Source of the DNA: Mustelus asterias
Taxonomy: Eukaryota
Assembly (NCBI RefSeq): GCF_964213995.1
Contig: NC_135821.1
Location: forward strand, 8,432,001 to 8,496,000
Reading direction: 5' to 3'
Length of the DNA stretch: 64,000 nt
The notes below the pieces were generated by a model. It saw only the letters and a list, made by a program, of their open reading frames with translations. It was not told the DNA's origin and ran no database searches. This document shows positions 1 through 64,000 of this stretch, one piece after another; the first letter of the stretch is position 1, and each line of letters begins with the position of its first letter. Made by a program: the position numbers and the translations under genes.

Positions 1-1684
1 GACGCATTATTAGCTGATCTCCAGTGCTGTTGCTCATAAAGCCTGGTTTTTGGAGTGTAGTTATGTTAGTTGGCTTGTCCTCATTCTGAGTGGGGGGCAG
101 GTTGTCGTGCTGGCTGTGAGTGCTGGGGGTCAGAGGGAGTGTGAATATCCTTAGAGGAACAAAAGAGTGCAGAAATAAATATGCCACTTGACTGGCTGGC
201 TACTGCACAGTGCCTAGAGTTGGCAATAGCCCAGTGACAATAGGAATATGACTTTCTTAAACATAAAGTGCATCAGTCCTACTTGAACTGCTCAGTGCGC
301 TTCAACGCCCATCTTTTTATGGAATGCTTGCCAATGCCTTCAGCGTATTGTGAACAAGGTACAGTGAGTAACATTTCCTTGTGCAGGCTTAACCAACGTC
401 TTGGAAATCACCACAATAAAAGCAAAATGCTGTGGATGCTGGAAATCTTAATTTAACTCTCTCTCTCTGTCCACAGCATCTTCTGTTTTATTTCTCGGAA
501 ATCACACTGTTATTTCAGTGGTCAGTGTAGTCCTGAGGTTTCTGGAGTGCTCATAAGTAGGGTGGATGTTTTTTTTTGCTCTCCAGGTTCTGCTTCTCAT
601 TCCTAAAACAATTTGACTTCCTACCCTGTGATGCTATCTTGCATTTTTTAATTTGAAGATACTTACTGGAGATTGGAGTTAAGTGTCATACTTATTTGAA
701 AACTTTCTTCAAACTTTTGCATCAATATTTCATCCTTATCCTCTCATATACAGTAACATTTTATTCCTGTTAGCAACCTGACGTTTGTAATATTTTCAAT
801 ACTTAGATTGCATTTTCTTTGAAAAAAACGCACAATAAATTAAACATATAAATAACCCCTCACACTTAAATGGCCAGCGAGTGAGTGAAAAGAAATCTGC
901 AATTTGACCAAGGGAATTTAAATTCAGTCCTTTTCCCAGCTCCACTTCCACTCAACCTATTGATCCAGTCAATGATTGACAGTAATTTACTTGTCCTGGA
1001 AATTAGGTGTTCCTAGGTGCACTCTGTGCCAACAATGCCTACATTGCAAGATATCTGTACTTGGAAGAATTATATAATATGGAAGGGCTCTCAAAGCTAA
1101 CATCTAAACATGCTCTGCCACTGACTGGATCTCCATATCTAATGGGCATTTGCTTGTCACTGCAATGTCATATGTGAAAAGATGCACAGAACTCAGCGCC
1201 ATTAGTGAGATTCTATTTATTCCAACATTGTCTCCAAGTAGAATCTGAACAACCTTTAAAATAATTCTGAAACATACTTCATGGATGTTCAGATTCACAA
1301 TGATGGATCGATCTTTCTCATTGCTATGAATCATTGAGCAATCTTTACAGTGGGTGTTGCTGGTGTTTGTTGCAAAGAACAATTTTACAATTCAATAGGT
1401 ATGAGAGCAGTGATTTGATCTCTCAAGAGATCAAGCATTATAATCTTTCCAACTATAGCCCTAAATCAATTCCAAGTTGTACACTGGCAGTATTTGCATT
1501 TTTAACCTGACAGGAATGAAACTTTTCACTTTTATTTTTGGAGTTGCACTGCCACCTTGTCATGGAGCGAGTGTAGCAGTTTGATGTTTTTTCCATCTCT
1601 GCCTAAATACAAGCAGTAGAGCATTCAAACATCAGCGCTGAGTTTAATCCTGTCCACACCTCAGAGCCACATGTGCACCTCTTT

Positions 1685-1992
1685 TTTATAATTTATTTAT
1701 TAGCGTCACAAGTCAGGCTTACATTAACACTGCAGTGAAGTTACTGTGAAAATCCCCTAGTCGCCACACTCTGGCGCCTGTTCAGGTACACTGACGGAGA
1801 ATTTAGCATGGCCAATGCACCCTAACCAGCACGTCTTTCGGACTGTGGGAGGAAACCGGAGCACCCAGAGGAAACCCACGCAGACACGGGGAGAATGTGC
1901 AGACTCCGCACAGACAGTGACCCAAGCGGGAATTGAACCCGGATCCCTGGTGCTGAGAGGTAGCAGCGCTAACCACTGTGTCACCGTGCCAC
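1685..1992 (-). mobile_element. tRNA-derived SINE (HE1-like)
   Basis: Minus strand has tRNA-like A/B boxes (TGGCACGGTGACACAGTGGTTAGC...GGGTTCAATTCCC) plus a conserved body repeated about 10 times in the window. Confidence 0.85.
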
Positions 1993-2145
1993 TCTATTAG
2001 CTGGGGTGTTGGACAACAATTAGGAGTAGGAACATTACATAGTTCCTCCCTACCTCAAGAGGCACTGAGGCATTTGCAATGTTCCCATCTGCTGCCTTAA
2101 TTGCTGTTAGCTAAATCATTAGCAGGTCTTTGAATCATAGATTAA

Positions 2146-2470
2146 GGGGAGGCAGTGACGTAGTGGCACAGTCACTGGACTAGTATTCCACAGACCCTGT
2201 ATAGTGCTCTGGTGTCCCGGGTTCAAATCCAACCACGACAGATTCAATAGAAATCTGGAATTTTAAAAAGTCTAAAGATGACCATGAAACCATTGCTGAT
2301 TGTTGTAAAAACCTATCCAGTTCACTAATGCCCCTTAAGGAAAGAAATGTTCTGTCTTTACCTAGTCTAACCTACATGTGAATCCAGAACCACTGCAATA
2401 TGGTTGATTCTTAAATGCCCAAGGGCAATAAATGGTGACCCAGAGATGACCACATCCCACGTACAAATAA
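2146..2470 (+). mobile_element. tRNA-derived SINE, second family
   Basis: GGCAGTGACGTAGTGG...GGTTCAAATCC head; homologous copy at 59757-60117. Confidence 0.65.
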
Positions 2471-2518
2471 GAAAAAGCATTAAACAAAGTGAACTAAATC
2501 AGTCCATTACAGAGAACC

Positions 2519-2848
2519 ATAGAATCATAGAAACCCTACAGTGCAGAAGGAGGCCATTCAGCCCATCGAGTCTGCACCGACCACAATCCCACCCAGGCCC
2601 TACCCCCATATCCCTACATATTTACCCGCTAATCCCTCTAACCTACACATCTCAGGACACTAAGGGGCAATTTTAGCATGGCCAATCAACCTAACCCGCA
2701 CATCTTTAGACTGTGGGAGGAAACCGGAGCAGCCGGAGGAAACCCACGCAGACACGAGGAGAATGTGCAAACTCCACACAAACAGTGACCCAAGCCGGGA
2801 ATCGAACCCAGGTCCCTGGAGCTGTGAAGCAGCAGTGCTAACCACTGA
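2519..2848 (-). mobile_element. tRNA-derived SINE (HE1-like) with CR1-type tail
   Basis: Same body as the other copies; ends in TTCTATGATTCTATG-type tail on minus. Confidence 0.85.
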
Positions 2849-2960
2849 GGGTGGTTAAACAGTTAAAATCTAGCACGATGTATTCGTCAACTGTACGATG
2901 TTGAGTGGAACAGCCTGGATAAAAAGCAGTTAAAAACATACATCCAAACTTCGGCATTTA

Positions 2961-3135
2961 AACATAGAAACAGAGAAGATCGGAGCAGGAGGAGGCCATT
3001 CGGCCCTTCGAGCCTGCTCTGCCATTCATTACGATCATGGCTGACCATCCAACTCAATAGCCTAATCCTGCTCTTTCCCCATAACCTTTGATCCCATTCG
3101 CCCCAAGTGCTATACTCAGCCGCCTCTTGAATATA
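2961..3135 (-). mobile_element. CR1 LINE 3' end fragment
   Basis: GIKGYGERAG coding end and 3' UTR similar to the CR1 copies ending at 24200 and 51295. Confidence 0.7.
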
Positions 3136-3959
3136 TTCATTGTAGCTCCAAGTTCTTTTGTATGTACATATATATTGGGGTGGCAACTTTGGTTAGAATG
3201 TATACCATGCAAGATGTTTTCCAATAATCTGCTACCAAAAAGAGAAATTACCAGAACTTTCATTGTGAGAATTTCAGTCAGGTATAATATAACTTTCACC
3301 TGAAATGTGAAAAACAGCCAGCAATGCTATCAGCCCCAAAGCTCTGGAAATCCTCACGAAATCTCAACACCTCTCCCTTCCTTTAAAAACCTACTTCTCT
3401 AACCCTGCTTTAATTACAGCTCCTAATATTTCCTTTGGCTTGGTGTCATTTTTTTGTCTGATTATATTTTTGTGGGTACTTCCCTACACTAAATGCATTA
3501 TATAAATGCACGGCCTACCTTTGCAAACTTGATTTGTCTGCAGCATGTTGAACTCCATATACTAGGTTGAAGTACTGGTGGTTAAGGTGCATCACATTAT
3601 CATTGGGAGACATTTCAAGCGATAACTAAAAACTTCACACAAAAGTTCCTTTGCCTACACTGTCAGTTTGACTCAAATGGTTACACTCAGCGCTGAGTCA
3701 GGGGGTCAATATATACCCCCAGTCCGGGAGCTGATCACACCACCTAGACTAGTAGTGCAATATGGAACAACCCATTCAACTCCGAGCCTGTTCCACCATT
3801 CAAGATGACCATTGTTAGCTTAATTTACCCCGATTCCCTCACACCTTTACCGAGTAAATATCAATGAACCTGTGTCAGAGCTGCCATCATTTAATTACAC
3901 GTAATTAAACTAAGGCTAAATCAGTGGTTCTGATATTAAAAAAGACACAGCACTTTTTT

Positions 3960-5000
3960 TATTCATTCATTGGATGGGAGGGTCACTGGCAGGGTCAGCA
4001 TTTATTGCCCTTCTCTAATTGCCCTCAAAATGGTGGTGGTGAGCCATCTTCTTGAACCACTGTAGTCCATGTGCTGTAGATACACCCACAGTGCTGTCGG
4101 GGAGGGAGTTCCAGGATTTTGACCCAGCGACAGTGAGGGAACAGCGATACAGTTCTAAATCAGCATAGTGTGGGGCTTGGAGGGGAACTTGCAGGTGGTG
4201 GTGTTCCCAGGTAGCTGCTGCCCTTGTCCTTCTCGGCAGTAGAGGTCACAGGTTTTGGGAGGTGCAGCTGAAGGACCCTTGAGAGTTGCTACAGTGCATC
4301 TTCCAAATGGTACACACTGCTGCCAGCGTTGAAGGGAGTGAATGTTTGTGGAAGGGATGCCAAAGAAGCTTTGAAGCAAAGAAGGCTGCTTTGTCCTGGA
4401 TGGTGTCAAGTTTCCTTAGTGCTGTGGAGCTGCACTCATCCAGGCAGATGGAAAGTATTCCATCACACTCCTGACTTGTGCCTTGTAGTTGGTAGCCAGT
4501 GTTCTGGGAAGTCAGGACATGAGTTACTCTTCACAGAAAATAATGCCATTGAATGTCAAGGGGCGATGCTTAGATACTCTCTTGGTGGAGATGGTCATAG
4601 CCTGGCATTTGTGTGGCGTTAGTATTTCTTGCCACTTATCAGCCCAAACCTGAATATTGGGCAAGTTTTGCTGCATTTGGACATGGACTGCTTCAGTATC
4701 CAAGTTGTGAATGGTGCTGCACATGGTGCATTCATCCATGAGCATTCTGACCTTCTGAGGGAAAGTCATTGATGAAACAGCTGAAGATAGTTGGGCCGAG
4801 GTCGTTACCCTGAGGAACTCCTGCAGTGATGTCCCAGGACTGTGATAATGGACCTCCAACAACCACAACCATCTTCCTGAGTATGAGTCCATCAGTGAAG
4901 AATTTTTCCCCGTTGACTTTACCAGTGCTTTTGTTGGGGCTCCTTGATGCCACACTCGATCAAATGCTGCCTTGATGTCAAGGGCAGTCACTCTCACCTC
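3960..5000 (-). mobile_element. degenerate LINE (CR1/L2 group) RT 3' portion
   Basis: Frameshifted RT motifs LDIKAAFDRVWH, GVPQG..LGPTIFSCFIND, WADKWQ. Confidence 0.8.
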
Positions 5001-5036
5001 ATGTGAAGCCCTAGAAGGTTCCTCTGTATCTTGGCC

Positions 5037-6116
5037 AACATTCTTCCCTCAACCACTCTGATTCAAAATAGATTAACTAGCCATCTTTCTCCTTGATGCT
5101 TTCTAGGTCTTGTGATACACAAAAGGCTGCTCACATTTACCTCCAACAGTGAGTAAGTGCACTTAACATGCTTTACATCATTGAGAAATTCAATAAAGGG
5201 ATAGATAAATTTAAACCTTTTCTTCAGATGATCATCATCATCTCTGAGCTTTTGATTCCTACATTAGTCAGCTGTTAACATAGCTACATTGTGCCAGCAG
5301 CTATAGGAATATCATGCAACATTCCACAAGTTCTAGTTTCCATGTTAATTCTCATTATTCAGTCACCTGCCTTGCACATTTGCCATTCCAGTCAGCATGT
5401 ATACTAATTCTCAATAAGCTTCTTTTAAAAATATTTCACACCAAATCATATTCAAATCACTAGTATGTTCTACAGAACACTGACTCTTCCCTCCATCTGA
5501 GACAGACCATCAAAAGACTCACCTATATGATTTATGATTGAGACATCTTACACAAGTGAAGAACTCAGATTCTCTCCAACAATCTGTGTGGGGTTTTGTA
5601 GGTTAATGTTGATGGGAAGTGTATGTGGAGGTTTTGGGGTGTTATTTTTAACCACTTCACCTGCCACGGGAGATGGGGTGGGGGGGAGAATTGTCCAGAT
5701 GCAGCAGAAAGAGCCAGCTTTGATCACTTTTTGTGTTTAAATCCCATTGACAGACTTCTTATAACTTCCAATATGCATCAAGGGAAAATATATTGATTGT
5801 AAGTAAAACAAATCAGACACACAACTTCAACCCTTGGAAAACTGTATTTCCCCAACACTGGCTTTTGACAAATCCCCTTAACAGCTGACCAATGTAGGAA
5901 TCAAAAGCTCAGAGATGATGATCATCTGAAGAAAAGGTTTAAATTTATCTATCCCTTTATTGAATTTCTCAATGATGTAAAGCATGTTAAGTACACTTAC
6001 TCACTGTTGGAGGTAAATGTGAGCAGCCTTTTCTGTATCACAAGACCTAGAAAGCATCAAGGAGAAAGATGGCTCGTTAATCTATTTTGAATCAGAGGGG
6101 TTGAGGGAAGAATGTT
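5037..6116. repeat. ~240-bp inverted repeat (arms 5037-5278 and 5878-6116)
   Basis: Arms are near-perfect reverse complements (e.g. GAGCTTTTGATTCCTACATT / AATGTAGGAATCAAAAGCTC). Confidence 0.92.
5523..5660 (-). other. candidate 138-nt cassette exon with premature stop
   Basis: Minus strand: pyrimidine tract+GCAG acceptor, TAG|GTGAGT donor; stops in all three frames. Confidence 0.4.
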
Positions 6117-7149
6117 AGTGGTCTTAACAAAACCACTGTAACCACCTGGGCCTGAAGTTCTGATATACCCTGCCTAAATGCTTCCATTTCCACACAGCCT
6201 CCTGTTTGATGACCTTCCTTCAAAAGTAGCTCTTTGACCATAGCTTTTAGCAAGTCCTCCCAATATCTGAATCTTTTGCTCAACATTGATTCTGTCTGAA
6301 GTTTTATGTTAAATATCCTACATTAATGCAAGTTGTTTTTGTTAGATGTACACGTTGTATTATTTCCCAGGCATCTGGTTTTACTACAATAAGATACCCC
6401 TTGGATTAACAAAACAATAACTGACGCTTCAAAAGGCACAGCAAATCCACCCCCCCCCCAACCCCATGCTGTCCACATTCACCCCTACTGCAATCTAAAG
6501 AAATGACATGATCCTACACTGGAGTATTATTTACCTCAGTAAAGCAGGGCTATATTAATCCAAGGACAACATCATTTGGACCATGTATGTAAATAACCTG
6601 CCTATAAAAATTTGTCTGGTGGAGCATTAGAAAAAAGCTGTAAATCCTACAGTCCTACTTGGCAACATTGCAACATTTGAATTTTCCCAGCTGATTGGTA
6701 CTGGGTTTTAAATAGTGTTTTCCTGCCTGCCTGAGGGAATTTCTCAGTTTTAATGAAGGTCACGTTTAGCAGAGAAATACATCAATGAATTTATTCTAAA
6801 ATGGCTCCTTAATAAAAACTGGAGTCTCATTAAATGAAGTGGAAGAAAATAAAACTGAGGGGTACAGTGAGGGGCAACAGCAAGAGAATGGCAAGAGCAG
6901 GGGGGTTTGTGGGTGAGGGGGGCCGTGGGCAAGGGTGGGGGGATGAGGACAGCAGGTGAGGGCAGGGGGACAGGGCAGCGTGCAAGGGCAGGGGCAGCAG
7001 GGGAGGGCAGGGGCAGCAGGGGAGGGTGTGGGGGCAATGGGAGCGGACAGGGGCAGGGAGCGAGTGCAGGGAGCGAGAGCGGAGTGAACAGGGCGAGAAC
7101 AGCTGCGTGTGTGGGAGGTGGTTATGGAGAGGTTATGGGGAGTACTTGG

Positions 7150-10100
7150 GGAGTACTGTGTGGGGTTTTGTAGGTTAATGTTGATGGGAAGTGTATGTGG
7201 GGGTTTTGGGGTGTTTATTTGGGGGGAGTTTGGGTGGATGTGGGGTGAGTTATAGGTTTTTTTTCTGGGGGGGGTTATGTTGTGAATTATTTGCGTTGGA
7301 GTGGATCTGGGGGATGTTATGGGGGTTGTTTTGGTGGTGTGTGTTGGGTTATGGGGATGTGGATTATTTGGGGGTGTGCAGGTTATCGGGGGGGGTTATT
7401 TGTGTGAGTGGGGGGGTGTTGTGTTATGGGGGGTTATTTTGGGGGGTGTTGGGTTATGGGGGGTTATTTTGGAGAGGGTGTTGGGTTATGGGGAGTTATT
7501 TTGGGGGGTGTTGGGTTATGGGGGGTTATTTTGGGGAGGGTGTTGGGTTATGGGGAGTTATTTTGGGGAGGGTGTTGGGTTATGGGGGTTATTTTGGGGG
7601 GTGTTGGGTGATGGGGGGTTATTGGGTTACGGGGGGTTATTTTGGGGGGTGCTGGGTTATGGGGGGTTAATTTGTGGAGGGTGTTGGGTTATGGGGAGTT
7701 ATTTTGAGGGGTGTTGGGTTATGGGGGGTCATTTTGGGGAGGGTGTTGGGTTATGGGGAGTTATTTTGGGGAGGGTGTTGGGTTATGGGGGGTTATTTTG
7801 GGGGGTGTTGGGTGATGGGGGGTTATTGGGTTACGGGGGGTTATTTTGGGGGGGTTCGGTTATGGGAGTTATTTTTGGGGGGTGTTGGGTTATGGGGGAT
7901 GTGGATTATTTGGGGGTATGTAGGTTATCGGGGGTGGGGGGCACTTGTGGGGGGTGTTATGGGGGCGTCATGGGGGTATTTGTGGGGAGCGTCATGGGGC
8001 TATTTGTTGGGGGCGTCATGGGGCTATTTGTGGGGGGCGTCATGGGGCTATTTGTGGGGGGCGTCATGGGGCTATTTGTGGGGGGCGTCATGGGGCTATT
8101 TGTGGGGGGCGCATGGGGCTATTTGTGGGGGGCGCATGGGGCTATTTGTGGGGGGCGCATGGGGCTATTTGTGGGGGGCGCATGGGGCTATTTGTGGGGG
8201 GCGCATGGGGCTATTTGTGGGGGGCGCATGGGGCTATTTGTGGGGGGCGCATGGGGCTATTTGTGGGGGGCGCATGGGGCTATTTGTGGGGGGCGCATGG
8301 GGCTATTTGTGGGGGGCGCATGGGGCTATTTGTGGGGGGCGCATGGGGCTATTTGTGGGGGGCGCATGGGGCTATTTGTGGGGGGCGCATGGGGCTATTT
8401 GTGGGGGGCGCATGGGGCTATTTGTGGGGGGCGCATGGGGCTATTTGTGGGGGGCGCATGGGGCTATTTGTGGGGGGCGCATGGGGCTATTTGTGGGGGG
8501 CGCATGGGGCTATTTGTGGGGGCCGTCATGGGGGTATTTGTGGGGGCGTCATGGGGGTATTTGTGGGGCGTCATGGGGGTATTTGTGGGGGCGTCATGGG
8601 GGTATTTGTGGGGGGCGTCATGGGGGTATTTGTGGGGGGCGTCATGGGGGTATTTGTGGGGGGCGTCAAGGGGGTATATGGGGGGGCGTCATGGGGGTAT
8701 TGGGGGGAGGGCGTCATGGGGGTATTTGGGGGGGCGTCATGGGGATATTTGGGGGGGCGTCATGGGGGTATTTGGGGGGGCGTCATGGGGGTATTTGGGG
8801 GGGGCGTCATGGGGGTATTTAGGGGGCGTCATGGGGGTATTTTGGGGGGACGTCATGGGGGTATTTTGGGGGGGGCGTCATGGGGGTATTTTGGGGGGGC
8901 GTCATGGGGGTATTTGGGGGGCGTCATGGGGGTATTTGGGGGGGCGTCATGGGGGTTTTGGGGGGCGTCATGGGGGTTTTGGGGGGGCGTCATGGGGGTT
9001 TTGGGGGGGCGTCATGGGGGTATTTGGGGGGGCGTCATGGGGGTATTTGGGGGGCGTCATGGGGGTATTTGGGGGGGCGTCATGGGGGTATTTGGGGGGC
9101 GTCATGGGGGTATTTGGGGGAGTCATGGGGGTATTTGGGGGGCGTCATGGGGGTATTTGGGGGGCGTCATGGGGGTATTTGGGGGCGTCATGGGGGTATT
9201 TGGGGGGCGTCATGGGGGTATTTGGGGGGCGTCATGGGGGTATTTGGGGGGCGTCATGGGGGTATTTGGGGGGCGTCATGGGGGTATTTGGGGGCGTCAT
9301 GGGGGTATTTGGGGGGCGTCATGGGGGTATTTGGGGGGCGTCATGGAGGTATTTGGGGGGCGTCATGGGGGTATTTGGGGGGCGTCATGGGGGTATTTGG
9401 GGGGCGTCATGGGGGTATTTGGGGGGCGTCATGGGGGTATTTGGGGGGCGTCATGGGGGTATTTGGGGGGCGTCATGGGGGTATTTGGGGGGCGTCATGG
9501 GGGTATTTGGGGGGCGTCATGGGGGTATTTGGGGGGCGTCATGGGGGTATTTGGGGGCGTCATGGGGGTATTTGGGGGGCGTCATGGGGGTATTTGGGGG
9601 CGTCATGGGGGTTATTTGGGGGGCGTCATGGGGGTATTTGGGGGGCGTCATGGGGGTATTTGGGGGGCGTCATGGGGGTATTTGGGGGGCGTCATGGGGG
9701 TATTTGGGGGGCGTCATGGGGGTATTTGGGGGGCGTCATGGGGTATTTGGGGGGCGTCATGGGGGTATTTGGGGGCGTCATGGGGGTATTTGGGGGGCGT
9801 CATGGGGGTATTGGGGGGGCGTCATGGGGGTATTGGGGGGGCGTCATGGGGGTATTGGGGGGGCGTCATGGGGGTATTGGGGGGGCGTCATGGCGGTATT
9901 GGGGGGCGTCATGGCGTATTGGGGGGGCGTCATGGGGTATTGGGGGGGCGTCATGGGGTATTGGGGGGGCGTCATGGGGGTATTGGGGGGGCGTCATGGG
10001 GGTATTGGGGGGGCGTCATGGGGGTATTGGGGGGGCGTCATGGGGGTATTGGGGGGGCGTCATGGGGGTATTGGGGGGGGCGTCATGGGGGTATTGGGGG

Positions 10101-12925
10101 GGCGTCATGGGGGTATTGGGGGGGCGTCATGGGGGTATTGGGGGGGCGTCATGGGGGTATGGTGGGGGGGGCGTCATGGGGGTATTGGGGGGGCGTCATG
10201 GGGGTATTGGGGGGGCGTCATGGGGGTATTGGGGGGGCGTCATGGGGGTATTGGGGGGGCGTCATGGGGGTATTGGGGGGGCGTCATGGGGGTATTGGGG
10301 GGCGTCATGGGGGTATTGGGGGGGCGTCATGGGGGTATTGGGGGGCGTCATGGGGGCATTTGGGGGGGCGTCATGGGGGTATTGGGGGGGCGTCATGGGG
10401 GCATTGGGGGGGCGTCATGGGGGTATTGGGGGGGCGTCATGGGGGTATTGGGGGGGCGTCATGGGGGTATTGGGGGGGCGTCATGGGGGTATTGGGGGGG
10501 CGTCATGGGGGTATTGGGGGGGCGTCATGGGGGTATTGGGGGGGCGTCATGGGGGTATTGGGGGGGCGTCATGGGGGTATTGGGGGGGCGTCATGGGGGT
10601 ATTGGGGGGGCGTCATGGGGGTATTGGGGGGGCGTCATGGGGGTATTGGGGGGGCGTCATGGGGGTATTGGGGGGGCGTCATGGGGGTATTGGGGGGGCG
10701 TCATGGGGGTATTGGGGGGGCGTCATGGGGGTATTGGGGGGGCGTCATGGGGGTATTGGGGGGGCGTCATGGGGGTATTGGGGGGGCGTCATGGGGGTAT
10801 TGGGGGGGCGTCATGGGGGTATTGGGGGGGCGTCATGGGGGTATTGGGGGGGCGTCATGGGGGTATTGGGGGGGCGTCATGGGGGTATTGGGGGGGCGTC
10901 ATGGGGGTATTGGGGGGGCGTCATGGGGGTATTGGGGGGGCGTCATGGGGGTATTGGGGGGGCGTCATGGGGGTATTGGGGGGGCGTCATGGGGGTATTG
11001 GGGGGGCGTCATGGGGGTATTGGGGGGGCGTCATGGGGGTATTGGGGGGGCGTCATGGGGGTATTGGGGGGGCGTCATGGGGGTATTGGGGGGGCGTCAT
11101 GGGGGTATTGGGGGGGCGTCATGGGGGTATTGGGGGGGCGTCATGGGGGTATTGGGGGGGCGTCATGGGGGTATTGGGGGGGCGTCATGGGGGGGCGTCA
11201 TGGGGGTATTGGGGGGGCGTCATGGGGGTATTGGGGGGGCGTCATGGGGGTATTGGGGGGGCGTCATGGGGGTATTGGGGGGGCGTCATGGGGGTATTGG
11301 GGGGGCGTCATGGGGGTATTGGGGGGGCGTCATGGGGGTATTGGGGGGGCGTCGTGGGGGTATTGGGGGGGCGTCGTGGGGGTATTGGGGGGGCGTCGTG
11401 GGGGTATTGGGGGGGCGTCGTGGGGGTATTGGGGGGCGTCGTGGGGGTATTGGGGGGGCGTCGTGGGGGTATTGGGGGGGCGTCGTGGGGGTATTGGGGG
11501 GTGTCGTGGGGGAATTTGGGGGGGCGTCATGGAGTTATTCGGGGGGGCGTCATGGAGGTATTCGGGGGGGTGTCATGGAGGTATTTGGGTGGCGGTCATG
11601 GGGGCATTTGGGGGGGCGTCATGGGGGTATTTGGGGGGGCGTCATGGGGGTATTTGGGGGGTCGTCATGGGGGTATTTGGGGAGTCGTTATGGGGGTATT
11701 TGGGTGGGGTGTCATCGGGGTTTTGGGGGGGCGTCATGGGGGTATTTGGGGGGGCGTCGTGGGGGTATTTGGGGGGCGTCATGGGGGTATTTGGGGGGGT
11801 GTCATGGGGGTATTTGGGGGGGTGTCATGGGGGTATTTGGGGGGGTGTCATGGGGGTATTTGGGGGGGTGTCATGGGGGTATTTGGGGGGTGTCATGGGG
11901 GTATTTGGGGGGTGTCATGGGGGTATTTGGGGGGTGTCATGGGGGTATTTGGGGGGGTCTCATGGGGGTATGTGTCGGGTGTCATGGGGGTATTTGTGGG
12001 GTGTCATGGGGGTATTTGGGGGGTGCTATGGGGGTATTTGGGGGGGTGTTATGGGGGTATGTGTGGGGGTGTTATGGGGGTATTTTTGGGGGGTGTTATG
12101 GGGGTATTTGGGGGGTATGTGTGGGGGTGTTATGGGGGTATGTGTGGGGGTGTTATGGGGGTATTTGGGGGGTGTTATGGGGGCATTTGGGGGGTGTTAT
12201 GGGGGTATGTGGGGGGGTTTATGGGGGTATGTGGGGGGGGTTATGGGGGTATTTGGGGGGAGGTTTTGGGGGTATGTGGGGGGAGGTTATGGGGGTATGT
12301 GGGGGGATGTTATGGGGGTATGTGGGGGGGTGTTATGGGGGTATGGGGGGGGTGTTATGGGGGTATGTGGGGGGGTGTTATGGGGTTATGTGGGGGGGGT
12401 GTTATGGGGGTATGTGTGGGGGTGTTATGGGGTTATTTGTGGGGGTGTTATGGGGGTATTTGGGGGGTGCTATGGGGGTATTTGGGGGGGTGTTATGGGG
12501 GTATGTGTGGGTGTGTTATGGGGGTGTTATGGGGGTATTTTTGGGGGGTGTTATGGGGGTATTTGGGGGGTATGTGTGGGGGTGTTATGGGGGTATTTGT
12601 GGGGGTGTTATGGGGGTATTTGGGGGGTGCTATGGGGGTATTTGGGGGGGTGTTATGGGGGTATGTGTGGGTGTGTTATGGGGGTGTTATGGGGGTATTT
12701 GGGGGGTATGTGTGGGGGTGTTATGGGGGTATGTGTGGGGGTGTTATGGGGGTATTTGGGGGGTGTTATGGGGGGTGTTATGGGGGTATTGGGGGGGTGT
12801 TATGGGGGTATTTGGGGGGTGTTATGGGGGCATTTGGGGGGTGTTATGGGGGCATTTGGGGGGTGTTATGGGGGTATGGGTGGGGGTGTTATGGCGGTTT
12901 GTGTGGGGGTATGTGTTTGTGGGGT
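7150..12925. repeat. G-rich minisatellite, ~21-23-bp units (GGGGGGGCGTCATGGGGGTATT and variants)
   Basis: Direct reading; strong G skew; in intron 1 of the minus-strand gene. Confidence 0.95.
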
Positions 12926-12959
12926 GCCGTGCCCCCTCCCCTCTCTCGCTGCCGCTTAC

Positions 12960-13157
12960 CTGTCCGGCGGCCTCGCTGCTCATGCCGTTCTCCCCCGGGT
13001 TCAGGCTGCCTTCCAGCCGCTGTCTCTTCGCCTCAGCGGCTGCAGGATCTCCCGGCTCGTCCCGCTTCAGCCCCCGCAGCATCCGCTCGGAGTCGGGGCC
13101 GGGACCGGGACCGGGACCGGGGCCGAAGCCGCTGCCGGCCACCGCCTCCGCCGCCAT
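12960..13157 (-). CDS. first coding exon of an unidentified gene (MAAEAVAGSGFGPGPGPGPGPDSERMLRGLKRDEPGDPAAAEAKRQRLEG...)
   Basis: GGCACCATGG Kozak in a CpG island, 66 codons, CAG|GTAAGC donor, NLS-like AKRQRL; downstream exons not identified. Confidence 0.7.
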
Positions 13158-14080
13158 GGTGCCGGCTGCTGAGGGGAGAGGGAACCGGGCAAGCAGCGGG
13201 AATAGGGCCGAGGGAAGCGGCTGCAAACTGTCCGAGGAGCCGGGGAGCAGAGTCTGCAGCGGGAGCGGGACCGACACAACCCGCCAGCGGCGGCGGAGCA
13301 GCGGCGCCAAAATCACCTCAGCGGCGCAGCGGGGAAGAGACGGAAAATGGCCCGGATCGCTCGCGCGCGCGACACCCTCACTGCACGTGCCCGCCAGCCG
13401 CGCGCGACACCCTCACTGCGCGTGCCCGCCAGCCGCGCGCGACACCTTCACTGCGCGTGCCCGCCAGCCGCGCGTGGCTCCACCACTGCGCGTGCCCGCC
13501 AGTCGCGCGCGACATCCTCACTGCGCGTGCCCGCCAACCGCGCGCGTCACCACCACTGCGCGTGCCCGCCAGCCGCGCGCGACACCATCTCTGCGCGTGC
13601 CCCGCCAGTCGCACGCGGCACCCTCACTGTGCGCGCGCCCGAGCCGGCTATCACTCGGGAGGGTTCGGGATCACTCGGGAGGGTTCGGGATCACTCGGGA
13701 GGGATCGGGATCACTCGGGAGGGTTCGAGATCACTCGGGAGGGTTCGGGATCACTCGGGAATGTTCGGGATCACTCGGGAGGGATCGGGATCACTCGGGA
13801 AGGATCGGGATCACTCGGATTGTTTACAAACACCGGGACAAATTGCCGGGAATTTGAGCGCCGCCGCCGCCGCCGCCTCTGAACATTTCGGGGAATAACC
13901 CCGGATATAAACCCCGCCCTCCCTCCCCGGAGCGGCGGAAATCCCGGCGGATCCGCTAACGCCCAAAGTCCCGCTCGGCCCCGCACTCTCAGCGCCGCTG
14001 CGCCCCCCGCGGCCGCAGCGGGAAGAGCAGGAGCGCAGAGGGAGAGGCGGAGACACTGAGTGGGTGATCACGGGCACACA
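13158..14080 (-). promoter_or_regulatory. CpG-island promoter with 35-bp and 20-bp tandem repeats
   Basis: CpG dense; YY1-like AAAATGGC at ~13344; ~35-bp units with TGCGCGTGCC (13365-13640); 20-bp GGGATCACTCGGGAGGGTTC units (13650-13818); GC box and CGGAA near 13913-13941. Confidence 0.7.
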
Positions 14081-14149
14081 GCGCTCCCATTCAAACCTGC
14101 CCCACTCATTTGTGATTCACATACCCACATACATTTCTATTTAACACTT

Positions 14150-14475
14150 TATATTTGAATAGTTTATCAATTTTCTTTTCTTCCTGCCAAATATACAAGT
14201 TCATGTTTTCCCACATTATACCCCATTTGTCAAATTTTTGCCCACTCTCAATCTATTTATATCCCTCTGTGGACTCACTAACTCCTTTTGACATATTTGC
14301 CTTCCTATCCCACTGTCATTAGCTAATTTAGCAGTCGTACATTCAGTCTCTTCATCCAAGACATTGATATAAATGGTAAATAATTGATACCCCAGCACTG
14401 AGCCCTGTAGCATTTCACTAAATACACTTTACCAATCCAAAAAAGACCCGTTTACCCCAACTCTCTGGTTCCTGA
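14150..14475 (-). mobile_element. degenerate CR1 RT fragment
   Basis: QGSVLGYQLFTIYINVLDE..TKLAND. Confidence 0.7.
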
Positions 14476-14834
14476 TGATATGTTACCCCCTGCACCATGT
14501 GTTCATTGTCCCACCGCTGGTGGCAGCCACCTCTACTCCACCCTTTTCTCTTCACATTTAAAAACATCTCAAAAGATTTTTAAACAAGGCTCTCCCCCTG
14601 TCAGCAGGCTTAGAATCATGGGATGATACAGCACAGGAGCCTATTCAGCCCATCATACCCAGCTGGCTCTTTGAAAGAACTATCCAATTAAGCCCTGCCC
14701 TTCCATCAAAGCCGTACAGGTTCTTTCTCCAAGATCAAATCCAATTAATCCCACCCTTTCCTGTAATTGTTGTAGTTACTTTTGTTCACTGGTTTATTTT
14801 TGCACATTCCAAATAATAGGTTTAAAGTGCTTCG

Positions 14835-15143
14835 TCATAGAATCCCTACAGTGCAGGAGGAGGCCATTTGGCCCATCGAGTCTGCACCAACCACAATCCC
14901 ACCCAGTCCCTATCCCCACAACCCCATGCATTTACTCTAGCTAGTCCCTGACACTAAGGGGCAATTTAGCACGGCCAATCCACCTAACCCGCACATTTTT
15001 GGACTGTGGGAGGAAACCGGAGCACCCGGAGGAAACCCACGCAGACATGGGGAGAACGTGCAGACTCCACACAGACAGTGACCCAAGCCAGGATCGAACC
15101 TGGGTCCCTGGCGCTGAGGCAGCAGTGCTAACCACTGTGCCAC
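14835..15143 (-). mobile_element. HE1-like SINE
   Basis: Homologous to other copies. Confidence 0.85.
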
Positions 15144-15654
15144 TATACCGTCACTTCCGACACAGTAATAACTTTCGAGACTAATTTCAGATCGTTTCTT
15201 TTAAAATTGAATCTTATTCCTTTGCGGTTTTGCTGTTTTATATTTTGTCTGTCATTGTTGGGACTGATAGATTCAATTGAAGTTTGGTGATATGAATCCA
15301 CAAATATAACTGGACAAAATGACGATCTCACAGACCCCTAGATTCCATCGCAGTAAGGAGGACAGTGCAGGACTGTTTGGGAATGTAAGAGGTAGTGGAA
15401 CTAAAGACAATATAACTGTACAATACTATCAGAATGTATTTTTGTAAAATGTTATGTTTTACATTGAAACGAGGAGACAAGATGTGGAATGACAGAGTAG
15501 GTGCCCAGAATGAGCTCCGGATGGAGCAGATAGTTACAGGTTGCTTTACAACAACTACTTACATTTATACAGCACCTTTAATGTAATAAAACATCCCAAG
15601 GTGTTTCGCTGGAGCCTAAAGCAAAATTTGTCTCTCAGCTACATAAGGAGATTA

Positions 15655-15990
15655 TAGAATCATAGACTCCCTACAGTGCAGGAGTCCATTCTGCCAGAGT
15701 CTGCACCAACTCTCCGAAGAGCACCGTACCCAGGCCCACACCCCTACCCAGTGCATTTTATTTATTATTGTCACATGCAGACTTACATTAATACTGCAAT
15801 GAAGTTACTGTGAAAATCCCCTATACTCTAATATAGCCAATCCACCTGATCTACACATCTTTGGACACTAAGGGGCAATTTAGCATGGCCAATCCACCAA
15901 ACCCGCACATCTTTGGAGTGTGGGAGGAAACCGGAGCATCCGGAGGAAACCCACGCAGACACAGGAAAACGTGCAGACTCCACACAGACA
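15655..15990 (-). mobile_element. HE1-like SINE(s), 5' truncated/composite
   Basis: Conserved body GGAAACCCACGCAGACAC. Confidence 0.75.
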
Positions 15991-17374
15991 GAGATACTGG
16001 GGGAAATGGTCAAAAGTTTGGTCAGAGGTAGATTTTGAAGGAGGAATAAGCTGGAGTGGTGTAGGGAGGGAATTCCCGAGCTTTGGAGCAAAGCAGCTGA
16101 AGGCACTGCCGCCAATGGTGAGGTCCAAGAAGACAGAATTAGAGGGGCTGAGAAATGTGAGAGCAATGGAGCTGGGGAATCAGAGAAATAGGGAGGGTGT
16201 GTCCATGGAGGGACTTAAAGAAGGATCAGAACTTTTAAATTTATGGATTGCTCAACTGGGAATCAATGGAGGTCAGTGAGTACTCGGTGAGAACGAGGAC
16301 ACAGACGGCAGCGTTCTGGATGACTTCACCTTTATGATGGGTAGAATGTGGGAGGCCAGCCGGGAATATGTGGGAAGATTCAAGTCAGCTTTCCCTCAAT
16401 GCATGGCAAATCTGCAGACAGGAGTAGCCATGTCCTAGAGGGAGATTGTCAGGACAGTCAATCTCTGAGCACTGGCACAAGGCAACATCAGGGGACAGGC
16501 AGTCTTCAGTCACCCATCACTTCTTCAGTCTGTGTAAGCGCAACTGCTTCATTCTCAGATATACTCTTCACAGTTAAAGGAAAGGTGGGGACTTCTGTTG
16601 ACCATCCTGTGTTGGGTGGGAAGGGTGACAAATAAAAACGGGGTCCAAGTCCTTCCCTTCACTGTGTGGGGATCCCTGCCAGAAAGTGCACAGGAGTGAG
16701 TGTTGATAGAGGGCGGAATTGAGTCTTAGCTGTGATACACAACGTAGCTGTGTGTAAACTGAATATCCCCAACACAAAAGGGAAACTTGTGCATGATGTG
16801 GTCAGAATGCTTGTGAAGAGGAGAGGGATGACTCAGGGCAGAATATCCAATCTTTCAGAATGTTTGTGTTTTGCAGCCATATCTCTCAATCAGCAAGATC
16901 GATCACAGTGAGAACATTTATTTTTTTATCTTAAACAATAAAATATTCAACAGTTAGACCTCACCTCCAGCAAAGTCCGATTAAAATGGATTCTGTAACA
17001 CCCTTTCACCTGTGATGTGAGTCGTGACGGTCTCAGTCACTCTACACACGGGAATCAGTCACAGAGCTGGGAAAATCTCCCTGGATCCCAGTGACCAAGA
17101 TCCCCACCTTCCACTCACCACTTCCCCTTCGTCTGTCTCTCTCTCAACTCTCTAATCCCCTCTCTTTCCATCCCCTCCTCCTCTCTTCCAGTCTTCTCCC
17201 CTCCTTTCCTCTCTCCTCCTCTTCTCTCCAACCCCCCTGCCCTACCTCTCTTCCCCTCCCTCTGTCACTGCTCTGCATACACTCTGTTCACGGTAGAGTG
17301 GGTGGGGGGTGGGGACAGTCAGCAGCGCTGGTTAGAAAGGAGGGAGCTGAAACATTTGCAGCTTTAGTTGGCAG

Positions 17375-18071
17375 CTATACATCTACAGCCTCATTCACCA
17401 CCTGCACCTCAAACACGTCAAACTGTGACAGGTAGTCCTCAGTCAAGGTGGAATCTGTGCATCTGTCTCGAAGTCCTCGGCTTCGCGGTCTCAAGATGGA
17501 GGTGATGCGTGCCCGCAGGCGACTCTCACGTTTCCTGCTGGCCCGCAGCTCCTTGCTGACCTTCTCAAAGGCCTCCTTCAGAGCCTCGGCCTTCATCTTC
17601 CAGACCAGCGGGCAGCCTACAGTGTAACTGTGCTCAACAGGAATGTAGGCCCCAGGCTTAGGAGGCGGGCTGGGGATGCGAGCCATGTACAAAGCAATGG
17701 GGATGGGGCCCCTGTCGTTATCCAGCTCCATTTGACAGTCAGCTGAGTGTTCAGTCGGGATGACAGGCTGAGGCGGTGAGATGTCCTTCGAGGTTTCCCC
17801 TGTATTTACAGCTCCCTCAAACTCCACGGGCTGAGAGTTCACTTCAATGAGATAAATAACAGACGGTGGCGTGGTCTCTGGGTCAGACTGGTTTGTGGAG
17901 AGCAGCATATGAGACGATGACGTTTCGTACAAGCAGACACTTTCGCTCACTTTCCCCTGAGGATCAGAGTAACCCAGGACAAAGGCAGCACCATCTAGAG
18001 ATACGCCCGTCCCTGAGCTAGCGTCAGGGTTCCTGAGATCAGCAGCTGGTAGAGATCCGCAATCAAGGAGG
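17375..18071 (-). CDS. THAP7: THAP domain protein 7-like, last coding exon
   Basis: GAYIPVEHSYTVGCPLVWK..KRESRLR resembles the THAP7 C-terminus (EHSY HCF-1-binding motif, coiled coil); CTAACAG acceptor in phase 2. Confidence 0.85.
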
Positions 18072-18489
18072 CTGTTAGACAGACAGAAAGGGAGATTAGC
18101 TGAAGGTAGATAAAGGGAGCAGTTACCCACGGTTTCTCCCCCTGTTCTCGAGCACCCTGGGTCTGTTCCTTTTCACTGCCTCACCCCAGTGACTATTCTC
18201 CAATGCTGGGCTGACAATCACTGTCCATTGGATTTTTAGCCGACAGTGAGTCGGATCGCGACCAATACTGGCACCAGCCTGTGACCAGAAGCCCTGGCTT
18301 GCTTCTCCTTTCTCTGATCCAGTGGCTGTGGAGACTGTTGTCCTCACAGGAAACAGTTATCTCAGCACCAACCAGCTGGTCTCTAAGACCGTGCAGCCGC
18401 TGCCATTCCCACCGAGTCAGTGGGCAGAGCAATAACAGAAATGCCTCAGTTAAGATGCTGATTTTGAATAAAGAAAGCCAAGAGGGATC

Positions 18490-19308
18490 CTCTTGGAATG
18501 AGTGATCACAATACGGTTGAATTTCTAATACAGATGGAGGGTGAGAAAGTAGGGTCCCAAACCAGTGTCCTCTGCTTGAACATGGGGGATTACAATAGGA
18601 TGAGGGCGGAGTTGGCTAATGTAGACTGGGAACACAGACTAATTGGTGGGACAGTTGAGGAACAGTGGAGGATTTTTAAGGAGATTTTTCTCAGTACTCA
18701 GCAAAAATATATTCCAGTGAAAAAGAAGGAATGTAAGAAAAGGGATAGCTAGCCATGGATAACTAAGGAAATAAAGGAGAGTATCAAATTAAAAACCAAT
18801 GCATACAGAGTGGCCAAAATAAGTGGGGAACTAGAAGATTGGGAAGGCTTTAAAAAACAACAAAGAACTACTAAGAAAGCAATAAAGGAAAGATAGATTA
18901 TGAAAGTAAACTAGCACAAAATATAAAAACTGATAGTAAATGTTTTTACAAATATATAAGGAAAAGAGTAGCTAAAGTAAATGTTGGACCCTTAGAAGAT
19001 GAGAAGGGGGATTTAATAATGGGAAACGAGGAAATGGCCGAGGCCTTAAACAAGTTTTTTGTGTCGGTCTTCTCAGTGGAGGACACAAATAGCTTACCGA
19101 AAATTGACGGTCATGGGACTGTAGGGGGTGAGGACCTTAAAACGCTCACTATTACTAAAGAGGTAGTGCTGGGTAGGGTAATGGGACTAAAGGTAGACAA
19201 GTCCCCTGGTCCGGATGGAATGCATCCCAGGGTACTAAAAGAAACGGCAGAAGTAATAGCAAATGCATTTGTTGTAATTTATCAAAATTCACTGGACTCT
19301 GGGGAGGT
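18490..19308 (+). mobile_element. CR1 LINE, 5' part (split by Penelope insertion)
   Basis: SDHNTVEF..., KSPGPDGMHPRVLKE; continues at 22714. Confidence 0.9.
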
Positions 19309-19367
19309 ACAGTAAGAGTTTTAACAACACCAGGTTAAAGTCCAACAGGTTTATTTGGTAGCAAATG

Positions 19368-19404
19368 CCATTAGCTTTCGGAGCGCTGCTCCTTCGTCAG
19401 ATGG
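19368..19404 (-). ncRNA. minimal type I hammerhead ribozyme motif (intact core)
   Basis: Minus: CCAT-CTGACGA-A-GGAGC agc GCTCC-GAAA-GC-TA-ATGG. Confidence 0.7.
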
Positions 19405-21144
19405 AGTGGAAATCTGCTCTCAAACAGGGCACAGAGACACAAAATCAAGTTACAGAATACTGATTAGAATGCGAATCTCTACAGCCAATCAGGTCTTAAA
19501 GATACAGACAATGTGAGTGGAGGGAGCATTAAGCACAGGTTAAAGAGATGTGTATTGTCTCCAGACAGGACAGCCAGTGAGATTCTGCAAGTCCAGGAGG
19601 CAAGCTGTGGGGGTTACTGATAGTGTGACATAAACCCAACATCCCGGTTTAGGCCATCCTCATGTGTGTGGAACTTGGCTATCAGTTTCTGCTCAGCGAC
19701 TCTGCGCTGTCGTGTGTCGTGAAGGCCGCCTTGGAGAACGCTTACCCGAAGATCAGAGGCTGAATGCCCGTGACCGCTGAAGTGCTCCCCCACAGGAAGA
19801 GAACAGTCTTGCCTGGTGATTGTCGAGCGGTGTTCATTCATCCGTTGTCGTAGCGTCTGCATGGTTTCCCCAATGTACCATGCCTCGGGACATCCTTTCC
19901 TGCAGCGTATCAGGTAGACAACGTTGGCCAAGTTGCAAGAGTAGGTACCGTGTACCCGGTAGATGGTGTTCTCACGTGAGATGATGGCATCCGTGTCGAT
20001 GATCCGGCACTTCTTGCAGAGGTTGCTGTGGCAGGCTGTGTGGTGTCGTGGTCACTGTCCCCCTGAAGGCTGGGTAGTTTGCTGCGGACAATGGTCTGTT
20101 TGAGGTTTTGCGGTTGTTTGAAGGCAAGAAGTGGGGGTGTGGGGATGGCCTTGGCGAATGAGGCTGCGGGAGTTCTTACACAAACCCCAAGAGGCCAACA
20201 GCGAACACAATGAGACAGCCAATGAACCGGAACAGCCGACAGAGAGATCCGCAGTGCAACCGAAGAGGAAAGAGTCGAATTGGACTCCTCCGGAAAGCCG
20301 CTGCCCTCGACTTGACATGTATGCCCAAGCCATCAGGAGGTGCGTCAACACCAAATTCATCAGCCGCACTCACAAGACAGCCCCGAACATCACCCAAGCA
20401 CAACGCAACGCCATCCACGCTCTCAAGACCAACCGCAACATTGTCATCAAACCAGCAGACAAAGGAGGGGCCATCATCAATCTGAACAGAACGGATTACT
20501 GCAAAGAAGTGTACCGACAACTGAACAACGAGGAACACTACAGACAGTTACCCACAGATCCGACCAAAGAACACACCCGTCAACTCAACACTCTGATCAA
20601 GACCTTTGATCCGGACCTTCAAAGCACCCTCCGTGCTCTCATCCCCCGTACTCCCCGCGTCGGAGATCTCTATTGCCTCCCGAAGATACACAAGATAAAC
20701 ACACCCGGCCGTCCCATCGTATGGGGCAATGGGACCCTGTGCGAGAACCTCTCCGGCTATGTCGAGGGCATCCTGAAACCCATTGTACAAAGAACCCCCA
20801 GCTTTTGTCGCAACACTTCGAACTTCCTATAAAAACTTAGCACACATGGGGCAGTTGAACCAGGAGCACTCCTCATCACAATGGATGTCTCGGCACTCTA
20901 CACCAGCAACCCCCACGATGATGGCATTGCTGCAGCGGCCTCAGTACTCAACGCTGACAACTGCCAGTTTCCAGATGCAATTTTACAACTCATCCGCTTC
21001 ATCCTGGACCACAATGTCTTCACCTTCAACAACCAGTTCTTCATCCAGACACACGGAACAGCCATGGGGACCAAATTCGCAACATCTTCATGCACAGGTT
21101 CAAACAAGACTTCTTCACCGCACAGGACCTTCAACCGATGCTAT

Positions 21145-21280
21145 AAGCGGTTATTGGATAGGCACATGGAGCACACCAGGATGGTAGGGAGTGGGATAGC
21201 TTGATCTTGGTTTCAGATGAAGGTCGGCACAACATCGTGGGCCGAAGGGCCTGTTCTGTGCTGTAATGTTCTATGTTCTA
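21145..21280 (+). mobile_element. short LINE 3'-tail insertion inside Penelope RT
   Basis: GGGCCGAAGGGCCTGTT...TGTTCTATGTTCTAT tail interrupts the RT just before YIDD. Confidence 0.7.
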
Positions 21281-22713
21281 TACACTAGATACATCGATGA
21301 CATTTTCTTCCTTTGGAGTCATGGTGAACAATCACTGAAACAACTATATGATGACATCAACAAGTTCCATCCCACCATCAGACTCACCATGGACTACTCT
21401 CCGGAATCGGTTGCATTCTTGGACACATGCATCTCCATTAAGGACGGTCACCTCAGCACCTCACTGTACCGCAAGCCCACGGATAACCTCACGATGCTCC
21501 ACTTCTCCAGCTTCCACCCTAAACACGTGAAAGAAGCCATCCCCTACGGACAAGCCCTCCGTATACACAGGATCTGCTCGGATGAGGAGGATCGCAACAG
21601 ACACCTCCAGGCGCTGAAAGATGCCCTCATAAGAACAGGATATGGCGCTCGACTCATCGATTGACAGTTCCGACACGCCACAGCGAAAAACCGCACCGAC
21701 CTCCTCAGAAGACAAACACAGGACACGGTGGACAGAGTACCCTTCGTCGTCCAGTACTTCCCCGGAGCGGAGAAGCTACGGCATCTCCTCCAGAGCCTTC
21801 AACATGTCATTGATGAAGACGAACATCTCGCCAAGGCCATCCCCACACCCCCACTTCTTGCCTTCAAACAACCGCAAAACCTCAAACAGACCATTGTCCG
21901 CAGCAAACTACCCAGCCTTCAGGAGAACAGTGACCACGACACCACACAACCCTGCCACAGCAACCTCTGCAAGAAGTGCCGGATCATCGACACGGATGCC
22001 ATCATCTCACGTGAGAACACCATCTACCGGGTACACGGTACCTACTCTTGCAACTCGGCCAACGTTGTCTACCTGATACGCTGCAGGAAAGGATGTCCCG
22101 AGGCATGGTACATTGGGGAAACCATGCAGACGCTACGACAACGGATGAATGAACACCGCTCGACAATCACCAGGCAAAACTGTTCTCTTCCTGTGGGGGA
22201 GCACTTCAGCGGTCACGGGCATTCAGCCTCTGATCTTCGGGTAAGCGTTCTCCAAGGCGGCCTTCACGACACACGACAGCACAGAGTCGCTGAGCAGAAA
22301 CTGATAGCCAAATTCCGCACACATGAGGATGGCCTAAACCGGGATGTTGGGTTTATGTCACACTATCAGTAACCCCCACAGCTTGCCTCCTGGACTTGCA
22401 GAATCTCACTGGCTGTCCTGTCTGGAGACAATACACATCTCTTTAACCTGTGCTTAATGCTCCCTCCACTCACATTGTCTGTATCTTTAAGACCTGATTG
22501 GCTGTAGAGATTCGCATTCTAATCAGTATTCTGTAACTTGATTTTGTGTCTCTGTGCCCTGTTTGAGAGCAGATTTCCACTCCATCTGACAAAGGAGCAG
22601 CGCTCCGAAAGCTAATGGCATTTGCTACCAAATAAATCTGTTGGACTTTAACCTGGTGTTGTTAAAACTCTTACTGTGTTTGCCCCAGTCCAACGCCGGC
22701 ATCTCCACATCAT

Positions 22714-24205
22714 GACTCTGGGGAGGTGCCAGCTGATTGGAAAACAGCGAATGTAACGCCACTGTTTAAAAAAGGAGGTAGACAAAAGGCAGGTAACTAC
22801 AGGCCGGTTAGCTTAACATCCGTAGTTGGGAAAATGCTGGAATCTATCATTAAGGAAGAAATAGCAGGACACCTGGAAAAGAATGGTTCATTCAAGCAGA
22901 CGCAGCATGGATTCATGAAGGGAAAGTCATGTTTGACTAATTTACTGGAATTTTTTGAGGACATAACGAGTGCGGTTGACAGAGGGGAACCGGTGGATGT
23001 GGTGTATTTAGATTTCCAGAAGGCCTTCGATAAGGTGCCTCACAAAACGTTGCTGCGTAAGATAAAGGTACACGGAGTTGGGGGTAAAGTGTTAGCGTGG
23101 ATTGAGGATTGGCTATCTAATAGAAAGCAGAGAGTCGGAATAAATGGGTGCTTTTCCAGTTGGCAATCAGTGACTAGTGGCGTGCCGCAGCGATCGGTGC
23201 TGGGGCCTCAACTATTTACCATATACATAGACGATCTGGAGGAGGGACCGAGTGCAGGGTAACAAAGTTTGCGGATGACACAAAGATGAGTGGGAAAGCA
23301 AATTGCGTGGAGGACACAGAGAGTCTGCAGAGAGATTTGGATAGGCTAAGTGAGTGGGCAAGGATCTGGCAGATGGAGTATAACGTTGGCAAGTGTGAGG
23401 TTACCCACTTTGGAAGGAATAATAGTAAAATGGACTATTATTTAAATGGTGAAAAATTACAACATGCTACTGTGCAGAGGGACCTGGGGGTCCTTGTGCA
23501 TGAATCACAAAAACTCAGTTTGCAGGTGCAGCAGGTAATCAAGAAGGCAAATGGAATGTTGGCCTTTATCGCGAGAGGGATGGAGTATAAAAGCAGGGAG
23601 GTCATGCTGCAACTGTACAGGGTATTGGTGAGGCCGCACCTAGAGTACTGTGTACAATTTTGGTCCCCTTATTTAAGAAAGGATATATTAGCTTTGGAGG
23701 GGGTACAGAGAAGGTTCACCAGGTTGATTCCGGAGATGAGGAGGTTAGCTTATGAGGAGAGATTGAGTAGACTGGGCCTGTACTCATTGGAGTTTAGAAG
23801 GTTGAGGGGAGATCTTATAGAGGCATATAAGATAATGAAGGGGCTAGACAGGGTAGAAGCAGCGAGGTTATTTCCACTTACAATGGAAACAAGAACTAGG
23901 GGGCATAGCCTCAAAATACGGGGGAGTCAATTTAGAACAGAGTTGAGGAGGAACTTCTTCTCCCAGAGGGTAGTGAATCTTTGGAATTCTCTGCCCAATG
24001 AAGCAGTAGAGGCTACCTCGTTAAATGTGTTTAAGTCACAGATAGATAGATTTTTAACCATTAAGGGAATTAAGGGTTATGGGGAGCGGGCGGGTAAGTG
24101 GAACTGAACCCACTATCCAATCAGCCATGATCTTGTTGAATGGCGGAGCAGGCTTGAGGGGCTAGATGGCCTCCTCCAGCTCCTATTTCTTATAGTTCTC
24201 ATGTT
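22714..24205 (+). mobile_element. CR1 LINE, RT and 3' end
   Basis: [35 protein letters not shown]; frameshift near 23250. Confidence 0.93.
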
Positions 24206-24278
24206 CTTAAACACTTTCCCGCCAGCACAAACTCAGAGAATTGTGCAGTTAAAGTAAACACCAGCAGAGACTTCTCAC

Positions 24279-24401
24279 CATTTGCTGGAGCACGCAACTC
24301 CCATCGTCTTTTCCCTGTTTGCATCACTCTGCGCCATCTTACCCTGGGGAAACGGCTGGAATATTGTGGGGACAGCATCATCTCGCAAACGGTGATAGCC
24401 A
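24279..24401 (-). CDS. THAP7: THAP7-like coding exon 3
   Basis: SGYHRLRDDAVPTIF (THAP AVPTIF box); phase 2-2; alternative internal donor possible near 24342. Confidence 0.8.
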
Positions 24402-24514
24402 CTGCGGGGAAAACACAAGGTAACGAGTGAACCTCGTCCACACATGCACACCCAAAAATTAAACAGAGCTGGCAGACTGGGGGCTTTCGGTAGCCCCCCC
24501 AAGATAGGGGGGCA

Positions 24515-25250
24515 CTGACAGCAGACTGGGGGGGGGGGAGAGAAGGGGGTCTCACAGCAGACTGGTGGGGGGTGGGGACTTACAGCAGACTGGGGGTGGG
24601 GACTTACAGCAGACTGGGGGGGGGGTCTCACAGCAGGGTGGGGGGGTCTCACAGCAGACTGAGGGGGGTCTCACAGCAGACTGAGGGGGGTCTCACAGCA
24701 GACTGAGGGGGGTCTCACAGCAGACTGAGGGGGGTCTCACAGCAGACTGAGGGGGGTCTCACAGCAGACTGAGGGGGGTCTCACAGCAGACTGAGGGGGG
24801 TCTCACAGCAGACTGAGGGGGGTCTCACAGCAGACTGAGGGGGGTCTCACAGCAGACTGAGGGGGGTCTCACAGCAGACTGAGGGGGGTCTCACAGCAGA
24901 CTGAGGGGGGTCTCACAGCAGACTGAGGGGGGTCTCACAGCAGACTGAGGGGGGTCTCACAGCAGACTGAGGGGGGTCTCACAGCAGACTGAGGGGGGTC
25001 TCTCAGCAGACTTGAGGGGGGTCTCACAGCAGACTTGAGGGGGGTCTCACAGCAGACTTGAGGGGGGTCTCACAGCAGACTTGAGGGGGGTCTCACAGCA
25101 GACTTGAGGGGGGTCTCACAGCAGACTTGAGGGGGGTCTCACAGCAGACTTGAGGGGGGTCTCACAGCAGACTTGAGGGGGGTCTCACAGCAGACTGAGG
25201 GGGGTCTCACAGCAGACTGAGGGGGGTGGGGACTCACAGCAGACTAGGTG
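24515..25250. repeat. 22-23-bp minisatellite GAGGGGGGTCTCACAGCAGACT
   Basis: Direct reading. Confidence 0.95.
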
Positions 25251-25279
25251 GGGGGGGGCTCGGAGGGGCTGTGAATTAC

Positions 25280-25435
25280 CTCAGTCCCACAAGCTCGAAG
25301 CACTGTTTCTCGAAATGTTTTGAACAGAAGTAGATGAACTGTGAGGGTGGATTCCAGGGAACTGTCCCATCCGGATTCTTCCGACAACAATTCAACAACC
25401 AGATCTCACGCTGATATCTCCCCTTCTTTGGTAAT
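25280..25435 (-). CDS. THAP7: THAP7-like coding exon 2
   Basis: LPKKGRYQREIWLLNCCRKNPDGTVPWNPPSQFIYFCSKHFEKQCFELVGL; AG/GT flanks, 156 nt. Confidence 0.9.
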
Positions 25436-25699
25436 CTGAACAAAAACAAGGGAATGAAAATAAGATGTGGCCGCAGAGCAAAGCAGAACTGAATTCAGGG
25501 CACAGCGCCCTGCAAACGTGGGGCAGGTTAGCTCGCTATTAGTTCATGGGATTGTTCAGCTGTCTGCCGGAAAGTGGGTCTGACCCATAGTGCCATGGGT
25601 AGGGCAAGGGGGCAGGTCTCTAAGCCACCCTGTGCTGTCAGCACCAATCTTACCCACACCAGCCAAGCGAGCCTCCCCAAGCAGCCAGAGTTGCTGTGG

Positions 25700-26135
25700 C
25701 AACACACACACTGACATAAATACACAATAAACGACAAAAGGTCGTGAATGCAGCCCAATCCATCAAGCAAACCAGCCTCCCATCCATTGACTCTGTCTAC
25801 ACTTCCCGCTGCCTCGGGGAAAGCAACCAGCATAATTAAGGACTCCGCGCACCCCGGACATTCTCTCTTCCACCTTCTTCCTTCGGGAAAAAGATACAAA
25901 AGTCTGAGGTCACGTACCAACCGACTCAAGAACAGCTTCTTCCCTGCTGCTGTCAGACTTTTGAATGGACCTACCTCGCATTAAGTTGATCTTTCTCTAC
26001 ACCCTAGCTATGACTGTAACACTACATTCTGCACTCTCTCCTTTCCTTCTCTCTGAACGGTATGCTTTGTCTGTATAGCGCGCAAGAAATAATACTTTTC
26101 ACTGTATACTGATACATGTGACAATAATAAATAAA
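25700..26135 (+). mobile_element. Rex1/Babar-like LINE 3' end
   Basis: IIKDSAHPGHSLFHLLPSGKRYKSL..RLKNSFFP; same tail again at 28042-28182. Confidence 0.7.
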
Positions 26136-26489
26136 ATCAGCATATTTTTGTATTCTGGTGCATGAATAGTGATGGCGGAGGCTCAGGTTTTCATCGGGAT
26201 CAGGAATCTCACCCACAATTACAGCCTGCCATTGGTGTGTGCAAGAAGCATCGAGACTCATACTCAGCCCACTCAAGAGGGCAGTTATCCTGAGTTGGAG
26301 GGGTGGGGGGCAATATGCCTCAGCTGGGTGGCAGCTGGGGGAATGGGGAGGGGGCAATATGCCTCAGCTGGGGAGGGTGGGGATGGGGGGGGGGGTCAAT
26401 ATGCCTCAGCTGGGGGGGGGTGGGGGGTGGGGATTGGGGGGGGGGGCAATATGCCTCAGCTGGGGGGGAAGGGGGTTATGATCGCTGAC

Positions 26490-26569
26490 CTGTGAAACGT
26501 GACTCCATTGATTCTCGAATCCTTCGTGTCCCTTGATCTGCAGCCTTCGGCTGAGCAGTGTCGAGGCAT
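26490..26569 (-). CDS. THAP7: THAP7-like coding exon 1
   Basis: [27 protein letters not shown]; CAG|GTCAGC donor; acceptor just upstream implies a 5' UTR exon. Confidence 0.9.
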
Positions 26570-26699
26570 CGTTCGAACCCCCCGAGGCTGCAAGAGGATG
26601 CATTGCCCTTTCAGACATAATTTCTCTCATTCTGCCAATCATCCCCCCCATCGCTACAGTTCACTGCCATCATTTGCGTCAAGCTAAAGTGCCACAGCT

Positions 26700-29600
26700 G
26701 ACAGCCCCGACAAATCCCCCCCCCCCCTACTCTGTGCACTTATCCCATCTCCCGCAACCCTCACCATCAGCTCCCCTTCCCTTCTTTCACCCCGCACCCC
26801 CACTCTTCTCTCCCACTTTCTCCACTCCATCCCCAATTTCCATACTCTTTGCACCTCTCTCCCCGCTCCGCAGCCCACTTCTCCATTCTTCACACCTTCC
26901 TCCCCTTCTCGCTCCACCCCCCTCTTTCTCACCACCACTTTTCTCCGCCTCCCTCCATTCCCCCCTTTGTCTCTTCCCTTCCCCACCATTCAGTCTCCAC
27001 TTTCTCTCTCCCCACCCCCCAGTATTTCTCCCTTTTCCTGGGTGCCTCCTCCCACCCTCCTCCCCACCTGCTCTCCTTCCTCTTCCCACACCTCACAACC
27101 CCGCCCCATCACCTTTCCCCATCACAGACCCCCTTCTCTGAACCCTCTCCCCCCCAGACTCCCTCCTCCCCTTACCCTGACTCGCCCCACCCCTCTCCCC
27201 CTCCCCCCCCCACAAACTCCCTCCTACCCCTCCCCCTGAATCCCTGCCCACCCCTCCCCCCCAGACTCCCCCTCTCCCCGCCCACCCCTCTCCCACCACA
27301 CTCCGACCACCCACCCCTCTCCCCCCCCACCCCCCCCACCCACCCACCCCTCTCCCCCCCACAAACTCCCTCCTACCCCTCCCCCTGAATCCCTGCCCAC
27401 CCCTCCTCCCCAGACTCCCCCTCTCCCCGCCCACCCCTCTCCCACCACACTCCGACCACCCACCCCTCTCCCCCCCCACACTCCCCGCCCACCCACCCAC
27501 CCCTCTCCCCCCCCACACTCCCCGCCCACCCACCCATCCCTCTCCCCCCCACACTCCCCGCCCACCCACCCACCCCTCTCCCCCCACACTCCCCGCCCAC
27601 CCACCCCTCTACCCCCCACACTCCCCGCCCACCTACCCACCCCTCTCCCCCCCACACTCCCCGCCCACCCCTCTCCCCCCCACACTCCCCGCCCACCCAC
27701 CCACCCACCCCTCTCCCCCCACACTCCCCACCCCTCTCCCCCCACACTCCCCGACCACCCACCCCTCTCCCCCCCGCACCCACCCACCCCTCTCCCCCCC
27801 ACACTCCCCGACCACCCACCCCTCTCCCCCCTACACTCCCCGACCACCCACCCACTCCGACCACCCGCCCCTCTCCCCCCCACACTCCCCGACCACCCGC
27901 CCCTCTCCCCCCACACTCCCCGACCACCCGCCCCTCTCCCCCCACACTCCCCGACCACCCGCCCCTCTCCCCCCACACTCCCCGACCACCCGCCCTCTCC
28001 CCCCACACTCCCCGACCACCCACCCCTCTCCCTGACCACCCTATAACTGCTACAGCTCTAACTGTAACACGACATTCTGCACTCTCTCGTTTCCTTCTCT
28101 GTGAACGGTATGCTTTGTCTGTATAGCGCGCAAGAGACAAGACTTTTCACTGTATACTGATACAGGTGACAATAATAAATCAAGTCACCCAAGACTCCCA
28201 CCTGACCCCTCCCCCACAACCCACCCCTCCCGACTCCCCCTCCACGGACATCCATCCCCCCTTTCTCTGACCTCCCACCCTCCACTTCTCTGACCTCCCC
28301 CCACCACCCCACTTCTCTGACCCCCCCACACCCCCCTGTTCTCTGACCCCCCCCACACCCCCTCTTCTCTGACCCCCCCACACCCCCCTCTTCTCTGACC
28401 CCCCCACCCCCCTTCTCTGACCTCCCACCCCCCTCTTCTCTGACCCCCCACACCCCCCTCTCTCTGACCCCCCACACCCCCCTCTTCTCTGACCCCCCCA
28501 CCCCCCCTTCTCTGACCTCCCACCCCCCTCTTCTCTGATCCCCCACACCCCCCCTCTTTTCTGACCCCCCCACACTTCCATTCTCTGACCCCCACACCTC
28601 CCTGTTCTCTGACCCCCCACCCCGACCTCCCATCCCCCACTTCTGACCCCCCACCCTCCCTTCTCTGACCCCACCACAACCCGTTCTGACCCCCCTGTTC
28701 TCTGACCCCCCCCCACACCCCCCTGTTCTGACCCCCACACACCCTCTTCTCTGACACCCCCCACCCCCTCTTCTCTGAACCCCCCCACCCCTCCTCTTCT
28801 CTGACCCCCTCCGTCTGACCCGCACCACCCTCCCTCTTCTCACCCCCCAACCCCCTCTCTTCTCTGACCCCCCCACCTCACCTCTGACCCCCCCCGACAC
28901 ACCTCCCCACTAAACCCCCCCCCCACACACCTCCCCTCTGACCCCCCTCCCCACGACACCCCCTCCCCCCGACACCCCCTCCCCTCGACACCCCCTCCCC
29001 CCGACACCCCCTCCCCCCGACACCCCCTCCCCTCTGAACCCCCCTTCCTTCCCCTCCCCTCTGACCCCCCTTCCCCTGACCCCCCCTTCCCCTGACCCCC
29101 CTGCTTTTCCCGAGCCCCCCCTCCATTTCCCGACTCCTCCCCCACTTTTCCCCTGACCCCTCCCCCCTTTTCCCCGACCCTCCCTTTTCCCCTGATCCCC
29201 CCTTTTCCCCAGACCCCCCCTTTTCCCCTGACCCCCCTTTCTCGAGCCCCCCCTTGTCCCGAGCCCCCCCTTTTCCCATGACCTCCCCCTTTCCCCTGAC
29301 CCCCCCACCCCTTTCCCCTGCCCCCCCCACCCCTTTCCCCTGCCCCCCCCACCCCTTTCCCCTGACCCCCCCACCCCTTTCCCCTGACCCCCCCACCCCT
29401 TTCCCCTGACCCCCCTCCTTTTCCCGAGCCCCCCCTCCATTTCCCGACCCCTCCCCCACTTTTCCCCTGACCCCTCCCCCACTTTTCCCCTGACCCCTCC
29501 CCCCTTTTCCCGACACCCCCCCTTTTCCCGACACCCCCCCTGCCCCCCTTTTCCCCTGACCCCCCCCGACCCCCCCCTTTTCCCCTGACCCCCCCTTTCC

Positions 29601-31295
29601 CCTGACGACCTCCCTTTTCCCCTGACCCCCCCTTTTCCCCTGACCCCCCCCTTTTCCCCTGACACCCCCCCTGCCCCCCTTTTCCCCTGACCCTCCCTTT
29701 TCCCCTGACCCCCCCTTTTCCCCTGACGACCCCCCTTTTCCCGTGACCCCTTTTCCCCTGACGACCCCCCTTTTCCCCTGACGACCCCTTTTCCCCTGAC
29801 CCCCCCTTTTTCCCTGACCCCCCCCTTTTCCCCTGACCCCCCCCTTTTCCCCTGACCCCTCCCTTTCCCCTGACCCCCCCCTTTCCCCTGACCCCCCCTT
29901 TTCCCCTGATGACCCCCCTTTTCCCCTGACGACCCCCCTTCCCCTTTCCCTGACCCCCCCTTTCCCCTGACCCCCCCCTTTCCCCTGACCCCCCCTTTTC
30001 CCCTGACACCCCCCCCTTTTCCCCTGACACCCCCCCCTTTTCCTCTGACACCCCCCTGCCCCCCTTTTCCCCTGACCCTCCCTTTTCCCCTGACACCCCC
30101 CCTTTTCCCCTGACACCCCCCCTTTTCCCCTGACACCCCCCTTTTCCCCTGACCCCCCCTTTTCCCCTGACACCCCCCCCTTTTCCCCTGACCCCCGCCT
30201 TTTCCCCTGACGCCCCCTTTTCCCCTGACACCCCCCTGCACCCCTTTTCCCCTGAACCCCCCTTTCCCCTGACCACCCCCCCTTTTCCCCTGACCCCACC
30301 CCCCCCTTTTCCCCTGACCCCACCCCCCCCTTTTCCCCTGACCCCACCCCCCCCTTTTCCCCTGACCCCACCCCCCCCTTTTCCCCTGACCCCACCCCCC
30401 CCTTTTCCCCTGACCCCACCCCCCCCTTTTCCCCTGACCCCACCCCCCCCTTTTCCCCTGACCCCACCCCCCCTTTTCCCCTGACCCCACCCCCCCCTTT
30501 TCCCCTGACCCCACCCCCTCCTTTTCCCCTGACCCCACCCCCTCCTTTTCCCCTGACCCCACCCCCCCCTTTTCCCCTGACCCCACCCCCCCCCTTTTCC
30601 CCTGACCCCACCCCCCCCTTTTCCCCTGACCCCACCCCCCCTTTTCCCCTGACCCCACCCCCCCCTTTTCCCCTGACCCCACCCCCCCCCCCTTTTCCCC
30701 TGACCCCACCCCCCCCCTTTTCCCCTGACCCCACCCCCCCCCCCTTTTCCCCTGACCCCACCCCCCCCCCTTTTCCCCTGACCCCACCCCCCCCCCTTTT
30801 CCCCTGACCCCACCCCCCCCCCTTTTCCCCTGACCCCACCCCCCCCCCTTTTCCCCTGACCCCACCCCCCCCTTTTCCCCTGACCCCACCCCCCCCCCCT
30901 TTTCCCCTGACCCCACCCCCCCCCTTTTCCCCTGACCCCACCCCCCCCCCTTTTCCCCTGACCCCACCCCCCCCCCCTTTTCCCCTGACCCCACCCCCCC
31001 CCCTTTTCCCCTGACCCCACCCCCCCTTTTCCCCTGACCCCACCCCCCCTTTTCCCCTGACCCCACCCCCCTTTTCCCCTGACCCCACCCCCCCTTTTCC
31101 CCTGACCCCACCCCCCCTTTTCCCCTGACCCCACCCCCCCTTTTCCCCTGACCCCACCCCCCCTTTTCCCCTGACCCCACCCCCCCTTTTCCCCTGACCC
31201 CACCCCCCCTTTTCCCCTGACCCCACCCCCCCTTTTCCCCTGACCCCACCCCCCTTTTCCCCTGACCCCACCCCCCCTTTTCCCCTGACCCCCCC
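26700..31295. repeat. C-rich (minus G-rich) minisatellite arrays, e.g. TTTTCCCCTGACCCCACCCCCCC
   Basis: Direct reading; in the THAP7 5' UTR intron. Confidence 0.95.
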
Positions 31296-31299
31296 CCTC

Positions 31300-31900
31300 G
31301 ACTCACTCTGTCGCTGTGACCTCACTAAAATGGCCGCCAGATCATCCCTGACTTTTACGTCATCGCGCAACAACGGAAGGTTGTATTGTCCGGGAGTCTC
31401 TCTCGCTGCTCCTGCTGGGGTCAGTCTCTGCTCAATCCGGCTTTACTCTGATAGATTTTAATTTAATCCCTTTCATTTTCCGCGGCCGCACCGACACTGG
31501 GGCCGCCGAGTTGTTCCGTCGCTGCCCGAGCCCGCGCATGCGCAAACTCTCCGGCGGCGGACGCCGCGGCGCGCTGACGTTATCGGGGACGCTGGCGGTG
31601 ATGCAGTGACGCATGGGGCACGCTGGTGTTGACGCATTGACGCATGGGGCACGTTTACGGTGACGCAGTGACGCATGGGGCACGCAGCCCCGCCCCGCCC
31701 GCCGGACACAGACAAGAGGTTAGTGGCGCCTCAGGGAAGCTGGCACCGCCATTGGGAGGCCCGACCCGACCCCGCAGCGACTGCCAGCCCCTCGCGGCAC
31801 CGGCAAACCACACCGCGATGGGCTAGCAGGGAATCGGCGGAGCGTCCGTTCTGCGGGTCAGGGGTCACTGGCCCTGGTCTGGAGCCGCTTGTGATTGGCT
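31300..31900. promoter_or_regulatory. bidirectional CpG-island promoter THAP7/ZBTB45
   Basis: YY1-like AAAATGGCCGCC ~31327, NRF1-like GCGCATGCGC ~31534, many TGACGCA/TGACGT; outward-facing donors GTGAGT (minus, 31301-31306) and AG|GTTAGT (plus, ~31719). Confidence 0.75.
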
Positions 31901-31934
31901 CGCTGCAGGCATGTGACGGAAAGGACCCCCTCCC

Positions 31935-32450
31935 CTCCTCCAATCACAGGGCTGGGCGACCCCCCCCCCCCTCCATCACAGGGCTGGGAGACCCCCCCCC
32001 CCCCATCACAGGGCTGGGAGACCCCCCCCCCAATCTCAGTGCTGGGAGACCCCCCCCCCAATCTCAGTGCTGGGAGACCCCCCCCCCCATCACAGGGCTG
32101 GGAGACCACCCCCCCCCATCACAGGGCTGGGAGACCACCCCCCCCCATCACAGGGCTGGGAGACCCCCCCCCCCAATCTCAGTGCTGGGAGACCCCCCCC
32201 CCATCACAGGGCTGGGAGACCACCCCCCTCCATCACAGGGCTGGGAGACCCCCCCCCCCAATCTCAGTGCTGGGAGACCCCCCCCCCCCTCCATCACAGG
32301 GCTGGGAGACCCCCCCCCCCCCCCCCAATCTCAGTGCTGGGAGACCCCCCCCCCCCCCTCACCAATCACAGGGCTGGGAGACCCCCCCCCCCCTCACCAA
32401 TCACAGGGCTGGGAGACCCCCCCCCGCCCACCAATCACAGGGCTGGGAGA
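31935..32450. repeat. minisatellite ATCACAGGGCTGGGAGA(C)n
   Basis: Direct reading. Confidence 0.9.
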
Positions 32451-32679
32451 CCAGTGCATCTGCTGGATAAGCCCAGTGACTCCTGCTCAAGGTGTCAATG
32501 TTGGTGGGAAGAGAAGCAGCAGCTCCTCTCCCAGTCTGTGCTGGGGGTGGGTGAACAAGGCAGGAAGGCCGCAGCTTACACAGGTGGCTGTTCTTCACCT
32601 GGCAGCTCGAACTTTGAGCTTTTGCCATCAGTTTGTGGAGAGGATCGTGCCAGTCGCACTCCTCACCTGCAAGCATTTG

Positions 32680-32958
32680 CATAGAATTCCAACAGTGCAG
32701 GTAGAAGCTATTCAGCCCATCAAGTCTGCACTGACTTTCCAAAAGGGCACCTTACCCAGGCCCTAACTATCCCATGCATTTACAATGGCCAATCCACCTA
32801 ACCTGTACACCTTTGGAGTGTGGGAGAAAACCGGAGCACCCGGAGGAAACCCACGCAGACACAGGGAGAACATGCAAACCATATAGACAGTCACCCAATG
32901 CCGGAATCGAACCGGGTCCCTGGCGCTGTGAGGCAGCTGTGCTAACCACTGTGCCACC
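32680..32958 (-). mobile_element. HE1-like SINE
   Basis: Homologous to other copies. Confidence 0.85.
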
Positions 32959-33319
32959 CAGTCAGAGTCACTGACAGCAACCAGCAGTCATACAGTGGCT
33001 GGTTAATTCCCCCCATCCAAATTCCTGATGCTTAACCTGGGAATGTGGAGCCCGCTAACTATAAACAGAGGCTGTGGGTGTGTTTACATTGCCCATAGTG
33101 TCAGTCTGACATCATGGAAGTAGATGAGTTATTAACAATTTATGCAACTCCGTCAAAATGTGTCGAACAATAGTGCAGCCAAGGTTAGCGTTCCATTTTT
33201 GTGGGTGAGGGCAAATAGAATCAAAGTTGTTATTCCCTGGAATGACACTCCCTATTGAGGGAACAATGTACCTTTTGGATAAGCAATACAGAGGGAGTGC
33301 TGACTGTGAGGACCAGGGA

Positions 33320-34012
33320 GCGCCGCACTGTCAGAGGGTCAGTACTGAGGGAGTGTCGCACTGTCAGAGGGTCAGTACTGAGGGAGTGCCGCACTGTCAG
33401 AGCGTCAGTACTGAGGGAGTGCCGTACTGTCAGAGGGTCAGTACTGAGGGAGTGCCGCACTGTCAGAGGGTCAGTACTGAGGGAGTGCCGCACTGTCAGA
33501 GGGTCAGTACTGAGGGAGTGCCGCACTGTCAGAGGGTCAGTACTGAGGGAGTGTCGCACTGTCAGAGGGTCAGGACTGAGGGAGTGCTGCACTATCAGAG
33601 GGTCAGTACTGAGGGAGTGCCGCACTGTCAGAGGGTCAGTACTGAGGGAGTCCCGCACTGTCAGAGGGTCAGTGCTGAGGGAGTGCTGCACTGTCAGAGG
33701 GTCAGTACTGAGGGAGTGCCGCACTGTCAGTGGGTCAGTACTGAGGGAGTGGCGCACTGTCAGAGGGTCAGTGCTGAGGGAGTGCTGCACTGTCAGAGGG
33801 TCAGTACTGAAGGAGTCCCGCACTGTCAGAGGGTCAGTGCTGAGGGAGTGCTGCACTGTCAGAGGGTCAGTGCTGAGGGAGTGCTGCACTGTCAGAGGGT
33901 CAGTACTGAGGGAGTGCCGCACTGTCAGAGGGTCAGTACTGAGGGAGTCCCGCACTGTCAGAGGGTCAGTGCTGAGGGAGTGCTGCACTGTCAGAGGGTC
34001 AGTACTGAGGGA
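33320..34012. repeat. 33-bp minisatellite CACTGTCAGAGGGTCAGTACTGAGGGAGTGCCG
   Basis: About 21 units. Confidence 0.95.
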
Positions 34013-34642
34013 GCTGGAGATGGGACGCGTCGGGGGAGCAATGATTTAATAGAAAACTGTCAATTCAATTCCCTCACCAATCACAATTAGCCTCAAATTG
34101 AACACAGTCTGTATTTAGACCGTCTTTGCAAAGGTTGTGAAGGAGTGACGGTAATGGCTGCAGTGCCGCTGGAGAGTGACAGCAGCACTTTCTCGGGCTT
34201 CCTCTGTAGCCCTGTAGGTTACAGAACCATATCGCAAATACTTTGTTTAAAATTCAGTAAGGATTTTTACAGTTATTGCCCTCCCAGACAGTGAAGCGGG
34301 AGATCTCTATCCCCTTTGAAAGCAGCTCCATTCAGTGTGTGTGTTCACTAATCTGGCAACTTCCTCACAATCACTGCTGCTTCTTGATGATTGTGAGTGA
34401 GCATCTTTACACACACTTCCCCACAAATTCCTGGCCTCCCGCCAATGTCTGCCTCCTTCCCCAGCCCTCCTCTATCTCCTGCCTCCTCTCTTTTCTCCGC
34501 TCCCACCACAACCTCTCCTTCTCCCACTCTCCTTTCTCTCCTCTCTCTCTCTCTCCTCCCCCCGAGTGGGAAGATGTGCTGAGATTTAAATGTGACTGAT
34601 GTTCTGGGTTACAGGTTCCACCGTGCAGTGTGCGGGAGCAGA

Positions 34643-36215
34643 ATGTCTGAGCAACTGCACAGCATCAACCTCCAGAACTTTAGCAGGTCGCTGCTGGAGA
34701 CGCTGAACTCCCAGCGCTTGGGTGGCCATTTCTGTGATGTGACAGTGCGGATCCACAACACAGCCCTCCGAGCCCACCGCTGTGTGCTGGCCGCTGCCAG
34801 CCCCTTTTTCCATGATAAGCTCTTGCTGGGCTACAGCGAAATTGAGGTCCCCCCGCTAGTCTCAGCCCAGACGTTGCGACGATTGGTGGATTTCATGTAT
34901 AGCGGCTCGCTGATGGTCTCTCATGTGGAAGCTCTACAGATCCTCACGGCAGCAAGTGTCCTCCAGATCAAAACCATCATTGATGAATGCACACGTATCA
35001 TTTCACAGAATGCTCCTCAAAAGACTCAGGGACTTCAACCTTTAGTCAGCCAAAAAATGGACCTTTCTGATGAGAAGGAAGCCATTATTTGCCAAACCGT
35101 CAGTGAGCAGATGCACAAGTTTCCCCTGGGACTGATTGAAACAGCGTTGTCACCCCACGGAACTGAGAAAGAGTTTGACTTTGTCCGCGGAGCCACAAAG
35201 AACATGGTAACGAGTGAAGCCGGCTACAAATCGGAAGAGATTAGCCCCAGTCTGAACAGACAGTTCGCACCCACTCGACAGAAGGCAGCTGGAGAGCAGG
35301 TTCTATCCGAGCAAGAGAATCTGTCTCTGATGGACACCGGCCGAAACAGTGAGGTCCGCGCCCTGTGGTACAACACTGCAGCCAATCAGCGGCCGGAGAT
35401 CTCATTGTTACCACAAGGTAGCCATAGCCGCAAGCAGCGCCAGCCAATCCGGCTCCAGATGGCCGACGGAAGCCAGGTGACCATCAAGGAGGAAGACGAT
35501 GATCTTCTTTACTGTGGGGAGAGCATTTCCGGAGCGACGGTATCTGACCATTCAACCGAGCACATCGGCCAAGGCGAGCAGGCTGAGGACATCTCTGAGG
35601 CGAATGCATTTGATCCCAACCAGAGCACAATGGGGGAACAAAGAGACTCGACCGCTCATTTAAATTTGAGTGGCAAAGGGGATGAGTTGGAATTTTTTAG
35701 TGCCAGTGATCTCTTACCCGAGGAGCTAAAGTCCTTCTGGCACGGAGACAGAGAGGAGAAGGAACCCTCCTTACAACAAAACCGGAAAGCAGACTGCAAG
35801 TCCCAACTCGATACTTCATACCCACGGCCTTCGACGTTTATGCAGGACTTTCTCCCGGGATCTACCGTGCAGACCAACCCGAGGAACCAGGGCTGCGCTG
35901 TGCAGTATGATCTTCAAGGAGACAGTGGTGCAGCCGGCACTGCCAGTCATCGCAACCTCTTCCAGATGAACCTTCCTCAGTCTCCGCATCTCCCAGCTTT
36001 GCCCTCCACCTCCCAGACGTGCCTGCCCAGCATTTCAGCCCAGCCTCCTTGCCAGAACACCCCGGTGTTCCTGGATGGAAGCCAGACTGTGCCAGCTGCT
36101 TCACAGGCCACTCAGAGCTCCAGTGAAACCGAGAAAAAGCCCTATGGATGTGCACAATGTGGCAAGACCTTCAGCTCCAGACAGAACTATGCCAAGCACA
36201 TGTTCGTCCACACAG
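34643..36215 (+). CDS. ZBTB45: ZBTB45 (ZBTB20/45 subfamily) coding exon 1: BTB domain, linker, ZF1
   Basis: LQNFSRSLLETLNSQRLGGHFCDVTVRI..RAHRCVLAA; acceptor at 34614; ACAG|GTGGG donor, phase 1. Confidence 0.88.
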
Positions 36216-36371
36216 GTGGGTTCATCGTGAATCTCCCGCTGAAATAATTCTCACTGTTTCCTGTAGCTCATATTTTTCCCCATGTACAAAATCCTGGATA
36301 AGTGACAGAGAACAAATGCGTTCCCCTTTCTGCTTCACTGGTCATTTCCTTTCAGTTTTCTCCACCCTCCA

Positions 36372-38965
36372 TGAAGGTGCTGACTCTCACTGGGATACAG
36401 TTCCTGAAGGTGCTGACTCTCACTGGGATACAGTTCCTGAAGCTGCTGACTCTCACTGGGATACAGTTCCTGAAGGTGCTGACTCACACTGGGATACACT
36501 TCCTGAAGGTGCTGACTCTCACTGGGAGACAGTTCCTGAATGTGCTGACTCTCACTGGGATACAGTTCCTGAAGGTACTGACTCTCACTGGGATACAGTT
36601 CCTGAAGGTGCTGACTCTCACTGGGATACAGTTCCTGAAGGTGCTGACTCTCACTGGGCTACAGTTCCTGAAGGTGCTGACTCTCACTGGGAGACAGTTC
36701 CTGAATGTGCTGACTCTCACTGGGATACTGTTCCTGAAGGTGCTGACTCTCACTGGGATACAGTTCCTGAAGGTGCTGACTCTCACTGGGATACAGTTCC
36801 TGAAGGTGCTGACTCTCACTGGGATACAGTTCCTGAAGGTGCTGACTCTCACTGGGAGACAGTTCCTGAATGTGCTGACTTTCACTGGGATACTGTTCCT
36901 GAAGGTGCTGACTCTCACTGGGATACAGTTCCTGAAGGTGCTGACTCTCACTGGGCTACAGTTCCTGAAGGTGCTGACTCTCACTGGGAGACAGTTCCTG
37001 AATGTGCTGACTCTCACTGGGAGACAGTTCCTGAATGTGCTGACTCTCACTGGGATACAGTTCCTGAAGGTGCTGACTCTCACTGGGGGACAGTTCCTGA
37101 AGGTGCTGACTCTCACTGGGATACAGTTCCTGAAGGTGCTGACTCTCACTGGGATACAGTTCCTGAAGGTGCTGACTCTCACTGGGATACAGTTCCTGAA
37201 GGTGCTGACTCTCACTGGGATACAGTTCCTGAAGGTGCTGACTCTCACTGGGATACAGTTCCTGAAGGTGCTGACTCTCACTGGGGGACTGTTCCTGAAG
37301 GTTCTGACTCTCACTGGGATACAGTTCCTGAAGGTGTTGACTCTCACTGGGACACAGTTCCTGAAGATGCTGACTCTCACTGGGATACAGTTCCTGAAGG
37401 TGCTGACTCTCACTGGGATACAGTTCCTGAAGGTGCTGACTCTCACTGGGACACAGTTCCTGAAGGTGCTGACTCTCACTGGGAGACAGTTCCTGAATGT
37501 GCTGACTCTCACTGGGAGACAGTTCCTGAATGTGCTGACTCTCACTGGGATACAGTTCCTGAAGGTGCTGACTCTCACTGGGATACAGTTCCTGAAGCTG
37601 CTGACTCTCACTGGGATACAGTTCCTGAAGGTGCTGACTCTCACTGGGATACAGTTCCTGAAGGTGCTGACTCTCACTGGGAGACAGTTCCTGAATGTGC
37701 TGACTCTCACTGGGATACAGTTCCTGAAGGTACTGACTCTCACTGGGATACAGTTCCTGAAGGTGCTGACTCTCACTGGGATACAGTTCCTGAAGGTGCT
37801 GACTCTCACTGGGCTACAGTTCCTGAAGGTGCTGACTCTCACTGGGAGACAGTTCCTGAATGTGCTGACTCTCACTGGGATACTGTTCCTGAAGGTGCTG
37901 ACTCTCACTGGGATACAGTTCCTGAAGGTGCTGACTCTCACTGGGATACAGTTCCTGAAGGTGCTGACTCTCACTGGGATACAGTTCCTGAAGGTGCTGA
38001 CTCTCACTGGGAGACAGTTCCTGAATGTGCTGACTTTCACTGGGATACTGTTCCTGAAGGTGCTGACTCTCACTGGGATACAGTTCCTGAAGGTGCTGAC
38101 TCTCACTGGGCTACAGTTCCTGAAGGTGCTGACTCTCACTGGGAGACAGTTCCTGAATGTGCTGACTCTCACTGGGAGACAGTTCCTGAATGTGCTGACT
38201 CTCACTGGGATACAGTTCCTGAAGGTGCTGACTCTCACTGGGGGACAGTTCCTGAAGGTGCTGACTCTCACTGGGATACAGTTCCTGAAGGTGCTGACTC
38301 TCACTGGGATACAGTTCCTGAAGGTGCTGACTCTCACTGGGATACAGTTCCTGAAGGTGCTGACTCTCACTGGGATACAGTTCCTGAAGGTGCTGACTCT
38401 CACTGGGATACAGTTCCTGAAGGTGCTGACTCTCACTGGGGGACTGTTCCTGAAGGTTCTGACTCTCACTGGGATACAGTTCCTGAAGGTGTTGACTCTC
38501 ACTGGGACACAGTTCCTGAAGATGCTGACTCTCACTGGGATACAGTTCCTGAAGGTGCTGACTCTCACTGGGATACAGTTCCTGAAGGTGCTGACTCTCA
38601 CTGGGACACAGTTCCTGAAGGTGCTGACTCTCACTGGGAGACAGTTCCTGAATGTGCTGACTCTCACTGGGAGACAGTTCCTGAATGTGCTGACTCTCAC
38701 TGGGATACAGTTCCTGAAGGTGCTGACTCTCACTGGGGGACAGTTCCTGAAGGTGCTGACTCTCACTGGGATACAGTTCCTGAAGGTGCTGACTCTCACT
38801 GGGATACAGTTCCTGAAGGTGCTGACTCTCACTGGGACACAGTTCCTGAAGGTACTGACTCTCACTGGGATACAGTTCCTGAAGGTGCCGACTCTCACTG
38901 GGATACAGTTCCAGAAGGTGCTGACTCTCACTGGGATACAGTTCCAGAAGGTGCTGACTCTCAGT
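36372..38965. repeat. 33-bp minisatellite GAAGGTGCTGACTCTCACTGGGATACAGTTCCT with 1155-bp higher-order duplication
   Basis: Variant units recur 1155 bp apart (36439/37594; 36877/38032). Confidence 0.95.
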
Positions 38966-39605
38966 GGGGAACAGATGCATGGATGTTGATTCTGACTGGG
39001 ATACAGTGGGTGTCATGGGCAGTCATTCTCACAGGTATGCAGCTTTCAGGTGCTAGCTCTCGCTGGGATGCTGGCTTCACTGGTATCAACTCAGCGAGCC
39101 CCCGATATGCTGAGGATAATCCTAACACATGGCCCCTCCGAGCAGAGTGCAGCTATAGAGTCAGACCAGGCACCTTCCTGCTATTGTGGCTGCACCTTTT
39201 ACACAATGATCCATTGGGTGAAGAGAGAACGTGGGCTTGAGGTTGCAGAGCAAGAGCAGCATAAAAACCTATTGCTTTACCCAGAATGATTTGTAATGTT
39301 TTGTGCATTTGCGGAGTAGCTCCATTCAGCATGCAATCCCTCTCACTGAACGGTTTTGGAGAGTAACCGAATGTGAGGAACGCAGTATGGGAATGTTTCT
39401 ATGGAAGAGCAGGGTGGCTGCTAACAATCTCACTGAGTCCTGATCACCTTTGAAGCCTTTAGATGTTTGGGTGCAATGATCCAGTCAGCCATTGGGGTAG
39501 AATGGGGCTGGGGGAAAACCGGCTGCCCTTGTCAGCGCTCGGGCTCACAAATCTCTCGTTACTCTCTCCTCTCCTGAAGATGTCGAGTCTCCACACTCCT
39601 GATTG

Positions 39606-40217
39606 CTGGGGCCGGGATCTTACCGCCCACCCCTCCATGGCGGGAATTGGAGAAGGTGAGGGGCAGGCAGTGGGACGGTCCTGGGGGCGGGATCTTACCG
39701 CCCACCCCTCCATGGCGGGAATTGGAGAAGGTGAGGGGCAGGCAGTGGGACGGTCCTGGGGGCGGGATCTTACCGCCCACCCCTCCATGGCGGGAATTGG
39801 AGAAGGTGAGGGGCAGGCAGTGGGACGGTCCTGGGGCCGGGATCTTACCGCCCACCCCTCCATGGCGGGAATTGGAGAAGGTGAGGGGCAGGCAGTGGGA
39901 CGGTCCTGGGGGCGGGATCTTACCGCCCACCCCTCCATGGCGGGAATTGGAGAAGGTGAGGGGCAGGCAGTGGGACGGTCCTGGGGGCGGGATCTTACCG
40001 CCCACCCCTCCATGGCGGGAATTGGAGAAGGTGAGGGGCAGGCAGTGGGACGTTCCTGGGGGCGGGATCTTACCGCCCACCCCTCCATGGCGGGAATTGG
40101 AGAAGGTGAGGGGCAGGCAGTGGGACGGTCCTGGGGGCGGGATCTTACCGCCCACCCCTCCATGGCGGGAATTGGAGAAGGTGAGGGGCAGGCAGTGGGA
40201 CGGTCCTGGGGGCGGGA
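39606..40217. repeat. 75-bp tandem repeat, ~8 copies
   Basis: Near-identical units GGGCGGGATCTTACCGCCCACCCCTCCATGG... Confidence 0.95.
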
Positions 40218-40481
40218 TGAGTGAGGCTGTAAAAGCCTGCCCCAGGAGTGATTTGGCAGTAGTCAGGAAGAACAGCCTGGGCTGGCTTTTCCCCTCTCCC
40301 AAACCCTGCTAAGCTGATTGTGACCATAGACCTCCTCTTGCCTGCAGCCCCAACCTCTGTTGCTGCCACATCGGTTCCCCAGCTTCAGTTAGGAGTGAAA
40401 AGTATCAATGTGTTTCATGTCTGGTCATTATCACACCAGTGACGCCTTCCCACACCCGGCCATCACTTCATTGCTTACTGA

Positions 40482-41122
40482 TTGTCCTTCATTGCGAGAG
40501 GGATGGAGTTTAAAAACAGCGAGGTTATGTTGCAGCTGTATAAGGTGCTGCTGAGGCCACACCTGGAGTACTGTGTACAGTTTTGGTCTCCTTACTTGAG
40601 AAAGGATATACTGGCACTGGAGGGGGTGCAGAGGAGATTCACTCGGTTGATTCCGGAGTTTAGAGGGTTGGCTTCTGAGGAGAGACTGAGTAGACTGGGG
40701 TTATACTCATTGGAATTCAGAAGAATGAGGGGAGATCTTATAGAAACATACAAGATGATGAAGGGAATAGATAAGATCGAAGCAGGGAAGTTGTTTCCAT
40801 TGGCGGGTGAAACTAGAACTAGGGGGCATAGCCTCAAAATAAGGGGGAGCAGATTTAGGACTGAGTTGAGGAGGAACTTCTTCACACAAAGGGCTGTGAA
40901 TCTGTGGAATTCCCTGCCCAGTGAAGCAGTTGAGGCTACCTCATTGAATGTTTTTAAGGCAAGGATAGATACATTTTTGAACAGTAAAGGAATTAAGGGT
41001 TATGGTGAGCGGGTGGGTAAGTGGAGCTGAGTCCATGAAAAGATCAGCCATGATCTTATTGAATGGCGCAGCAGGCTCGAGGGGCCAGATGGCCTACTCC
41101 TGCTCCTAGTTCTTATGTTCTT
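40482..41122 (+). mobile_element. CR1 LINE 3' fragment
   Basis: RPHLEYCVQFWSP..TRTRGHSLK. Confidence 0.92.
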
Positions 41123-41199
41123 AATGATGATCATTTTCTGCCATTGTGGTCTCTCTCTCTCTCTGATTTTTTGATCTCTTTTCTCCCCAACTCCTGCAG

Positions 41200-41456
41200 G
41201 TGAGAAACCCCATCAATGCAGCGTGTGCTGGCGGTCATTCTCGCTTAGGGACTACTTGATAAAGCACATGGTGACACATACAGGAGTGCGAGCGTACCAG
41301 TGTCCGGTGTGTAATAAACGCTTCACACAAAAGAGCTCCCTGAATGTGCACATGCGACTGCACCGTGGTGAGAAGGCCTTCGAGTGTCACGTCTGTAACA
41401 AGCGTTTCTCTCACAAGACTCTACTGGAGAGACACATGGCCACACATATTATATAA
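41200..41456 (+). CDS. ZBTB45: ZBTB45 last coding exon (C2H2 ZF2-4)
   Basis: [26 protein letters not shown]..; phase matches; 4 fingers in total; TAA at 41454-41456. Confidence 0.92.
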
Positions 41457-42429
41457 ACACACCTGTGGCAGGCTGAGCTGGGTAAATCCCACACACGCTG
41501 GATTTACCTGGGATCATTGCATACTGAGCAGACCAGGAGGTTTTACCCAGAGATAGAAACCAGCTAGAAAACAGCACTGGAACCACAGGGTGGGGAAGTG
41601 ATGAACAGAGCACGCCTCACTACCCCGCACCCCCTCCCCTCTTTAAACTAAAAAGCAACCCTCCCCATGTGGCTCAGTGAGTGGGGTGCAACGGCCAGAC
41701 TGACAGAGAACCGGAGGCTTGAATCTCGATCTATGTTGCGGTAACTAATCTCAGCCAGTCAGGATGCGTGGGTTTGTGTTGGCACCATGGGAGGGGGAAT
41801 CAGCCGGGATTCCTTGTGCATTAAAAGGTGTGTTGACATTGAGAGTCAACAGTTACGATGCCCCTCACGGTTAAATATTCCACTGATGGTTGGGGGATAG
41901 ATCCGGGGTGGTTTTCTGAGCTCCACACCACGTGACGATTAGGTAGGTAAAATTCCTGAAAACCCATTTTAAATAAATAGATTAAGGATATTGTTAAAAT
42001 TGTACACAGGAATTTGATACAAATTCATTGATCAGTGTTGTAAAGCTAGTAGCCAGAGAAACTTGAACATTTAGTGAGTTTGCAGAGGAGCAGGACTGAA
42101 AAACCTTCTCCAGCTCTAAGGCTCATTGTGGCTGCTTCACGGGTTAATCAAGTTCAGGCTTTAGCTGCAATATTTTATTTAATTATTAAATAATAATTGG
42201 AAGAGCCAACTAAACCAGCCATGCCTTAGTATTTTAAAACACTGCCTGAAATATTTAATTCTTTATAAATTAATAATGAGAGTGTGGTCTTTGCTGTGTT
42301 TAGGTAAATGCTGTTGAGAGTAAAATCCAGATCTCCGTGTTCGCTGTCTTTTCCAGTTGGTTGATGCTGCCTTGTTGCACCAGGTACCTGCAATGTGTTA
42401 GAAAGTACACAGACCAATGACACCCCTGC

Positions 42430-43408
42430 CTGCAATCTCATAGTGATCACACCCAGCAGATTCCTCGCAATCTCACAGTGATCACACCCAGCAGATTCCC
42501 TGCAATCTCACAGTGATCACACCCAGCAGATTCCCTGCAATCTCACAGTGATCACACCCAGCAGATTCCCTGCAATCTCATAGTGATCACACCCAGCAGA
42601 TTCCCCGCAATCTCATAGTGATCACACCCAGCAGATTCCTCGCAATCTCACAGTGATCACACCCAGCAGATTCCTCGCAATCTCACAGTGATCACACCCA
42701 GCAGATTCCTCGCAATCTCATAGTGATCACACCCAGCAGATTCCTCGCAATCTCACAGTGATCACACCCAGCAGATTCCCTGCAATCTCACAGTGATCAC
42801 ACCCAGCAGATTCCCTGCAATCTCACAGTGATCACACCCAGCAGATTCCCTGCAATCTCATAGTGATCACACCCAGCAGATTCCCCGCAATCTCATAGTG
42901 ATCACACCCAGCAGATTCCTCGCAATCTCACAGTGATCACACCCAGCAGATTCCCTGCAATCTCACAGTGATCACACCCAGCAGATTCCCTGCAATCTCA
43001 CAGTGATCACACCCAGCAGATTCCCCGCAATCTCATAGTGATCACATCCAGCAGATTCCCCGCAATCTCATAGTGATCACACCCAGCAGATTCCCCGCAA
43101 TCTCATAGTGATCACATCCAGCAGATTCCCCGCAATCTCATAGTGATCACATCCAGCAGATTCCCCGCAATCTCATAGTGATCACACACAGCAGATTCCC
43201 CACAATTTCACAGTGATCACACACAGCAGATCCCAGCAATTTCACAGTGATCACACACAGCAGATCCCAGCAATTTCACAGTGATCACACACAGCAGATC
43301 CCAGCAATTTCACAGTGATCACATCCAGCAGATTCCCCGCAATCTCATAGTGATCACACCCAGCAGATTCCCCGCAATCTCACAGTGATCACACCCAGCA
43401 GATTCCCC
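42430..43408. repeat. 35-bp minisatellite ATCTCACAGTGATCACACCCAGCAGATTCCCTGCA
   Basis: About 28 units. Confidence 0.95.
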
Positions 43409-46061
43409 TGGGTCCCAGTCAACTTTCTAGTTTTGGTGGAATTTCCTTCATTGGCAGTAAGTGCATCTAGGATTCTGCATACTGTGGTGATTGGTCCTTA
43501 GGCAGGGAGGGGGACTGTCTACCCTCACCCAGGTACCAGGTAAACCCAATAAGTACCCTTTGGTAATAGGCAGCTTTTTTAGCTCGTTGCTGGTCTGGCT
43601 TCCAGCTGGTATTTGCATGCTGTAAGAAAGCAAGGTATGCCGGTAATGTGGAGGCCGTAGGCCCACTGTATCTCATCACTGGCCTTGTGGTGGGCAATGG
43701 GGGTCCACGAGGCTGAGCAGTTGTCCTCTGTGTAAGGCTGGTTTTTTCCGGGGTACATTAGAGAGAGGAAAGTCATCAGTCTTTCTGCCCCTGATAATTT
43801 CCCAAGAGCTCTGATTGAAATGGTACATATACAGGCTTTGAGTAAGGACAGGCTCCACATTCCCTGTGGCCGTCTCTCTCCCATCTGACAGCACTTCCTG
43901 TTTAGGTAAATACAGCCACTTAGAGAAGTGAATGGTTGATGCCTGCTGCATAGGAAGATGAACATGAGGCTGTCTTTATAGGTGGAGGGAGAAATATGAA
44001 GGAGCCAAGACAACTCTCCTCGTAGTGATTACAAAGCCTCAGTTTGTAGGAATCTCTATATTACCCTGTCTTATTCTGGGTTTTGGAAGACAGTTTGTAA
44101 TTTATTGGTTCTGCAGGAAATTTGGGTCAGCGTTCCAGTCCAACCAGATAACATTTCTATAAAGGAGATAACCACAATACTGCAGCGAGTGATCCCAGGC
44201 CCCAGCTCACCTCGAAAGGGAAGCAGGGTCTGTCAGAGAGAGAGCTGCGGAAACAGGGAACTCAGCCCTGGATCTTTTAATGATTTCCCGACACTTCTCC
44301 CTCTTTCTGACCAGCCTGTTTCAGCTCTGTTTGTGGTTCTGGCTAAATCCTGATCTACAGCATTGCTCAGTTTTGAATCTAAATCTAACACCATGTTCTC
44401 GATAGATTACCCAGAGGTACGATACAATACAGCCCGGGCTTTTGTTCCTAATCCAAAATCAGTGCCAGGACTAGGACACTGCTATCACTGTTGATCATTG
44501 CTGATTAAGTATTTGACTCAAATCAGCATCTCTATATATTGGTCAACAACAGACTTACGCAGTGGAAGGTCCATTTAGTGTGTTGAAATGAGAGAAATTC
44601 TGTCAGTTTTTAATCAATGACCAAAGGATTCTGATACTGACTGGGACAATGTCGATGCTGCTAACCATATTTAATACTTTAAAATATCCCAGTCCTATGA
44701 GAGCAGGTCATTGCTGCACAAAGGGCTACTTTAGAAGTTCTCCAAACTAATTATTCTCCTTCCTAAAGAGATCTTAACACTCTCTGATTGCCCTTTCCCA
44801 TCCACCTGTCAATTTATCATTGGAATCACTTTCTCCGAATGCTGCAAGAGACTCTCGAACCGGGGGGTGCAGAATCTCATCCTGTTACAGAGCCCAAACC
44901 CATATTAAAACCAAACCAGCTGCACTAGTGCCTCCAGTGGGTGAATTCTACAACAGTGCTGCACTGAACCCCTCAGATCCCTCTTTCAAGCGAACCTTCT
45001 CCTGATCTTCACCCACTGCTTCCTGCTGGATGGGGAGTGCCTGGTTACTTTTGGGATAATGTTCGCTCTAATATTCCACTGTCATGTGTGGCCTGCTTGT
45101 TGCACTTTCAGAATGTTCCACATTGTTAAGCCACGCAGCCAAGGGGAAAGTTCACAGAGGAGCGGGTCACGAAGCCCCGGACCTGCTGGTTACCCACCCA
45201 TTGAGAGTGGCTGCCTTCTGGAGCACGGTAGCCGAGTTCAAAATAACCCAACTTCATTTTTCTAATCTCTTATTGTCTCCTAACTTTCCACATTTATTAC
45301 GAGGATAGTGGGAGCGTGAGATTGCCCCCCAGTTCACGAGCTCGACCCGATGGAAACATGCCCCGGGTGGAGGCTGGGTTTGGAGCTTTTTCCGATGGGT
45401 GATTAAAACCCTGGTCTCTGTTAGTACAAGAGGGATCCTCAAATACACTGAACCTTAATACTTAACCTTAACACTTGCTCTGCTATGTCCTGTGTCAACA
45501 CCATTGAGGGTAGTCTCACAGACTCTCCTATATCTTGCATAAGTGACTATTATTCATGTCTGAAGCCGTGGTGAGGGTCAGTGCACTGTACAACTGTGGA
45601 GAGCATAACAGACATTCCCAAATTGTCCCAATCCCATTTAACCAACTGTGGGATCCCAGTGAGCAGTAACAGGATGTCAGCTGTGGACCCACCAGCTCTG
45701 TGCATCTCCGAGACTCAGAACACTCTCTGAGGCATTGGGGCTGTTCCCCAAAGAAACGCAAAGATGGAGGGTGAAGAATGTTGATGCAAAGATGGACAGT
45801 AAGGAAAGGAATTGGAGGGGAAGGAAGACTAAAGAAATTTGACAACTATTAGCAAGACGTGTGTATTTAGGACGGGTGATGTGGGCAGAGAGAGCTATGC
45901 TGAAATTGGGGGTTGAGGAAATTGCACCTGTTCACTTTTTCTTACATTTCTCCTTGACACTGTCCAGAGTTCCTGCTCCTGATCACTTTCTCAGTACTCA
46001 CCATCTAATGCACAAATGAAAATAACTTCTTGGGTAATGGGCTAGAGGGTTCTTCAGTACC

Positions 46062-46612
46062 TGTCCCCCAGTGAGAGTCAGCACCTTCAGGAACTGTGTC
46101 CCAGTGAGAGTCAGCACCTTCAGGAACTGTATCCCAGTGAGAGTCAGCACCTTCAGGAACTGTGTCCCAGTGAGAGTCAGCACCTTCAGGAACTGTATCC
46201 CAGTGAGAGTCAGCACCTTCAGGAACTGTATCCCAGTGAGAGTCAGCACCTTCAGGAACTGTATCCCAGTGAGAGTCAGCACCTTCAGGAACTGTGTCCC
46301 AGTGAGAGTCAGCACCTTCAGGAACTGTATCCCAGTGAGAGTCAGCACCTTCAGGAACTGTATCCCGGTGAGAGTCAGCACCTTCAGGAACTGTATCCCA
46401 GTGAGAGTCAGCACCTTCAGGAACTGTATCCCAGTGAGAGTCAGCACCTTCAGGAACTGTATCCCAGTGAGAGTCAGCACCTTCAGGAACTGTATCCCAG
46501 TGAGAGTCAGCACCTTCAGGAACTGTATCCCAGTGAGAGTCAGCACCTTCAGGAACTGTATCCCAGTGAGAGTCAGCACCTTCAGGAACTGTATCCCAGT
46601 GAGAGTCAGAAC
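46062..46612 (-). repeat. 33-bp minisatellite, same unit as 36372-38965 but inverted
   Basis: CCCAGTGAGAGTCAGCACCTTCAGGAACTGTAT, ~16 units. Confidence 0.95.
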
Positions 46613-48394
46613 CTTGCCCACAGAAAGGTAGAAAAAGCGAGAAAGTATTCAAGGTGAAGAATGACTGTCAGCAGCAGAGAATTCAAAAGAAGAAATGAGA
46701 GATTCTTACAAAGAATCTGTTGTAGCAAAGTATTAAGCAGTTAAACAGTTGTACTGTATACTTGGTAGTGATGTAAGTGCTTCAGTACAAGAACTCCACC
46801 AGCTATTGCAACAGATTGTTATTGTAAATTGATTGGGTGTGTGTTTTTAATGAAGGTTTGTACTGTTTGATGTTTATGATGCACTAAGAGAATTTTTAAA
46901 GTATTTTATGATGTGAAAGTTAGTCTTCTTATAGACGTAGGGGGTAATGTCCACCCCACTGAAGGGGTCCTTTACTCATTGATGTATTTTATGGGTAGCC
47001 ACGATGTCTGAATTTCAATAAGTGCAATAGATTGTGGTGTGAAGCAACACATAAGCAGCTCTGGCCTCAGTCTGCCCGGGACTGCTGACCAGTGTGCTGT
47101 GGGTAAATCACCGCAGAACAGTGTCCGTGCTGCTTGTTATCCTGATTTCTTTCTGTCAGTGTTTGTAAGTTATAATGCCCACCTTTCAGCCAGTGCCGAC
47201 TGCACACGGGATGGAAGCAGAAATTTGTCTTTGCTTTGCTTTGCTACTGATGACAATTTATCAAAATACCTGAACTCAGATCACCATTGGACCATAGCAC
47301 AGGAGGAAATGGAGTTTGAAAAGCCAGCCTCTTAATGTCATCTCCTGGAAGCTGTTGGAATGCCTGCCTGAAGTTGATCAGCTGCCCACCGTTGGGTGGG
47401 CGGTAACCCTGGTCTGATTGTAATTGTTTTTTTATGCGGAGATTGCCAAACAGCTCTGACCAGGGAGTTGCTGAATGTGTGAGGTGTACTCTGCACATCT
47501 GTCTGTGTGACACCGGGCTCCACTCCACAAGTGACCTGAACCTACAGAAGCACCAGGAGATACAAATCGGATGTTCTCCTGGTCAAGTGCTCACAGCTGC
47601 CTTTATGCCCATGAGTGTGGGCCCATTCATTTAGCATTTTTTTATTTTTAATAAAAGATTTAAATGTGGATATTTGCTTCTGTATGTGATTCCTGGCAGG
47701 ACATGGGGTGAGTTCATTCCTTTAACAACAGGCCATCAGATCTGTGGCAGTGTTGCCGCTGGTACAGATGTCAGTTTTGTAAGCTTATGCCAATACCGAT
47801 ACATCATCCTCCTCCTTCAGGTACCAGGCCCTAAGAGGCCATTGGCAACCATAGATTTTCATTGGATTGGTCCATGATTATGCTTGGCAAAGTACTGCAG
47901 TAGTTTTGCCTTTCTCTAAAGTGGTGTGGCTGATTTGGGAACTCTAACTGCCTGCCATCAGGCACGTGGGAAGGAATTACAGGCTTGTACTCAAAACTGT
48001 TTGGCCCACTCTTTCCTTAGCCATCATGAGCTTCTGGCTCAGACGAAGGGCTGCACCACAAGATCTCCCACCGATACCTCATCCCATCAAAACAAAACTC
48101 ATTTTCCAGTTACAATTCCTGTTTGAAAGAGCGGATTCTAAAGTAGTATTGCTGGGTATTTCTCACACTTCAAGCATGCAATAATATCACTGGCCCACTA
48201 TTTCCTCAAATCTGCTGACGCACTGCATAGAGTCCGTGTGTTACTCAACTCAATTGTTCAGTTTTCATATCAAGGTGTTTGTCTCTTTGAATCATTTGGT
48301 CTGCTGCTGAATCTGCGTTAACCAATAACAAGAATGACAACCAAAAAATCCAAGGCACATTTTCATATTTACTGACTTTTTAAAGAAAACAAGA

Positions 48395-51295
48395 ATCAAG
48401 TATTTGCCTGAATGCACGAAGCATTCGGAACAAGGTAAATGAGTTGATGGTGCAAATCAGCACAAGTGGGTACGATCTAGTGGCCATTACAGAAACGTGG
48501 CTGAAAGGTGACCAGGACTGGGAGATGAATATCCAGGGGTATCAGGCGTTTAGGAAGAATAGACAGGAAGGAAAAGGTGGTGGGGTCGCGCTATTAATAA
48601 GAGATAATATCAGGGTAGTACTGAGGGATGACATAGGCTCTGAGGAACAAAACGTGGAATCATTATGGGTAGAGATGAGGAATAGTAGAGGGAGAAAGAC
48701 ACTAGTAGGTGTGGTATATAGGCCCCCAAATAATAATGTTGAGGTAGGGAGGGCTATAAACAAGCAGATAAGGGATGCGTGTAAAAACGGAACGGCAATA
48801 ATCATGGGGGACTTCAACATGCACATTGACTGGCAGACTCAAGTCGGTAAGGGTGGAATGGAGGAAGAGTTCTTAGAATGCTGTCGGGATAGTTTCCTTG
48901 AACAGCATGTTACGGAACCAACGAGGGAACGAGCTATTTTGGATCTGGTATTGTGTAACGAGGTAGGTAGAATTAAGGATCTTATTGTGAAGGACCCTCT
49001 TGGGTCTAGTGACCACAATATGGTCGAATTTCTGATTCAGATGGAAGAGGAGAAAGTTTGGTCCCAAACCAGTGTCCTCTGTTTGAACAGAGGGAAATAT
49101 GATAGGATGAGGGATGAATTGGCTAAGGTAGACTGGGAGAGCAGGCTGGCAGGTAGGATAGCTGAGGAACAGTGGAGGATTTTTAAGGAGATCCTTTTCA
49201 GTTCTCAGCAAAAATATATTCCAGCAAAAAACAAGGATTGTAAGAAAAGGGAGAACCAGCCGTGGATAACGAAGGAAATAAAGGAGAGTATTAAAATAAA
49301 AACAGCTGCGTACAGAGTGGCCAAAAATAGTGGAGAAACAAGTGATTGGGAAAAATTTAAGAAACAACAAAGAGAGACTAAGAAAGCGATAAAGAAAGGA
49401 AGGATAGACTATGAAGCTAGGCTAGCAATTAATATAAAAAATGATAGTAAAAGTTTTTATAAATATATAAAAAGGAATAGAGTGGCTAGAGTGAATGTTG
49501 GACCCTTGGAGGACGAGAGGGGGGAGTTAATAGTGGGAAATGAGGATATGGCTGAATCTTTAAATAAGTTTTTTGTGTCGGTCTTCACGGTGGAGGACAC
49601 AAATAGTTTGCCAAATATTAACGTTAGAGGGTTGGCAGCAGGAGAAATACTTAATACAATTAATGTTACCAGAGAGGCAGTGCTGGGTAGACTAATGGGA
49701 CTGAAGGTGGACAAGTCCCCGGGTCCGGATGGAATGCATCCCAGGGTATTGAAAGAAATGTCAGAGGTAATAGTGGATGCGTTAGTGATTATTTATCAAA
49801 ACTCGTTGCATTCTGGGGTAGTGCCGGTTGATTGGAAAACGGCTAATGTTACACCGCTGTTTAAAAAAGGAAGGAGACAAAAGGCGGGTAACTATAGGCC
49901 GGTCAGCTTAACGTCTGTAGTAGGGAAAATGCTGGAATCCATTATTAAAGAGGAGATAGCAGGGCATCTGGATAGAAATGGTTCGATCAATCAGACGCAG
50001 CATGGATTCATGAGGGGAAAGTCGTGCTTGACGAACATGTTGGATTTTTATGAAGATGTGACTAGGGCGGTTGATGGAGGAGAACCGGTGGATGCGGTGT
50101 TTTTGGATTTCCAAAAGGCGTTTGATAAGGTGCCCCATAAAAGGCTGCTGAAGAACATTAGGGCACACGGAGTTGGGGGTAGTGTGTTAAAGTGGATTGG
50201 GGACTGGCTATCCGACAGGAAGCAAAGAGTCGGAATAAATGGGTGTTTTTCCGGTTGGAGGAAGGTAACTAGTGGTGTGCCGCAGGGATCGGTACTCGGG
50301 CCGCAACTGTTTACCATTTATATAGATGATCTGGAGGAGGGGACGGAGTGTAGGGTAACGAAGTTTGCAGACGACACAAAGATAAGTGGAAAAGTGAATC
50401 GTGTGGAGGACGGAGAAGATCTGCAGAGAGATTTGGACAGGCTGAGTGAGTGGGCGAGGATATGGCAAATGGAGTATAACGTTGATAAATGCGAGGTTAT
50501 ACACTTTGGAGGAAATAATAACAAATGGGATTACTATCTCAATGGAAACAAATTAAAACATGCTACCGTGCAAAGGGACCTGGGGGTCCTTGTGCATGAG
50601 ACGCAAAAGCCCAGTCTGCAGGTACAACAGGTGATCAAGAAGGCAAATGGGATGTTGGCCTATATCGCGAGGGGGATAGAATATAAAAGCAGGGATGTCT
50701 TGATGCACCTGTACAGGGCATTGGTGAGGCCGCAGCTGGAATACTGTGTGCAGTATTGATCCCCTTATATGAGGAGGGATATATTGGCATTGGAGGGAGT
50801 GCAGAGAAGGTTCACCAGGTTGATACCGGAGATGAGGGGTTTGGATTATGAGGAGAGGCTGAGGAGATTGGGTTTGTACTCGTTGGAGTTTAGAAGGATG
50901 AGGGGGGATCTTATGGAGACTTATAAGATAATGCGGGGGCTGGATAGGGTGGAGGCGGAGAGATTCTTTCCACTTAGTAAGGTAGTTAAAACTAGAGGAC
51001 ACAGCCTCAAAATAAAGGGGGGTCGGTTTAAGACAGAGTTGAGGAGGAACTTCTTCTCCCAGAGGGTGGTGAATCTCTGGAATTCTCTGCCCACTGAGGT
51101 GGTGGAGGCTACCTCGCTGAATATGTTTAAAGCGCGGATGGATGGATTCCTGATCGGTAAGGGAATTAAGGGTTATGGGGATCAGGCGGGTAAGTGGTAC
51201 TGATCCACGTCAGATCAGCCATGATCTTATTGAATGGCGGGGCAGGCTCGAGGGGCTAGATGGCCTACTCCTGCTCCTATTTCCTATTTCTTAAG
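48395..51295 (+). mobile_element. CR1 LINE, near-complete ORF2 (APE endonuclease + RT)
   Basis: [36 protein letters not shown]; single TGA at 50757-50759. Confidence 0.95.
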
Positions 51296-51599
51296 TATGC
51301 AATTAAAATATTGTGAGCATTCAGCCATTAAATAGAATGTTAACACGCTTCAGAAAGAAATTGGATCTGGTGTGATTCAGTGTAGAGGGGTGGTTAAGTA
51401 TGAACTGAATTGTGATCTTTGCAGCAGGTTTGTGTTTAATTCAACTCTTAGTCAAAGCCCAGGTTTTTGTGCTTTTTTTAAACAGAGTAGTTGACGGCAC
51501 AGTCTGTTGGGTCAGATATTTTTTCAGAGTCCCAGTGCATTCTATTGCAAGATCTGAACATTTTGTGATATTGCCTTCTCTGTTGGGGAGGTGTAAATA

Positions 51600-51935
51600 G
51601 AACCATAGAATCCCTACAGTGCAGAAGGAGGCCATCCAGCCCATCGAGTCTGCATCAACTCTCTCAGGGAAAGAGGACTTTACCCAGGCCTACACCCGCC
51701 TTCCCCCCCGCCCTACCCTATCCCCATAACCCACACATTTACCATGGTTAATCCACCTAACCTACATATTGTTAGACACTAAGGGGCAATTTAGCATAGC
51801 CAATGCACCTAACCTGCATGTGGAAGGAACCCAGAAGAAACCCACGCAGACACGGGGAGAAAATGCAAACCCCACACAAACAGTGACAAGAAGGCAGAAG
51901 AGAACCCGGGTCCCTGGCGCTGTGAGGCAGCAGTA
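51600..51935 (-). mobile_element. HE1-like SINE, degenerate
   Basis: Homologous to other copies. Confidence 0.75.
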
Positions 51936-51974
51936 GCTATCTGCAGTTGAGCAAGTGCTAATCTCACTCAGGGC

Positions 51975-52440
51975 CCTGCCTGGGAGTGTTTGATGAGGAC
52001 AGTGCAGAGGGAGCTTTACTCTGTATCTAACCCCGTGCTGTACCTGTCCTGGGAGTGTTTGATGGGGGACAGTGTAGAGGGAGCTTTACTCTGTATCTAA
52101 CCCCGTGCTGTGCCTGTCCTGGGAGTGTTTGATGAGGTGGAGATGCCGGCGTTGGACTGGGGTAAACACAGTAAGGAGTCTAACAACACCAGGTTAAAGC
52201 CCAACAGGTTTATTTGGTAGCAAAACGCCGCTAGCTTTCGGAGCGCTGCTCCTTCGTCTCATGGGGACAGTGTAGAGGGAGCTTTACTCTGTGTCTAACC
52301 CCGTGTGGAGAGGTTGATGGGGACAGTGTAGAGGGAGCTTTACTCTGTGTCTAACCCCGTGTGGAGAGGTTGATGGGGACAGTGTAGAGGGAGCTTTACT
52401 CTGTGCCTAACCCCGTGTGGAGAGGTTGATGGGGACAGTG
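51975..52440. repeat. ~60-70-bp satellite GACAGTGTAGAGGGAGCTTTACTCTGTATCTAACCCCGTG
   Basis: About 5 units interrupted by a Penelope end. Confidence 0.85.
52137..52258 (-). mobile_element. Penelope 3'-terminal fragment with truncated hammerhead motif
   Basis: AACAACACCAGGTTAAAG..TTTGGTAGCAAA..AGCTTTCGGAGCGCTGCTCCTTCGTC matches the Penelope end. Confidence 0.8.
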
Positions 52441-52519
52441 CTTCTCGCTGTATCGGGAGTTCATTCCGATTTCATTCTTATTTTAAAGCAATGAGACCAA
52501 TCTGACCACGGCGGCCCCC

Positions 52520-52666
52520 ACAGCAGCGGCACTTCCGCCGTACAGTGCCGTCACATCCTCCGTCCTGTGATGTCACGTCCTGCTGTGGTGTCACTTCCTG
52601 CCGTGCGACGTTGCTTAAGAGACCCCGTAGCCGAGCCTCGCTCTCTTCCTCGGATTGAGGCGCGAG
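52520..52666 (+). promoter_or_regulatory. RPS11 promoter and 5' TOP tract
   Basis: ETS-like CACTTCC sites, CTCTCTTCCT pyrimidine initiator at 52641-52650, YY1-like AGATGGCGG over the ATG. Confidence 0.75.
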
Positions 52667-52681
52667 ATGGCGGACAACCAG
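52667..52681 (+). CDS. RPS11: 40S ribosomal protein S11 exon 1 (MADNQ)
   Basis: 15-nt coding exon, CAG|GTGCGG. Confidence 0.9.
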
Positions 52682-52984
52682 GTGCGGGCCGCAGAGAGGC
52701 AGAGATATAATATATATAACCCCGGGGTAGAGAGCGGGACATATAGATAATATAACCCCGGGGTAGAGAGCGGGACATATAGATAATATAACCCCGGGGT
52801 AGAGGTATAAATCCAGAGCTAAGTAACCCGGGGATAGGGCGAGTTAAATACAGAGCCAGGGATGGCCTTACATATAGTTAACTTGGTTAGAGCCTGGGAT
52901 AGGGTTAACCAGAGATCAATACCCAGGATAGGGGGAGCTAAATACCCCAGGGTGGGGCAGGGACATAACCTGAGATACAGACAG

Positions 52985-53595
52985 CCAGAAATAACCCTGG
53001 GATAGAGAGAGAGAAATAATCCAGGATAGAGAGAGAGAAATAATCCAGGATAGAGAGAGAGAGAAATAATCCAGGATAGAGAGAGAGAAATAATCCAGGA
53101 TAGAGAGAGAGAAATAATCCAGGATAGAGAGAGAGAAATAATCCAGGATAGAGAGAGAGAAATAATCCAGGATAGAGAGAGAGAAATAATCCAGGATAGA
53201 GAGAGAGAAATAATCCAGGATAGAGAGAGAAATAATCCAGGAGAGAGAGAGAGAAACAGTCAGAGAGAGGGGGAGAAATAATCCAGGATAGAGAGAGAGA
53301 GAAATAATCCAGGAGAGAGAGAGAGAAATAATCCAGGAGAGAGAGAGAGAAATAATCCAAGAGAGAGAGAGAAATAATCCAGGAGAGAGAGAGAAATAAT
53401 CCAGGAGAGAGAGAGAGAAATAATCCAGGAGAGAGAGAGAGAAATAATCCAGGAGAGAGAGAGAGAAATAATCCAGGATAGAGAGAGAAATAATCCAGGA
53501 TAGAGAGAGAGAGAAATAATCCAGGATAGAGAGAGAGAAATAATCCAGGATAGAGAGAGAGAAATAATCCAGGAGAGAGAGAAATAACCTGAGAG
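52985..53595. repeat. (GA)n-AATAATCCAGGA compound repeat
   Basis: Direct reading. Confidence 0.95.
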
Positions 53596-53599
53596 ACTC

Positions 53600-54660
53600 C
53601 CCTTTCTGAGCCGAGGCATTGAATACAAAGGAAGGATATGATTACACTAGAGAGGGTGCAGAGGAGATTCACCAGGATGCTGCCTGGGCTGCAGCGTTTC
53701 AGCAATGACGATAGATTGGGGTCCATAGAATCATAGAAACCCTACAGTGCAGAAGGAGGCCATTCGGCCCATCGAGTCTGCACCGACCACAATCCCACCC
53801 AGGCCCTACCCATCCCTACGCATCCCAGGACTCTAAGGGGCAATTTTTTCAACCTGGCCAATCAACCTAACCCGCACATCTTTGGACTGTGGGAGGAAAC
53901 CGGAGCACCCGGAGGAAACCCACGCAGACACGAGGAGAATGTGCAAACTCCACACAGACAGTGACCCGAGCCGGGAATCGAACCCGGGACCCTGGAGCTG
54001 TGAAGCAGCAGTGCTAACCACTGTGCTACGTGTTTTCCTTACAGCAGAGAACGGGGTGGGGGGTGGCAAACCTGATTGAGGTGTACAAAATAATGAAGGC
54101 TATAGATAGGAAGAAGCCTTTCCACTTGCCAGAGAGGCCAATAACCAGGGGGCATAGATTTAAGGAAAGGGGCAGGTCACAAGTTGGCTTACATTCACAC
54201 TGCAATGAAGTTACTGTGAATATCTCCAAGTCGCCACGCTCCGGTTCCTGTTCAGGTACACTGAGGGAGAATTTAACATGGCCGCTCCACCTAACCCTGT
54301 GGGAGAAAACCAGAGCACCTGGAAGAAACCCATGCAGACACAGGGGAAATGTGCAGACTCCGCACAGACAGTGACCCAAGCTGGGAATTGAACCTGGGTC
54401 CGTGGTGCTGAGAGGCAGCAGTGCTAACCACTGTGCCACCGATTTGAGGAATAGCTTTTTCACTCAGAGGGTGGTGGGAATCTGGAACTCTCTGCCTGAA
54501 AGGGTGGTAGAGGCGGGAACCCTCACAACATTGAAGAAGCATTTAGATGAGCACTTGAAACGCCGTAGCGCACATGGCTACAGACCAAGAGATGGAAATT
54601 GGGATTAGAATAGATCAGTGCTTGATGGCCGGTACGGACATGATGTGCTGAAGGGCTCAA
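53600..54660 (+). mobile_element. old CR1 3' fragment interrupted by two minus-strand HE1-like SINEs (~53725-54030, ~54175-54440)
   Basis: LERVQRRFTRMLPG / LIEVYKIMK..TRGHRFK / RNSFFTQRVVGIWNSLP pieces are collinear around the SINEs. Confidence 0.8.
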
Positions 54661-54751
54661 TGATTGAGAGAAATAAGCCGGGGTTGAGAAAGAGGCAACT
54701 AACCTGCGATAGACCTAAACCAGGGAAGAGAAGGGAGAACTAAGCTACGAT

Positions 54752-55012
54752 TGTCTGTGTGGAGTTTGCACATTCTCCTCGTGTCTGCGTGGGTTTCCTC
54801 CGGGTGCTCCGGTTTCCTCCCACAGTGCAAAGATGTGCGGGTTAGGTTGATTGGCCATGCTAAAATTGCCCCTTAGTGTCTTGAGATGCGTAGGTTAGAG
54901 GGATTAGTGGGTAAAATACGTAGGGATATGGGGATAGGGCCTGGGTGGGATTGTGGTCGGTGCAGACTCTATGGGCCGAATGGCCTCTTTCTGTACTGTA
55001 GGGTTTCTATGA
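54752..55012 (+). mobile_element. HE1-like SINE, 5' truncated
   Basis: Plus-orientation copy. Confidence 0.85.
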
Positions 55013-55322
55013 TTGAGGGCTTTCTGAATACTTCCCCTTGTGCTGGGTTACAGGGTGCTCTGTTCCTTCAACCAATCCCCTTTTTGTTCCTGCATGTCAA
55101 CAATTAACTCGGCTAATGACCATAAAAATGCGCAGAATGGCAATAAAGTCTGCAGTTGAAGACAATAAGCCCCGCATGGCTTAGAGTTCCACAAGTGCAT
55201 AGTTTGTTAGTTTAAACACCAGGTGTAGAACTTCTGTACAGGCTAAATGCTTTTTCTAAAATGCTTTTTCTAGTTTTAATGCAGGCTTTCTCTAAGATCT
55301 CTGCATCTTTTTCCCATTGTAG

Positions 55323-55454
55323 ACTGAGAGAGCTTACCAAAAGCAGCCCACCATCTTCCAGAACAAGAAGAGGGCACTTGTGGGCGAAGGCAGCAAGGAA
55401 AAGCTTCCCCGCTACTATCGTAACGTAGGCCTGGGTTTCAAAACTCCACGCGAG
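55323..55454 (+). CDS. RPS11: RPS11 exon 2
   Basis: [26 protein letters not shown]. Confidence 0.97.
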
Positions 55455-56069
55455 GTGAGGTTCCAGCAGGCACGCTGGCTGTTGTGAGGGTTGCTACGTG
55501 GTGAAAAGCAGGTGAGGGGACTGGGCACAGCAAGGAACTCTGGCGATGCCATTCCTGCTTGGCTAAATGTAACCTGACAAATCGGAACCTGCCTTGGCAT
55601 CAAAGGACAGCGGGGCGATGGTGAACGGCCACAATGTGTGTTTGGCTGTGACTTTGTCCCTATTGACTCCGAGCGCAATCTTTGGGAAATCTTTAACTGA
55701 GATTTAACATTGTGAATTTTCCCATTCTTGCCCCTGCTGTGACACCTCCCTGAAGAAGGGGCTACGGTTGTGCCTGAGGTTGCCTCCTCCAGCACCTTGC
55801 TCTGATTGTTAGCGGAGTAGATGCTTTATACAATTTGTCCTGGAAATGTGTGGAATTACTGAGTCTGCTAATTGCAGCCCAACCACCCTGATTGGGCAGA
55901 AACCCCCCGGGGAAGCAGTGAGCGAGGTTTACTGCTGAGTGTTTCAGTGCGGTGGCTGCTGCGATTGGACAGTGAGCTCTTTCACACTCTGTATAAACTG
56001 CTGGACTGTTATGTTTTGACCTGGCATCTTGTGGTAAACTGACTGTGTTTCCAGATGGTGGGCGTTGGG

Positions 56070-56151
56070 GCTGCAAATGATGTTCATTCTCACGATGGTC
56101 TTCCAAGTCCAAGACACTGACGACATTGCCTAATGGCTTTACTGATGCAGC
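56070..56151 (+). ncRNA. SNORD35: box C/D snoRNA U35
   Basis: Terminal stem GCTGCA/TGCAGC, box C ATGATG, guide CTCACGATGGTCT complementary to 28S AGACCGUCGUGAG, box D CTGA; RPS11 hosts SNORD35B in human. Confidence 0.88.
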
Positions 56152-56224
56152 TCTCTGAGCCATTACTCCAGCCCATCTCTCCATAATTCTCCACTTACAT
56201 AGTGTGGTCCTTTCTGTCTCCTAG

Positions 56225-56350
<126 letters not shown>

Positions 56351-56938
56351 TGAATGGGACGCTGTATATATCCTGAGGTCCCGACATTGTGTTGGGTGTC
56401 CCTTGTTTGGTTCTTGACCTTTCCCCTGTTGGGTGAAGGTCATTGACAGCGAGGCTACGGACACTTCTAATCTCAGCTTCTCAATGGATTGAGTGCCACC
56501 TTTCCTGCCGACTCTTTCAGTTTGCACCCACACACTCACCCCCCCCTCCCCTCCTGCTTGTGTTCTGGGAGTTGTTGAAAATGTCGATTACCATTTCTGT
56601 TTGTGATTGTTAATCTTAAGGAAGGAAGATGGGAATTGGCCTGAAATATTTCACTATCCAGGAGAACGAGCATCAACACCATTCCGTTTAATAACGTAAT
56701 TGTAAAGGAATAATTGTCAGGTGTTCGCAAACCACCTCCCCCTCCCCACACACACACACACACACGGGTGCTAAACTTTGAACAGCGCTGATATAATAGG
56801 TGAGGATCTGCAGCCTGGAAGCTCTGCTCTTTCCCTCGAGGAGCGAATGCAGACTCTGAGGCTTGTGCTGCAGTTGTGTAGGACAGAAAGCAGTTCCTTC
56901 TGGTGTTCGCCTAGAATCGCAGCTTTTAGCTTGGCTGA

Positions 56939-57208
<270 letters not shown>

Positions 57209-57274
57209 TAAGCCTGTGTCTCGGGTCTGTTGGGTTTGTGCTGTGTACACAGTCTGTGCACTGTTTGGGGGCGA

Positions 57275-57352
57275 TGGGTGATGATACTGAAACCCACAAT
57301 GGTCTCCAGAATGAGAAAGAGACTGGCAGCACCAAGTGCCATTCCCTGAGCA
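57275..57352 (+). ncRNA. divergent U35-like box C/D snoRNA candidate
   Basis: GTGATGA box C, CCCACAATGGTCT (11/13 to U35 guide), CTGA box D at U35-like spacing; no clear terminal stem. Confidence 0.4.
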
Positions 57353-57469
57353 AAGTGTCTGCTGCACGCTCGCTGTCTGTCTCTCTGCAGAAGTGAAAAT
57401 GTTGAACCATTTTCATGTCTTCCCTTTTGGAAGCACTTCTTCGATTCAGTGGCTGTCGCAGTATTCCTG

Positions 57470-58039
57470 ATGTGGAGATGCTGGCATTGGACTGGGGTAA
57501 ACACAGAAAGAAGTTTAACAACACCAGGTTAAAGTCCAACAGGTTTATTTGGTAGCAAAAGCCACAAGCTTTTGGAGCCTTAAGTCCCTTCTTCAGGTGA
57601 GTGGGAATTCCCACTCACCTGAAGAAGGGGCTTAAGGCTCCAAAAGCTTGTGGCTTTTGCTACCAAAATAGAATAGAATCCCTACAGTACAGAAAGAGGC
57701 CATTTGGCCCATCGAGTCTGCACCGACCACAATCCCACCCAGGCCCTACCCCCATATCCCTACACATTTACCCACTAATCCCTCTAACCTACGCATCTCA
57801 GGACATTAAGGGCAATTTTAGCATGGCCAATCAACCTAACCCGCACATCTTTGGACTGTGGGAGGAAACCGGAGCACCCGGAGGAAACCCACACAGACAC
57901 GAGGAGAATGTGCAAACTCCACACAGACAGTGACCCGAGCCGGGAATCGAACCCAGGTCCCTGGAGTGAAGCAGCAGTGCTAACCACTGTGCTACCGTGC
58001 CGCCCTGTTGGACTTTAACCTGGTGTTGTTAAACTTTTT
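57470..58039. mobile_element. miniature palindromic Penelope-end element with nested HE1-like SINE (57669-58003)
   Basis: Palindrome centred on GAATTC 57605-57610; 12-bp TSD GCAGTATTCCTG (57458-57469, 58040-58051). Confidence 0.85.
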
Positions 58040-58438
58040 GCAGTATTCCTGGCCAGTGTTCCTGAACCCCAGTCAGACTGGATGAGGAAACTTTCTCCTC
58101 GCGTACACACTAGGGTGGATATATGGAGAGGGCAGTCCCATCTGAAATGGGTTAATTTATGGACGGGACCGGGGGTTTGTTGGTTTCACCCATAGCAGCA
58201 GAGCACGTTTGCTTAGAAATTGCTCCTCTTTCCCCCTCATTTAGAATTTGGGAGGGGGGGGCGGAATTTGTTCTTCACTTATACGACTAGCAGCCTTTCG
58301 AGGCGCAGGCACAGGTCTCCCCTCAATGGCAGTGGGAGGCGATGGGGCAAGACCAGTGGGTTGGGGGGTGGTGGAATGATTAATGACTCCTGCTGCGACA
58401 GCTCGTTCCATTAAAGCTGTGTTTAGTGGACTCATTGA

Positions 58439-58609
<171 letters not shown>

Positions 58610-58634
58610 ATATGATGTAAAGTAAATCAGCCGC

Positions 58635-58640
58635 AATAAA
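58635..58640 (+). terminator. RPS11 polyadenylation signal
   Basis: AATAAA 25 nt after the stop, followed by a GT-rich element. Confidence 0.85.
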
Positions 58641-59517
58641 TCCTTTGTGAACGGACACTGTGTTGTGTGAATGTGAGGTGTTTTCTATTGCTGCTAATGT
58701 TAATACTGCTTGGCTGAGGTGTTTGTATTAAATCAGCACAGTATACTGGGGTTTGCACCAGATTTTATTTTGTAATGAATTCAATTTGATCTGGGCGTGG
58801 TCCAGTTGAAAATCTGAGGCTGGGTAGGTGTGCCATATTACACATCTCGATAGCTCCAAATAAACCCCCGCACGATGGGGCTCGAGTATCACAATGTTAC
58901 TGGTTTCTGGGTACTTCTTCAGCTGATTGGTACTGGGGTAACTCAGTAATATCTGCACTCTGGTTTTGAGCACTATGTTAAATCAGGTGCTGAGTGGCTG
59001 GTTTCCTCTGTGGGATCTTGCTGTGCCCAGTCAGCTGGTGCACCTGTCTGGGCAACAATGACACCGACAGAGTGACCTCTCAGCGCACCCAGCAACTTCC
59101 CCACTGCCAACCCGGGGGATTGGTTTGCCCAGTTTACCTGAGATGGCGTCGTTAACACTCAGTCATTGATCAAGCTTGTCTGAGAGTGGAAACCTGTAAC
59201 CTGCCCTTTCATGTCTGAGACTGAGTGGATGGGGTAGAACAGTTGCTACTTGCCTCGGGTAAGGGAGGGCTTGTACTGTCCTTGTTCCTCTTGTTCCCCA
59301 CTTCAGTTTTATTAGGCTTCGGCCAGTGATAAGTTTCAGTAAAACTGGCACCGGTGGTGTAGAGAGTTCGGTGATTATTCAGTTTAATGGAGGTATAGTT
59401 CACTGGTTGGCTTGCAGGAGTTTGTGTGTAGCAGTGACAGACAAGAGCCAAGCAGTGCTATGGATTCAATATCATTGAGCAGTGGTGGAAGAATCGGGCA
59501 GTGTTTTTCAGTGATTA

Positions 59518-59645
59518 TCAGAAGCCCATTCTGCTTCCGGCAGTGTCTTGGTCGTACACCACCCCCACCTGCCTTCGCGCCTCATCTAAAATGCTCATTA
59601 TCAGCTCACTCTCAGCCAGCGGCAGATCGGGGCATTCCTTCAGCC
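59518..59645 (-). CDS. DHDH: dihydrodiol dehydrogenase last exon
   Basis: [34 protein letters not shown]. Confidence 0.88.
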
Positions 59646-59756
59646 CTGCAATAAAAACACAACAGGTTAGGAAGCACTAGGCTCCTGTCCGAGTCCCCAT
59701 GGCTCAAATCTCAGTGCTACTAAATTTTCCAGTCCGATGGGTCAGTAACAGGTCAG

Positions 59757-60117
59757 AGGGGAGGCGATGGCCTAGCGGTATTATTGCTAGAGTATTAATC
59801 CAGAAACTCAGCCAACGTCCTGGGGACCCGGGTTCGAATCTCATCACTGCAGATGGTGGAATTTCAATTCCAAAAAAATCAATCTGGAATTAAAAAGCTA
59901 CTGATGACCGTGAAACCATTGTCGATTGTCGGGAAAAACCCATCTGGTTCACTAATGTCCTTCAGGGAAGGAAATCTGCTGTCCTTACCTGGTCTGGCCT
60001 ACATGTGACTCCAGAGCCACAGTAATGTGGTTGACTCCCCTGCTCTCGGGCAACTAGGGATGGGCAATAAACGCTGGCCAGCCAGCAACGCCCATGTCCC
60101 ACGAATGAATAAAAAAA
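59757..60117 (+). mobile_element. tRNA-derived SINE, second family
   Basis: GATGGCCTAGCGG...GGTTCGAATC head, A-rich tail; homologous to 2146-2470. Confidence 0.75.
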
Positions 60118-60337
60118 ATAACATCCATGTAGGAATGATTCACTCCCTGATCTGGCAGCTCAGCAGAGCTGTGACTATAATAAATCCCCACCACTCTGTC
60201 CTCCTTCAAACTCCGTATTCTGCTAAGTATACGGTGAACCCTTCTCCGCGCTGTTCAGAACGCATTAACAAAGGGGTAGGGTTATTGTGGCCTATCTACT
60301 GGGTAGGTGGGGTCCTGTGTAACAGGAGGGCAGTTAC

Positions 60338-60488
60338 CTTTCTGAAGACACTGTCGCACTCGCTCAGCTTCGTAGCGCAAGCCTGTACTGTTCGTGAAGT
60401 TGAGGGGCTGAGGCGGAGCTGGCAGCGGGAACTCCTGCCTCTTCCCGTTCACCACCAGACTTGTGGGACACCACATAAAACCTGGGAC
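60338..60488 (-). CDS. DHDH: DHDH exon
   Basis: VPGFMWCPTSLVVNGKRQEFPLP..NFTNSTGLRYEAERVRQCLQK. Confidence 0.92.
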
Positions 60489-60574
60489 CTTGGAGAAATC
60501 AAACGTGTCACAATAGAAAACCACGTTCTCTCAGGCTGACTTTTTTTTGTTGCTGATTTAATCTTTTGGAGAAT

Positions 60575-61000
60575 GGAATGAGAACGGTTGAAGACTCTGG
60601 GTCTGTACTCGGAGTTTAGAAGGATGGGCGGGAGGGATCTTATTGAAACTTACAGGATACTGTGAGGCCTGGATAGAGTGGACGTGGAGAGGATGTTTCC
60701 ACTAGTAGGAAAAACTAGAACCAGAGGGCACAACCTCGGGCTAAAGGGACGATCCTTTAAAACCGAGATGAGGAATTTCTTCAGCCGGAGAGTGGTGAAT
60801 CTGTGGAACTCTTTGCCGCAGAAGGCTGTGGAGGCCAGGTCATTGAGTGTCTTTAAGACAGAGATAGATAGGTTCTTGATTAATCAGGGGTTATGGGGAA
60901 AAGGCAGGAGAATGGAGATCAGAAAAATATCAGCCATGATTGAACGGCAGAGCAGACTCAATGGGCCGAGTGGCCTAATTCTGCTCCTATGTCTTATGGT
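60575..61000 (+). mobile_element. CR1 LINE 3' fragment
   Basis: TRTRGHNL..RVVNLWNSLP. Confidence 0.85.
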
Positions 61001-61153
61001 CTAATTTCACCCCCCATCACATGGTCAGCACTGGTCTGAGAATCAGTAGCCAGTGACTGCAGGCTGCCTGGGGAGACAGAGTGGTCCTGGGGAGACAGAG
61101 TGGTGATATGTGTGCCACCTGCAATATCCTGTGGGATCACACATGAAGATTGG

Positions 61154-61280
61154 GGGTGGGATTTTCCAGCTACACTCGCCCCAAAATCAGACAATCCCGC
61201 CCGAGGTCAATGGACCTTTGCATAGTCTGCCCCTCGCCTGCTCCGATTCCCACGGTGGGCAGGACGGGAAAATTCTGCCC
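61154..61280. mobile_element. short MITE-like element
   Basis: Imperfect terminal inverted repeats GGGTGGGATTTTCC / GGAAAATTCTGCCC. Confidence 0.55.
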
Positions 61281-61740
61281 TGGTAATGACTGCAGTCTGG
61301 CTGCTGACAGAACTGCCCAGTGGGACCGACTGAGTTAAGGTTCATTGGTGAGGAGGTTAAAGATTGTGGTGTTGGTCTAAGTGCTGGGAGTCTGTGACCC
61401 TGGAGAGGAGGACATTCCGCGTGAACTGTCCAGCTCCATGTGATTGGGTAATTATATCACAGGCTCCATTAATAAAAGGAATGGTACAGTGCTGTACACA
61501 CTGCTCACACAGTCCTCTGTCATTACATTTGCTGTTGTGTCCCTGGAAAGGCAGTCTGCATCGAGAGACCTCTTTAACCTCATTCCGTTTTGATGTTTTA
61601 CGTTTTCTTTGGCGTTCGATTTACTTTGCAGTTTCCCTTTAAGAAGCTTCCTTTCAATTTATCCCTCAATTTGTTGATTTTGTTCATTTGGTTAACCCAA
61701 AGAGGCGCACAAGTGGGTAAGAGCAGAGCGAGAAAGTTAC

Positions 61741-61865
61741 CGTGATTGTCCCCTTTGTCCCACTGATTGTTGCCTGGTTAGCAAGCTGTATTGCCATGGT
61801 TACAGTTACCAGGGCCATACGTTTTCTGGAGTACTTCAGTACGATGGTCACTGCTTCATCAACAC
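61741..61865 (-). CDS. DHDH: DHDH exon
   Basis: GVDEAVTIVLKY..LANQATISGTKGTIT. Confidence 0.92.
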
Positions 61866-62084
61866 CTGCAGAGATAGAACAGGAGCAAGTTATAAAGATC
61901 CTGGTCAGGAACCCTTCCATCATCTGGAAGTAGACTGGCGATGGACGGTATAGCTCACTCATACACACCAGGACTCAGCATGGACAGTATATCTCGGAGA
62001 AAAGCAGAGACTGAGTGTTTTGGAGTGAGAAGTGAAAGATTAGGTGGGTATTAACTGTCTCTGGATGGCTAATTCTGTACTTGC

Positions 62085-62337
62085 CTTTCTCGGTCAGGAA
62101 TCCTGTGGCTTGTACAGACTCTGGTTTCTCCCCACTGAACACCATGCAGACAAACTGTAGGCAGTAACAGCCAATGTCGAGCAACACTCCTCCGCCCAAC
62201 TCTTTCTCCACCAGCCGTGGCGTCTGCAGCATGCACGTCCCAAACTCAGCTTTAACCATTTTGACCTCCCCCAAGTCATTCTGGGACAGTAGACCCCGGA
62301 TGGCGTTAGAGACGGGGAAAAACCGGGTCCATAAACC
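62085..62337 (-). CDS. DHDH: DHDH exon (upstream exons outside window)
   Basis: GLWTRFFP..GGGVLLDIGCYCLQF (Gfo/Idh/MocA); ends in AAG|GCAAGT. Confidence 0.92.
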
Positions 62338-62537
62338 CTGTCGATACAAAGCCCAGAATCAGGTAACAGAGAAACTCACTGCTCATGATTGACACATTCT
62401 CAGAATCAACTCTCAACAGAATTTACCATACTCCTGAGAATGCAGAAGGTGTTTAAGTGCAGAGACAGTGCACCTCATACAGCTAGAACTTCCTTTTTAT
62501 TCGTTCACGGGACATAGGCATCACCGCCTAGCCATTA

Positions 62538-62705
62538 CCTGTAAAGACTCGCATTCCAACCATTATCTTGTAAATTGAGTTTGTGTTTGTTTATGCCGTG
62601 TTTGTGAACACAACTCCTCACCTGAAGAAGGAGCTTGAGACTCCGAAAGCTCGTGCTGCCAAACAAACCTGTTGGACTTTAACCTGGTGTTGAGAGACTT
62701 CTTAC
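62538..62705 (+). mobile_element. Penelope terminal fragment with intact hammerhead motif (62619-62655)
   Basis: CAC-CTGAAGA-A-GGAG cttgaga CTCC-GAAA-GC-TC-GTG followed by CCTGTTGGACTTTAACCTGGTGTTG. Confidence 0.75.
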
Positions 62706-63739
62706 AGCATTTATTGCCCATCTCTAGTTGGAGGGCAGTTGAGGGTCAACCACATTGCTGTGGCTCTGGAGTCATATGTAGGCCAGGCCGGGTAAGGACA
62801 GCAGATTTCCTTCCCTGAAGGACATTAGTGAACTGCCCAATAGCATTGAGCTACACAGTCACAGCCAGAACATCAGGGGGTCATAGATTCAAGTCACACT
62901 CCAGGACCCTTTTTACAATTAATTTGTGGGATTAGGGATGGGCAATCAGTACTGATCTGACCAGTGATGCTCACAATCTAATGATGAAGACAAAAAATGT
63001 GGGCATTGCTGACTAGGCCAGCATTTATTGGACATTAAAATAAAAACAACATACTGCAGATGCCAGAAACCTGAAATAAAAACAAAATTCCGGAGAAACT
63101 CAGCAGATTTGGCAGAGAGTCAGACAGACTCTACAGGCGCTGCCAGACCTGCTGCATATCCTGTTACAGACATCCCTAATTACCCTTCAGAAGATGGTGA
63201 AAAACCACCTTCTTGAACAGCTGCAGTCTATGCGATGTAGGTACAACCACAGTGCTGATAGGGAGGGCATTCCAGGATTTTGGCCCAGTGGCAATGATGA
63301 TATAACTCCAGATCAGGATGGTGTGTGGCTTGGAGGAGATCTTCCATGTGGTGGTGATCCCATTTGCCTGCTGCCCTTGTCCTAGATGGCAGAGGACGTG
63401 GTTTTTGGAAGTGATGTTGAAAGAACATCATCCAGGCTGCTCCTTCAGTGCAATACCTTGGAAGTGCTGCTCTGGCAGAGGGACAGTCTTTTCAATATTA
63501 ACCGATCTATTCTCTCAGATTCAAAGCCTTTTCTTGAAGAATTGTAAAGAATCCTCCTGATTTCCAATACTGCCCCCTCAAGCACACCATTAAAAAGAAT
63601 AACATTTCATCATGGGATCTTACTGTGTACAAAATAGTTATGCTTTTATGTTTTCACGGTGTTAGAGATGTTGACAAGATCCAATGCCAAAATGAAGCTT
63701 AATTTGAATATATTCAAGAAAGGAGTGAGTTAGCCTGAC

Positions 63740-64000
63740 ATCAATCATTGGCAAGTACTGGAATCTTACTAAGGAAGTCTTAACAATTCACTTAGAAAAG
63801 CATAATATGATTAGAAGTCAAGATGATTTTATAAAAGGGAAATTCTGTTTGATAAATTTATTCGAGTTCTATGAGGATGTAACAAGCAGGGTGGGTAAAG
63901 GGGAACCAGTAGATGCAGCGCATTTAGATTCCCAGAAGGTCTTTGATAGGATTTCACAGAGAAGGTAAATGTTGGGGGTGATTTATTAGCAGGGATAGAG
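63740..64000 (+). mobile_element. degenerate CR1 RT fragment
   Basis: KGKFCLINLFEFYEDV..GEPVD..LDSQKVFD. Confidence 0.7.

What the first reader, a model, noticed from the sequence alone, without database searches (positions are those of the whole stretch)
19368..19404. Intact minimal hammerhead ribozyme in sense within the THAP7 pre-mRNA; its twin is core-mutated
Seen: the inverted Penelope arm reads, on the minus (THAP7 sense) strand, CCAU-CUGACGA-stem II-GAAA-GC-UA-AUGG. That is a type I hammerhead with a 1-bp helix III inside a palindromic AGCU. The otherwise near-identical plus copy (22582-22618) has CUGACAA, i.e. G8A. Established: Penelope-like elements carry minimal hammerheads that are thought to cleave as dimers. 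Inference: a self-cleaving site in THAP7 intron 3 could cut nascent transcript or affect splicing.
Basis: partly seen in the sequence, partly recalled or inferred. Interest (0 to 1): 0.7.

Follow-up and report, generated by a model that had tools for sequence, protein, structure and literature searches.

The report
Masked Penelope hammerhead in THAP7 intron
This is a real copy of a tiny hammerhead RNA motif carried by a very common shark jumping gene (thousands of identical copies in the genome); in the THAP7 transcript it is predicted to be zipped shut by its own mirror-image twin, so it likely neither cuts nor regulates the gene.

Summary
In detail: an intact minimal type I hammerhead reads on the minus strand at 19404-19368, sense to THAP7 intron 3, and its twin at 22582-22618 has G8A. 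It is the ordinary terminal-repeat motif of a Neptune-like Penelope element, with 8,740 exact copies in this genome. G8A is a common CpG transition (635 copies). A role in THAP7 processing is unlikely. The pre-mRNA holds no second sense hammerhead for a dimer. It transcribes the twin's antisense first, and folding pairs all 37 nt into an ~850-bp duplex; forcing the hammerhead fold costs 67 kcal/mol. Published monomers of this class did not cleave, and slow intronic hammerheads did not stop splicing. Contigs from three runs stop at exon 3's splice sites, and one joins exon 3 to exon 4. A small test gave about 2-fold more copies starting at the cut base than at one control base: a weak hint that the family cuts in its own RNA. 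The scan noted this family before: 120 notes in this genome mention hammerheads, and the 8 shown concern these motifs. Verdict: new member of a known kind, low interest.

The parts
19368..19404 (-). Intact minimal type I hammerhead; predicted cut between 19372 and 19371
   Evidence: 8,740 exact genome copies
22582..22618 (+). Twin hammerhead with G8A at 22591 (CpG transition); its antisense is in the THAP7 pre-mRNA
   Evidence: 635 exact genome copies
19309..20157 (-). Inverted, 5'-truncated arm of the Penelope-like element (end of GIY-YIG region plus terminal repeat, no tail)
   Evidence: GIY-YIG E=1.8e-4, just under Pfam cut-off
20158..22713 (+). 5'-truncated, broken Neptune-like element: RT region with stops and frameshift, C-x4-C-x2-C linker, GIY-YIG, terminal repeat, tail at 22678-22713
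   Evidence: Translations, Pfam GIY-YIG E=2.8e-4, under cut-off; linker and architecture as in PMC8557442 passages
19295..19308 (+). Left 14-bp target-site duplication
22714..22727 (+). Right 14-bp target-site duplication
   Evidence: two other insertions use the same site
18500..24210 (+). Host LINE fragment split by the insertion (ends approximate; CR1-type label is recalled); reading frame continues across the duplication
   Evidence: Pfam RVT_1 E=8.6e-23; frames
21145..21281 (+). Later ~137-nt insert in the element's RT region, flanked by CTAT; looks like a LINE 3' tail (recalled)
18072..24278 (-). THAP7 intron 3 (6,207 nt)
   Evidence: Splice sites, tblastn, contig ends
17375..26569 (-). 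THAP7 coding exons 26569-26490, 25435-25280, 24401-24279, 18071-17375

Best explanation
The motif is the standard terminal-repeat hammerhead of a Neptune-like Penelope retroelement that landed in THAP7 intron 3, and in the THAP7 pre-mRNA it is likely a silent passenger, predicted to be locked in a long duplex with its own inverted twin. Shown: a head-to-head insertion with a 14-bp target duplication inside an older LINE fragment; such an insertion puts one hammerhead on each strand, so one is sense to any host gene. Shown: G8A sits at a CpG and is private to one arm here. Inferred: it arose after insertion by CpG deamination. Predicted: polymerase makes the antisense of the plus arm first (22677 to 21828), then after a 1.67-kb loop the sense arm, which zips into an ~850-bp duplex starting about 750 nt before the hammerhead emerges; G8A leaves a G-U wobble and does not weaken it. 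Inferred from published relatives: the motif needs a second copy (AGCU/AGCU helix III) and perhaps the element's protein, neither supplied in cis here. The intron would then be spliced out normally.
For: 8,740 exact copies, one per ~420 kb. Core-breaking CpG changes accumulate freely: G8A 635, G12A 871, beside C7U 1,166, C11.1U 811, loop II 955 and 692. An inverted hammerhead-bearing twin lies within 1.5 kb in 14 of 29 and 11 of 30 fetched loci. Among 40 fetched G8A copies, 9 of 9 with a twin inside the 837-nt fetch had G8 intact in the twin. One full descriptor hit on the minus strand of the window. Hammerhead fold -10.9 against duplex -74.6 kcal/mol; in the 3.4-kb nascent segment all 37 nt pair with 22582-22618 and forcing helices I and II costs 67 kcal/mol. 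One X1 contig carries exon 3 (record 474-598) directly followed by exon 4 (598-1326); X15 and X2 contigs also stop at exon 3's ends. PMC4209133: monomer no detectable cleavage, dimers low. PMC11167929: cleavage only with the element's protein, no RNA-seq ends at the site. PMC2995048: introns cut by a slower hammerhead were still spliced.
Against: Folding is equilibrium modelling; proteins or editing could keep the arms apart in the cell. In local folds without the twin, helices I and II reach 0.78-0.87 probability with 20 or 100 nt of flank, though 0.0-0.3 with 50 or 200 nt. The structure covaries across related families, and copies start at the cut base about twice as often as at one control base, so the family's motif may be active. 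In the 100 listed G8A rows, 5 inverted pairs within 1 kb share G8A (counted by eye), so not every G8A arose in one arm after insertion. Intron cleavage can lower expression (CPEB3).
Confidence: 0.85

Rival explanations
1. The sense hammerhead cuts a share of nascent THAP7 pre-mRNA (trans-dimer with another family RNA, or helped by the element's protein) and lowers or tunes THAP7 output, like the CPEB3 intronic ribozyme.
For: Core and helices intact; thousands of identical copies could supply trans partners; protein-assisted cleavage shown for an Anolis element; CPEB3 precedent.
Against: 67 kcal/mol penalty; no cis partner; modelled dimer -19.1 against -19.2 for two monomers; only 1,299 nt to the 3' splice site, about 20 s at the mammalian rate quoted, against a 2-3 min half-life and 9,931 nt for CPEB3; exon tethering; no sign of locus-specific conservation.
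Confidence: 0.05
2. The inverted arm's terminal repeat starts its own leftward RNA, which lacks the antisense arm, so the hammerhead folds and may be cut in that RNA. This would be element biology, at most yielding an exon-4-only transcript.
For: Terminal repeats of these elements typically hold promoters (PMC6765202 passages); local fold without the twin is often the hammerhead; weak excess of copies starting at the cut base.
Against: No start-site data; CpG decay suggests the copies are methylated; still a monomer; contigs cannot show starts or ends.
Confidence: 0.08
3. The motif only resembles a hammerhead and never cleaves in any context.
For: No Rfam hit; helix III cannot form in the monomer; 8 of 9 Xenopus dimer elements did not cleave; core mutants did not impair insertion in vitro.
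Against: Core kept and helices covary across 8 motifs from several families: 91.7% paired, U-A to C-G in helix I, G-C to A-U in helix II, 0 of 500 shuffles (related sequences inflate this).
Confidence: 0.25

Closest known systems
Minimal hammerheads (min-HHR) in the terminal repeats of metazoan Penelope-like elements (Cervera and De la Pena 2014, PMC4209133; parts 1-2 of 4 and a term search read)
   Same: Type I, 4-bp helix I, extra nucleotide between 9 and 10.1, G10.1-C11.1, palindromic 15.2-16.2, thousands of mostly single genomic copies, opposite-strand pairs
   Different: Helix II is 5 bp, shorter than the 7-8 bp described for Schistosoma; the main text names no shark (supplements not read)
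Neptune clade of EN+ Penelope-like elements (PMC8557442, passages)
   Same: RT then CX2-5CxxC linker then GIY-YIG; inverted 5'-truncated copy at the 5' end; tail at one end only
   Different: This copy is truncated and broken; Neptune versus Nematis was not separated by a tree
Anolis Poseidon hammerhead (PMC11167929, parts 1-2 of 4)
   Same: Minimal motif in the terminal repeat with C3-G8 core
   Different: That one was assayed (protein-assisted, dispensable for insertion in vitro); different clade
Domesticated intronic ribozymes: RECK-type hammerheads (PMC6155905, passages) and CPEB3 (PMC10274809, passages)
   Same: Sense orientation in an intron
   Different: Those are conserved across species and, for CPEB3, measured to cleave; this is one of thousands of young repeat copies with its antisense in the same transcript

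Membership tests
Minimal type I hammerhead of Penelope-like elements | Core CUGANGA, GAAA, U16.1-H17 | tested here: met
   CUGACGA, GAAA, U-A17
Minimal type I hammerhead of Penelope-like elements | Helices I and II, extra base after A9, G10.1-C11.1 | tested here: met
   features
Minimal type I hammerhead of Penelope-like elements | Vestigial helix III with palindromic 15.2-16.2 | tested here: met
   AGCU, invariant in the 8 aligned motifs
Minimal type I hammerhead of Penelope-like elements | Lies in the terminal repeat of a Penelope-like element | tested here: met
   About 210 nt after the GIY-YIG frame's stop
Minimal type I hammerhead of Penelope-like elements | Self-cleaves as dimer or with protein help | not testable with these tools
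   Only a weak genomic hint
Rfam hammerhead families | Covariance-model match | tested here: not met
   No hit at E<=10 over 15000-27000
Neptune clade | CX2-5CxxC linker between RT and C-terminal GIY-YIG | tested here: met
   CHSNLCKKC before the GIY-YIG match; shared with Nematis
Neptune clade | RT phylogeny | not tested
   No tree built
Domesticated intronic ribozyme | Conserved at the orthologous intron across species | tested here: inconclusive
   No related genomes held; contigs over the repeat cannot be assigned to the locus
Domesticated intronic ribozyme | Can fold and cleave as a single motif in the host transcript | tested here: not met
   By prediction only: no helix III, no cis partner, 67 kcal/mol penalty
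Non-LTR retrozyme | Non-coding tandem units each with a hammerhead | tested here: not met
   Single inverted pair with RT and endonuclease remnants

The most novel reading that the evidence does not exclude
The family's hammerhead cuts in living cells, and the head-to-head architecture makes insertions self-neutralising: every such intronic copy has one sense ribozyme but also its own antisense mask. Unmasked sense copies would cut host pre-mRNAs and be purged, making this genome's tens of thousands of copies a natural test of whether Penelope hammerheads work in vivo.
Probability: 0.12. Interest if true: 0.55.

Novelty: new member of a known kind. Interest (0 to 1): 0.14.

Why it matters
As a THAP7 feature it matters little: it is one of 8,740 identical copies and is predicted to be masked. 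If it did cut, it would show a young transposon ribozyme acting on a host pre-mRNA, the step proposed for domesticated intronic hammerheads. The family is more useful than the locus: its copy number allows orientation and truncation tests of whether Penelope hammerheads cleave in vivo, which the papers read here leave open.

Tried and rejected
1) Rfam scan: no hammerhead hit. 2) Selection on the core in source elements, suggested by C7U 1,166 against G8A 635 and loop II 955 against 692: not supported. In 40 plus 40 fetched copies the two groups carry the same linked variants and similar divergence (3.4% and 3.0% non-CpG), and CpGs outside the motif show strand asymmetries as large (0:10, 1:8, 21:10; total 52:61). 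The 40 C7U copies came from the first 46 listed rows; I skipped 6 rows with a close neighbour, among them one pair sharing C7U. The 40 G8A copies came from the first 42 rows; I skipped 2, each the second member of a pair sharing G8A. The twin tallies therefore understate shared changes. 3) A possible extra exon at 18460-18185: no support; P0001 needs four exons. 4) First cut-site count (828 matches) was swamped by a sister subfamily with U17 and was redone with a narrower pattern. 5) One search used a mis-registered structure and was replaced. 6) No RNA holder on record; all laid runs were contigs, so no ends, strand or level; exon 4 had almost no cover in X15, X16 and X18. 7) Polymorphism of the insertion could not be read from contigs. 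8) Lunse et al. 2017 is not held; known only through a review's passages. 9) Searches 'THAP7'+'ribozyme' gave 0 papers; 'hammerhead ribozyme'+'shark'+'Penelope' gave 1, where shark refers to the name. Supplements of PMC4209133 and the bioRxiv preprint were not seen and may list cartilaginous-fish motifs; the preprint does include one chondrichthyan. That G8A inactivates is inferred from the C3-G8 pair (G8C data); a search for G8A data gave nothing direct.

Full report
Observation. The minus strand at 19404-19368 reads CCAU-CUGACGA-A-GGAGC-AGC-GCUCC-GAAA-GC-U-A|AUGG. This is a type I hammerhead with a 4-bp helix I, a 5-bp helix II, one extra A after A9, and a vestigial helix III inside palindromic AGCU. 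The predicted cut is between 19372 and 19371. The plus-strand twin at 22582-22618 differs only by G8A at 22591. A full descriptor hits once in the window and never in 200 resamples. Rfam has no matching model at E<=10.

Host gene. Exon 2 is identical to P0001, named THAP7 by its source, and the other top hits are shark and ray THAP7 proteins. Four coding exons on the minus strand account for P0001. Intron 3 runs 24278-18072. The motif is in sense, 4,906 nt after the donor and 1,299 nt before the acceptor.

The element. An ~850-nt inverted arm (19309-20157) sits head to head with a 5'-truncated plus-strand body (20158-22713); the arms differ in 11 of 850 columns. In the main 727-nt segment 4 of 7 differences are at CpG, including G8A. 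The body has RT remnants with stops, a C-x4-C-x2-C linker and a GIY-YIG match just under Pfam's cut-off. A tail lies at one end only, and a 14-bp duplication flanks the whole, inside a LINE fragment whose frame continues across it. This is the architecture described for Neptune-type elements (PMC8557442 passages); no tree was built.

How common. The exact 37-mer occurs 8,740 times in the genome, the reversed control 0 times. Single CpG transitions give G8A 635, C7U 1,166, C11.1U 811, G12A 871, loop II 955 and 692. A sister subfamily with U17 adds most of 26,828 further matches (27 of 30 loci continue as hammerheads). An inverted twin lies within 1.5 kb in 14 of 29 and 11 of 30 loci. A head-to-head insertion puts one hammerhead in sense to any host gene, so the orientation is expected. 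In Xenopus about 43% of related retrozyme copies are intronic (preprint passages). Of 40 fetched G8A copies, 9 had a twin in view and all 9 twins kept G8, so one intact and one mutated arm is the usual picture. Against this, 5 inverted pairs among the 100 listed G8A rows share the change (by eye), which points to some arm homogenisation or copying of core-dead templates. Skipped rows are listed under Tried and rejected.

Is the fold real? Across 8 motifs from the window and fetched loci the core is kept, apart from the G8A twin, and 91.7% of helix cells pair, with double changes in both helices (0 of 500 shuffles, but the rows are related). The apparent excess of tolerated over damaging CpG changes was not supported as selection. 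Following a lead from earlier scan notes, I counted copies that begin at the cut base. Of 317 matches, 11 of 30 loci do not continue upstream (one is an internal deletion), about 106-116 copies. At a control base 5 nt upstream, 6 of 30 comparable loci among 254 matches do so (one deletion), about 42-51. That is about 2 to 2.5-fold, from one control and small samples: a weak hint only.

Mechanism at this locus. Transcription of THAP7 makes the antisense of the plus arm first and the sense arm after a 1.67-kb loop. The hammerhead fold is worth -10.9 kcal/mol and its duplex with the twin's antisense -74.6. In the folded 3.4-kb nascent segment all 37 nt pair with 22582-22618, and forcing helices I and II costs 67 kcal/mol. 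G8A yields a G-U wobble there. No second sense hammerhead lies in the pre-mRNA, and a modelled dimer gains nothing over two monomers. These are predictions. Without the twin, local folds form the helices at 0.78-0.87 for two flank sizes and 0.0-0.3 for two others.

Literature. A Schistosoma minimal motif showed no cleavage alone and low cleavage as dimer or trimer (PMC4209133, parts 1-2). The Anolis motif cut only with the element's protein, was dispensable for insertion in vitro, and left no RNA-seq ends (PMC11167929, parts 1-2). One of nine Xenopus dimers cleaved. Introns cut by a slower hammerhead were still spliced, whereas a fast ribozyme blocked splicing (PMC2995048 passages). CPEB3 shows that an intronic ribozyme can matter, with a 2-3 min half-life and 9,931 nt to the next exon (PMC10274809 passages). 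No paper held has both THAP7 and ribozyme.

Transcript evidence. Only contigs were available. One X1 contig, from a relative, carries exon 3 directly followed by exon 4. An X15 contig (a run that holds all sampled exon 4 words, kind unrecorded) matches exon 3 without differences and stops at its ends; X2 does likewise. This fits normal splicing but cannot show ends, level or a minor cut fraction.

Verdict. A real minimal hammerhead of a known kind, new only as a shark instance. Silent passenger 0.85; effect on THAP7 0.05; own RNA from the arm 0.08. Interest 0.14. The scan has 120 notes on hammerheads in this genome, and the 8 shown concern these Penelope motifs; my scores rest on the calls above.

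Noticed in passing
window 62616-62660 (+): Second minimal hammerhead of another Penelope family (CUGAAGA core, C-G at the base of helix I, C17), about 85-nt scrap, opposite in strand to a nearby GFO/IDH/MocA oxidoreductase exon at 61978-62358.
   Followed up: partly
window 19293-19308 and 22714-22731; L171, L173: Two other, structurally different insertions (108 and 270 nt, one from another subfamily) use the same nucleotide of the host LINE with the same 14-bp duplication; the empty site reads TG, 16 nt, CA.
   Followed up: partly
G000:C4:98883969-98884217 (-): Three same-strand matches spaced 111 nt apart: a tandem of the terminal repeat that could be a natural dimer or trimer substrate.
   Followed up: no
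Listings: Both arms of one insertion share G8A, C7U or G12A in about 4-5 pairs per 100 rows (by eye): arm-to-arm conversion or copying of core-dead RNA.
   Followed up: no
window 19371-19351 (-): The predicted 3' cleavage product begins with AUG and a six-codon frame (MAFATK-stop); the element's tail also ends in ATG at the right junction.
   Followed up: no
window 21145-21281 (+): A later ~137-nt insert interrupts the element's RT region: three nested layers in one intron.
   Followed up: partly
L024:1716-1760 (+), L039:569-613 (-): A further hammerhead-like family with GAAAC-A/G-U-U instead of GAAAGCU.
   Followed up: no
window 34583-36247 (+) and 48384-50759 (+): BTB plus C2H2 zinc-finger gene exon; 791-aa LINE endonuclease-RT frame.
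   Followed up: no
window 7286-13882, 24545-25227, 27198-33000, 36372-38968: Long G/C-skewed minisatellites explain the very long open frames; one 22-bp array fills THAP7 intron 2.
   Followed up: partly
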